This document shows, piece by piece, positions 1 to 64,000 of a DNA stretch of 64,000 bases (its first letter is position 1; each line of letters begins with the position of its first letter). The DNA is from Octopus bimaculoides. Its lineage: Eukaryota. Below the pieces are notes generated by a model that saw only the letters and a list, made by a program, of their open reading frames with translations, made no database searches and was not told the DNA's origin. Made by a program: the position numbers and the translations under genes. The stretch covers positions 33,864,127-33,928,126 of the forward strand of contig NC_068985.1 of the NCBI RefSeq assembly GCF_001194135.2. Direction: 5' to 3'.

Positions 1-55
1 TTTTTCTTCGTCGGGGTCACCACTTTATAGGAAAGTTGGTTATTGTAGCTCAGCG

Positions 56-88
56 GGCTGCATGTTCGAATCACGTCGGGGGTCACCA
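56..88 (+). pseudogene. 3' half of a tRNA-Trp-like sequence ending in CCA (shorter second copy at 9-22)
   Basis: GGCTGCATGTTCGAATCACGTCGGGGGTCACCA resembles the T-arm and acceptor end of eukaryotic tRNA-Trp(CCA). The anticodon arm is absent. Confidence 0.6.
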
Positions 89-1199
89 TTTTATAGGAAA
101 GTGGGTTATACATCATTAGATGTATACCTGACTTTCCTATATAAAATTAGAAATATAACGGAACGCTGAACTCCAGACTATCAACTTAAACAACATTTAT
201 TCAGGTGGTTAATATATACATCTTTAGCTCTTGTTTGTTGTTACAGCTTCTGTGTGTGTGAGCATTGTTGTTGGGACGTTGGTATGTAGATGTAAGCGAG
301 CTGTCGAGTGTAAGTTCGAAAGATGGAGAGAGACAGCTAAACACGTCCATGCTCAATCGCTGGCCAGCGAGAAAGAGACAGAATAGAAGCGGGAACGCTT
401 GGTTGTTGAATTCCACACATGCGTGAGACTACGCATGCGCACAGCGTTACTACACACCTAATACCAAACACTCCTGTGCATCTGCGATATACAAAGACAA
501 CCTTCTTTGGCAGCTTTCCTGTGATTACACTATATGTCTTGTGTTCACATGCTTTACACTAGTTTGAAGTTATACCCAAGGTGGTAACAAATTATGCTTT
601 GAGCCATGGTATTGTTAGAACTGCTGTACTGAATATTGATAATTAAATTAATCAACTCTGTTGTGCGTCTGATGTAATTAATAGATATACTTAAATTTTA
701 TATGTGTAGTATTAAATTATGTAGAAAATGTACATCCATCATACTTTAAGTGTTATAAATCCAGTTCATGTTTACCCATAACCAGATTATATTTATCCAT
801 AAATAACTGAGGTCACAGAAAAAACTGACTAAGGTGTAGCAAATTGGTGTTATTTATCATTCTTGAATGTAAATCAAACAGATATTTCTGCATATGTTGC
901 CATTACAAAGTAGGCATGATTTAATTAGATTCATACCTAACTCTAAATAATGAATCTGATCTTCATTTATCATATGGAATTTTTTGGAAAAGTGCTTACC
1001 ACCAAATAAAATTTGATGATAATTTTCAGGATTGAATTAACATGCCTATTGGTTTATTGAGATAAACATAATGCTGTATTGCAAAAATTGTATCATATAT
1101 CAAAATGCAATAGAAAAGATATTAGTGAAGTATATCAATAATAAAATAGTTTATCAGAATGATGTTTGTGTAAGTGTAACAGCCCAGGATTATTTGAAC

Positions 1200-2100
1200 T
1201 TCAAGGCTAAGATTACGTCGAATCATTTGAAAAAGTTGGCTTGACTGTCAACTAAGAATAATAAATATTTATACAAGTTAGTACAATGGCAAGAAGCAAG
1301 ATGCAATTTGGAAGAAATATATCTTGAATGATAGAAACATGCTTCTTTATTGTTGATGAAAAGAAAGAGACAAGGAAATGCTATTATGAGAGGTTGTTGA
1401 ATGAAGAAAATGCATGGGGAAAAGAAGGTCTACCACATGTTGACTCAACAGACAAACCAGTCAATTAAGTCGATAAGAATATAATAGAGAGCGAGAGAGA
1501 GTATTCAAGGATATGGAGGTAGGTTAAGCAGCTGGTCAAATGGGAATAGTATCTGAAATGCTTCAAATATCTGGAGAAGTAGAGCCCATGCTAGTCACTT
1601 GAATAGAGGACAGTATCATACCCAATTACTGATATAGCAGCATCATTGTAAACTACTACAAGGGCAAAGGAGATGCACAAGAGAGCAACAATAGCAGAAG
1701 CACCAAATTATCAAACTAGAAGGTTGCAGAAAGAGTTAGAGCATAATTGGTTAAGAACAGAATTAGCCTACATGAGATACAGATCAGCTGTATGTCTGGA
1801 AGAGGTAACACTGATACCATTTGCTTGTTAGACAACTGAGAGAGAAGTATTTAGCTAAGAATAATCCGCAATACCTAGTATTGGCTAACTTGGAGAAGGC
1901 CCTTGACAGTATGTCATACTCTGTAACTTGATGGTCACTAAGAAAACTAGGTGTAGACGAATGATTTGTGAATGATGTACAAGCCATATATAGAGGCCTA
2001 ATTTGTAGAGTGAGAGTCAGCAGTAAGTTCAGCAAAGAATTTACTTAGAGGTTCATTAGGGAAAAGTTCTTTGACTCCTCCTGTTCATTATAATCATACA
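1200..2100. mobile_element. Mosaic of decayed LINE RT fragments (RTE-like on +, CR1/L2-like on -)
   Basis: IVNYYKGKGDA..NN remnant on +; ORF 1784-2035 on - resembles a decayed RT C-terminus. Assignment is tentative. Confidence 0.45.
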
Positions 2101-3550
2101 GTAGAATTAGCCACATGACACATATAAGCAACTAGCCTTTGGGAACTGTAGCTCCCAATGGAAGGCACCTTAGACTGTGACAATCTATCCATCTCATGCC
2201 AGCATGATAAGCAGACATAAAATGATGATAATTGCTAAACAAACATCTGCTGTTGCAACATTTCTTTAGTGCAGCTTTGACGTGATATGATGACCAATGT
2301 CCTTTCCATCCTGATGAACAAAGTAATGTTTCTTGAAACCTTGCAAATATACCCAAATGTGCTGCACCTAGAAAATTTGTGACTGAAATTTCATTTGTAT
2401 ATTCAATCTGTTTTAAATTCTACACCAGTTTTGCTCAGCACAGGCTTTATGAAAGCTCATCTCCAAATTTTTGCCATCAGAGATTCATCCATTATTCTGG
2501 CACATATTACATGTCTAGAAACATTTTGACTACCACTGTACACAAATGGTCATGTTGAAAAGCAAGCTTTGTCTAAATCAATAAGCCTTTTTCACATACT
2601 TTGGTGTGAGCTGAAAAACAGCTTGAATCCAAAATTATGCAACCAGCAGTGCTCTAACAAAGAGGATAGCAAAACAATAGAAAGTCACACATTTAAGCGA
2701 ACTGCTAAAATGCAGGAAGAGCTAATAGATACAAGAAATTCCCACATAATGTAGAAAGGACGACATGCATTTGAAACCTATGAGTTCGATCTCATCCCAA
2801 ATTGTTGACAAGTTCACATAGACACAATATCCCAGTGAAATTAAATACGTAAGGATTTGAGCCAATATACGCAACTCTGTATATTTATTTATTCAAACAA
2901 CCTACAAGGGAGTCCCCATGATGTCACTCGAGCTGTAGGAATATCAGCCAAACCTCTAAATCACGTCGTAAGATCTTAAAAAGAAGGTAAGATACATCAG
3001 ATAACGTCATCATGGATACCACTAATTAAAACAAAATCCTCATGGTTGGAATTCTTATAAGTTTGATCAGTCATGAACGACCTCGATCTAAAGATGATCC
3101 CGAAGATGTCTGTTTTTTGTATATACGAAAGAAATTGTTGTATAGTGCTCAGGGTGCAGTATAAGCAAAATGGATACAGCAACCAAATTTCTTTCAAATA
3201 AACACCCTACCATAAAATAAGTAAATAAACAAATAACATGATGTAGTCTTTCTTGACATATGTTACATCTAAAAGACAGGGTGAACCGCCTTTACCCATA
3301 AGTCTGCCTGTCCGGAATAACCTAAACTAAACACACTATACAAACTTAAGGTATATTTTAGAATGGAATTCTTAGATTGCAAATACTTATGGCAAAGCCA
3401 CTACGCACAAATCTCTATTTTTCGCTTCCCCAAAAATCAGTAACCTCGTTTCTAAGAGAGAAACCAATAATTTAAGAGAATAAATATAACGAAACAAAGG
3501 AATTTTTTTTTTTCACACTCATCACACAAAACGATAGAAAGAGTGAGAAG

Positions 3551-3598
3551 CGGATATGACGTTTCTGCATTTCCGGAATAGTTAACTTCTTACACGTG
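3551..3598 (+). promoter_or_regulatory. Duplicated DDX21 promoter module, copy A
   Basis: CGGATATGACGTTT (3551), ATTTCCGG (3569), CACGTG (3593); same spacing as copies B and C. Confidence 0.6.
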
Positions 3599-3779
3599 CT
3601 GTTCCGAACTTGGTGTCCGAAGAAAATTTGCTAAAATATAGCAATATATTTGTTAGCTGAGTGTTTTGTTTCTTTTAAAACATCAGCATACCAATTTGTC
3701 TTCTTTGAAATATATATAAATTCAGCTTATCAACGGAGAAAAACAAAACAAAAAAAAAATTGAGGATTATCGAGAAAGA

Positions 3780-3827
3780 ATGACTGCGAAGGTTAATGAA
3801 GATTCAAAAAAGAAAATAAAGAAAAAA
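3780..3827 (+). CDS. Candidate alternative DDX21 first coding exon, copy A: MTAKVNEDSKKKIKKK
   Basis: ATG plus 16 open codons, 40/48 nt identical to copy B, then GTTGGT in phase 0. Usage is unproven. Confidence 0.45.
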
Positions 3828-6217
3828 GTTGGTATCATTTTTATTTATATGAATATCATATTTTAACGTTCCTTTGTTATCGAAAAATGTAATTGAACAA
3901 CTTAAAACCGCTATTTTATTCAATGTACTAGTAATTCATTTGGATTTAAGTATGTATTACTCTAGTGTGCGCCTTCTATCAATTTTTCTGTACCCACGAG
4001 GTTTCTGCAAATCCTTTGAATTTAGAGACAAGACTGCACCGACTCAAGTTATCTTGAAGTGACGTTTGATTGCCTTCAATTTTTATTTAATAGTAAAAAT
4101 ATTTTTAGTACATATTTTTACGTGATTGATAATGGAAACCTTACATTTTCCTCCATGTAAAATTATAACTTTACATGAGGGCGTTATTTTCATGGCTTCT
4201 GCTCCAACAAAATTCTTGCAGATGAGTTGGAGACAGCGTCTGATATCTAGTGCTTAGTGCGATAGTTCTCTTTAACTCTTTATATGAAGATTAATGACTT
4301 CTGCTTTCATTTTCTAATCCTAAAGCTAGAGAATATGAAACAAATATCCCTTTGTACCCTCCCTCACCTTCTCGATTATTCACTTTGTAAGCAAAAAAAA
4401 AAGTAGACCTGTCTTCAAATTCTGATCGGCGGTCTTTTGGAATGGCAATTACTACCTCCTGGAGAAGGGAAAGTACATAGAATGGGGTGGTTCTTTCTTT
4501 CTGTGAAATAATTCATGTCCGAAAACTTCTTTTTTTCACACCAATTCCCAATTCCGTACCCTTTTCCGGTTACACAATACTGGTGTAATAGTAAAAAGTT
4601 AAAAATACCTATACTCAATATATATGGATACGAGGATTGAATGAAGATAATTTGTAGAAGCAGAAGAATCAAAAAAAGATATGTTAGAAATTGAGCATCA
4701 AAACCATTCAATGTCCTACGAATACATTTAAAAAAAATTTTAACGGTCTAAGGCCCACAAGGGAATACCTATTATTGACTCCTGCATTATCTAGGTAGCA
4801 CTCCTTTGTTCACTATTTTCTTAATAGTTTCTGTTTGTAGGAAAATACTTGTAGAAAACACCTCTAAAGTAAAGGCGAAGGTAATCGGAAGGAACATTTA
4901 TGGTGTCTAGTGAATACTGCGTTATATTTGTGATATTGGATTTGGATTGCTCGTACATTTCACTGCAAGGCGAGGCTCTCAACATGTTCTCTCCACCAAC
5001 CATGGTCTGGTGTGCAGGCCGTGAATTTGAGCTCGATATACTGGTTTGAAGAACCTTGTCACACTAGCTCGACATTGCTTGGCAGATATTATAGATGTCT
5101 TTGTGTGATATTTTAGATGCAATATAATTGGATTGGGTCAGTTGCTTTGGTCTTTAACCCATGAGCATTTAGATTACTTTGTCAAATATAATGCTTTATT
5201 TATTCACTTTGTTTTGAATTAATCATGCATCATCTCGTAGCTTCAAGATTTTGGTGATTGTTTATTTTTAGAACGACATTGTAGGGTAGGTGTATGGCCG
5301 GGTCTGGCCTGTTTGAAAATAAAACAGAATATTTGGTTCTGATATGGTTCGTTTAAATGTTAAAGGTTTGAATCTGAATTATTTTGTAGGCACAGGATTC
5401 ATTATTTGTTCACTGGTGTGGATTCACATATTAGTGATTCTGCTCACCTATGAGTTGTCTATGCAAGACTATCATTGCTGAAAATGTTTAGGTGCTTTTT
5501 AGTGTTACTGACGCCTTATTTTTTGTTTTTGTAGTGTATTTGTAAAGATGCTTTAGGGTAGCTTTTCCAATCTCTGAAACTATTCATTTGTTGGTAAGCT
5601 TTCGTTTTAGCTCAAGTCAAATCGAAACGTAGCCCATTAGTTAAGGTGGTGATTAAAAATCTTTAATCATTCTTTCTTTTTCTTTACTTTTGGATTCAGC
5701 TCGAAGCGCTGGATACGTAGATGATGGTGTTAAATCTACCAGTCAAGAACTCCTCCAACATGCTGACACATAGTCAGATAGATAGACAGACAGATAAATA
5801 GAGAGAGAGATAGGCAGACAGATAGATAACTCCGGCCAGTTAGTAGCCAAAGAAACAGATTTCAACTCAAACCAGCAGTAACGTTCCTTGTTTTTAGTTC
5901 TACTTTCACTTCTGACAGCTAATACCATGACAGTGCCGAATTTTCTTCTTTTCCACTTCTTTGAGGCAAATAAATTTTTCCGGAATCGGATCCTTCTCAA
6001 CAAAAAAACATGGGATTCCGTAAAAAAAAAAAAATCGGATCTTGTGAATTTTCCGAAAGTCCCCTTCCCAGAGTCGTCAGCGCGCATTTTTTTCCATATT
6101 CGTTTTCCACACACTTGTTAACCCCCGCACCAAGGCTGTTTTTTTTTTTTGTTCCCGGGTGAAGGTTTTTATATTGACCCAAATGTCTTCTACTTATAGC
6201 CTTGGGACAATCAAAAC

Positions 6218-6570
6218 CCTGTTACACGACGGCTTCTTTCAGTTTCCATCTACCAAATCCACTCACTAGGCTTTGGTTGGCCTGAGGTTATAGTAAAAGT
6301 CACTAGCCCAAGGTGCCACACAGTGGGACTGAACCCGGAGCCATGTGGTTGGGAAGCAAGCATCTTACAACAGTCATTCTTGGCCTTTGAGTCACAGGCA
6401 TAGCTGTGTGGTTAAGATATTTGCTCCCCAACTATGTGGTATTGGGTTCAGTCCTATTGTATGGTACCTTGGGCCAATGTCTTCTACAGCCTCAGGTTAA
6501 GGAAATCCTTGTTAATGGGTTTGGTAGATAGAAACTGAGAGAACCTCATTGTGCATGTGTGTATGATTGG
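6218..6570. mobile_element. Head-to-head pair of SINE family 1 5' halves (6218-6375 on -, 6395-6570 on +)
   Basis: Both carry the head and body motifs in opposite orientation, about 20 bp apart. Confidence 0.75.
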
Positions 6571-8652
6571 ATGTGCTCAACATGCAAAATTTAAACCAAT
6601 GTGAATGCAATTTCTGTTGTGGAATATCCAACTATCAGGTAGGAAAAGGCTTATCTCAATCTTGGCAAATCCAGTTGGAAAAGGCTTGTAATAAATCTGT
6701 CAACCTTTCAACTGTTTTACAGAGTTTGATGCTTATCGAGTTCCTTGTGTAGATGATTTGGTCAGAGGTGTATCCAAACTTAAATACTAATGATCTTTGT
6801 GGCCTCCTATCATCAAGTTGGTATACTACCTGAGAAAAGACAATATGCTCTTTCCAAACAGTTGGGTTCTTTTATCTGTTTACTTGTGTTAGGTATCTAT
6901 TCATGTTTAGCTTGTGGTGAAAAGAAGCATGATGTCTTTCCAATTTCTTAAAAGCTAACGATCATAGTAATCTGACTGTAAACATAAAAAATGTAGATAT
7001 GATCTAACTTCTATTAACTTCTTAAGGTATCTGATTTCATATGGAGAATCAAGTTATCATCATCGTTCCAGAATATTCAACTCTCAGGCTTTTGAAAAGC
7101 TATCTATACCTCAGAATCATCATCATCGTTTAACGTCCGCTTTCAGAATATTGAATTACAATGGTTGCTTGGGTTCTTCATGTGTTACATACACAACCCG
7201 AAATAGATCCTTTTCTGGTTTTGAAAATTGGGCCAGTGATGTAAATTTCATCCAATCTGAGAATGATGTAAAATGTATCAGTTCTAGTAAAGATTATATT
7301 AGATGGCAGCTGTTATTGCTTTTGGTAACTATTTGCCTTTTACTAGTGAAACATGCTACAACATTACCACCAGGTGATAGCTGTGTGGTGTTTTCATCCT
7401 GTACCACATTGTTGAAAAAAAAGAAGCTTATGTAGTTATAAAATCGTTTCCTTATGAAACAACTTAATGAAAACCGTAGAAAAATAAGGATAAAATCTTA
7501 CACGGGAGAATTGAACTTTTCCCTCATACATGATAAACTATAGACCTAATTTAGAGAATCTTTTAGCTGTACTTTTGCTACTACTTCATTATTTATAATT
7601 ACTACATATGGCTGGATGCCCTTTGTAGTGTACTCGAGTTTTGTTGTAACAGGACCACTGTTAGAAAGATTGCTTTGCCCTGTATAACTAAGGAGACAAA
7701 TTTGAGTGCAGGAGTGAAACAAAGAGACTGATATGATAGATGGAACATAGTGATGGGAGCAAGTGAGTAATGAAACATAGTGATTGCTATATGTCACCTG
7801 TTGGAAAGCAGACTGAGTAATGTCTGTTGAAAGTGAGAAAGAGCAATTTATGTCAACATGGTAATAGAAGAGAGAGAGCGAACATGTACTGTGAGTGAGA
7901 ATGATAGCAAAAAGCCGTGATGAGAGAGAGTAATTGCAATAGAGATAGGTGATGGTTGTTATTAAAGAGTGACATGGAGAAGAATGAGATAGCTAGTCAA
8001 AGAGAAGGGTGATGAGAGGGGGATAATGAATATGGACAAAACTGAAACCATCCCTCATTACATCAGGATGGAAAGGAGGTAATGTAAAAGGCAATGTTGA
8101 GGGGGTGAATGAAGACATGATACCATCCTTCATTATATAGTGTGCTACAGTGGATGGTGTCTCAACAGATGTAAATAATCATCTCAACTTATATTACCTT
8201 AACATCTATTTGCAAAACTTGCATAGGTTTTCTCAAGCACTGCTGTATTGACAATTGTTATGATCCTTCACTTCCTTTGCAAAGTTCAGCTTTTTGAGAT
8301 CAGTCTTCAAAATTTCATGTTGTTTTAGGTCTTTTCCACTTAGAACAACTACTACTTGATAAAACTGACATCTTCTATATGTGTCATATACTCATATTGA
8401 TGCAGTCTCTCTTGCACAGTACATCTGATTTCTCTTATATCCAGCTTTACTCTAAATCCATTTGTGCTCTGTTCCTTAAGCACACTACAATTACACATTG
8501 AGTAGAGCTTGATTATTTCTTTCTGCATTCAAAGTCCTCACCCCACTACCATACAGCATTGCACTTCATACACAAACATCATACAGTCTGCCATTTACCC
8601 TAAAACAGAATTTTTTTGTTATCAGATGTAATAACTCTGAACTTAATTACTT

Positions 8653-9631
8653 TTAACCCTTTCAATCCAGAATTTTTTCTCAAGATTTGCATGTATTTTC
8701 TCTAAAATTTGGGTAAAACTATATAGTGTAGATGCTTATTAGACAGTTTATAACGGTGCCAATTATGTAAACACTATTTTTAGTTTGGTACATATTTGTA
8801 CCATTTGGGTTTTCTAATCTACCAGGTATGTAACATTGTATTTAGATGAAGTACCAGGTATGTACCGGTTATATCAAAATATCGCAGTGAATCTTGCAAA
8901 AAAAAAATTGAATATTTCAAATATTAGAGAGTAAGATGAAGGTTGATTGAAAAACTGTATATTTCTACACTCTCTGAGTGGTTGGCGTTAGGAAGGGCAT
9001 CCAGCTGTAGAAACTCTGCCAAATTAGATTGGAGCCTGGTGTTGCCATCCGGTTTCACCAGTCCTCAGTCAAATCGTCCAACCCATGCTAGCATGGAAGG
9101 CGGACGTTAAATGATGATGATGATGATGTGTGTTTAATTCACAGGAAAAAAGTTTCTCTATTTTTATAAAACAACTGGTAAAATCTTAGCTATACAACAA
9201 ACTACAGTGGTACAAGTGTGTACCTATACAAAACCACAATAGTACAAGTGTGTTCTACTCAAAATTATTTACTTTTAGAAATATGTATTGCAACAATGTT
9301 GCAAGAATATTACTATCCAATGCTTATAAACTATGCACAATGTGTTTATGATAAGTTTACAGTGAAGAAAATGTTATAAATAGCTTACTAAAGCATGAGA
9401 ACCAATAATAAACACTTAAAAGCAGTTGGTAATGGTGAGGAGTTTGTATGCATGGGAGCCTTTTGAGCTGTCATTATAGTGTCATACACTCCAAACATGT
9501 CTGGTGCTACATACTTAACAGAAAAACTGGAGTGGAACTATGCTGCCTCACATAGAATGGGAATTTTAAAGATTTGGGTTGTAAAATTTTTGACTGGTAC
9601 AAATATGTACCAGCCGGGCTGAAAGTGTTAA
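8653..9631. mobile_element. piggyBac-like non-autonomous element with a nested RTE tail
   Basis: TTAA-CCCTTTCAATCC / GGGCTGAAAGTG-TTAA ends, and a perfect internal inverted repeat GGTACATATTTGTACCA / TGGTACAAATATGTACC. Confidence 0.65.
8965..9128 (+). mobile_element. RTE 3' tail (similar short tails at 53344-53515 on - and 63625-63810 on +)
   Basis: Near-identical to the 3' UTR of the 32.2-kb copy; ends in (GAT)n. Confidence 0.8.
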
Positions 9632-10747
9632 GGAGCCTTTTAAGCATTTCAAGAAATTTGTTCTAATCTTCTCTTATTGCTTACAGTGTGCCTTCTCTGC
9701 CAGCCTGTGATCTGACTATGCCTCTTCATTTATACAGAGTACACCATATGGAGTTCTATGTATTACTTTTCTACATATTGAGCATGACTATTTCCCTGAT
9801 AGTAGCAAGGTCCTTTCTTCTTTTGTACAGATTAAAATTTCAGTCTTTGCTAAGTTTACTTTGAGATCTTTCGAGTCTTGATGTTACTTCCATATCTGGA
9901 ATTTTTTTTAAATCTTCAGATTCAGCAAGGCCATCAGCATACCGAAATTCTCACAGCCATCCAGTTTTAAATTCGTCTCTTATGGCTTGAATCAGTGTTT
10001 GTCATAGGTGTGTGTGTGTAGAGTGATTGAAAAAGAAGCTATAGAGATTGCAAAAGAAGCAGGCAAATTGCTGCTTTTAATAAAATTAAGGACAAGTATC
10101 TGAAACGTTGGATTTTCACTCCTCACAACAATATCTGATCTTTATGGATTAACGCAGATCCGTTTCTTTGGATCCTAGATCTTACCCAATTAAGTCTATA
10201 GCTGATGTCCATACATCAGCTGTATAGTCTTGCTGTGAAATAAGGCACACGAACCCATTTTTGGCTGCATGGGCTGAGTGTTGAACGGATTGGTTTCATT
10301 GTTTGACAGCTCAAGATTTGCTCATTTCTCTGTCCCAAACAGACAGTGATGGTAATTGAAGGCTACTTAGGAAATTTTAAACATATGCTTAAGTGCAGTC
10401 TGACCACGTACTATTAATTGGCACGTAGATAGCCTGACAGTAATTACTTTAAGTGCGTTATGAATACATATACAGTTATAGGGTTATGGATAAAGTATAT
10501 GTATTTGTTTTCGTATGTATTCTGAGTGCGCAGTTAAACCAAAGAGGGGATTTTTTGGTAGCTTCGGATTACAAAACGAGTCAATTCGATCTTCGCTACA
10601 AAACCCTTATAAAAAGTTTTGTCGGCCTTATATCACAATGAAACTAAAATCGTATGGATGTGAGAAATAGAAGGGAAATTCTCCTTCGAAATCATCCTAA
10701 CATAACCAGAGAGAGATATAAGAAATGTTAAAAAAAAAAAGTTTCTT

Positions 10748-11100
10748 GGCTGTGTGGTAAGTAGCTTGCTTACCAACCACACAGTTCCGGGTTCAGTCCC
10801 AGGCATCTTGGGCAAGTGTCTTCTATAACCTCGGGCCGACCAAAGCCTTGTGAGTGGATTTGGTAGACGGAAACTGACAGAAGCCCGTCGTATATATATG
10901 TGTGTGTGTGTTTGTCCCCCTAGCATTGCTTGACAACCGATGCTGGTGTGTTTATGTCCCCGTCACTTAGCGGTTCGGCAAAAGAGGCCGATAGAAAAAG
11001 TACTAGGCTTACAAAGAATAAGTCCCGGGGTCGATTTGCTCGACTAATGGTGGTGCTCCAGCATGGCCGCAGTCAAATGACTGAAACAAGTAAAAGAGTA
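10748..11100 (+). mobile_element. tRNA-derived SINE, family 1 (near full length)
   Basis: A box TGGCTGTGTGG, B box GGTTCAGTCCC, body CTTGGGCAAGTGTCTTCT...GGATTTGGTAGACGGAAACTG, internal (TA/TG)n, tail CCAGCATGGCCGCAGTCAAATGACTGAAAC. Confidence 0.85.
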
Positions 11101-11814
11101 AATACTGTATGTAGGGTTATAAATAAATGCCCCCCCCCAAAAAAAAAAACCGGAGTGGATTTTTACTGTGAAAATTTCGTTCATACTCTCACTCTTTTCT
11201 GTAGTCATACATTCTCAATGTATAAAACAAGTTTATAGAACATAAAGACCACATGTTTGTTGGGAAAATATTGCGTTAACTGCCGGATTGTTCGAAAGAA
11301 TGAATCCTCAGTGGATTTGAATTTTAAAATGTAGTCGAGAGCTAACAAGAGGAACTTGTACGCAATATGCTGAATATAGAAGTTACAGCTCCTTCAACTC
11401 GCTGTTTGAGGAAAAGAAAAACAGTAGGTGGTCGCAGCGGAACACCTTCACTCATAGGGCTGATCTAAGTAGAACAAGTAACTATATGGAGAATCTTACA
11501 AACTTTCGAGAAGGTGAAATATTTCTTTTTTCGGAACAGTGGATTTCGAAGCACACAAATCTATAAATAATAGCATGCAAATATTGAGTTGAAAAAAGTT
11601 CTTCAATAAAAGAATAATAGCAGTGTTAATATATTGCTGACTTGAGGTATATTTTGCAATGTTTCCCCATAAATTAAGCTAAATTGCAATTGAAACCATT
11701 TCAATTATCATATGCTGAAAGTACAGTCTGTCACACACCCACTCCATTGTTCGCCTCTCTTCAGATCTGGGACCTTTGTGTCCGAGTCAGACCAATTTTG
11801 AGCAATAGTAAGAA

Positions 11815-11988
11815 AGTGCAGGTGTGATTGTATGATAAGGAGTTTGCTTCTTTGCCACACGGTTCTGGGTTCAGTCCCACTACGTGGCACCTTGGGCAAG
11901 TGTCTTCTACTATAGCCACGGACCGACCAAAGTCTTGTGAATAGATTTGGTAGACAGAAACTGTAAGAAGCCCATTGTGTGTGTGTAT

Positions 11989-12027
<39 letters not shown>

Positions 12028-12190
12028 TTTATGTTCGTGTTAATGTGTTTGTTTTGCTCAGTTACAAAACCAATTTTACAAGTACCAGGCCGAAAAAAAA
12101 AGGCCCAGAATCTATTCCTTCGACTATAATAAATTTTCAAGGCGGTACCCCAGCATGGCCGCACTCCAGCGATTGAAATAAATCTAAGAT
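11815..12190 (+). mobile_element. SINE family 1 copy, immediately upstream of promoter copy B
   Basis: Same head, body and tail motifs as the 10.7-kb copy. Confidence 0.8.
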
Positions 12191-12248
12191 AAAGTAAAGT
12201 AAATGGAAAAGAATTTCTAATTGTCACACGGAATGATAATGAGGTAAA

Positions 12249-12296
12249 CGGATATGACGTTTTCATATTTCCGGGTTAGCTAGAATTTTACACGTG
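12249..12296 (+). promoter_or_regulatory. Duplicated DDX21 promoter module, copy B
   Basis: CGGATATGACGTTT (12249), ATTTCCGG (12267), CACGTG (12291); same spacing as copy C. Confidence 0.6.
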
Positions 12297-12493
12297 CTCT
12301 CTCGAACCATGGTCAAGAAAACTTACCAAACTATATTTGTTATTTATAACAGATTTATATTTGTTAGCTGAGTGTTTTGTTTAACCTCGCCGTACTTGTT
12401 TGTCTTGTGTGTAAATATATATATATATATATATACATAAGTTCAAAGGAGAAAACAGTAAAATTGAAGATTGTCGAAAAGTTAGTACTTGGA

Positions 12494-12541
12494 ATGACTA
12501 CGAAAATTAATGGAGATTCAAGAAAAAAGATGAAGAAAAAA
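12494..12541 (+). CDS. Candidate alternative DDX21 first coding exon, copy B: MTTKINGDSRKKMKKK
   Basis: ATG plus 16 open codons similar to exon 1C, then GTTGGT at the position equivalent to the copy C donor. Usage is unproven. Confidence 0.45.
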
Positions 12542-13905
12542 GTTGGTATTATTTTTATTCACATAGATGTTGTATTTTGATTTTGTTGTAGAAGGATTTT
12601 CACTTGTATAAACAACTTTACTTAGCTTTATCTACTCTGCTCTCAGTTGTATATACTGAAACAATAAGCAAATGAGGTTTTCTGTTGAATTTTCAATCAA
12701 TTCTTTGAGTAGCGTGAGTGAGTTAATGTAAATTCAGTTATTTTTTTTGAAAATTGTCCACTATATATCTGTATATATATATATAAAACTTTTGTTTTCC
12801 GATCGGATTTTTAAATGTATACTTTTACGAAATAACACTTGTTATATTTTTAATAATCACTATAAATTTGCTTCTACACGTGAGATGTACCGCCATAAGA
12901 AGACTTCTGTCGTAATTATAAAGAATGGACTGCTTCACGTGAAGTACCTGAAAGGATAATTTCTTTATACTTAATCTCATGTAAAATTTTGTAATTATAT
13001 TTATGATAATTTGTCGACAACGACGAAATAGAACTTGAAATTTTGGGGGGTTTATCATTGTACTTGAGGCTTTTTTAGTAGATTGATCGGTGGATAAGTC
13101 AAACTTTAATAATTATAATATACCTACAAAAGTGTGCCCCCTCGCCCAACTTTGTTTCCTCATAACTTTTAGAAAAATGGAGGTTTTTATTTTAACGATC
13201 TATATTGGCATTTACTACGCTCACCAAAAATCGGTCGTTTTAACCAACATAGTTGTGTGAAGTACACGTGTTTGTGTGTGTGTGTGTGTATGCATAAAAG
13301 CTACCTCCGCTATAATACGGAAGGGATCACATAGAAACTACTAGTACAAAAATATAAAAGTGGATACTTTCTCCGAAACCTCTAAAAGCGTGCTGTTTAT
13401 CTCTGTAGAATATACCATAAACTGTAAATAACAACTCAGTTCATTTAATCCTAGTAGTCACTTGTATAAAATGATTTATTTGTAAATCCAGTCAATGTAG
13501 CTTGTTTCTATATTCACGCGCATATTCGACAACTAAACGCGCGCGGAGTTTCTGTAGTAGTCGTTGGAATCGAACCCGGAATCGCATAGTTGCGAAGTGG
13601 ACTTTTTAACCACAGCCATGTTTACCTCTCCACATAAATATTCTACAATAATACAAGCCTAGATTAGCCTTCCAAAATGCATTTTCAGAAAAGGATAATC
13701 AACCTAATAAATATAGAATCTAAATTTGATATATGCCAGTAATGTTGAGGAATCTAAGAGTAGATCTTTGTGCAAATGCGCTCCGCCCCTTCTGTCTTCA
13801 GTATTTCAGTGTCTGTGAAGCTACAATACCGAATTGATGCCGGTATTATTAGGCGGAGTCCTTGCATAATCGTGAGAATTTCTGAAAATTCTTATAAAGA
13901 AAAAT

Positions 13906-14570
13906 GGGGTCTAATGCAGTTTCGCACCTCTTCTTGAAAAATGCTTTTTTTTTTTTAAAGTTTTTTTTCTTCAGATTCCTACGTTTCAGATGTCGGAGAT
14001 TACGAATATACAAAAAAATACCCCACCACCGCCACCAATCCCATTTAAAATTTTGAACTTTTTTCGAAATTTTTCCCCCCTATGTTTTAGATATGCAAGA
14101 AACCACGTTTTGAAACTTTTAAATTCAATAAGCATATAGATATGTGTATAAAGAGATAGATATGAATGTCTTCCTGTGGCTAAAAACATTAGTAACACAG
14201 TCTTCTATAGGACCGCCACATTTAGTTGACAATTATTTTATAAATAAATGGACAGGGATGAATAGTTAGACAAATAAATAAATGGATGAAAAAATTCACA
14301 ATTTAAAATCGGGGTGGGGTGGAATTTGAGCCCCTTATTAAACTTAATGTTAAATATTAATGTTTGTTTCTCATAAAATGTTGTTTATTTAATTTACATT
14401 AAATTACTATTTACTGATATTTAAGGCAAACAAAAGTAAAACGCAAATTCTTTCCCTTTAAATGTTTTTGTCTGTATTTAATTTCGATTTGCATCTCTAA
14501 AACGTAGGAATCCGAAAAAAGTTTTTCAAAAAAATTCATTTTACAAGAAGTGCGAAACTGCATTAGCCCC
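13906..14570. mobile_element. Unclassified MITE with long multi-block terminal inverted repeats
   Basis: Exact inverted blocks CTAATGCAGTTTCGCAC (13911-13927 / 14550-14566) and GATTCCTACGTTT (13974-13986 / 14500-14512); GGGG/CCCC termini. Confidence 0.7.
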
Positions 14571-15274
14571 GAAAAATGTTATGATGTGCTTCGATCAGAA
14601 CTCTACCTGTTATTTTTACCTTGTCGCGTATAATTTGAAAACTATTTTGCTGCTATTTCTAAACCCGGTCAAGCAACCACGCCGATGTCGACTTGGTAGT
14701 AATATAGTTTCGTGTGTTGTCCATTCTAAAGTCAACCGTGATTGAGTGGTTCTATGACCAGTGGCTCTGAAGCCGTTCGTCTGTTTTTTTTTTCTTCTCC
14801 AAGTAGGCTTTCCTCAGAACTATGTTATCCAATACATCCATCCTTCTTCAGACGATAAGATGCGACTTAAAGGATATTTGGCTGGTATTTCTAGCAGGCT
14901 GTGAGAAAGGGGTGACGTTTCGAGCAGTTTTTCTTTGAAGGGATAGCTTAGCCCATCATTAAGCAGACATGTATGATTTAAGGTATTACAGTCGTGACCA
15001 CCTCGTTTTTTTTATTGGTACGTTTAGGACTACTATATCAATATGATGTGTCCTTTATGTGATGAGACTTGTATGGTTTGAGTAAGATTTGGATGCTGTG
15101 TCTAGAGTACGTTGAGTGACCACAGAAGAAAAAATAACTTGCTCATTGATTGCCAAAACGATGGTTTATAATATTAGATGCGAGCCACAAAGTGGAACGT
15201 GGTAAAATTAATTTAGATTAGTGGTTAAAATTATATAATAGCTAACGTGTCACATGGAAGAAAAGCAGGTTGAA

Positions 15275-15322
15275 CGGATGTGACGTTTTCATATTTCCTG
15301 AGGCGTCAGCTTCCCACACGTG
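15275..15322 (+). promoter_or_regulatory. DDX21 promoter module, copy C: CGGATGTGACGTTT (ETS/CRE-like) - ATTTCCTG (ETS-like) - CACGTG (E-box)
   Basis: Motifs seen at 15275, 15293 and 15317 in CpG-retaining sequence just upstream of exon 1. Factor assignments come from known consensus motifs only. Confidence 0.65.
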
Positions 15323-15470
15323 CTTATCTGATTTGGGTGCGCGAACCAAGTTCAGTGACGTGTTTAGTCGAGTTTATTTATTTGAAATTTTCGGCATTAC
15401 CAGCTATTTCTGAATATTATAAAATCGAATTCTCACAGGCCGGAGAAAATTAAAAAGCGTTAACTCAAGG

Positions 15471-15515
15471 ATGACTGCGAAATCTAGTGATGATTCGGAG
15501 AAACTCAAGAAAAAT
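15471..15515 (+). CDS. DDX21: DDX21-like exon 1 (proximal copy C): [15 protein letters not shown]
   Basis: ATG at 15471 lies about 150 nt downstream of the promoter motifs. Donor GTCAGT at 15516 is phase 0, matching exon 2. Confidence 0.7.
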
Positions 15516-17102
15516 GTCAGTTTTGTTTTAGTCTTTTAAATATTATATCAAGTGTTTCACTCACCCCATATTCAAATATAGATTCCACTTATATTTTGTA
15601 TGAAAAAGATACCAGGTTTCAATCACTAAAAAAAAAGTCTAAGAATGAAAATATAACGAAGATTTTTAACATATATGCAAATCTTTGTAGAGCTCTCTTA
15701 AGTTAATAATCCGGTTTAAAAATTCATTATTGTATTTATTATAATCATAAACGAATATTGAATTTAAAAATTCAATTTAGATGTTTCTATTATTCCAAGT
15801 CTATTTTGTCCTTGATTAAATGTATTTTGATGGAAGATATGGACACGTGCACAGAAACAAATTTATGGCATTCTTTTCCGATTTCCAGTTTAAGTGATTC
15901 CCCTATATTGAGATCGTAACCATTCGCTTTGTGCATATTTCGATTTTGCACTGTCGCAATTAGAATATATCCGGAATTGATAACCACTTGTTCATATGTA
16001 TACATCCACACAGGTATCACAGATATATTTGACACACTTATTACGTTAGCAATGTGAAAAATTTCCCCACTGCTTTATAGCGATCGAGTCACACTCGGGC
16101 GCACGCGTGAATTCTCAATGCGATTGGAAGACTAATTTTGTTTATATCCTTGTCCGGACACTTAGATATTAAAATTGAATATATTCGCGCCCATTTGTCA
16201 ATTGCGTTCATCTAATAATGGATTAATTTACATTTATTGCTTGATAATTAAATAATACCTTAACTGTATCATTGGATATATAAAGCATGGCAACTTTTAA
16301 AGTAAGTAATATTATACATCAACTTAAGATTATTTTTCAGATCTGTATAGAAAACTAAACGCGATTCCGTTCGTTGATTATGAACTTCCTAATATGACAT
16401 ATGCCTCCAGTTTATATATGTAATTACTGTTTCTTGATTGACTTATTAACTTAGGCTTGGACGTTTAGGTGAACTGTACTTTATTTCCAGCTTAGTGTTG
16501 TACGTATCTAGTAGCATTCGGTCAGTGACCACTTGATCACAAGTGTGCGGCGAAATTTTCGGGCACTTAGTATTAAGAAATATTCGAAATAAGTTTCTAT
16601 GTTCTTAAATTTGCTAAAATGACTGGCTCTTCCATAATATAATTATTTCGTTAACACACTGTGTCAGATGAACTCACTCGCCAAACGAGTACAATTACGA
16701 AATATTTCAGTTATATTTTAATACAGTAACGTTTAACAAAATATGATTTTGATCTAAAAAGCATTTGAGGTCTGAAAAACTAGTATGATTTTATTTCGTA
16801 ATTAACTTCACTTGGGGGTTTTCATCTCAAGCTCAGCATTTTTAATGCTTATTAAGATTGTTATTTTAAGCTCGTTACGAACGTGCCGTTATTGGTTGCA
16901 TTTTAGTATCTAACAGAATACTTGTAACTTAGGAAGTGCTGCTAACTGGGTCATGGCTGATGGTTTGTTTAGCTCTAGTTTGTCGTGCTAGTAAAAACGT
17001 GAAAGCTTTTCGTTAATCAATATGAACGTTGCTTTTACTCATGTTAACTTTATATCGATTGTATTATACTTTTTACTCTGTTGCATATTGTGTGTGATTG
17101 TA

Positions 17103-17152
<50 letters not shown>

Positions 17153-20100
17153 CACACACTTACCAGAGAAACTGAACATTGACGGGGTTAAGCTATAATG
17201 AATATCTATATTTATAAGAGTACATCAAGAACCGCCTGCTCTTTATCTCGTTAGAAAACCACACATATACAGGCAAAAGCGTGGGGCGATATTATAATTC
17301 TAACTTCAGGAAAAGAAAAGTGCTTTCATCTCAGTCCACTAATTGAAACTTGTATGAATTTCAATTTGATAAGATTACCTAATAGTACATCTATGATCGT
17401 TTAGCTTATGGGCACATGTTAAAGATAATTTTTTATTTTTCATGTCCTGTTCCGTTGCATGAACAACACAGATTTATCTATTTTCCCTTTTACTGCTTCA
17501 AAAATAATTTCAGTGCTATCTTGGTCGATTGTCGTTCGTCCATCCCTTTTCCGCCATTACTGCAACTAAGTCGCCCGTTCCTCTCACAGTCTATAATATT
17601 CAGAATATGAAGTGCATAACATTTATTCACTCTTTTTCTTAGAATGCATGCCTGTAGTTATCTCGAGTAACTTATTCAATATTAAAGACATCTTCTATTC
17701 TTGTAATCTATTTTAAATCAAGTTGATTCCTTCGTTGTACTTAGACACGTGGATGTCTACAGAATGCACTTTTAAAAATAGTTTCTTTGTTGCAAACGAT
17801 ATATAATGCTGTAGTTTGTCAAATGGTAGTAATGGCACAGTACCAAATATAATCTATTATAATATTTCAAGTTTCCAAGATATGATCCTTAATTTTTCTT
17901 TTAATTTGGTTGGATTTAAAATAACGTAGCATAATACTTTTATATTTTGGAATACAATTTCTTAGGAAATTCGATCTCAATTTCTGTTGATAGATCAATT
18001 TTCGATTATTGTTATTATACAGTAATGTAAAATCTGCAATGATTATCTTCTAACAATTATTTTCTAATGAAATAAAAATTACAATGTTTATGTTCTAACA
18101 ATTATTTTCTTTTGATATCCGACTGTTACGACATCAGTGTTAGTAGCTATTTAAGATATTTGTAATTTTGGAAATTAGATTGTAATCGTTATTAGAAATA
18201 GTTCCGACTATATAGGCGCAGGAGTGGCTGTGGGGTAACTTGCTTACCAACCACATGGTTGTGGGTTCAGTCCCACTGCATGGCCCCTTGGGCAAGTGTC
18301 TTCTATAGCTTCGGGCCGACCAAAGCCTTGTGAGTGGATTTGGTAGACGGAAACTGAAAGCCCGTCGTGTGTGTGTATATATATATATATTGTTTTTCGC
18401 CATGATAGATCGCTAGCCATATTATACATTCTTCATTTTCTCTCCCTGTTTCTTTCTGTGGAAGAGCGTAGGCTCGAAACGTTAAAGACTTTTTCACTTC
18501 CCGAACGTTAAACTAATACATCTGTTTGTTGTCTACATCACCTGTCTTCCTATTTTTTTTTTTTTTTGTGAATTCTCCCTATATATATATCTTAGTATCT
18601 GTGTTTGTCCCCTTACCATTGCTTGACAACCGATGTTGGTGTGTTTACGTCCCCGTAAATTAGCGGTTCGGCAAAAGAGACCGATAGAATAAGTACTAGG
18701 CTTACAAAGAATAAGTCCTGGCGTCGATTTGTTCGACTAAAGGCGGTGCCCCAGCATGGCCGCAGTCAAATAAGAGAAGAAAAATATATTTTAAGATTGT
18801 GGTGTTGAGTCTAATCCTGTGTTTCATTGGTTTTATTGATTTCAGTTGAGAAGTTTTTAAATTATATAACATACATGACCATGCAATATTCAGAAATATT
18901 CATACTACATGGTTCCTGAATCGATTCTATTGTGCGGCACCCGGTGCAAGTGTTATCTGTAACTTTGACTTGAGTAAGGCTTTGATAAATTTGGTAGTCG
19001 TGAATTTCGAAACCATATCATTGCATTGGTTTGTCTATATTGCCGTAAAATGGTGCGTCGAGTTACGTCCCTTCCGATAATCAGATCGGTAAAATATGTA
19101 CTGGGTCGATATGATTGACTAAGACCTTTGAAAGCGGTGCCCAAGCATAGCTGCAGTCCTACGACAATCCAACCAATAGAATATGTAACTTCTCTATAAT
19201 AAATAGTACGTTACTTTTTGATATTTACAATGTCTTTTTAGTTTATACTTTTAGAGAAAATTATTCCTTTAAATAAAAAGTAATTTTACCTTGTAAGGAG
19301 TAATTAAAAGAAATTTTAATGGTACTTGGATATACTAAATAATTAACTGTAAGTTTTCACTAGGTCATTTAATTAACTGTATCTTGTGTTGGAATAGAAT
19401 ATTGCGGAAATTTACATGGTTTTAGTTTTTACATACTGAGTTTCAATTCTGAGTTAAGGAATAGGATGGATTCATTTAGCTCTTTTGTAACTGCTTGAAC
19501 TCATTTTGAAAATAAAGAATTTGGTAGGATTTAGTAAAATGATCTTAGCCTTTTAATACCCACCAGCTCAGTTTAAAGGTATGTTTTTAATCAAAACTGC
19601 CTTTCATGATTTTGTTGATTTAAACACTGGTTTTTAAAAATTATTTGAAAAGTATTGAGTTAGCCAAAAAGTTCAGTTTTTGTTGGCACTAAACTTCAAG
19701 CACTCTAATAAGTAGCTAACTTCAGTCTGTCTCTTGTGCATGTGCACTCATTAGCTACTTGACACTTAAACACAGTTTGATGCAAACTTGCTGCTATGAG
19801 AAAGGTTGCATTTTGTATGCTTGGGATTACCCTGAAAATGGAAAACTAAACTGAACATTATTAACACCTCATGCTATTTTATTTAAAAAAAGGTAAGAAA
19901 GTGGCAGAAACCTGCAGGATGATATGTGCTGTATATGGAGAGGATGTTCTTACGGAATGTGTGTGCCAGAAATAGTTATCAAGATTTCAATCAAGTTTTT
20001 CGGTTCCAGATGCACTTTGCAGCTGAGATTAACAGCAGCATCAATCCCCATTATACAACCAGGATATCCAAATTGAATGTTGAAAACCATCTGCATCAAC

Positions 20101-23100
20101 TTAGGTCAGCAGGCTCAGTCTTTGGGTCTCGCATTAATTGAATGAGATAAACCTCTCTCCCAGCAGATTTCAATCAAAGAAAGCACCCCCCCCTCCCCCT
20201 TTTTTTTTTTGAAGAGAATGGTGGTCGGGGATGGAAAAGAGTTATCTGTAACAATGTGAAATGCAAACAGATCATAGAGGAACGTTCAGAGCACGATTTC
20301 ACTTGAAGTTTGTATTTTCAATTTGGGATTGGGAAAATGTCTTGTACGAGCTTTTCATGGACATGATCATCAATTTGGATGTGTGCTGTGACCAGCTGAA
20401 CAAATTAAATGGAGTGATCCACCAGGAGCTTCCAGCACTTGCTTATTATAAGGCCACTGTCTTTCATCACCACAGATGTGGTGGTGGAAGTTACTGGGGC
20501 TTCGGTAGGTTTCGCCACACCCTAAAAATTGAATCTTGAGATTTTCACCTGTTTTAATCTCTTCAAAATTCATTGAATGACCAGATGAAGAGGATGTAAT
20601 AATTCACCCGGATGTGTTTTTTTTACTGTAAAGATGGAAAATAATGGATCTGCTCACAAGATGGCAGAAGATACTGTAATGAAACAGTAATTATATCATT
20701 GACTGAATAAATCACATTGTGTTTAAAACTGGTTTTATTTTCCCCTTAAAAAACTGAATGGACTTTTTGGCCAACTCAGTACTTAAATAGAAATATGATA
20801 AAAAGTTAGGAACATACAAGTATTTTTGACTAACAAAGTAGATCAGTCTTGGGGTTGCAGTTTTTTGTCATTTTAGGTAAGATTAGAATATGCTGAAAAT
20901 ACTTTTATATATCTTCAAGTAAATCAATTGGTCAGTTTCATCCTTTTCCAAGCCATATCAAGAGAATGTTGCAACATATTAAATACACAATCAGATTTAG
21001 CATTTTGTCTGAACACTTGTTTCTTCATTAGAAAATTTCAGTTTATCTTTCTTTCTTTTTTTTACTGACAGGAAAACAAAACCAATATGAATGGAAATGC
21101 TTCTAGTGCATCTGATAATGACAAAGTTGATCCCCAGGTGGAAATTGGTGCTTTTAGTAATTTCCGTATTTCTGACACCTCTATTCAAAAATTGAAAGGT
21201 ATTGTTTTTTGTTCTTTCTTCAGCTAAAACTTTTATTGTACTAATTTTCTGTGCTAATAAAGTCAATATGACGATTTCAATTCCCCTAAAACTTGAATGG
21301 ATCAGTAAGTTGAATTTATGTTAGTATAGTATATGGAATGTATTCTATATATAGATGGTATAGTATATAGAATGCATGGATTGTATTCTATATATATATA
21401 TATATATTCTATTATTAAGATTTTTTTTCTCTTTGTATGCAGGCATACACAATGTATTTAATTCCTGCTCCCCTTCCATTTATTTCATATACTTACAAGA
21501 TATACTCAGTCAGTCAGCTTTCAACAGTTGATCATTTCATAGTTTCTTGTCTTCAAGACATAGCTATACACAGTGCTATATAAATGTGAAATATAAGTAG
21601 TTGAAATTGTGTAATCAGAACTTAACCTGATTCAATAAGTATGCAATTTGGACCGAAGTTCTGTTGAATCAGTTATTGCAGAATATATGAGAGTGAAGAA
21701 GATAAACCCACTAGTATGGCATCTAATATACACTGGATTGTACATGTGAAGTAATATGAAGTGCTAACTAGTCAAAATCAACCATGATTCACATGAAATT
21801 GTCAGAAGGCAGATTCATCGATACAAAAGCTCATGCTTGCTGTCAGCTAGGATTATGTCTCTGTATTACATTGCTTTCCTGTTGCAACTCAGATATGTAT
21901 TACTACATCTTGCCATAAATTCATCCTTAAATTACATTCTTCACTTACGGCTACCATTTTCAGAATATTGTAAACGGCTCTACTTATTTCAAATCATTGG
22001 TGTGGGCTTATATTTCATTAATGACTGGCTATAAAGATTATTGTACTGTATAGTTTACCATATGAAGACTTGTGAGGTCTGTTATCCTTACAACTTTTCA
22101 CTTTAGTTGCTGTTATTTTAGTCAGTGTAATACTGAAGACCATCATTGATATGCATTATCTAAATAATTTAAATTAATCTTTCATATTTCAGCACTGTTT
22201 CATTATCTTATCGTCATTTAATTTTTTGCAGCCAATAGTATTGATTATCTTTTTCCAATTCAATCACAAACTTTTGATTATGTCTATGATGGCCACGATG
22301 TTATTGCTCAAGCACGTAAGTCCTGTTCATTTCAATTCTTTATGATGTTGGTTTCATAATGTAATCTGTTTTTGTCTATTGCTTAATCAAAGAAGTGCAG
22401 CACTTGTGACCTTTTTCAGGTCCTTTGAAACTTGTGGAAGTGAGCTATCCTCATATCAGAGACCTGGTTTTGAATTGTTGGAATAAAATATATTTCACTG
22501 AAGGCTGAAATGACCAATTGAAGGTGTTACACTACTTGATAAAGTCCCCCCCCCTCCCGAACAGGGATGGTCCTCCAGTGGGCTTCCACGCAGTTTTATC
22601 AACCAAATTCTACTAATAAGGCTAAGATTGAATCAAGGCTACTCTTAGCAGACACTTGTCCAAGATGCCATAGCACCATGTCTGCACTCATGCCTGTTGT
22701 AACAGCAATGTAATTTCACTAAGTAAACACTTATTACACACTACCTCACATTGTTATGGAAATGTTCTCTAGTCCTTCTATTTAAACCTTATTTTTACAG
22801 TGCTTTATCCCTTTTTGAAAAGAGTGCAAAATATAAACAAAGGAATAAGGAAGCCATAATGAATTTGAAAATGTTTGTGTAAAATCCAGCATTCTTCCTC
22901 TTTCCCATTAATATATTCTGTTTCTAGCTTACTGACCTACATGTGATTTTTTTTTTTTAAGCCACTTGTTTCATACTGTACAAAAGATAATTGTTTTATA
23001 TGCCAATAAAACTTGTCTATAGGTAAGGAAGGAAGATTATAAGGCCAAATAAATGTTTTTGCTACACACGGACATCTCAAGTAAATAGGCACCATTTTTG

Positions 23101-26100
23101 AAAGATTTATTTCTAGAAATCAAATGATGTCATGTGATGCGTTGAAATACCTAATCTAGTATTTAGTAGACATGCTTTGTTCAGTTTTTAATGATTTAAA
23201 CTGTTTGGGGATCTTACTCATGAGTAGTAGTGTCTGCTGCACACATGAAACTGTATAATGAGGGGTGTCTGAGGTGCCAGTGTATATGCTAGGCAACCTC
23301 ACAAAGTGTGTGTGTCAAATTATGTGGAGTTGTTTTATATGCCATCGAGTTCAATTGAAAATCCAGTTCCTGCACAGTTCTTTCATGTCCAATATTACAA
23401 TTCTGTCATTTGTTCCAATTGAATTTTGATTAAAATTTGTATGTTGATAAAACAAAAATGTTAATTCACGGTTATTTTAGTATTTACTAATATAATTGAA
23501 GAAAGTTTAAACAAAAAACACTAAATTATTTATTACATTCTTTGTCATCTGTTTCTTTGTAATTTATTTTAACATTTTTCTGTCTTCAGGAACCGGCACT
23601 GGAAAAACAGTAAGTTTGCTCATTTGATGATTTCTTTAGTAATTTTCATTCATTCATAACTATGAATAAAAATTGTTGGTATATTTTGACTTTTGCATCT
23701 ACACTTATAAAGTTTTATTTGTTGCTAACCATTTCAAGAAAACCACTTTTCATTCAAAAAAATTACTTGACTTATCTTCATCCACATTAAAGTTTAGATA
23801 GAAGTGAATGACTTAAAAATGATTTTGGTGTGTGTTACAGAATGACTGAAGGTGAAAATAATTGTTTATTAGTTATATGGTCTTTGGAGGTAAGCCAAAT
23901 CTATTGAGATTAATGGATCAACCATGTCTGAACCCAATAATCCTCCACTGAATCTTTCTCCATTATAGACATTCTTAGATACAACTTTATTAAAAAAGAG
24001 GAAGAACATATTGGATGATAAAGTACATTGCTTGAAAAGAAAGATGTCATATCATGACAGGAATTCTTTTCAGCACTAAGCTTGCTTTATCAGTGCTGAA
24101 CTGATACTAAACATTCTTGTTCATGGGAGAAATGTTCTTTGGAATTGGTATTACTACTATTTAAATGTCCTTTAACTTGGCTTTTTTGAATGACGTAAAA
24201 GTGGTGGTTTGTGGAAAGATTATGATATATTTATATTTTGAATGTAACTTCTCAACCATTGTTAATGGAATTTATATAGGTGCTATCTAGAAAGCAAATT
24301 TTAAGTGTTCCTCTTATATAATCAGCAACATTATATTAAAATTTTGTTTAAGGACAGTTAAACAAATTGTGCCTTAATTATCTCTTTATACATAGGTGTT
24401 AACTGCTTTGTTTTATTTCAGCTTTCTTTTGTTTTGCCACTGGTAGAAAAACTGATTAAAAAAAAGAAAACAAAAGAAGGTCGAATGCCTAGGGTAAGAA
24501 AATAATTATGCTTTATGACGTATCTCTGTAATAATTCTACATAATTTTTACGTTTTCAAAACCACCTAAGATTTCTGTTTGTATTTAAATCAAAATATTG
24601 ATGAGAATCATGTTATTACATTTGTGATGACAGAATTTCATTTGGTAAACAGGCTGTAAACTATTGCCAATTGTGTTGGAGATTTTAAGAATTTTTGATA
24701 GTTTCCCCCATCATCATCAAATGTCTACTGGCATGTGTTTTGCGGCTTGATGCCCTTCCTAACACAACCACTTCACAATGTACTGAATGCTTTTTAAGTG
24801 CTACCAACATGAGCGCTTTTGTGTGGTACCAGCATGGGTGTTTCTATGTGGCACCAGCATGTACTAGCCCTCAGGACAAGGGCCCCTTTTTGAGAGTAGG
24901 ACATATAGGACATGCCTGCATGTATGGACAGCCACAGTCTTACTTAGTTTGATGTATCTTCTCAAACAAACTGCCCGAAGTCTTGGTCTCTTGTTATCTC
25001 CTCTGTGAGGCCCAACGTCTGAAGATCCTCTCATTATTTCATTCCATGTCTTCCTGACACTGCCTCTTCCACAGGTTCCTTCCACAATTAGATATTGGTA
25101 CCTCCTTAAACAACTGTTCTCATCCATATGCTTTACATGAATCATACCACTGCAGTCTTCTCTCTTGCACACTACAACTGATGCCTCTTACCTAATTTTT
25201 ATCTTAAATTGTTTACACTCAGTTGTAAATGCATACTTACATTACCCATCCAGTGGAGTGTGCTAGTTTCATTTCTTTCAAGCCTTTGGATGCCCTCTGT
25301 AGTTATAGCCCATGTTTCACTGCCATGTATCATAGCTGTATGCACACAGGTATCATAGAATCTGCTTTTTACTCTTGGGGAGAGGCTCTTTGTTAAAATA
25401 ACCAGGTAGTGGAAATGATGATGATTAAAAATAAAATAAAATGAAGCATTTGAAAGTATTTCTCATACAATATTTTTGAAATTAACTACACCTAATTTTT
25501 AAGTCTTCAGAAATTACTCAAAATTTATTGACTATTTACATTAGTATATTTCCTTTCAAGTGTTCTCTATGACATTGAAGATCAATCAATGTGCACAGTT
25601 CTTTTTTTCTGTGCTTATTATAAAATAATTGCTATATTTGTTTATTATATATAGTCATATTTCAACAAAAATTGTATTCCATTGATCACTTCCATATTTT
25701 TTGATTAAAAAAAAAAAATTGTGTCTTACAAATTTCACAATTATTTTAGAATTTAATTGAAACACTAAATAGTGAAAGGTGTGTTGAATATTTATTTTCT
25801 TTGTATGATGTTTTGCCTAAATTATCTGAATTTAATTTTTTTAATTTTTTATTTCAATTTTCGTGTTTTCTAGGTATTAGTCTTACTCCCAACTCGTGAG
25901 TTAGCTAAACAGGTATATGAAGATTTTCTAAAAGTCTGTGGAGAGCTTTCTGCCTTTTGCTTTTATGGTGGAGTACCATATGAACCACAAGGTTAGTAAT
26001 GTTGGTTAATAATGTAAGGTGCATGCATACACATGTATTGTCATCTGTTTTTGCATTGGCTGTACTCTTTCTCCACCAGTTTTTTTTTCTATCGGTCTTC

Positions 26101-29100
26101 ACACAACAAAACCACTGAGTTACAAGATTTATTATTTACAAAAGACTAATGGCAATGTGAGGACAAGCTGAGAAAGGTACTTGGGTACACACCTCACCTG
26201 CAGGCTTCCCTATTCTTTCCATCTAGCAGTTACATTCGAAATATTAGTCACCTTGACCTACACTTCCATGCAATAGAAATCATGAAGCTGCAAAGTGAAT
26301 TTCAAAAGTCATTTATATATACATACAGATACATATGCATGTGTGGAGGTGCTTAGGTGGAATGTATGTGTTTAGGTGGCTCATATATGTGTTTAGGTGG
26401 CTCATCGTGCAAAATAAGGTTTAATGCGAAGAAAGGCAGCCAGGAGATCCATGGCTGTTACTTACAAGCTACTGTGGCTTAGTAGTGTGTATATGCTTTT
26501 GTTTATTGCTCTGTAGTTGTGAGCAAACATTGACACCCCCGCTCCCGTTGACCCAATAGAATATCAAGGAGGTGACACTTTGAAAGCAGACTGGCCTACA
26601 CAAGCACTCTGGTGATACTCAGTGTTGGCTGAATAGGCTGGAACATGAATGAAGTGGCCTTGCAAAAGCACAATGTGCCATCTGGTCCTGGAATTGAACC
26701 CATAGCCTTCACTAAGCTGTATGCCTTCAATAATATATACAATATTTTTGTGTGTACATTTATAGAATTTTATTGTGTTGTTACTGATTTGGTGTATGCA
26801 GTTACAAATTAATTTTGTTAGGACTGCTTTTATTTGTATCTTGTGAGCAATTTATAAAGCTCATTGATTATTAACGATAGTACTCTTAATTAAGCATTAA
26901 TTAGTAATACTTATTTCAGTAATATATCTAAATAATTGTATAAATATTTTCATGTGATCACCAATTCCTTACATTCTGAAGGTTGCTTGTGGTAAAAGAA
27001 TTTTTTTTGGCTGTGTAATTAACCAATTCATTACATAGATTAGCAGATATTTATATCTTTATATCAATGACTCTTGTTTTCTTCTATACTATCATTTCAT
27101 GTATTCAACAAGATTTTTATTTCTTTTAGAGCGTGCATTGTGGAAGGGCTTGGACATTTTAGTTGGCACACCAGGCCGTATTCTTGATCACATCCAGAAA
27201 GGCAATATGTCTTTGCAGAAAGCTAAACATGTAGTTTTGGATGAAGTTGACCAGATGTTGGACATGGGCTTTGCTGAATCTGTTGATGAAATTTTAAAGG
27301 TTGCTTATGACAAAGGTAATATCTGTGGAAATTTTGAAATTAACTATTTGATGATAAGAGTAAGTTTATTGTAACACTTGGTACACAAAATCTATTAGCT
27401 AAAAGTAAAAGCATAGTTATATGTAGTTCACATTTTTCTATACAAATAATACATATTTCCTTATTAAAATAACTTTCAGTGGACCCTCTCTCATTTTGTT
27501 GTATTTTGGTGATTCATGCCAATAAAACACACTGGGTCTATTTTGCTTCCTTTATTATTAAACTATTTTACCAATTAACGAATTAATTGAATCAATCATC
27601 AGTTCTTTCATTGCCATTCACATCTTTATCATATGCCCTTTCTACCTAGTTTACTAATTCTATATTTATATTTATGAGAAGGTGAGAGTATCTGACTGTG
27701 TGACATGATGTGGATTCTTTGTGTGAGAGTGTGTGCGTGCACACATTCCCACATATTTGTATGGTGTGGATTCTGTGGAAAGTGAGAGTGGCTAAATGTT
27801 TATTTATCTACTTTATGGTTAGTGTCTTTGTGATTAGACTTTGCATGTATGGACATTCACTTTTTGTATTCTTGGGATGGTATGTACCAAATTAGAATTA
27901 TATGACTGTTCATCTTACATTCTTATAATTCATAGGAATAAGGGATGGTAAATTCCTTATTCACATCATGTGGATTTTTTTAATAGATAAATTCTTTGAT
28001 ATATGACTTAGCTAATGTTACTATGATTGAACAGTGTACATTCAGCAATTTATTTTTTGTAAATCCACAGAGGATGAAGGACATAAGCCACAGACGTTAC
28101 TTTTTTCTGCAACTCTGCCGCCCTGGGTGTATAGAACTGCCCAAAAATACATGAAAAAAGATGTTAAGAAGGTTGACTTGATTGGCCAGCAACAAATAAA
28201 GACTTCTACAACTGTACAGGTATGTTATGAAGCTCTAAACTTTAGATTTTAATTGCTCTGCTATTAAAAGAAATATTTGTTCCGGTTCAGGATAGATTAA
28301 CTGTTAATATTACATCTAATTTACCATGATCTCGAGATTTACATAGGTGTTATAAAGTCTCACAGGTATCATAAATCTGTGACCTTTTGCCAAATTCGTG
28401 TTCAACATTAGTCTTGTAATCCTATGGTATTTCTTTTAGTAGCATTAATAAGCTTTCACTCAGCTGTTACTTGTGGCCAAAGAAAATTTTAGCACTTTCA
28501 AAACATAGTAAACAATCAGTTTTGTTTTGCTGTCTTAGACTTTTCAGTACTAAGAAGGCTCACTTTTAACCCTTTCGTTACCAAACCGCCCAAAGCCGCC
28601 CGAAAAAAATTTTGGTTCATGTGACCAAGCCGCCTGTAATCACCTATTCATATTTAAATGAGAATATCTGAGCAAATCTCGTTAGTACATTCGTGAAAAC
28701 ACGTGATTATTTGTGTAAACAGTTCAGCTATAGTTTTGTACGACGATCAACGTGTTTTTTTAATTTTGGGAGATTTTTTTCCAAATTTGTTCCTGTTGTG
28801 TTTTCAAAATTTGTNNNNNNNNNNNNNNNNNNNNNNNNNNNNNNNNNNNNNNNNNNNNNNNNNNNNNNNNNNNNNNNNNNNNNNNNNNNNNNNNNNNNNN
28901 NNNNNNNNNNNNNNNNNNNNNNNNNNNNNNNNNNNNNNNNNNNNNNNNNNNNNNNNNNNNNNNNNNNNNNNNNNNNNNNNNNNNNNNNNNNNNNNNNNNN
29001 NNNNNNNNNNNNNNNNNNNNNNNNNNNNNNNNNNNNNNNNNNNNNNNNNNNNNNNNNNNNNNNNNNNNNNNNNNNNNNNNNNNNNNNNNNNNNNNNNNNN

Positions 29101-32100
29101 NNNNNNNNNNNNNNNNNNNNNNNNNNNNNNNNNNNNNNNNNNNNNNNNNNNNNNNNNNNNNNNNNNNNNNNNNNNNNNNNNNNNNNNNNNNNNNNNNNNN
29201 NNNNNNNNNNNNNNNNNNNNNNNNNNNNNNNNNNNNNNNNNNNNNNNNNNNNNNNNNNNNNNNNNNNNNNNNNNNNNNNNNNNNNNNNNNNNNNNNNNNN
29301 NNNNNNNNNNNNNNNNNNNNNNNNNNNNNNNNNNNNNNNNNNNNNNNNNNNNNNNNNNNNNNNNNNNNNNNNNNNNNNNNNNNNNNNNNNNNNNNNNNNN
29401 NNNNNNNNNNNNNNNNNNNNNNNNNNNNNNNNNNNNNNNNNNNNNNNNNNNNNNNNNNNNNNNNNNNNNNNNNNNNNNNNNNNNNNNNNNNNNNNNNNNN
29501 NNNNNNNNNNNNNNNNNNNNNNNNNNNNNNNNNNNNNNNNNNNNNNNNNNNNNNNNNNNNNNNNNNNNNNNNNNNNNNNNNNNNNNNNNNNNNNNNNNNN
29601 NNNNNNNNNNNNNNNNNNNNNNNNNNNNNNNNNNNNNNNNNNNNNNNNNNNNNNNNNNNNNNNNNNNNNNNNNNNNNNNNCAGTAATGTGCACAACTCTT
29701 CTATAATAATATTTTTTTGTATACCCAATTGAATATTAGCTAATAACCCATTTTCTATAGCGATGTTTGAACAAAAATTTAAATAATTTTATATTTTGTT
29801 GAATTTACCTGTAATTAAAGTCACTTTGTGACAAAAATTTTGGTATAGAATTGGTTGAGAACCTTTCGTTAATTTATCTTCCAAAAATCACATTAATATG
29901 TTGATAAATAAAAAAGTTAGTTGTTTAACGAAACCAGCCTAAATTTATGATTATGTTAGAAATTAATTGAAACACATAAGGGGTGTAATTTGGTTAGAAA
30001 TATGGTAACGAAAGGGTTAAATAGAAACATCAACCAAAATCTTATTGCACAAAGGAAAGCAAGTGATTTCAATGGGTAAAAGTTCTATCAGTATTATATA
30101 AGGCTCTTTTGCTGTGTTGTATTTTAAACACTAAATATAACAGTTAATACAAAGGTTGGTTAAATTTTTAATCCATTTCAAAACTAAAGCAGGGGTCTTA
30201 TTTGATTTTGTCACAAAGCTATTAAAATAACATTGATTATAAATGCAGTTTTTAAAAAAAGTATAATTTTTACTTTCCAGCACCTTGCTATCAAATGTAG
30301 CATTCAAGACCGTAACAGTATTATTGCTGATATAATCCAAGTGTACAGTGGTAATCATGGTCGTGCCATTGTGTTCTGTCAAACAAAAAAGCAAGCTGAT
30401 GAGCTTGCTGTTAGTGCTTCAATGAAGTTAGATGCTCATGTGTTGCATGGTGACATTCCCCAAGATAAGAGAGAACTTGTCCTTAAGGTAAGATATTTAT
30501 TTAAACTTCGTAAAATTTGAAGTATAATTAATGGCTACATTGAACTTAATGAAACACTGCTCATTAATTAGTTTTATTTATTTCTGTGCAATATTTGTTT
30601 AAATTCTTCATTGAATAGCAGTCCTAAATTAAATACTCCTTTAAATAATTGTCTTAAGATACAATATGAATTTTGTACTTANNNNNNNNNNNNNNNNNNN
30701 NNNNNNNNNNNNNNNNNNNNNNNNNNNNNNNNNNNNCTGTTTCACTGGTGAAATTGGTGTATATGTTAAAGATTTTATGACAGCTGCAGTTATTTCAGAA
30801 ATATTACTACTAGCACAGAAGATAAACATTAAATACACTGGAATAGTATGGATTAAGTTAGTTTTGTATGTGTGTGTGTGTGATTCGGCATTTTTCATCT
30901 GTATTCTATAGTATTATTTTTGTAGCTTTTCTCCTTTTCTGAATCTATCCTTCTACTTGTGTTAATATTCAGAGCTTCCGCGATAGTAAGTACAAAGTTC
31001 TTCTAACAACTGATGTTGCTGCAAGAGGCTTAGATATACCAGAGGTTGATTTAGTTGTGCAGTGTAGTCCACCAAAAGATACAGATGCCTATATACATCG
31101 CTCTGGAAGAACAGGACGTGCTGGCCGTTCAGGGATAAGTGTTTTATTTTATTCACCGCGCCAAGAAAGTGACCTTATGCAAGTTGAACGAAGAGCTGTG
31201 AGTTATTTTATATTATGCATATCATTTTATTCCCTTATTGTTATCAAATTAAAGTTCATATATGGGATAGACATAGTCCTTTAATCTATTTAACACCACT
31301 ATTTGATCCATAGGTAAGTCAGTAAAAAGAATCAACGAATTAAGAAGTTTGCTATACCACTATTTTGGTCTTGGGTTTCAAGCTACTGCACAGTACCTTT
31401 GACTGAAACCTCAGGTTAATCTATGCATTGAGTGGAATTTTGTTGGTGGAAACCATGTTGACTTTGTATGTGTGCACGCACACACGCATGGCTGTATGGT
31501 TAACATGTTTATAATTGTAACCACATGGTTTCAGCTTTTATCTCACTGCATTATACCTTGAGCATGTCGTTGGCTGAAACTATACTGAGGCTTGTTTATA
31601 TGTGTGTATATTGTTTGTGCTTCTCCATGCATCCTCACATTGTGCATTGTCTCCCATAAAGAGTATATCTAGCAACTCAGATCATGTGGAGAGCAGTGGA
31701 ATATAGGGAAAAAGAACTGGCAACAGGAAGCATATTTGGTTGTTAAGAAGAGTGTGTTGAATTGCCTTTCTATATGACTAATATAGCAATTTGCTGAAAT
31801 ATGTACCAGACTGAGATATATATGGAGGTCAGTAGGATCAACTAAAACCCCTCTCTGGTTGCATTCCTGTAATTGAAACCAGTAAAAATAAGTAGATTAA
31901 AATAGATATACACGTATATGATGTATTTGGAGTAATTATTGTTACATTTTCAACTTTGCTTTTATTAAATAAAACCTTTTTTTTTATAGGGTGTCAGTTT
32001 TAAGCGAATTGGTCCACCAACCACAGTAGATATCATCAAAACATATGCTAAAGATGCTGCAAGGTAATGATGTGTAATATCTTTTTATTGTAGGGTTATA

Positions 32101-35100
32101 TTTGATATGTATATTAATTATTGAATGACAAAGGAACAGGACATATGCAGTCAACTCCATTAGCTTACAGCTGTTTCAGATTTAAAATGTAGAAAAGTTT
32201 TTAAAAATCCAGTAGAATAGGGTGAAAAACTAGAGGTAGTCGATAGCTTCCGCTATCTGGGCGACCAAGTTAGTAGTGGGGGTGGGTGCGCTGAAAGTGT
32301 AGCTGCTAGAATAAGAATAGCCTGGGCAAAGTTTAGAGAGCTCTTACCCCTGCTGGCGACAAAGGGACTCTCACTCAGAGTAAAAGGCAGACTGTATGAC
32401 GCATGCGTACGAACAACCATGCTACATGGCAGTGAAACATGGGTTGTAACTGCTGAGGACATACGTAAGCTCGCAAGGAATGAAGCCAGTATGCTCCGTT
32501 GGATGTGTAATNNNNNNNNNNNNNNNNNNNNNNNNNNNNNNNNNNNNNNNNNNNNNNNNNNNNNNNNNNNNNNNNNNNNNNNNNNNNNNNNNNNNNNNNN
32601 NNNNNNNNNNNNNNNNNNNNNNNNNNNNNNNNNNNNNNNNNNNNNNNNNNNNNNNNNNNNNNNNNNNNNNNNNNNNNNNNNNNNNNNNNNNNNNNNNNNN
32701 NNNNNNNNNNNNNNNNNNNNNNNNNNNNNNNNNNNNNNNNNNNNNNNNNNNNNNNNNNNNNNNNNNNNNNNNNNNNNNNNNNNNNNNNNNNNNNNNNNNN
32801 NNNNNNNNNNNNNNNNNNNNNNNNNNNNNNNNNNNNNNNNNNNNNNNNNNNNNNNNNNNNNNNNNNNNNNNNNNNNNNNNNNNNNNNNNNNNNNNNNNNN
32901 NNNNNNNNNNNNNNNNNNNNNNNNNNNNNNNNNNNNNNNNNNNNNNNNNNNNNNNNNNNNNNNNNNNNNNNNNNNNNNNNNNNNNNNNNNNNNNNNNNAC
33001 TGGTTCTTGTGCGGGTGGCACATGAGATGCACCATTTTGAGCGTGGCCGTTGCCAGTACCGCCTGACTGGCTCCTGTAGGATTTTCGAGCGAGATCGTTG
33101 CCAGTGCCCCTGGACTGGCTTGTGCGGGTGGCACATAAAAGACACCTTTTCGTGCGGGTGACACGTAAAAGCACCCACTACACTCTCTGAGTGGTTGGCG
33201 TTAGGAAGGGCATCCAGCTGTAGAAACTCTGCCAAATCAGACTGGAGCCTGGTGTTGCCATCCGGTTTCACCAGTCCTCAGTCAAATCGTCCAAACCATG
33301 CTAGCATGGAAAGCGGACGTTAAACGATGATGATGATGATGATGATGACATACAGGGAACAAAGTATTGATCTTAAAAAATTAGCTGTGTTATTGTTAAA
33401 AACAAATCTATATCTATGTTTTACCTGGGAATTGCTGTAACTTGTAATTTGAATGATTGCTTGCCTGTGTTTTGAGTAAGTTTTACCCAAAGAAAAGGGA
33501 ATTTGAAGAAATTCTCATTCTAATTTTTGTGTTGTTGCTGAAAACTCTGATCTTTTACAATATGGCATTGTTGCACTAGTTCGCATAATTTTCTTCCTCT
33601 TCAAATATCGTTTTTACTCTATAATATAGTTGAATTAAATAATTTCAATATCTTGAGAAATAACCTATTTCATGAAGATGTCTGCTCCAATATAGCCTGG
33701 TGCAGTTTATGATATTTCACTTTTGAGGCAAGATGTTAGGAGTGTCAGTATTCCATGTCAAATTCCTAATATGGATTGATTTAATTCCTTGTGTAGTCCA
33801 TTAAATTGTTTCAAGAACCCAGCCATACACAACCTTTTTAGTGAAGATTTTATTTTACTTTTGGCCTTTAGTAATATGTCTTTGAATCTGAAGGTAATGA
33901 TGTCAAGCAAAGTAATTACTTATCATTTTTAAGCTTATGTGACTTGATCCTCTTCCTCCCCTCCACAATAAATTGAAAGAAAGCAAATTGGTACTAATTG
34001 TTTTTCTGTCTCTTTTGCAGATCTTTAGATAACGTTCCTGATGAAACTTTAGATTACTTTAGAGACTCTGCCAATATTCTTATTGAGGAACGAGGAGCTG
34101 AGAATGCTCTTGCCGCAGCACTTGCGGTTATTTCTAAAAGCACAAAAATTATTTCTCGATCACTTTTAAGTGCTAAAGAGGTAAAGTATCCTTAAATTCT
34201 GTTGTATTGTGTATATGTCTGTATTTTGGGGGAATGGTGGGTGTTTTAACAGTTGGGTAAAATGTAACAGATCACTTTATATACAGGATATTTCTTGTAG
34301 TTATGATGGTTGAAGATAAAAGACTTAGGTTGAAGCCCACCTTTTTCTAAATGTTTTTTAAAAACCTAGATAACAAGAAGTCCACTTTATTAAATGTACA
34401 ATATGTGCTGAAGGGGTTAATTATAAATGTAATAATGTGAAAGTTATTAACTAATACGGCAATTATATTTAATTATAAATGTATGTATGAAGTGTTGAGT
34501 TGGACGTTGGAAATGGTGTGAAAGCATTGTTACTTAGGAGATATATTGAATAGAGGAGTAGGATCAGATTTGGCAGCGGTGGTTTAGTAAGATGTGCATA
34601 GATGGTGTTGCCAGAATTGCTTGACACTCCAATGAGGAGAGTAATGAATGCAAAGCAGTAGAAAAGGCTAGAAAGTGTAGAAAATGATAATAGTTCTGTT
34701 GATCAGCAGTGTTTATTGCTTAGATAGAGGGACAAAGCAATGAAGTATAAGGGATGATAGGAATAGATTTTGGTGGAATGTATGAAGATAAATAAAGTAG
34801 GTGTGTTACATGCTGAGGAAGGATGTGACTGAGTAAGAAGAATGATAGAAATGAGTGTGGGAGAAAGTAAAAGAAAGAGAACTAGCTGAAAAGTAATAGA
34901 GAAGGAAATGGGAGCAAGCAAGTTACTGAGGATGTAGAGTGGAGAAAACTTATGAGTCTGCAAAGCTCTCTGTATTCGAGAAAACAATCCGACAATGCTT
35001 GTTGCAGGCCATCACTATTTTCCTGAGATTCCATAAATTCTTTATGACCTTTGTGTATATCCAACTTCTTGAGTAAGGATAGTATTGGAAAACCATGCTA

Positions 35101-35881
35101 ACAATCATCTATGATAGTATATTACTATACATTATAGTATACATTACGTTATAGCTTTTGTATTTGTTTCCATTGTTCAGATTTTGGAGATGTCTTTTTA
35201 TTAATTCAATTTTTTTTAATACATTTTAGGGATATGTATCTTTTGTTTTGCGAACAAATACAGAAATTCGTTCCCCAGGCTATCTGTTAAATGCTTTGGA
35301 GCGACAGGTACCAGAAATGTCCTATAAAGTTGGAGAAATTCGTTTAACAAAAGACAAAAAAGTGAGTATTTGTAAGAATTCACCTGTTACACTGGAAAAC
35401 TATTTTTAGCATTCATTATTGATATGTAATGCTTGTTGTAAATATTAATTGCTAGATATTTTGGTTCATTTTTCTATAATGGCTAAATTATTTATTCTGT
35501 ATAGATAATACAAAGATCAGATTTGAAGTCCTTGACAACTTTGTTTTTGTATTTTAGGGTGGTGTCCTAGATGTCCCAGCAGATATGGTGCGGCTTTTGG
35601 AAATGAAATGGTTAAATTCAAAACATGAATCTTTAGAAAAAGCAACTGAACTGCCAGAACTAATAGAAGACAACAGCGCAATGAGGAATGGCAGACGAGG
35701 CTATGGAGGTGGTGGTGGTGGTGGTGGCGGTGGTTATGGAGGTGGCTGGGGACGTGACAGGAACTCTAGAGGTGGTGGTGGTGGTGGTGGTGGGTTTAAC
35801 AGAGGCCGCAGACCAGACTGGAGAAATAGTAGATTTGATAATCATGGAGGTCCACCCAAGAAACGCTTCAGATTTGACTAA
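15471..35881 (+). CDS. DDX21: Nucleolar DEAD-box RNA helicase, DDX21/DDX50 family (gene span; 14 coding exons, 1923 nt, about 640 aa)
   Basis: Exons join in frame across GT-AG introns. They give the Q motif region (GAFSNF..LFPIQ), motif I AQARTGTGKT, Ia [11 protein letters not shown], Ib TPGR, II DEVD (typical of DDX21/50), [38 protein letters not shown], a GUCT-like region and a Gly/Arg tail. Extra exons in the 5.5-kb first intron cannot be excluded. Confidence 0.93.
17100..17160. repeat. (TG)/(TA)n/(CA) microsatellite (other (TA)n tracts at about 11992, 12416, 40107, 49515 and 63222)
   Basis: Directly visible. Confidence 0.9.
18214..18772 (+). mobile_element. SINE family 1 copy interrupted at about 18398-18590
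   Basis: 5' half and 3' half separated by an unrelated 190-bp block. Confidence 0.8.
19655..20779 (+). mobile_element. Degenerate Tc1/mariner element in DDX21 intron 1
   Basis: TA-flanked imperfect TIRs (TTGAGTTAGCCAAAAAGTTC / GGACTTTTTGGCCAACTCAG). Broken transposase remnants: [26 protein letters not shown] (HTH) and a decayed EVL.HP.YSPDLAPSDFHLF-like segment. Confidence 0.8.
21072..21198 (+). CDS. DDX21: DDX21-like exon 2: [42 protein letters not shown]
   Basis: Pyrimidine tract plus CAG acceptor, GTATTG donor. GAFSNF matches the start of the DDX21 Q-motif region. Confidence 0.9.
22232..22315 (+). CDS. DDX21: DDX21-like exon 3: [28 protein letters not shown]
   Basis: TTTTTTGCAG acceptor, GTAAGT donor, Q motif LFPIQ. 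Confidence 0.93.
23590..23609 (+). CDS. DDX21: DDX21-like exon 4 (20-nt microexon): (R)TGTGKT
   Basis: TTTTTCTGTCTTCAG acceptor, GTAAGT donor. Supplies Walker A in the correct phase. Confidence 0.92.
24422..24493 (+). CDS. DDX21: DDX21-like exon 5: [24 protein letters not shown]
   Basis: TTTTATTTCAG acceptor, GTAAGA donor, phase 0/0. Confidence 0.92.
24709..25405 (-). mobile_element. Older RTE LINE fragment in DDX21 intron 5
   Basis: ORF 24864-25172 ([14 protein letters not shown]) and a reversed 3' UTR; more decayed than the other copies. Confidence 0.7.
25874..25991 (+). CDS. DDX21: DDX21-like exon 6: [14 protein letters not shown]...[10 protein letters not shown]
   Basis: Motif Ia and GG doublet; TTTTCTAG acceptor, GTTAGT donor. 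Confidence 0.94.
27130..27315 (+). CDS. DDX21: DDX21-like exon 7: [20 protein letters not shown]...[13 protein letters not shown]...AYDK
   Basis: Motifs Ib and II (DEVD) inside ORF 27099-27374; TTCTTTTAG acceptor, GTAATA donor. Confidence 0.95.
28071..28219 (+). CDS. DDX21: DDX21-like exon 8: [20 protein letters not shown]...KTSTTVQ
   Basis: Motif III SAT; CACAG acceptor, GTATGT donor. Confidence 0.95.
28566..30020. mobile_element. piggyBac-like element in DDX21 intron 8 (centre lost in an assembly gap)
   Basis: TTAA-CCCTTTCGTTACCA ... TGGTAACGAAAGGG-TTAA: perfect 14-bp TIR plus TTAA target duplication. Confidence 0.8.
28815..29680. other. Assembly gap (others: 30682-30736, 32512-32998, 37404-37413, 37882-37941, 42284-42482)
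   Basis: Runs of N; most sit inside young repeats. Confidence 1.
30281..30487 (+). CDS. DDX21: DDX21-like exon 9: HLAIKC...[16 protein letters not shown]...[15 protein letters not shown]
   Basis: Motif IV and the HGDIPQ..R motif; TTTCCAG acceptor, GTAAGA donor. Confidence 0.95.
30973..31197 (+). CDS. DDX21: DDX21-like exon 10: [25 protein letters not shown]...[12 protein letters not shown]...VERRA
   Basis: Motifs V and VI; TTCAG acceptor, GTGAGT donor. Confidence 0.95.
31990..32063 (+). CDS. DDX21: DDX21-like exon 11: [24 protein letters not shown]
   Basis: TTTTTATAG acceptor, GTAATG donor. FKRIGxP is typical of the family after motif VI. Confidence 0.9.
32211..33348 (+). mobile_element. 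5'-truncated RTE-clade LINE in DDX21 intron 11 (spans a gap)
   Basis: RT C-terminal peptide FRYLGD...[14 protein letters not shown]...MLHGSETW...EASMLRWMC; 3' tail GGACGTTAAAC(GAT)n. Confidence 0.85.
34021..34180 (+). CDS. DDX21: DDX21-like exon 12: [14 protein letters not shown]...[10 protein letters not shown]...SRSLLSAKE
   Basis: TCTTTTGCAG acceptor, GTAAAG donor. The ALAAALA and RSLL motifs lead into the GUCT domain. Confidence 0.93.
34480..35060 (-). mobile_element. Decayed CR1-like LINE 3' fragment in DDX21 intron 12
   Basis: ORF 34703-34987 (IQRAL...HP) resembles a CR1 RT C-terminus; no splice-compatible exon. Confidence 0.4.
35230..35361 (+). CDS. DDX21: DDX21-like exon 13 (GUCT region): [18 protein letters not shown]...IRLTKDKK
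   Basis: TTTTAG acceptor, GTGAGT donor, 44 open codons in phase 0. Confidence 0.88.
35558..35881 (+). CDS. DDX21: DDX21-like terminal exon: [11 protein letters not shown]...RGYGGGG...RGGGG...PPKKRFRFD*
   Basis: ATTTTAG acceptor; in frame with ORF 35585-35881; stop TAA. Confidence 0.92.
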   Translation, partial: GGVLDVPADMVRLLEMKWLNSKHESLEKATELPELIEDNSAMRNGRRGYGGGGGGGGGGYGGGWGRDRNSRGGGGGGGGFNRGRRPDWRNSRFDNHGGPPKKRFRFD

Positions 35882-35951
35882 CAACTCATGAAGAGAAACT
35901 TTAAAATGAAAGTTTTCAAAAGATATACACACTGACTTCATAAAAAATTGT

Positions 35952-36066
35952 GTGTATGTATGTATATATATATATATATATATAGATATATTGATATATA
36001 TATATACACACACACACACATATACATATATATACACACGCACACACACACACACACACACATATA
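35952..36066. repeat. Compound (TA)n/(CA)n microsatellite in the DDX21 3' UTR region
   Basis: Directly visible, about 70 nt after the stop codon. Confidence 0.9.
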
Positions 36067-37127
36067 GGTTGACTGCCTCATGGTTATATTGGACCAAAAA
36101 CTGGGCTGTAGAGAAGGTGGAGTTCTGTGCTGTCAGCTAAACTGTACCAAAATGTTTCTTTTTTTAGTCTTCACTAATATTTCCACCATCACAGCATACA
36201 AATCTTTTTGCTTCTTTCAGGTGAATCTGTAATATAACATTAAGCATAACTTCTTCTTGTTATTCATTTATTCTGTGATTTGATTGTATGACTATGTCAT
36301 TGAAGTGCTGATAAATTGTGAACATGATCTACTACAGCTATATTTCATTAGGTAGAATTACGCAGTGTTCACAGAAATTTTTAAAGCTCAGTCTATTGAT
36401 TGGGAATATTTTTACTAAAGTTTGCATGTATCATAAGTTATAGTTTTATGATAATAGTCATGATCTATCCGTGTCTCTAGTGAACCTTTAACAAGAAAGT
36501 TAGGTCTTCTAATGTAGTATACTATTTCTGCAAATGTAAACCGATTTGGAAATGGCATATTTATAGGTAACTATGGATTCAGTGCCCTTAACAACAAACT
36601 TAACTAAAGAATGACCAGCACAATATGCTAATTGTTACTGAAATTTGTTGAAACGTCCTTTTGATGAACATGTTCCTGTTTATCGTGAATCAGTTCTGCA
36701 CAAGCAAGCTTAGAGAAAACAGTTTTTTTTTTTGTTTTGTTTTTTAAAGAATAGCCTGCCTTGTTTTCATGTTTGTCTAACATCCACTTTTTTCATGCTA
36801 GTATGGCTTACACAAGGAGTTATTTGAAGCAGGATTTTGCAGCAGTATGTTCTTCCTAAGTACCCAGTTATGTTAGCAAGGAACGACAACAATATTATCA
36901 TTTGCTCAAGCAGTTAGTGATGCATAAAATATCAACATTAACCTGTGTACACACACGTCTGTGCATGCAGTATTTATCTACCATAGTCTTCTATAGCGCT
37001 AGCTGTAATAAAAGACAACTGAAGTGGGATTGAACCCAAAACCACATGGTTGTGGAGCAATCTTTTTAACCACGCAGCCATTTCTGTGTTATAGAACATT
37101 TGAGTATTTGAGTTGATGTAGCAGTTG

Positions 37128-37700
37128 AGGGTACCTGTGGAAGAGGTAGACCCAGGAAGACCTGGGATAAGGTGGTGAAGCACGACTTTCGAACATTAGG
37201 CCTCACCGAGGCAATGACTAGTGACTGAGACCGTTGGAAATATGTTGTGCATGAGAAGAACCGGCAAGAAAAGTGAGACCATAACCCGTGGCCTTTACCA
37301 TGGGTGTGGCCAGCCCACTTATGCATACCTTTACTTCTTTGGACACAAAACCCTGCTTGCGAAGACCTGTTGAGGCAAGTGAAATCACAATCGAAATTGA
37401 ACCNNNNNNNNNNGAAGACCTGTTGAGGCAAGTGAAATCACAATCGAAATTGAACCAAATTCGACGACTGGCACCCATGCCAACCTTCCTTCATTAGACA
37501 CTAAACTCACCTTGCGAAGACCTGTTGGGGCAAGTGTAAAAAGCACCCACTACACTCTGAGTGGTTGGTGTTAGGAAGGGCATCCAGCTGTAGAAACTAT
37601 GCCAGATCAGATTGGAGCTTGGTGCAACCATCTGGTTCGCCAGTCCTCAGTCAAATCGCCCAACCCATGCTAGCATGGAAAGCAGACGTTAAATGATGAT
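37128..37700 (+). mobile_element. RTE LINE 3' fragment
   Basis: GRGRPRKTWDKVV-type coding end plus the conserved 3' UTR (TAGGAAGGGCATCCAGCTGTAGAAAC...GACGTTAAATGATGAT). Confidence 0.8.
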
Positions 37701-38881
37701 CATCTCAGTTGTAGGAACATTATATATGAAGCTTACGAGTATATTAGATGAACATTACAGAAAAAAAAAATGTGGCTTAGGATAAATATCTTTGTTAAAT
37801 CTCTTATGTAACTTAGGTCCTAACTAGTGTTCAGAAAGTTGAATCCCTATATGTGATTCCTCCTACAAAAATTATGCCAATNNNNNNNNNNNNNNNNNNN
37901 NNNNNNNNNNNNNNNNNNNNNNNNNNNNNNNNNNNNNNNNNCCCCTCCAAATATAATGTCAATTTCTAAAGTTATTTTTCCTGATTCCCCAAATATTTAC
38001 AAAATGACCACAGGTTAACATGTATCCTGATGCAACATTTTGAAATTTGTTTTCTGTGATTTTTTTTATTAATCATTAAGCATAAATATGATTTTATTAC
38101 ATTGGGATAGTTAATGAGGTTAAATTTAACTTCTGTTGTCCCAGTGAAAATATTTCAGTTGTTAAAAAGCTTTTTCGAGTATTGTATTAAAAATAGATAT
38201 TGAGGCATGGCATGTCTTTCTTTGGAATAGGTGCTTTGCAGTAGATCTTGTGAAATCATTTCATATAACCTTCAGTATTATGTAACTTCTCAGATGTTGA
38301 AAAAAGATACTGAGGCAAGACATGATTTTCTTTGGAACAGGTGCTATGCAGATCTTGTGAAGTCATTTCATATACACTGCTTGATGCTAAGGCCTTAAAA
38401 ACTCTTGGTGCTCAAATACTACAGCCGAATTAAGATGCATCAATGTATTACAGAGCTAGATGTTAATGAACTCAGTAACACACTTGCTTTAAATAGGAAA
38501 GAAAAAATTTAATATTGGCTCTTTTGTCACATGGTAGACTTATAGCAAGGTGAGTTGATCACCATATATGAATGTAATTTCAAAGCATTTAATTCTTGGT
38601 TTCCTAGTGATGAAGTAATTAGTTTTATGGTTCACTATAATTTTAAATCTTCATTTAAGATAATTTTCATCCATATAAATTGCATATTAAATACTAATGA
38701 AACAATGCACTATATAAGAATATTTCTTGGTATCAATTTCCAGGTAATAGTCATTAATCTCAAATCACGTTTTTCATTCCCCCTCTGAAGCCATCTTTGC
38801 CAGGACCAGAATTGGAGTTTCTCTCAAGAAATAGGCTTTTTTTTTGCCCCAGGCCAGGAAAGAGATGTTCTCTGCAATAGT

Positions 38882-39097
38882 TTAACCCCCTACCATTCAG
38901 ATTACTCTATCATGTGCAATGTTTATTTATCTGCATTGTTTTGAATTTATTATACGTTATCTTGTAGCTTTGAGATTTTGATGATGTGATTGTTATTTTT
39001 AGAATGACATTGTGGTAGGTGTGAGAGGCCTGATCTGGTCAGTTTGAACAAAAGAGACTATTTAGGCCTGGTATGGCCAGTTTGAATACTAAAGGTT
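38882..39097. mobile_element. Short TTAA-flanked MITE (related copies at about 5155-5370 and 41035-41225)
   Basis: TTAACCC...AAAGGTTAA ends; shared internal TTGTTTTGAATT...TTTAGAA(T/C)GACATTGT...GGTAGGTGT. Confidence 0.55.
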
Positions 39098-40105
39098 AAA
39101 ATGCCCAAGACATGATGACATTGCTAAGTGAGAGCATATAACTATTTATAAATTTACAGGCCATTGTTGATATACTTTGTGCAGGTGTAATGCATTGACT
39201 CTTTCTAGCTTATGATTGTACCTTCAAGATGTCTACAGAGAACCTTTATGCAGTCTACCTCTGGCAAGTGGACTTCTGTTATTGACATGACGCTATTTTA
39301 TAGAAAATCAACGGGTTAAATTTTTTTTTTATGTTTCTATTCTAGTTAAAAATAACATTCACGAAAAGACTAGCTTACAAAATACCTGTCAACGTTTGTA
39401 GTTAATGATATTGAGAATGCAATAATTTTAAAAAATAATTCTCAAACTTAAATTTATTAAACCTGCGTAGAAACCAGTTGTTACAGATAGTTAATATGAA
39501 AAATATATTCCAAGTTACATACATATACAGAAATAAACCTGCATAACAAGCAAAAATAAATTTTTATATCACATGGGCCAAATCAGTGTAATAAATGAAG
39601 AAAAAAAAATTAATAAAAAGGGGTGCAAAGATACCTTATGGAAGGTTATTATACTGAAATATAAAAGGTGTTATACTTTTTACTATAAGAGAACAAATGA
39701 GATTGCTGTATTATCTATACATCAAATTAAGATACATCCACCTGGCACATAACATGAGTACCTAAGTTGCTGCTAACTCTGCAAAAAGTACCAGCCATGT
39801 GATGGCAATAAATTCATTTGAAGAGTACCCTGTGATTGCAGATGAAATGTTAGACTCAATGATTAACTCTGTTGACATGGAAGATGCACGCAAGAAAAGA
39901 ATTAACTTATGGACAACTAATGCTCATACAAGATGGAATATTAGCTAAATGCAAAAAGCAATGGTGGTGGTGTGAGCTAAGCACTTATAGTAACTCATAT
40001 GGGGGGGGGGGTTCATCTTCGGATTCAACTAGGTTAGCGGTTTCCAAGCTTTTCACTAACAAGGACTCCTCTTATTTAAACGAGTTTTTTCATGGATCCC
40101 TTTTG

Positions 40106-40136
<31 letters not shown>

Positions 40137-41602
40137 ATTTTTTATTTAGTTCATGGATCCCCAGTACTACCTTTGCAGACTACAGGTTGGGAACCACTGA
40201 ACTAGGCTAATGTTCTAGTGCTACCATGCCCTAACTTATTGTTCATCATTTAAACCTAAGTGTTGTGAACCTCATCAACCGAATGGATTGTGGAAACCAG
40301 TTGTACTTGCTCAGCAGCACATTACTGAAATGCTGTATGTGGAAGGTTAATTATGTCAATGGATATGCATTTCATATACTTTTTATCAGTTGCATTGAGG
40401 CTAAGCAACAACCAAAAACAAAATACCTTGCTGGTTTCAATCATTGTACTGTGGCTATCCTGGGACACTGCCTACAAGGGTTTGGTCAATCACCTCAAAC
40501 TTATTTCATTCTTGCAACCTATTTTCTTGTTCTCTATTTGTGAAATTGCTACATGTGCACACATATTTACAATGAACTTTAACTGAGTATGTGTCTAAAT
40601 TATTCTCACAAAGTATTGTTGATTCTTAGGATATGGAAGATACTTTCCTGAAGTACAACACTGGTATTGAGCATGAACCTGAGTCTTTTACAGAGACCAT
40701 AACTACATAGCATTTCCTATTTAGAAACTGAGTTCTAATATCACCAGAGCTGACTTTGCTGTTCAGTGTCATCGCAGCTTCAATAATATCAGTATTAGTT
40801 ATGCACTCAGTTGATATAGGTGATCTCTCCTGCACCCTCCGAAGTGAGTGTGTCCCAGTGCCTGTATTATAAGTTCCTATTTGCACCATGAGAACTGACG
40901 AGTGGCTTGCTGGATTTAATTTTTTAAATGTTTTAGAGTAAATTCTTGAGTTGCTTGAACACAAAAGAAAATATTGTGATTGAACATGTGTGGTTGGTTG
41001 CCAGTTACTAGGAATTGTTGAAATGAATGTTACTAAATTAACATTAAGATTATCAGAAAGCCTATTTATTCACATTGTTTTGAATTAGTCATGCGTTATC
41101 TTGTAACTTCAAGATTTCAAAGATGTCATTGTTTGTTTTTAGAGTGACATTGTAGGATAGGTGTGAGAAGCCAGATCAGTTTGAGCAAAATGGAGTATTA
41201 TGTCTGGCTTAGATGCTAAAGAGTGAAAGAAGTTACTCAATTAGAGCTGTTGTCATTGGTGAATGAAAATAGTCACGATTTTAGACTAGGAAAAATCTAA
41301 CGTTTTATTTACCATCAAGTAATTAGTGTAATATTTATAAGTTGCTCATTAACCAAACAACACTATATTATAGCATTACACATGTGGAAAAAAAAATTGC
41401 GTTTTATTTTAATATTTTGAATATAGCAATGAAACCAGATATAGTCATGGAAGTTTTGCTGGATTTGTTAGTTTTACAGCATTTCATATGTTGAAAGCAC
41501 CTGTGCTTGTCCAATCACTTGAAGTTAAGCAATGTCAAACCAAATTAGTCCTTGGACAGGTGAACCTAGGTGCTGTAAGCAAAACTTTTAGTTAGACATA
41601 GT

Positions 41603-41915
41603 CATGGCTGTGTGGTTTGAAGTTTGTTTCCCAACCACATGGTCCCGGATTCAATTCCACTGCACGGCACCTTGGGCAAGTATCTTTATTATAGCTTTGC
41701 ACTGACCAAAGCCTTTCGAGTGGATTTGGTAAATGGAAACTGAAAGAAGCCCACCATATATGTGAGTGTTTGTTCCACCACTTAACAGCCAGTGTTGGTG
41801 TGTTTATGTCCCCATAGCTTAGTAGTTCAGCAAGAGTGATAGAATAATTACCAATCTCAAAAGAAATGTGTTATTTGTTTGACTACAATCCTTCAAGGCA
41901 GTGCCCTAGTATGGT
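41603..41915 (+). mobile_element. SINE family 1 copy (older)
   Basis: Head GGCTGTGTGG, body GGCACCTTGGGCAAGT...GGATTTGGTAAATGGAAACTG. Confidence 0.75.
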
Positions 41916-41925
41916 TGCTGTCTAA

Positions 41926-42832
41926 TCATCGTTTAACGTCCGCTTTCCATGCTAGCATGGATTGGACGATTTGACTGAGGACTGGTGAAACCGGATGGCA
42001 ACACCAGGCTCCAATCTAATTTGGCAGAGTTTCTACAGCTGGATGCCCTTCCTAACGCCAACCACTCAGAGAGTGTAGTGGGTGCTTTTACGTGTCACCC
42101 GCACAAAAACGGCCACGCTCGAAATGGTGTCTTTCATGTGCCACCTGCACAAGAGCCAGTCCAGGGGCACTGCCAACGATCTCACTTGGCTTGCCGGGTC
42201 TTCTCACGCACAGCACATTTCCAAAGGTCTCGGTCAGTAGTCATCGCCTCGGTGAGGCCCAATGTATTAAGGTCTTGCCTCACNNNNNNNNNNNNNNNNN
42301 NNNNNNNNNNNNNNNNNNNNNNNNNNNNNNNNNNNNNNNNNNNNNNNNNNNNNNNNNNNNNNNNNNNNNNNNNNNNNNNNNNNNNNNNNNNNNNNNNNNN
42401 NNNNNNNNNNNNNNNNNNNNNNNNNNNNNNNNNNNNNNNNNNNNNNNNNNNNNNNNNNNNNNNNNNNNNNNNNNNNNNNNNNTTCACGCAGCTATCCTCA
42501 TCCATTCTCACCACATGTCCAAACCAGCGCAATCGTCTCTCTTGCACACCGCAACTGATGCTTCTTATGTTCAGCTTTTCTCTCAAGATACTTACACTCT
42601 GACGGGTATGTACATTGACATTACACATCCAGCGGAGCATACTGGCTTCATTCCTTGCGAGCTTACGCATGTCCTCAGCAGTCACAGCCCATGTTTCACT
42701 GCCATGTAGCATGGCTGTTCATACACATGTGTCATACAGTCTGCCTTTTACTCTGAGTGAGAGTCCCTTTGTCGCCAGCAGAGGTAAGAGCTCTCTAAAC
42801 TTTGCCCAGGCTATTCTTATTCTAGCAGCTGA
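41926..42832 (-). mobile_element. 5'-truncated RTE-clade LINE (spans a gap)
   Basis: ORF 42182-42712 MLHGSETW...LRWFGHVVRM; same 3' tail as the 32.2-kb copy. Confidence 0.85.
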
Positions 42833-43531
42833 CTGAAATAGATAAAAGGTAAAAGACATATAATGTATCGACCAGGCTATTATACACCGCTGGCCACAAT
42901 GCGCTTCCTTGCATTGTTAAAGCTATTGAATGATGACACCCCACTGGGCAGGTCATTTGCACAACTCAGATTCATCATCTTCATCGTTTAACGTCCGCTT
43001 TCCAGTATATATTGTGTTAACCACAGTCAAGTTAGTTCTGTGGACAATACTGCTCACTGCAACATACAATGATGAATCATACTGGGGCACAATGAGACCA
43101 CGAAAATATTGCACTCTTTCTATAGTTCAGTCTTTCTATACTTTCTGGTGGTGGATTTGGTCAGAGCACGACAATTAGTGTCCCTCTACACTTAATGTTT
43201 GTCCTCTGCATCCAAACTATTTAGGGGCTCATAACGTTGTGTGATGTTTAGTTCCAGCTCATTTTTTGTGGAGTAGATGTATATTGAAAAGCATTCCAGC
43301 CACAACAATTCAGTCTTGTGTGCAGGAAGCTCAGAATCACATTCGTTGTTTGACATTTAGAATGTTATTTCTCTGCTAGCAGGTCGAACAATCATGTAGA
43401 GGCTTCCTTGGTTTGATGCTGCATTAATACAGCAGGAGTTTGAAGGTGGCCTTTCATGTAGTAAAGGTTTGACCAGGTCGAAGTTTACTGCAACAACAAA
43501 CTGTACCCCAAGCATGCCCAGGTGTATTTTT

Positions 43532-43965
43532 GTGGAAATCTGGTGTAAGCATCCCATATAACCCCTCATAATTTTTGTATTTTTAGAAAACTACACATGG
43601 GAATTCATATGATTATGCAAAAAAAAAAAAAATGTATGATTTAAGGGCGATTTGGCTGTGTTTTTTAGTGCATTTCACAACCACCTGATACCTTCGTCGT
43701 TTCTTTATCACTCTCACATGTATTGATGTTTTTCAATATTTTTCTCCACATACACATTTAATGATATTTTTAAAAAATTCGAAAAAGAATGGAAGTTTTA
43801 GGATTTATGAGGGGGAAGGGGTTAAATATTTTCTTTATTAAACATTGTTTTTCATAATTGTATGAATTCCCATGTGTAGAACAAATTCGCAAAAGATTTC
43901 CTGAAAATTTCAAAAAATAAAAAAGTTACGAGGAGTTATATGGGGTGCTTAAACCAGAATTCCGC
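43532..43965. mobile_element. Palindromic MITE-like element upstream of the THAP gene
   Basis: Outer arms match at 34/40 nt; inner perfect 19-bp inverted repeat 43591-43609 / 43861-43879. Confidence 0.6.
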
Positions 43966-44504
43966 ATTTTAGAGGGGTCGGGGAGTCCCCGTTTTTATTA
44001 CTTAGTGTTGGTAATCTGTGGAATGTTATTTGGTGTTTATTGTAGGCAGATTGGAGCTCCAAGCAAAACTAGCATAGTCCTTTATAGATCCAACGTATCT
44101 TTTGTATACTTTGTTGTTTCTTTCTGCCTGGCAAATGTAATACCTACTGATTGTATGTATATCAGTTTTCTTCCTTTTACTTCATATTGTATGTGTGTTG
44201 AGAATTTTGTGAATGTGTTAGCATTTTGTCTTCGGTGAATGGTTTGTTTATGTTGTTGACTGTGATGGTCGGTTAAGGAGTCAAGTGGTAACTTGTTGAT
44301 CTAAGTTTTGGTTAATTTTAATTTCAGTTCAACTTACGTTTATTGTTTTTATTATTATATATCTCTTAATTCAATAAAAAAATTTTCGGAATTTTCTTTT
44401 GCAAGAAGATGCATAAAAATATTATAATAATAGCAGTTTAAAAATATTGATATATTACTGTATGAAAAAAAATGACATGCGGATAAAAAATTGGAGCGAT
44501 ACTT

Positions 44505-44535
44505 TTTAGGAAGTTGCCGGTATTTCCGGGTCCAT
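44505..44535 (+). promoter_or_regulatory. Putative THAP-gene promoter with ETS-like sites (GGAAGT, CCGG, ATTTCCGGG)
   Basis: CpG-retaining patch 50-75 nt upstream of the ATG. Confidence 0.4.
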
Positions 44536-44582
44536 TTATACAGTTTATTAAAATCGAGATTTTGAAACCAAAATAGAGCAAC

Positions 44583-44695
44583 ATGCCTCAATGTTGCGTT
44601 CCACAATGTAACAACAGGAGTGAAAACTGTGATTTATCTTTCTATCGATTCCCGACAGCAGAAATGGACAAAAACAAATGGTTAAAAGCTATCAA
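44583..44695 (+). CDS. THAP protein exon 1
   Basis: ATG followed by CCVPQC...SFYRFP...KWLKAI; GTAAGT donor. Too short for the ORF track. Confidence 0.88.
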
Positions 44696-47600
44696 GTAAG
44701 TGTCAAATTCCGTCAACTTCCAACGCCCACAGTCGAACGCTTGGGTCCATCCATTAATCGGTAGAAAACAGTAGTAGATACTGAAACATATGTAAATATT
44801 GCGCTAATTGACATGTTTAGAAGTGCATAACGCATCTGATGCGTCTTGGATTAACTGTTTTTATTATAACGGGACTGTGTTTCCGAATGAGGTTGTTGAA
44901 TCTGAAGATAACTGATTCCATTATAGACCTGATAAAAATTGAAAGCATAATTAATTTTGGAACATCCTGATGTACTGATTTGGTAAATGTACGAACGAGT
45001 CAATACTTCCAAGCTACTTTTTCTCAATTTTAAGCTCTAGTGTGTAATGGATGGTTTCATTTCTTTTCTTTTTCTCTGTCTTTCAATACTGTCAGTGGTA
45101 GCATGTTATGCGATTGGAAATTATTTCTGTTTACATTTTCACCGTGCAGTCGACAACTTAAATTTCTTTCAAATGGCGTTGTCTCGATGTTTGTATTGAA
45201 CGTTTTCAACGTCCAAGATGTTAGTAGCTTTTAGCGTTTTTCAAATTTCCTTTTTTATTTTAAATTCTAATCTTTATTTTCATATCTGGGAGGAATTAAT
45301 ATTTCTTTCTCAAGCAAGATGGCGCCTATTCGATTGGAAATATCCTACCTTAAAATCTTGACAATTTTATAGTTAAAAACTTTATAAAGTAATATTAGAC
45401 ATGTTTCTGGATAAAATAGTATCATATCTTTACCCACTGCTTACTTAGAACTGATTAGGCAAACCCTAATTTGCTAACATTTCATTTACTCTTACTTTCA
45501 TTTTATTTTAGCAGCTTCATATATATTAATTGGAATTTATATATATATATTACATTACCCAACGACAAATTCAATTAGTAAATTATTCAATACTTTATTA
45601 TTTTATCGTCTGCCTTCACGTTTTGAGTTCAAATTCCGCCGGGGTCGACTTTTCCCTTTCATCCTTTCGAGGTCGATAAAATAAGCACCAGTTGAATACT
45701 AGGATTGATGTAATCTTACCCACTCCCCAAATTTGCTGGCCTTGTGTCAAAATTTGAAATCAGTATTTTTATTACATAATATTGACATCTTTTAACTAAA
45801 CACAAGGCCGAGTTTTTGTAAAGATTAGAGAATAATAATTACACAAATCCCAGCATATTGCTGGTATCCTCTTTATCGATCTGGTGGGAATGAAAGTCAG
45901 AGTACAATAGGATGAAAATAACGCTTTTTCGGTTCTGCATTCTCCCATCACTGTTTAGATATATAGAATTGCAAAAATTCTTTTCATTTTTGACAAATAC
46001 ACACACACACACTCACGTATTAACTAAACAGGCGCCCATACACACACGTCTTTAAAGCTGAATGGTGGTATTTACTCTCACTTGTTGAATTTATGGTTAA
46101 TTTCTACGTTTGTTCATTTAATCAGAGAAAATGAGGGGCCTATTTCGCTTATCTTAATTCATTGGAAAACCGGACTCGTCTCTGAGTGCAAGGATAATTG
46201 TGAATCCGATCTCCACGCAGATATTCATGTTAGTCCGTCAGTACTTAAGGTTAACAGTTAACAGCAACAGACCATAGCATTTCCGAATTTTCTTCATGAC
46301 ATTCCAGATATCCTCATATAATCCACAATAAACGATTGGAGATCTTACAAGAGTGCTCACTGAATTTACTTACATGCGATAAAGTAAGCTGGACGAAAGA
46401 GATACATTTTATTGTTACGTAACATTTTCTTATAAATTTTAGTTGCACACAATAATATTTATTCCTGTCCTAGCCTTTGAGTATGAAAAGTTTAACCAAT
46501 ATTCTATTTCCTCGAACTACACATTAAATATCAAAGAACTCTCAGTGGCTTGCAAACTACACTTGACATAGAGCCTCAAAATGAGATTATTTTTAATTAA
46601 TAATGAATATTCTTTGTGCCATAATTTTGTCCATTTAAAAGCACATAGATTCACTTTTAAACTAATATTTTTCTATTATTCTGTACATTAACAACTTGCT
46701 TATTGTAATCTCTAACAATTCCTAAATAACTACTCTTCTTTAATGCTTTTTAATCTTTTTCACTTATTCACACCAAGCTTGTATTGCTTCCAGTATTTTC
46801 CAATAAAGATGTAAAAAAGGATCATGTCTCTTTCTATTGAAAGACAGACAAAATCATCGTTTATATCAAAAAGCAATATTCTTCACCCTCGTTGCTCTTG
46901 GACGAAACAAAACCCATAATTTCTTGGCCTTACCATCTCTGCTGGATATTCCTGGCAATCCAACATACAAACCTGTAAAAATTCCAGATACTAACCTTTC
47001 TCTTCAAAATGAGAAAATATTTCAGCTCTAATCAGTTGCTGACTCTCAACAAGGTTCAAGTGAGGCCCATGATGAGATGGTATTTCTCCTACTCATATAA
47101 ACATTCGAGAACACATTCAAAATAAGACCTGATTGACAAATATTTGCTCAAAAATGCACTTCAACCTCTGGCACATAGACATACTGTCTCCTTTCTTTTG
47201 CTTAACTAATTAGTTACATACCATCTCCATTCATCTTTCCTCCATAATCACCCCTATTATGTCTATTTAAGACCTGCACTAATGATGACTGGTTAAACCT
47301 TCCAACTCAGAGTGTCAACCATCTGGAATTTTCCCCCTGCTAAGTGTAGGAAGAATTTTGATGGTCATCTATGTAGCTCCTTCCAACTAACCAAACCATA
47401 TTTATTAAAATAAGCTAGTGTCAAACTCTTTCATCATACATGTACCATCTAGTTACAAATACTCTATTTCACAGAGTATTAGTGGCTATATTGTAAATGT
47501 ACAATGAAAGATTTTGATACTTAATTACTGTATAATAATGTAAAAATATAATTTAAAATAATGAATATAAGAATCCATGTGTTTTAAATGACTAAATTAA

Positions 47601-49282
47601 CTAAAACAATGCAATTTCCTTAGTTTCAACAGATATTCATTGATAAAATCTCTTGCCAAATATGCAAAATAATAAATTCCCTTAAGTTTGCTTGAAACTG
47701 AAGAAACCATATTTTTGCAATAATCATGTTGAACAAATATCTATTCATCTAATGAATGTCTTTATATGTGTCCTTATTAATACATATGTGAACATTTACT
47801 GAAATATAGTAATGCATTGATTAATTATAGAAAGTAAGAAAAAAAAAAGAAAGAAATGAGTTGGAAGATAGTATGCAAGCAGTTTCCATTTTCAGTAATT
47901 GAAACATAACGAAACTTTGAGATCTTGCAAAGTGGGAAGCATGAAGCTAGTTGTAAGCAATTAGTTTCTATTTACAGTAATTAAACTATAATGAAGCTTT
48001 ATACTTAAAAAGTAGAAAACATGAAAGCTGGTTAATTTGTTTACTTTACATAATTGAGTTCTGTAGTTCATGGTATTTAGCTCAAAGCCTGCTTGGTTAA
48101 ATATTCAAAAAATGTTTCTTTTAAATGTACATTGATAACATACAGTAAATGTGAACCAAACATTCATCACAACTAGTTCCAATTTTCTAAAAAATTGTGC
48201 TTTCAAAATAATGTAAAAATATAAATTTTTTTTAATAAGCCAAAGTATACTTAAGGGTTTATGCTCAGCTCTTGTTTCATGGTGTTGACTAAATAGGTGA
48301 TAACTGTTCACTGGATGTTGTTGGCACTCCGTCGCTTACGACATCGAGGGTTCCAGTTGATCCGATCAACGGAACAGCCTGCTCGAGGATATTCAGCGTG
48401 ACACAGTGTGACAAGGTTGACCCTTTGAATTACAGGCACAACAGAAACAGGAAGTAAGACTGAGAGAAAGTTGTGGTGAAAGAGTACAGCAGGGTTCACC
48501 ACCATCCCCTGCCGGAGCCTCGTGGAGCTTTTGGGTGTTTTCGCTCAATAAACACTCACAACGCCCGGTATGGGAATCGAAACCATGATCCTATGACCGC
48601 GAGTCCGCTGCCCTAACCACTGAGCCATTGCGCCTCCACGTTCATTGGATAGAGACTCAATTGCTAAGTGAAGTGAAACATTTGGAATTAAATGCATTGC
48701 TTAATTCTGTTTAGTCTCTTCAACTGATCTGTATGTAACATACATATAAACCTATTTTATTTGCATTTGTGGAACTAAGTGTTTGAAATAAATCTCTATG
48801 CATCTTGTTTAATGGATTTTTTTTTTCAAAATATATTGCCATTTTTATATTACTTAGTAAAATATAAAAAAAAAATTAAATGCTTTATTTTATTTGGATA
48901 TTTCAGACGACAAAACTTTATTCCAACCACAAATAGTCGTGTTTGTAGTTGGCATTTTCCTGTTGGTAAGAATGCAGGACCTTTGAGATTTGCCTGGAAC
49001 ATAAACAACTTCCTAGAATCTCCAAGTCCAGAGAAACGTCGACGTAAACCAAATAGTAGTAACAAGAACCACAGACACTTTGACCACAGCAAACGTAAGA
49101 AGCACCAAGAAGAGAAGACATCACCCCATGTGAACCCATTAGTTGTTCTGGCCCAAGTTGCTTTGCAAGATGCAAATTCAGACGCTGTTCTTTCATCATT
49201 TGATACAAACCTCTCTATATCAAGTAACAACAAACAAGATGATGCATTAGATAACCCTAATCCAGAACACTTAGATAGTTAA
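44583..49282 (+). CDS. THAP zinc-finger domain protein (2 coding exons: 44583-44695 and 48907-49282; about 162 aa)
   Basis: Spliced product MPQCCVPQCNNRSENCDLSFYRFPTAEMDKNKWLKAIK|RQNFIPTTNSRVCSWHFP has the N-terminal C2CH THAP signature with conserved FP, W and HF. GTAAGT donor at 44696 and TTTCAG acceptor at 48906 join in frame. A basic KRRRK/KRKK region follows. Confidence 0.88.
48309..48639 (-). mobile_element. tRNA-derived SINE, family 2, in the THAP intron (related heads at about 60060-60400, 51640-51800 and 26560-26720)
   Basis: Minus-strand head GTGGAGGCGCAATGGCTCAGTGGTTAGGGCAGCGGACTCGCGGTC...GGTTTCGATTCCC with A and B boxes. Confidence 0.75.
48907..49282 (+). CDS. THAP protein exon 2
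   Basis: Part of ORF 48779-49282; VCSWHF completes the zinc finger. Confidence 0.85.
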
Positions 49283-49512
49283 TCCAATTTCTAAATAGGA
49301 AATATTAAAATATTAAATGATTAAAAAACAAAACAAAAATAAAAAACACTTTTATCAACAATAATTTTCAATTATTGTAACTAGATTCCACATACATTTC
49401 CAGAAAGCTTTAATTTAGTGGGATTTAAAACATAAAGGACAAAAATTTTAATTTCATATATTTCTTTTTTTTTAATTATATTCCTGGCTGGTTATTTTAC
49501 TGCTTCTTTGTA

Positions 49513-49546
<34 letters not shown>

Positions 49547-50159
49547 TAAAATACATTTTGAAAATATATAGAGACTAACAATTCACATGCACAATCATCA
49601 TCATGATTTTGGCATCTTTTTTTTTTAATTGCTAATATACAACAGATAAACTTGCAATACAGCATATTTTCATTTATTTCAGTGTTATGTTACTTGATTT
49701 TTAAATCTGAACTCATCACTTTCTGGTAGACTATCTCAGGGCTGATTTTGCTACAAACATTTCAGCCATTAACTTATAGCACATCACCAGTTTGGTAGTA
49801 TTTTCTACTTGCCACTTATCTACAAATTAGTTACTCATAACCTCCTTGAGAGAAAGTACAAAAGGGCTAATGATAGTAACTTATAACCATAAGACAGTAG
49901 AATGTAATTTCAGTTAGATTTGGCTGCTTCTTCTGAGTAACATAAAACCCTCACTCTTTTGTTCAACTTGCTAGAAGTAGCGCCCAAATCTTTAAATTAC
50001 TCCCTATTGTATTAAAAAAGAAGATAAAAAAGGGGGAAAATGTGGGATGATAAGACTAAAATGCCTTTGATTATAGATTTATTTGATCAGAGTTAACATG
50101 GAGTTAAAGGGAAACACTAAATGTTGACTAGCAAGCTAACGATGCAGTCTGATCTTCAG

Positions 50160-50545
50160 TAGTTTATCTTTTACTTGTTTCAGTCATTAGACAGTGGCCA
50201 TGCTGGGGCACCACCTTGAAGAATTTTTAGTTGAATGAATTGGCCCCAGTACTCATTTTTCTTAAGCCTGGTACTTATTGTAGTGGTCTCTTTTTGCTGA
50301 ATCACTAAGTCACAGGGATGTTAACATACCAACACCAGTTGTCAAGTGGTGATGGGGCCAAATACAGACACAAAGGTACACACATACACATGACGGGCTT
50401 CTTTCACTTTCTGTCTACCAAATTTTCTCATAGGGCTTTTGTTAGCCCCAGGCTATAGTAGGAGGTACTTGCCCAATGTCTGCTACAATGGGACTGAACC
50501 TGGAACGATATGATTGGAAAGCAAGCTTCTTAGTACACAGCAACG
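50160..50545 (-). mobile_element. SINE family 1 copy
   Basis: Reverse complement of head, body and tail motifs. Confidence 0.8.
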
Positions 50546-53500
50546 CCCGTACATGATTAGTGACAAAACTGGGCAAGTTTTGGTCTTATTAGATCCCCAT
50601 TAGAAAGTTTAGTCTAACTATTCCTGTTACATCTTAGATGATTCAAGAAGTACAAAGGATTTTAGTGATAGAACATTGAGTGGCACGATAACTTAAAACA
50701 ATGACTAATAGAAAATATCCTTTTACTTTAAATATCTGTGATTGTCTCCCTTGCCGTTGCATTTCGTAACCATAATTAGTCATTAGGATGACGATTTTTA
50801 TTCTTCACTATAGGATGTAATTTTAATTAATTAAAATTTTCTAACTACATAAAATATGTAAGCACCTAATTTATTTTTTTCAAGCTGCAGGTGTTCCTGA
50901 GATGTTTACTCCAGTCATTCTCAGTCAGGTTGCCAAGCCTATGTAACATAGAAAATAAACCACACTTCCAAAATTTTCTGTTTCCTGAATGGAGTACTAC
51001 AAAGATCTGTCCTGTTTCTCACTCAAAATCTTTCCAGGCCTCTGCAAAACATAGACATCATATCACACATAAATATCCTTTTCTACTTTAGGCACAAGAC
51101 ACGAAAGTTTTGGAGAGGGGGCCAGTCGATTAAATCAACTCCAGTACACAACTGGTACTTAATTTATCGACCCTGAAAGGATGAAAGGCAAAGTCGACCT
51201 CAGCGGAATTTAAACTCAGAACATAAAGACAGACGAAATACCGCTAAGCATTTCACCTAGCATGCTAACGTTTCTGCCAGCTCGCTGCTGTGATATTTCT
51301 GTGTATCACACAGAAATATCATCACACTCATAACCTCCTACTCATAACTATTACAATCTTACATTGGTCACCTTGAAATCTGGCTCTAAAATAACGGTAA
51401 CATATGACAAATCTACCGTTACCTTCTTTACCAGAGTACATCAAATATAGCCAGCAATCATACTCAACATCATAAACTTAGTATAGCTAGTTGTCCCTCA
51501 TGAATGAGTATGGCTTAGTAACATGTACCATGCTTTTGTTAGTTGTTTTGGGTGTCTATGTAGTGTAGTCATGACCAAGACACAGGCAGCCTCGGTGCTC
51601 CTTAACCTTTCATCCATTGGGTCATCTGGGATGTGACAGTTTGTGAAAGAGAGGGCTGAATTAGCACATGACTGGTGCTCATTACAACTGAGTGAACTGG
51701 AGCAATACAAAATGAAGAACTGTCCTCATGAACACAATATGCTGCCTGGTCCAAGAATTGAACCCATGACCTGATGATGGTGAGCTGAACAGCACTTTCA
51801 CAATATAACCACAACATAACCAGATACATACACACACAAATGATAAAAATATTAAGAGTTGTATACAAAACTTCTACAATGCACATAGAGTGAAAATGAT
51901 GTACAAACAATACATCAGATCCATCATGAACATGCTAACCCTGTTTGAACCCCACTACTCTCTCCATGACAAACTACAAAGGACATAAAACAATGCACTT
52001 CTTGTTGTCACATATTTTATGCAGGCCACCTATATAAGGAAACAAAACTACTGATAATGAAAGACCAACTAGATATACAAGGGGCACAGTTCATTGCTAT
52101 ACTAAATTTCAATATTCACTGTAAGAAAAAAATTACTTCCCATAACCCAGATACTCATAAATTTGAAGCCAAGAATACGAGAAGCATTATAAATTACAGG
52201 GGACATAATTTCGATAAAATTGCTTCCCTTAGAATTATTTACACAACTGTTTGTGGAAAATCTCAAGATTTTAAAATACCACTTTATAAAAGACCTACTA
52301 ACAAAATACATATTCATTTTACAAATATCTCTGATTTTAAATATCCCCATAAAAATAAATAGAACAAACATTTAAAGCAATATTTATTGAAAATATCTCC
52401 ACATTATTAAGGTATCATATACACACGGAACAGCCTGGGACCCCAGTCCAGCAAACTTACAGCTCAGCCAACCAACCCCACTTAGGAACACAATTTTTAT
52501 TTTTATGGTTTATCCTTCACAGCCTTACCACGACTGGTAAGACTAATATAGTTGATATTCAAATCGAATATCTATAAGCTGACGTCTGCAGGAAAACCAT
52601 GAGTGATAAGAGAATTTTGAAATGTTAACATTTTGGGAGGAAGATTGGGAATAGGGGTTAATGAGATGGAGGAGTACAGGTGACAAGATTAGTGGGTCTG
52701 AGAGATGTAGTATGTAACTAGCTAGTTTAGAGGAGTAAAGGTTGTTGAAATAGTAGTGGAACAGACAGACCAGGTCAGCTTGTCTATGGCCATAAGATTG
52801 TGTGATGGAGAGTGAAATTTTGCTGTTCAGCTGGGTGGTTTTGTTTTATGAGGTTTAAGATATTCAGGTGGTGAGAACAGTATTTTATTTTCGATCTTAC
52901 TTGAGCTTTGGTCAAACAGCTGGTCAGAGCTTAAGTATTTTTTGGGTCCAAAGAGAGATGCAATTCTTGCTAAGGATTGTAAGGCCTATCATTTATAGTG
53001 ATGTTTTGAGCGTTTTGTGGGTTGTCCAAAACCAGGGAGGTGAGAAGTACAAGACTGTTTCTTCGATTTGAGAAATGAATATTTTTGTACTGTTGAAATA
53101 GATGAGAGTCAAAAGTTCAATGTATGATCAGCTATGGCTATTGAGATTTTATTATCAACATGGTATCTTTAAGTTTTAGGACTTGTACTGTGATCACCAT
53201 TTTAAAGACAGTGTTTTGTTCAGGAGATATTGATGTAGTTTGAGTATCTATATTAAAACACTCTGGCTGGCTCAACTTACATTATATAAGATGTACATCA
53301 ATAATAAAATAACACATTTTGGTCCTTAAAATTCTATTAGTTTCATCATCATCGTTTGATATCTGTTTTCCATGCTGGCATGGGTTGGACTGAGGTCGGG
53401 AAAGCCAGTGGCTGCACCAGGCTCCAATCTGATCTGGCTATGTTTCTACAGCTGGATGCCTTTCCTAACGCTAACGCCAACCACTCTGGGAGTGTAGTGG

Positions 53501-54553
53501 GTGCTTTTTACGTTTGAACACTAATTTTCATTTACTCATAAGATTGTATAAATAAAAAACGCCCTTAAATAAGAGATAAACCAATGACAAAAGAATTAAT
53601 GTTGTTTTCCAAACTAATGTTAAATAACACAAGTATTTTAAGATCATTTTCCCAAGCTAAAGCAATAGTTAGGTTTATAGGCTCTATGACAATTTCCTCC
53701 ATGTACTGTCATTCCAATTCACTAACTCCTTGCCTTGATTTCCTCTACTATCATCTTTAGCCATGTTCTTCTGTCTTTCCCTTTTTCATCTTAGTCACTT
53801 TCATCCTTCCTCAGCATATGATCCAGTCACTTCATTACATCCATCAAAGACTCTATTTCCACCATTCACTACAATTCATGGTTTGTCTTTTTCTTTGAGA
53901 ATAATACACTTCTCAATCACTGAACTATTCTCATTTCAAGTCTTTCCATCCTTTTCTCTTCTTTTGTACACATCACCTGTTTCATTACCAAAAACCATAG
54001 CATTTTCATACTTACAGTATACATCTTTACCTTTAGTTTCAGTGATATTCCCTTCCTTCTTAACATACCACTCACTTCCCTTCCTTCTTCAATGTGCTTC
54101 TCACTCGAGTCACCTTCTCCATTCAATATCTTCTTAGTAAGAAAATGTTTTCACACTTCCACCTTTTCTTTTCATGCCACTTCTCAACATTCTTCCATCC
54201 ACAAGCTACATTTAAGTGTAGCTACCATGTTAGTTAATAACATTCTTAAGTACATTTTAGATGAACCCACTCAGTGCATTTTGTACATCTAGTAAAATTT
54301 CATTCTAACACTGTTTTGATCTTTTCACTGTTTTGATCTTTTCACCCTACTGCATATTTTAAAACTTTTCATGGACCTTCAGCTTTCTGATATTCACCAT
54401 CATAGATTTTGCTTTTACATATTCTTTCTAGCTTTTCAGTTGCTTGTTTAATCTATGTATATTCTCTGTTATTAACACAAGATCATTTATGTATAGCAAC
54501 TCTAAGCTTTGAGCCAGTACCTCCTTCACAAGTATAAATAGTACTAGACTGAA

Positions 54554-55675
54554 TATGAGAGCTGGCTGAAAAGTTCATAAACTGACCAAGATTCTCTCAT
54601 GGAATGTGACCAAATGAGGTTTATTTTTCAACAGTCTCCCTTGCAATCCACACTTCTTCCACTGGTGTTGCAGTACTTAGATTCCATTGGTCAAAAAAAG
54701 TCAACAGCGGATATGATGTCATCATCACAGCAATACTGGTTCCCAGCGAAGTGATTTTTCATGTTCAAGCCACAGTCATGCACAGCAGCCATTGAAACCA
54801 AGGACTTGTGTGCTGGAGTATAGTCTTGAAACAAGACTCTTTTTGTCAGTTTTCCTGGGCCTTTGGTTTTGATAGCCTTCCCGACTGCCTCAGCAAGTTG
54901 GCATAGTACTTCACTGATGGTGTGGCCCTTTTCAACATAGGCAATAAACAATGCTTTTCCATCCCAAAACACTGAGGCCATCACCTTCCTTGCAGATTAA
55001 ATGACCTTGGCCTTCTTTGGAGCAGGTGAGGAGGAGTGTTTCCACTGCATGGATTGTCTCTTTGTCTCTGGCTCAAAATAATGAACCCAACACTCATCCT
55101 GGGTTAGGGAACATTCAAGGAAACTGGCTAGGTCTGATTCAAACAACATCAGAAGATGTGGCACTTACTGAGCAGAAACAGGCATCATACCAAATTCATT
55201 GAGCAGAGAATATTCTCAACTCTCTCACAGGGTATGGTAATAGCATTGGCTATTTGATTTATAGTCAATCGCCTGTCACTCATCACCATGTGATGAACAT
55301 GATCAATATTTTCCTCAGTGGTAGCAGTTGCAGGACATCTAGACTCTCCCTTCCCCTCTTAAATTCAGCTGCCCACTTTTTCACTGTTGATAAAGCTGGA
55401 ATGTCATCCTCTAATGTAGCAACTATGTCAGCATGAATGTCCTTAGGGGCTAAACCCATTTTCTGCAGGTACTTGACAACATCATGATGCCAAAGTTTGT
55501 TGATTTTCAAGAGAATTCGCAGCTAGTTACTTTCGAAGTCTTCTTTGAACAGTCAGCTTACCTGGAAACAACAATGCAGTTATTAATAAGGGTTGAAATT
55601 AATGCATGCAAGATTTCACAGCTCAAACATCACTCCTTCATAGTCAGCCTATGAACTTTTCAGTCCACCCCTATA
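54554..55675 (-). mobile_element. Degenerate mariner element
   Basis: Imperfect TIRs (CTGAAAAGTTCATA / TATGAACTTTTCAG). ORF fragments 55283-55510 (LSTVKKWAAEFKRGRESL, HTH) and 54691-54984 (MASVFWD...TPAHKS). Confidence 0.85.
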
Positions 55676-57758
55676 CTGATCCCTCATGCACTCTAAACTT
55701 CATCTTTACCATTGTGTGCAAGCACTCATAGATTGTCATCATTATCCTAACTAAGCATTCTGCCACTCCTAACTCTCTGTGCCCACATCACCACTTCAAA
55801 TGCAATTCTACTAAAAGCAATCTCCAGATCAACAAACTCAAGAAACAACTTCCATTGTCCATGAATTTCTCTGCTTTATAATAAAAATTGCATCAATCAT
55901 TCCATTCCACGGCATAAATCCAAACTGCATTTTATTATGTATCCTCTTCTTTAACACCTTTTGCAATATATTTATTCTGTAATCCAACAACTTAATTGCT
56001 CTAAACAAATCACAGTGCAGGGGATCATCTTACTTCTTGTACAGAGACATGAGAGTCCTATACTACTACAATATGGTCATTTTTTTTTACCACCAACATA
56101 GATCTCTGCCCTTCTCTTGGCACCCCATCTTCCCAATATTGATCCACTTGCTTTTCCTTGCAATATCAATAAGCTTATTGAAAAATTATTTTAAATTGCT
56201 GAAAATATTTTAAAATTAGATATTAAAGCAATGAACATTGGAAGGGTAAAGAAAAAGTTATGTAGTAGCAAAATAATAAAACTTGGCATCAGTTTGCTGC
56301 TGGAACCATTACATTTTGTTTATGCTTTGCACAACAATAGCACAATTTTAAATGATATTTTTGTAAAGAATGGTGGGAATAGTTGAGACAACAGAGCACT
56401 TACTGCCTTACAGTATTATGTTTCATCTCACTAGCTTGTGTATACAAGTTAATATTTACCTCATTTCTTGAGGTTGATAAAATTTGTTTAACTGTAGTAA
56501 ACTGGAATTGATTCAATTGATTTTATTGCCTATGAAACACTTTTATGTGTAATTCATCGAACAACTTCAATTTATCCATTCCACTTTAAGTCAGTGTATC
56601 AATTAACACGGTAAGTACTTTCTGAAGCTAAATGTCACCAAAGGTTGTTTCATGAGGCTCCAAGTTCTTTTACTGAGGGAAGTTAATCAGAAACAGTTAT
56701 AAGTGTAATATCACACTTAAAATAAATGTCAAAATAAGGCCATATTTTAATCTGAACTTGAAATGTGGTATGAAGATCCCTGCATCAACATTAAAGGTCA
56801 GAATCAATAAAGTACTTCAACTGTCTTGTCAGTACTTTGTTATAAAAATGAGGTTAATAATCAAATTTCTTTGACAATTTAGTAAAATATATGATAAAGC
56901 ATAGTACAGCTGGGGGAGAGACTTTACATTAAACTAAAAGTGTATGATATTCTTGTGTTAAAAACATTTCTTATAGGCAGTAAAACATGAACGCTATGTA
57001 GTAGATATGTTGGATAACTGAACCATTTCTGCAAGGCCTAATTGATAATTCTGAGTCCTTGACACACCATCATCCTGCCAAAATTTTTGGGGGCTAAAAT
57101 TTTATACAAAGTACTCAACCTGGAAAAGTAAAATAAGATTCAAAGATTTATGAAAAAATAGAATATATTTGTTTTATTATTCACTCAATAGTTTTCAGTA
57201 ATTCAAATTTGTAATGATGACAATGAATAGTACAGAAACATTCTACATAATTTATCATTTTGCTTTATATCCTAGTAAATAACATTGATTTAATAGAGGC
57301 AGCTACAGAGTATAAATCAGCTTGAGAATTCATCCATGTACTTTACATAAAAACAGTATATAACTAATACTTACTGAGTAGTTTAGCAAGCAAGAAGCAA
57401 TATACTTAACTTCAATCTTTACCTATCATTCATGATTTGATATAATTTGTTTTTACATAGCATTAGCAATTGGACATAATTTATTTAATGTGGACATGGG
57501 CCAGTAGTTAAATAAAGATTAGGCATGTTATCACTATACATCTTATATGTATTTTACTGTGAAATTACAAAATTATGTACCAAAGATAAGGAACAGGTAT
57601 TTAACAAAGAAACAAACAAAAAATATCAGAATTTTAACTTGATAAATTACATAATAAATTATATGGGGCATTCATTTCTTACTCAGTAATTTTAAATAGC
57701 AACAATACTTCTAAAAATTTCAAAGGTAAATGTTGACTTTTAAAAAATTAACCCATGT

Positions 57759-57902
57759 TTAACCTTGTTTTGCAACTGATGAGAGTTGATCTCGAATCTT
57801 TGAAAGGCCATCTAACATGGTATTTAAAGTTTCTTTAGACAATTCAACATTAGCATATCTCACAGGTGCAGCTGTTCCTGATCTATTCCCAGCATCCTGC
57901 AT
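57759..57902 (-). CDS. COMMD9: COMMD9 terminal exon
   Basis: Minus-strand TTTTAATTCAG acceptor; 47 codons then TAA. Confidence 0.92.
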   Translation of the reverse strand: MQDAGNRSGTAAPVRYANVELSKETLNTMLDGLSKIRDQLSSVAKQG

Positions 57903-60900
57903 CTGAATTAAAACAAAAATCAAGAAATTTAGTGAATAAATAAACCCATTTAATCAAAAGATACAAGAAAACATTTTAGTTACGTTGAAGGGACAGTTTT
58001 ATTAATCATTTTCTTAATTTCTGGATGAAAATTATATGTAACTGCTTTGCTCATTATATTCAGGGCTTTTTAGTATACTGAATGATTTATTTGGCTGATA
58101 AATAAACTAGAATTTATAATTCAGCTTTCAAAAGACATAGGTTGACAGTTCTATTGTATTGCATACATGATTAAACTTCCTCATGCTATGCCAGCTTTAA
58201 ATAAACCATTTATTCTATGGAGAAACAACAACAGCAGTAGCAGCAGCTATTTAACATCATTAGCTGCTATCAGGTGACCTTAATGGAATTTATCTTGATA
58301 ATACTAAAACACTAGGGATGCTTGTGTGTAGCTGAAATATCTCAGAAATAGTATATTTTATCTTAATATATTTTACATATTTATTTTCATACTTATCTTT
58401 GGCAGTGCAATACAAATTTTTGTGACATTTGGATCTCTATTTAGACGATTAAACACAATTTTTGTTATTTCTTGACAAAAGAAAATACATGGCTTCCATA
58501 ATGTCAACGCACATACAAAATACACACACATATAATGAATGTCATGCCATGTCAATCAACACAAACACATGTCTACTATCTGTGATATATACACACACAC
58601 ACATAGTCTTTTTGACGTACAGAATATTTTAATCATTTAGAAATATTTTTAACTGAATGTGATTTCATCATCCATACATCTTTTTTGTATGTATGTGTGC
58701 ATGTGAGAGAGTGTGAGTGAACGTTTGTTCTCATGTATGTGTAAGTGGCACACTCTCTTTCTCTCTCTCTCTCATGCACACACACATGTCCATTTCATAT
58801 ACATGTTCATACATCTTTCACTTTAAAACAAAAATAACAGGTGATTTTCAGGATAAAAATTGTTAAAAAAAGGCTTCTACTCTTTTGCCGAACCGCTAAG
58901 TTACGGGGACATATACACGCCAGCATCGGTTGTCAAGCGATGTTGGGGGGACAAACACAGACACACAAACACACATATATATATACATATATATGACGGG
59001 CTTCTTTCAGTTTCTGTCTACCAAATCCACTCACAAGGCTTTGGTCGGCCCGAGGCTATAGTAGAAGACACTTGCCCAAGGTGCCATGCAGTGGGACTGA
59101 ACCCGGAACCATGTGGTTGGTAAGCAAGCTACTTACCACACAGCTACTCCTGCACCTATAGATTGCCCAAACTTAAATTGCAGAATTATTTTCAACACTA
59201 CAGGTAAATTAATGGATAATTCTTGCTTACCTCAAACTGTACTAAACAAGTAGGTACAGACATTCTTGAGATGGTATTAGAGGCAGCTTTTAAGTCAACC
59301 CTCCAGTCAAAATCAACAAGATGTGGCAGTGATACTAATAAGAAATTAAAGCAGAAAGTTATACATTTTTAGAAGTGGTGAGAAATATCTTTTTAAAGGA
59401 AAGATACTGCAAAAAAAGAAAAAAAAAAAAAAAGAAAAAAAATGCTTGAAAATAAAAATTAGACATTTCAGAACTCCCATTTATTTTTCAGAACACAATG
59501 TTAAGATTTTTTTTTTTAAATTAAGCAATACCATTGTTTCCTTGTTATTAAAAATGTCCATAAATATTGCATATGCACACACACACACACATTCATATGC
59601 TTCCTTTCTTATGCCAGCATAGAACATGGATATAAAATAATGATGATAACACAAAAGACTCAAATCAATTGTTAATTCAACAACCATAAAATATGCATAC
59701 AAAGAGATTTACACAGTTTGGAAGAGAATTTGTAAAGGTCAAGTATCAAAGTATTCTTTAAGCAAATTACTCTCCAAAATTATTATCTAACAATATTTCT
59801 GTTTCCTTATAAAACAATGAAATATGAAAATGCTAAAAAGAAATCATGAAACAAAAATCAGTTAATTAGGATCAGGGATTAGTCACATGGTTAAAAAAAA
59901 AACAGGCAATAGTCATGTGGTTTTGTGTTCAATCTCACAATGTGAAGCCTTGAGCAGGTGTCTTCTATCAAAACAAATCCCTGTGAATAAAATTTTCTAG
60001 ACAAAAACTTTGGGAAAGGCTATTGGATCTTTCTTTCTCTCTCTCAATATATATATATAAAGGGTAAAGATCCCCGCTTCAATCATGAATGTTCATGAGA
60101 TTGTACCTAGAAAGTTCCCCTTTGTGGCACAAGTCCGGGCAAAGTTGTTTATGGGAAACCACCAGTTGCCCATTCATACCCACCCCACACACAGCATCAA
60201 TGTTATCTAAGGGAAAGGCAAAGGCAAAGGCCAACAGACCTTGGCACCAGTGACATCGCAACTCATTTCGAAGCTAAGTGAACTGGAGCAATGTGAAATA
60301 AAGTGTCTTGCTGAAAAACAACACACAGCCTGATCTGGGAATCAAACTTACAACCTCATGATTGCAAGCCCAATGCTCTAACCACTGAGCCATGCGCCTT
60401 CACATATATACATATATATATATCTGGTCAAAGTAAGCCATTGTACCTGGCTTTCATCAAGCTTTTGACAGAGTCCCTTGCTCTGTTATCTGGAGGCCTC
60501 CAAGGAAGTTAGGAGTAGATGTGTGACTTTTCACAGCTGTACAAGCCATATATAGCGAGATTCTTGAGAAGACCAGCTCACCTCAGCAAAACTGAGTTCT
60601 GGAAGCACTGTGTTCCACCAACATGTAACATTAATTTCACACATACTATTCTAATAAACCAAACTACATCTCTTCTCTTCCTTCCATCTCTCCTTCTTCA
60701 TGCACTATGCTTATCTTTCTCTCTCCCTACTCCTGTCCTCCCTACCCTGCCAACTGCATCATTGCTATCCTGTTGCCCCCCACTATATACTTGGGCTTCA
60801 CCAGTCACTGCATTCCCCCATCCTTTTTGCATTCTCGTGAACTCCCTATTCACGCACCCTGGGCAAACCTTTATCATTCCACTAATGTCCACATCCTTGT

Positions 60901-61741
60901 ACTTTGAGAGTTATGCCCTGGCACATCACTTACTCACTCTTGCTCTCTCACTGACTGGGGTAATCACGTGCTTTCTCTATAACAAGAAACCTGTTTCTGT
61001 CCCTCTGTCACACTCTAACCTCTCATCACCGGGCACAAAGCCATCACCTTCAATACCACACCAAAGGCGGTGAGCTGGCAGAATTGTTAGCACGCCAGGC
61101 AAAATGCTTAATGGTATTTCATCTACTGCTACGTTCTGAGTTCAAATCCCACAGAGGTCAACTTTGCCTTTCGTCCTTTCGGGGTTGATTAAATAAGTAC
61201 TTGTTACACGCAGTGGTGGTGGTGGGGGGATGTAATCGACTTAGTCTCTTTGTCTGTCCTTGTTTGTCCCCTCTATGTTTAGCCCCTTGTGGGCAATAAA
61301 GAATTAAATACCACACCACCTCTCAATGGATCTTTTGTCTTATGTATTTAGTGCCATTTATGTAGGTATGTAGTTCATTGAACCCCTTTATGCCAAATGA
61401 TTTTATCTCCCAATAAAATAAATATTAGAGAACATACTGAAGTCAATTAATCAATTAAAACCCTTGAAGACATTGCTCCAGCATGGTTTCAGTCCAATGA
61501 TTGAAAACAGTAAATGGAAAAAAGAACACGAGACAAAATTTACCAAATTTACACAAGTATCAACAAAAATTAAATATCCATGAGCAGACTGCACATAATT
61601 CATGGCAAAAGTTAAAAGTTAAAATATCAAATGGTTTTGTAATGTACCTACCTTGATTCTTTATAGATGCTTCTCTCCATTTTGAATAATTGTCTATGAT
61701 GATTTTCACAAGAAGTTCTTTTAAATTATTATGAAAATTTG
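57759..61741 (-). CDS. COMMD9: COMM domain-containing protein 9, 3' part (exons 61741-61652, 59334-59231, 57902-57759)
   Basis: In-frame spliced product NFHNNLKELLVKIIIDNYSKWREASIKNQ|VSLPHLVDFDWRVDLKAASNTISRMSVPTCLVQFE|MQDAGNRSGTAAPVRYANVELSKETLNTMLDGLSKIRDQLSSVAKQG*. It matches the COMMD9 sequence as I recall it (NFHQNLKNLLTKII...SLPRLVDLDWRVD...VELSKETLDTMLDGLGRIRDQLS). All introns are GT-AG. Confidence 0.9.
58875..59158 (-). mobile_element. SINE family 1 copy in the last COMMD9 intron
   Basis: Near-consensus reverse complement. Explains ORF 58860-59123. Confidence 0.85.
59231..59334 (-). CDS. COMMD9: COMMD9 penultimate exon (COMM domain, DFDWRVD)
   Basis: Minus-strand TTTCTATTAG acceptor, GTAAGC donor. 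Confidence 0.92.
61064..61305 (+). mobile_element. tRNA-derived SINE, family 3 (other copies 51089-51288 on -, about 45600-45760 on +)
   Basis: Head AAGGCGGTGAGCTGGCAGAA...GAGTTCAAATCC, body GTC(G/A)ACTTTGCCTTTC.TCCTTTCGGGGT.GAT. Confidence 0.75.
61652..61741 (-). CDS. COMMD9: COMMD9 internal exon (NFHNNLKELLVKII...KNQ)
   Basis: Minus-strand TTTTTTCAG acceptor, GTAGGT donor, phase 1/1. Confidence 0.88.
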
Positions 61742-62334
61742 CTGAAAAAAGTAACAAAAATTGATTTACAAGGTATCATGTATTATGTATGGATGGAAAT
61801 GTTTGTCTGTGTGTATTCATATGTATTGTTGTTTGTAACTATTTAATAGTACATTCTCCATAATCAATAGCCTCCCATAGTAGCACTTTTGAACCACTTT
61901 CAGTTATTAGTTCATATACATTTCAGTATGGAGATATCTCGGTTCTCTCTAGCACTCTACCTAGCAATTCTAAATACCTCACATATCTGATCCTTGTGCT
62001 GCAGAACATATACACACTTCTTTCTAACTACCTTTTTCCTTTGCTAAGTATACCTAATATCTCCTCTTCTAGCTATTTAAAATTCAGTACTTAATACAAG
62101 ATACAAATGTAGAGTTTAACATTATTTTATAGAAACTTTTCGTTATTACAAGAGGTCTTTTCAAGTACCAAGTATGACTTAAAGCATATTTTTGTATTTC
62201 AAATGTGTATGATGGTTAAACAACTAAACAAACCCCTCATAGCTCATACTATCTCTTAAAGCAAAAGTGATAGTATAATGATGCGTATCAAAAAAATATG
62301 AGGGAACATAAAGAATTAGAAGGTGGAAATTAAG

Positions 62335-62800
62335 TAGTACAAGGGAATGTTGAAAAGTTTCTGGCTATGGGCTATGAAAAATATAGGAGGATCAGTTAAT
62401 TATGATTTTATTCAACACATTCCCCTCTTAGATTTACATATGTATTGCAGCAGTCCTTCAATTTTTCTAAGCCCTGTAAAAGAATTTGGAAGATTAGGCC
62501 TCCAATCAGGTCTTTCGTGATACCCTTAAAGCCAGGAATTTTTCAGCACCCCCTTATATATTATAAGAGGCCAAGAATGATAGTTCTGATCCAAAATGTA
62601 GAATATGTGATGAACAAGTTGAAACAATCAGCCATATTGCTTCAAGATGCTCTACCTAGGCTCCAAGTGAATATAAAGCTAGACATTGAGTTAGCCAATG
62701 CCTTCAGTGGACTCTATACAAACTTTATGGTGCTAATTGCAGAAACAGTGCAAGAATTTTATGGGATTTCATAGTCTACACAAACTGCACAATTAATGTC
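62335..62800 (-). mobile_element. Mariner-like 3' fragment in COMMD9 intron
   Basis: TACAAGGGAATGTTGAAAAGTTTCTGG end plus TTTTATTCAACACATTCCCCTCTTAGA, typical of a reversed mariner 3' end. Heavily decayed. Confidence 0.5.
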
Positions 62801-63219
62801 AATTGGTCTGATATTATTGTTAAAAGATTTTAAAAATGAAACATGCCTACACATTGATATGACTAAACTATCTGACAAAAGTGTCTCAGCTAAAGATACA
62901 TTTGCCACCTTGTCTAAACATCACATGATGGTTGGAAATGAGCATCATCATCATCATACAAGTGAGGGTGTTTATTTCTAGTCTTTCACGAAAAATGTGT
63001 CTAGCAAAGGGAAAACATTACTTTGCTCGGAAACTGGTGAGACTTGGCAGCAGGAATGATATTTGAGCAAATCTGCTTTAACAAATCTCATCAGACCAGA
63101 CCCATGCAAGCATGGAAAAGTGGACATTAAATGAAAATAAATTAATAAATAGATATCTCTCTCTCTACAAACACACACAATCATCGTTTAACGTCCGCCT
63201 CCAATGCTGGCAGGGGTGG

Positions 63220-63258
<39 letters not shown>

Positions 63259-64000
63259 AAGTTAGGCTCAACTCCTTTTTCAGTCACTGTAATAAGCAAA
63301 AAAAAAAATTGTATCACTTATAAAACAGCATATACAATTCAAAGTATTGAACACATTGACTGCATCAATAGGTAAAGAAGTGACTACATATTATTTAAGC
63401 AAATCAACTAAACAGTTTAGTGATTATAATGGCTCTACACTCCAGGACACAAGTGATTGTGTAGTTGTCAAAAGTTCTATGAATGAGCATCAAAACAAGG
63501 TCAGGGCACTCTGTTTTTCTATGCACAGAAAGCAAAAAAAAAAAAAAGAAAAATATTGTTTTGAGTTATACATCACAGTGATAGCTATTAAAGAAAACCT
63601 AAAAAGCACTCATGCTAGTGCTATGATGAAAGCACTGGTGCCACATAAAAAGCACCCAGTACACTCTGCAGAGTGGGTGGTGTTAGGAAGGGCATCCATC
63701 AGTAGAAACCATACCAGAACAGACATTGAAGCTTAGTGCGCCCCTGGCCTCACCAGCTCTGATCAAACCGTCCAACCCACGCTAGCATGGAAAAGACGTT
63801 AAATGATGATAACCATAATCTATTTCTCAAAATATAAAACTCATGTTATTTAATCTATTAATAATCCTTTCTGCAATAAACACAAGGCCAATCGATTACA
63901 TCGATCCCAGTGTTTAACTAGGTTTAGTCTATTAATAATATTATCTTGTTTGTGCATCAGTTTTCTGTGATTGAAGAGCAATGCAACTAGCAAGAAAATG

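Follow-up and report, generated by a model that had tools for sequence, protein, structure and literature searches.

Putative tandem alternative first exons of the octopus DDX21 orthologue

A locus of Octopus bimaculoides, in which three similar segments precede one helicase gene, raises the question of whether a duplicated 5' end serves as a set of working starts or is left over from a partial duplication, and which of its parts are being kept. The original prediction favored function and assumed three starts with three alternative basic N-termini for one protein. We here analyze the window, i.e. the whole stretch of 64,000 nucleotides, whose sequence is identical to that of CM046605.1. Taken as a whole, the evidence makes it likely that alternative ('variable') first exons of a single gene, the octopus orthologue of DDX21, are arrayed in tandem at this locus.

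Layout of the cassettes and of the gene

Three mutually homologous cassettes, each about 300 bp long and denoted A, B and C, are found at 3.55, 12.25 and 15.27 kb, all on the plus strand. Each consists of a motif block followed by an ATG, a mini-exon of 15-16 codons and a phase-0 GT donor, and all of these elements lie where they had been predicted. The features of the locus are as follows.

3552..3600, plus strand: motif block of cassette A, with GGATATGACGTTT (CRE-like), TTTCCGG (ETS-like) and CACGTGCT (E-box)
3645..3671, plus strand: 27-mer of cassette A, between motif block and ATG; probable 5' UTR or start-site region
3780..3827, plus strand: coding part of first exon 1A, MTAKVNEDSKKKIKKK; donor GTTGGT at 3828, phase 0; N-terminus of X1, XP_014770272.1
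12250..12298, plus strand: motif block of cassette B, with GGATATGACGTTT, TTTCCGG and CACGTGCT
12356..12382, plus strand: 27-mer of cassette B, exact copy of the A 27-mer
12494..12541, plus strand: coding part of first exon 1B, MTTKINGDSRKKMKKK; donor GTTGGT at 12542, phase 0; N-terminus of X2, XP_014770273.1
15276..15324, plus strand: motif block of cassette C, with GGATGTGACGTTT, TTTCCTG and CACGTGCT
15471..15515, plus strand: coding part of first exon 1C, 15 residues; donor GTCAGT at 15516, phase 0; N-terminus of X3, XP_014770274.1
16287..16301, plus strand: fourth alternative first coding exon, not homologous to the cassettes, MATFK; donor GTAAGT; N-terminus of X4, XP_014770275.1
21072..21198, plus strand: common exon 2, single copy; AG just before its start; ends in ...QKLK; its in-frame Met is the start of X5
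22231..35881, plus strand: the other exons of the DDX21-type gene, encoding the DEAD core, helicase C, GUCT and a tail rich in glycine/arginine; all in single copy

Cassettes A and B align with 68% identity over 348 bp (E=1e-29), and the motif blocks of B and C with 85% identity over 52 bp (E=7e-8). The homology begins directly upstream of the motif block and ends about 40 bp inside the intron. The 27-mer TATATTTGTTAGCTGAGTGTTTTGTTT is confirmed as exact in both A (3645-3671) and B (12356-12382). Motif spacing is identical in A, B and C, and the composite TGACGTTT-N5-TTTCC-N18-CACGTGCT matches the window three times, as compared to 0.00 matches expected from 100 shuffles. Between TTTCCTG and CACGTGCT of its motif block, C carries the specific sequence AGGCGTCA. 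A search of the 9.7 kb upstream of A yielded no fourth cassette. Nine ORFs of 83-123 aa between 1.8 and 20.5 kb, covering the intervals between the cassettes, gave no Pfam domain, which speaks against a hidden gene between them.

The CpG observed/expected ratio reaches 1.3-1.4 at the cassettes, compared to a window median of 0.31, and the enrichment peaks at 15.3-16.5 kb, around C and the first exon of X4; this is weak evidence, because the SINE copies within the window are likewise CpG-rich. We infer that each cassette has its own start of transcription, with promoter activity in octopus resting on the RefSeq models and on conservation.

The RefSeq isoforms X1, X2 and X3, annotated as nucleolar RNA helicase 2, carry exactly the peptides of A, B and C, joined to the ENKTNMNGN... 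of exon 2; these junctions are known from RefSeq annotation models. In tblastn, isoform X1 matches the window with 100% identity in nearly all exons, and the full protein finds each exon from exon 2 onward only once, neither exon 2 nor any later exon being repeated behind A or B. The proposal that duplication was confined to the 5' end, with the copies spliced in frame to a single exon 2, is thus supported. The NCBI gene range corresponds to window positions 3780-35881, from the ATG of A to the stop codon. The proposed three-start system holds insofar as A, B and C are all represented in RefSeq, and falls short in that the isoforms exceed three: X4 begins at the first exon at 16287 and X5 at the Met of exon 2. 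Similarly, of the three basic N-termini that had been proposed, all three exist in RefSeq and two are basic. The tails of A and B follow the pattern MT(A/T)KxNxDS(K/R)KKxKKK (ancestral form MTAKxNxxSKKKxKKK), which may resemble a nuclear or nucleolar targeting signal; the tail of C is not basic, and B and C have each lost their ATG in one other species (see below). The proposal of three N-termini is accordingly less well supported than that of three promoters.

The products of A, B and C are hence already part of the RefSeq annotation, and their layout is a known variable-first-exon design and no new kind of biology. A literature search for octopus DDX21 first exons returned nothing relevant. 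In the protein collection, an N-terminal query of 156 aa had one octopus match, P0082, which is a genomic ORF at exon 2, and yielded no spliced 5' fragments; the full-length protein clusters with NCBI models alone, and its cluster contains no octopus 5' end derived from transcripts.

Conservation in Argonauta, a second octopus and cuttlefish

The original prediction had named an assembly artefact as one way in which A and B might be spurious. This is ruled out, because the sequences of A and B diverge by about 32%, an independent Logan contig of a related octopus carries both B and C, and all three copies occur in Argonauta. The comparison of the orthologous locus that had been proposed yields three cassettes in Argonauta hians, B and C in the second octopus and a single cassette in the cuttlefish Sepia.

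For the second octopus, contig L003 begins about 240 bp ahead of the motif block of B, and the comparison covers B, C and the sequence onward. Its motif blocks of B and C match those of O. bimaculoides with 95-100% identity, compared to about 86% for the aligned background: the B region (12222-12300) shows 95% identity, the C region (15271-15330) 100%, and the first-exon region of X4 (16280-16339) likewise 100%. The 27-mer of its B orthologue has one mismatch, the peptide of exon 1B is unchanged, and exon 2 is conserved. The coding part of exon 1C shows 71% identity and has no in-frame ATG, while its flanks are 91-95% identical.

In Argonauta, from which Octopus is separated by at least 29 Ma according to fossil calibration, the three cassettes stand in the same order as in Octopus and bear copy-specific signatures. 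Upstream of exon 2, which is itself conserved, only the cassettes and SINEs are alignable. The first Argonauta cassette (Arg-1) matches exon 1A with 84% identity over 87 bp, and a probable orthologue of the A motif block is located at 9830-9858 of contig L001; A and Arg-1 share GAGGATTAT. Directly before the start codon, B, the B copy of the second octopus and Arg-2 have an additional segment that ends in (C)ACTTGG; A and Arg-1 do not. Moreover, B and Arg-2 have the same codons at positions 3 (ACG) and 5 (ATT), and C and Arg-3 have AGGCGTCA in common. In Arg-2, the presumed B orthologue, the ATG has become ATT and only MKKK remains in frame; Arg-1 lacks the E-box and Arg-3 the ETS site. Of the ATG, donor and motifs, whose neutral loss from A and B in related species had been named as evidence against function, the ATG is lost in B of Argonauta and in C of the second octopus, while donors are kept throughout and motif blocks largely.

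These data bear on a reading in which A and B are decaying, non-functional leftovers of a partial 5' duplication and C, or the region from C to X4, is the sole working promoter. It could draw on the identity of just 68% between A and B, on the fact that two other species each have a copy with a broken ORF, and on a CpG enrichment that is strongest at 15.3-16.5 kb, near C and X4. We nevertheless consider it very unlikely, given that the B motif block and exon are 95-98% identical in the second octopus as compared to about 86% for the background, and that Argonauta keeps three cassettes although the remaining upstream region and the first intron cannot be aligned. The identical motif spacing across A, B and C and the use of A and B by the RefSeq models X1 and X2 speak against it as well. 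As judged from sequence comparison, the triplication is thus supported as old and conserved rather than decaying, in agreement with the original prediction.

The presumed one-to-one orthology between the Octopus and Argonauta copies is based on their order and on a handful of signature characters. In a pairwise identity matrix, such short, diverged sequences give identities to the Argonauta copies that are too low to settle orthology. This leaves some room for gene conversion (concerted evolution) or lineage-specific duplications, instead of long purifying selection on three old copies, as the source of the similarity, a scenario that would also suit the shortness and proximity of the cassettes and the exact 27-mer inside an otherwise 68% identical alignment. 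It appears highly improbable to us, since orthologues are far closer than paralogues (B shares 91% with B of the second octopus and 71% with A) and since the species share copy-specific insertions and substitutions, arranged in the same order along the locus.

The Sepia locus has a single cassette with the CRE-like/ETS-like/E-box trio and the mini-exon peptide MTAKLNGESKKKSKKK; no second copy was found within the 47 kb examined. From cuttlefish to octopus, synonymous differences accompany an unchanged peptide pattern, which indicates constraint on the basic tail. Cuttlefish transcript contigs join at least three alternative first exons to exon 2, and those other than the cassette have no homology to the cassette or to any octopus sequence. 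The Sepia locus thus resembles that of Octopus in having a cassette with the same trio and mini-exon, and alternative first exons that connect to exon 2, and it differs in that its cassette is unduplicated and its other first exons are unrelated to it. One of these contigs, L008, starts 16 nt upstream of the motif trio, so that the trio may be transcribed and lie at or just after the start site instead of upstream; alternatively, the 5' end of L008 could stem from pre-mRNA reads of an upstream promoter.

Proposed origin and targets of selection

We propose that the ancestral unit of about 300 bp comprised three promoter-proximal sites at fixed spacing, namely TGACG (CRE-like), TTCCGG (ETS-like) and CACGTG (E-box), followed by a short 5' UTR, an ATG with a Lys-rich mini-exon of 16 codons, and a donor, with the cuttlefish representing the ancestral single-copy state. 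Two tandem copyings in the octopod lineage would have preceded the divergence of Octopus and Argonauta, and later insertions of transposable elements would have spread the copies kilobases apart. Because the first exons have a donor and lack an acceptor, whichever copy fires would be joined to the one exon 2 at 21072, and downstream copies would be removed within the intron. Acceptor-less first exons follow the splicing logic of the UGT1 and protocadherin variable exons (PMC1885805, PMC3325998).

The main selected target would be the promoter and donor modules, that is, extra or differently regulated starts of a ribosome-biogenesis gene. As a secondary effect on the protein, A and B would add the ancestral basic tail and C a non-basic one, and a copy devoid of its ATG would lead to translation from the Met of exon 2 and hence to a tail-less protein. 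In line with this, the loss of the B ATG in Argonauta and of the C ATG in the second octopus, with blocks and donors retained, suggests that selection acts mainly on promoters and first exons. Among the mini-ORFs, constraint appears to be visible only for the ancestral basic tail of A and B.

The opposite emphasis would be that protein diversity is selected, with three N-terminal tails yielding three functionally distinct helicases and the promoters being passive. ORF, frame and donor are indeed intact in all three O. bimaculoides copies, the basic-tail pattern persists from cuttlefish to octopus despite synonymous changes, and the non-basic tail of C could be a new function. However, the loss of the B and C ORFs in one species each argues against an essential distinct protein product, the coding part of C is less conserved in the second octopus than its flanks (71% and 91-95%, respectively), the tails of A and B are almost equivalent, and X4 and X5 show, as RefSeq isoforms, that tail-less protein is also made. 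We therefore regard selection for protein diversity as unlikely and retain selection on promoters and first exons as the preferred reading.

A speculative and rather doubtful extension of the latter is that the three near-identical modules have persisted from a time before Octopus and Argonauta diverged owing to differences in their use between tissues, stages or growth states. They would then determine how much DDX21 is made as well as the proportion of tailed (A, B) to tail-less protein (C in some species, X4, X5), and this proportion would tune nuclear/nucleolar targeting. If true, octopods would have evolved a regulatory innovation of their own on a core gene of ribosome biogenesis. More generally, the case suggests that a module of promoter and first exon as small as about 300 bp can duplicate alone and then persist amid decaying surroundings, and it distinguishes the conserved elements (motif grammar, splice donor) from the unconserved ones (individual mini-ORFs). 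The compact promoter grammar TGACG-N10-TTCC-N18-CACGTG of this cephalopod gene, kept from cuttlefish to octopus, could help to build cephalopod expression constructs.

Comparison with known systems

In UGT1A, the clustered protocadherins and GCNT2, tandem paralogous first exons with a donor only are joined to common exons, one variable exon per transcript, and each variable exon lies behind its own conserved promoter motifs (PMC1885805, PMC3325998, PMC3333863). In the octopus locus, paralogous first exons likewise follow one another in tandem and in the same orientation, ahead of shared single-copy exons, and each joins the common exon via its phase-0 GT, one per transcript in the models X1-X3. 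An identically spaced motif block that is conserved across species, together with CpG enrichment, lies upstream of each exon as a candidate promoter. The octopus locus differs in that the variable exon encodes 15-16 residues and not a whole domain, that there are three copies as compared to a dozen or more, that the gene is a housekeeping ribosome-biogenesis helicase, and that the coding capacity of single octopod copies is dispensable in some species. Regulatory diversification is not evident, because the octopus copies keep nearly the same promoter motifs.

The protein itself resembles DDX21/DDX50 (nucleolar RNA helicase 2, Gu) in its DEAD, helicase C, dimerisation and GUCT domains and its glycine/arginine-rich C-terminus, and shows 50-60% identity to mollusc and vertebrate DDX21. 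A Lys-rich N-terminus is a trait of this family. The motifs TGTGKT, PTRELA and DEVD are present in the exons of the window, and precomputed Pfam matches of P0093, which the window encodes with 100% identity in nearly all exons, comprise the DEAD-box core and helicase C (PF00270, PF00271) as well as the DDX21-DDX50 dimerisation domain and GUCT (PF26142, PF08152). Compared to the non-cephalopod relatives, which have about 55-65 residues before GAxSxF (P0001, P0104), the cephalopod proteins have about 35 residues before the helicase core, and in octopods the first 16 residues come from one of several alternative first exons.

Three first exons for one helicase gene

The sequence is identical to the Octopus bimaculoides chromosome record CM046605.1 and encodes the RefSeq 'nucleolar RNA helicase 2' with 100% identity in nearly all exons. 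This protein is a DEAD-box helicase of the DDX21/DDX50 type; its domains are DEAD, helicase C, DDX21-DDX50 and GUCT, and its tail is rich in glycine and arginine. The original prediction had placed three related promoter and first-coding-exon cassettes (A, B, C) in front of this gene, and these were found at exactly the positions claimed. The 5' end of each reads GGAT(A/G)TGACGTTT, TTTCC(G/T)G and CACGTGCT. The claimed common motif trio is borne out by an identically spaced composite pattern, TGACGTTT-N5-TTTCC-N18-CACGTGCT, which matches all three cassettes and has three matches in 64 kb (3557, 12255 and 15281), on the forward strand only, with none expected in 100 shuffles. About 150-200 nt downstream of each motif block an ATG in good context opens, as predicted, 15 or 16 stop-free codons up to a phase-0 GT.

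First coding exons (window coordinates)
3780-3827, + strand: coding part of mini-exon A, ATG to phase-0 GT donor
12494-12541, + strand: coding part of mini-exon B, ATG to phase-0 GT donor
15471-15515, + strand: coding part of mini-exon C, ATG to phase-0 GT donor
16287-16301: fourth first coding exon, MATFK, consensus donor GTAAGT, no homology to the cassettes

A and B share the exact 27-mer described before and align with 68% identity over ~330 bp (E=1e-29). Significant alignment of C to the others is limited to the motif block, but its exon is still recognisably related. Since homology among the cassettes runs from just 5' of the motif block to ~40 bp inside the intron, the duplicated unit measures merely ~300-330 bp. 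CpG observed/expected is 1.3-1.4 at the cassettes versus a window median of 0.31. Within unique sequence, CpG density peaks at 15.3-16.5 kb of the window.

Exon 2 (21072-21198) and all later exons are single, so that copies are confined to the first exon, as had been proposed. No Pfam match was found in ORFs between the cassettes, and the locus's annotated gene list holds no other gene there. The 90% cluster of the octopus DDX21 protein contains five RefSeq isoforms, three of which match the predicted in-frame joining of A, B and C to exon 2.

RefSeq isoforms of octopus DDX21
X1, XP_014770272.1: MTAKVNEDSKKKIKKK-ENKTN..., from cassette A
X2, XP_014770273.1: MTTKINGDSRKKMKKK-ENKTN..., from cassette B
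X3, XP_014770274.1: cassette C peptide joined to exon 2
X4, XP_014770275.1: MATFK-ENKTN..., from the fourth first exon
X5, XP_014770276.1: starts at a Met within exon 2, no upstream first coding exon

The NCBI gene range corresponds to window 3780-35881, beginning at the start codon of A and ending at the stop. In the NCBI pipeline, transcript alignments that support the introns are normally required before additional isoforms are made. The layout is a known variable-first-exon design with three products already in RefSeq. A literature search turned up nothing on the first exons of octopus DDX21; the new points are that the promoters are paralogous, that their motif grammar is fixed, and how old the triplication is.

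Conservation among octopods

The Argonauta hians locus (L001) likewise has three cassettes 5' of its exon 2, and their order matches that in Octopus.

Cassettes in Argonauta (L001 coordinates)
Arg-1: motif block 9830-9858; MTAKSNGDSKKKMKKK before GTTAGT at 10001
Arg-2: motif block 12626-12675; exon ATG changed to ATT and frame broken, in frame only MKKK before GTTGGT
Arg-3: motif block 13604-13650; then MTAGKKSKH before GTTGGT

Pairing relies on copy-specific characters, overall identities being too low for proof alone. A pairs with Arg-1 by GAGGATTAT 5' of the ATG in both. B and Arg-2 have in common ACG at codon 3, ATT at codon 5 and an additional segment ending (C)ACTTGG directly 5' of the start codon, which the B orthologue of a second octopus also has and A and Arg-1 lack. 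C pairs with Arg-3 likewise, the C-specific AGGCGTCA between ETS position and E-box recurring in Arg-3. Gene conversion among the cassettes is contradicted by these characters, common across species, and by orthologues being far closer than paralogues. In the region 5' of exon 2, no unique sequence apart from the cassettes still aligns between Octopus and Argonauta; all other matches are SINEs.

The second, related octopus is represented by a genomic Logan contig (L003, run SRR11869394) that holds B, C and exon 2 together. Against an aligned background identity of ~86%, its B reaches 95% in the motif block and 98% in the coding part, with an identical peptide. The C motif block core (15271-15330) is 100% identical, and the C coding part shows only 71% identity, without an in-frame ATG and with donor GTCAGT intact. 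Window stretches 13413-14883 and 18204-18828, the latter including a SINE copy, are missing from this collinear contig, and the B-C distance is consequently 3.0 kb in O. bimaculoides and ~1.45 kb there. Around the MATFK exon, 16083-16142 and 16280-16339 are 100% identical in both species. First-intron islands at 17510-17569 and 17743-17802 show 98-100% identity versus the ~86% background; they contain no obvious ORF and could be a non-coding first exon of X5, or an enhancer.

The earlier alternative that A and B are remnants in neutral decay is contradicted by their persistence in Argonauta and, in the second octopus, by their conservation above background. Among the cassettes compared, the TGACG core is kept in 9 of 9, the ETS site and the E-box in 8 of 9 each, and the splice donor in all. 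The expected keeping of motifs, donor, ATG and frame thus holds largely for motifs and throughout for donors, but the ORF is broken for B in Argonauta and for C in the second octopus. These ORF losses weaken selection for protein diversity as an explanation. As octopod exon 2 has a conserved in-frame ATG, an X5-like protein would be made even from a copy that lacks an ATG of its own. Of the three basic N-terminal tails proposed, the one encoded by A and B is both ancestral and under constraint, and may be a targeting signal, but the C peptide is diverged and non-basic. We conclude that it is the promoters and first exons that are conserved; the possession of 'three distinct N-termini' is not.

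Cuttlefish first exons and the proposed working

The cuttlefish Sepia pharaonis (locus L002) has one cassette, with GGTGACGCTTT, ACTTCCGG and CACGTG, then MTAKLNGESKKKSKKK before GTTCGT; synonymous differences alongside an unaltered peptide pattern show that this tail is constrained. RNA-derived contigs (L004-L008) reveal at least three alternative DDX21 first exons (MTAK..., MEIS.../MDGIDS..., MAGPHYTQEK): one is the cassette exon, another lies at L002 12330-12637, and the third falls beyond the 47 kb locus. All three join exon 2 at 14185. The latter two show no homology to the cassette. Both the one-copy cassette and the practice of starting from more than one first exon are thus older than the octopus-cuttlefish split. 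The triplication itself is an octopod-lineage event that precedes the divergence of Octopus and Argonauta. Molecular estimates for that divergence are older than the fossil bound. The fossil lower bound is ~29 Ma (PMC12682272).

Each cassette would be a start module complete in itself, with a promoter-proximal block that comprises a CRE-like half site, an ETS-like site and an E-box. Such a set of sites is characteristic of TATA-less promoters of growth-regulated and ribosome-biogenesis genes. We infer that each motif block drives initiation, and likewise the start-site positions. The 5' end of cuttlefish contig L008 lies 16 nt upstream of the trio, which may thus coincide with the start site or lie slightly 3' of it; alternatively, the contig may include pre-mRNA from an upstream promoter. 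A transcript starting at A would splice 3827 to 21072, so that B, C and the X4 exon are lost in the excised intron, because first exons carry a donor and no acceptor. Downstream first exons are removed by the same logic in UGT1 and the clustered protocadherins (PMC1885805, PMC3325998).

Repeats, gaps and neighbouring genes

A SINE-like family, also present in Argonauta, has many copies (6223-6541, 10744-11109, 11816-12201, 18218-18802, 41602-41865, 50157-50541, 58880-59173), one ending ~50 bp or less from the 5' edge of B. Assembly gaps (N runs) lie at 28815-29680, 30682-30736, 32512-32998, 37404-37413, 37882-37941 and 42284-42482, three of them within DDX21 introns. Several adjoin a recurrent ORF fragment, MLHGSETW...LRWMCNV (25199-25345, - strand; 32419 onward, + strand; 42182-42712, - strand), which has no Pfam match and looks like a retroelement remnant. 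Mariner/Mos1-type transposase remnants occupy 54691-55510 on the - strand (PF01359, E=1e-5; HTH_48, E=7e-4). The next annotated gene 3' of DDX21, from ~44583 onward (L009 50804-52102), encodes a THAP-domain protein according to precomputed Pfam; a separate Pfam scan of the 167-aa ORF there, at 48779-49282, gave no match. Unlike this THAP gene, the downstream gene in the cuttlefish is an IRF-domain gene (L002 40853-47258, - strand).
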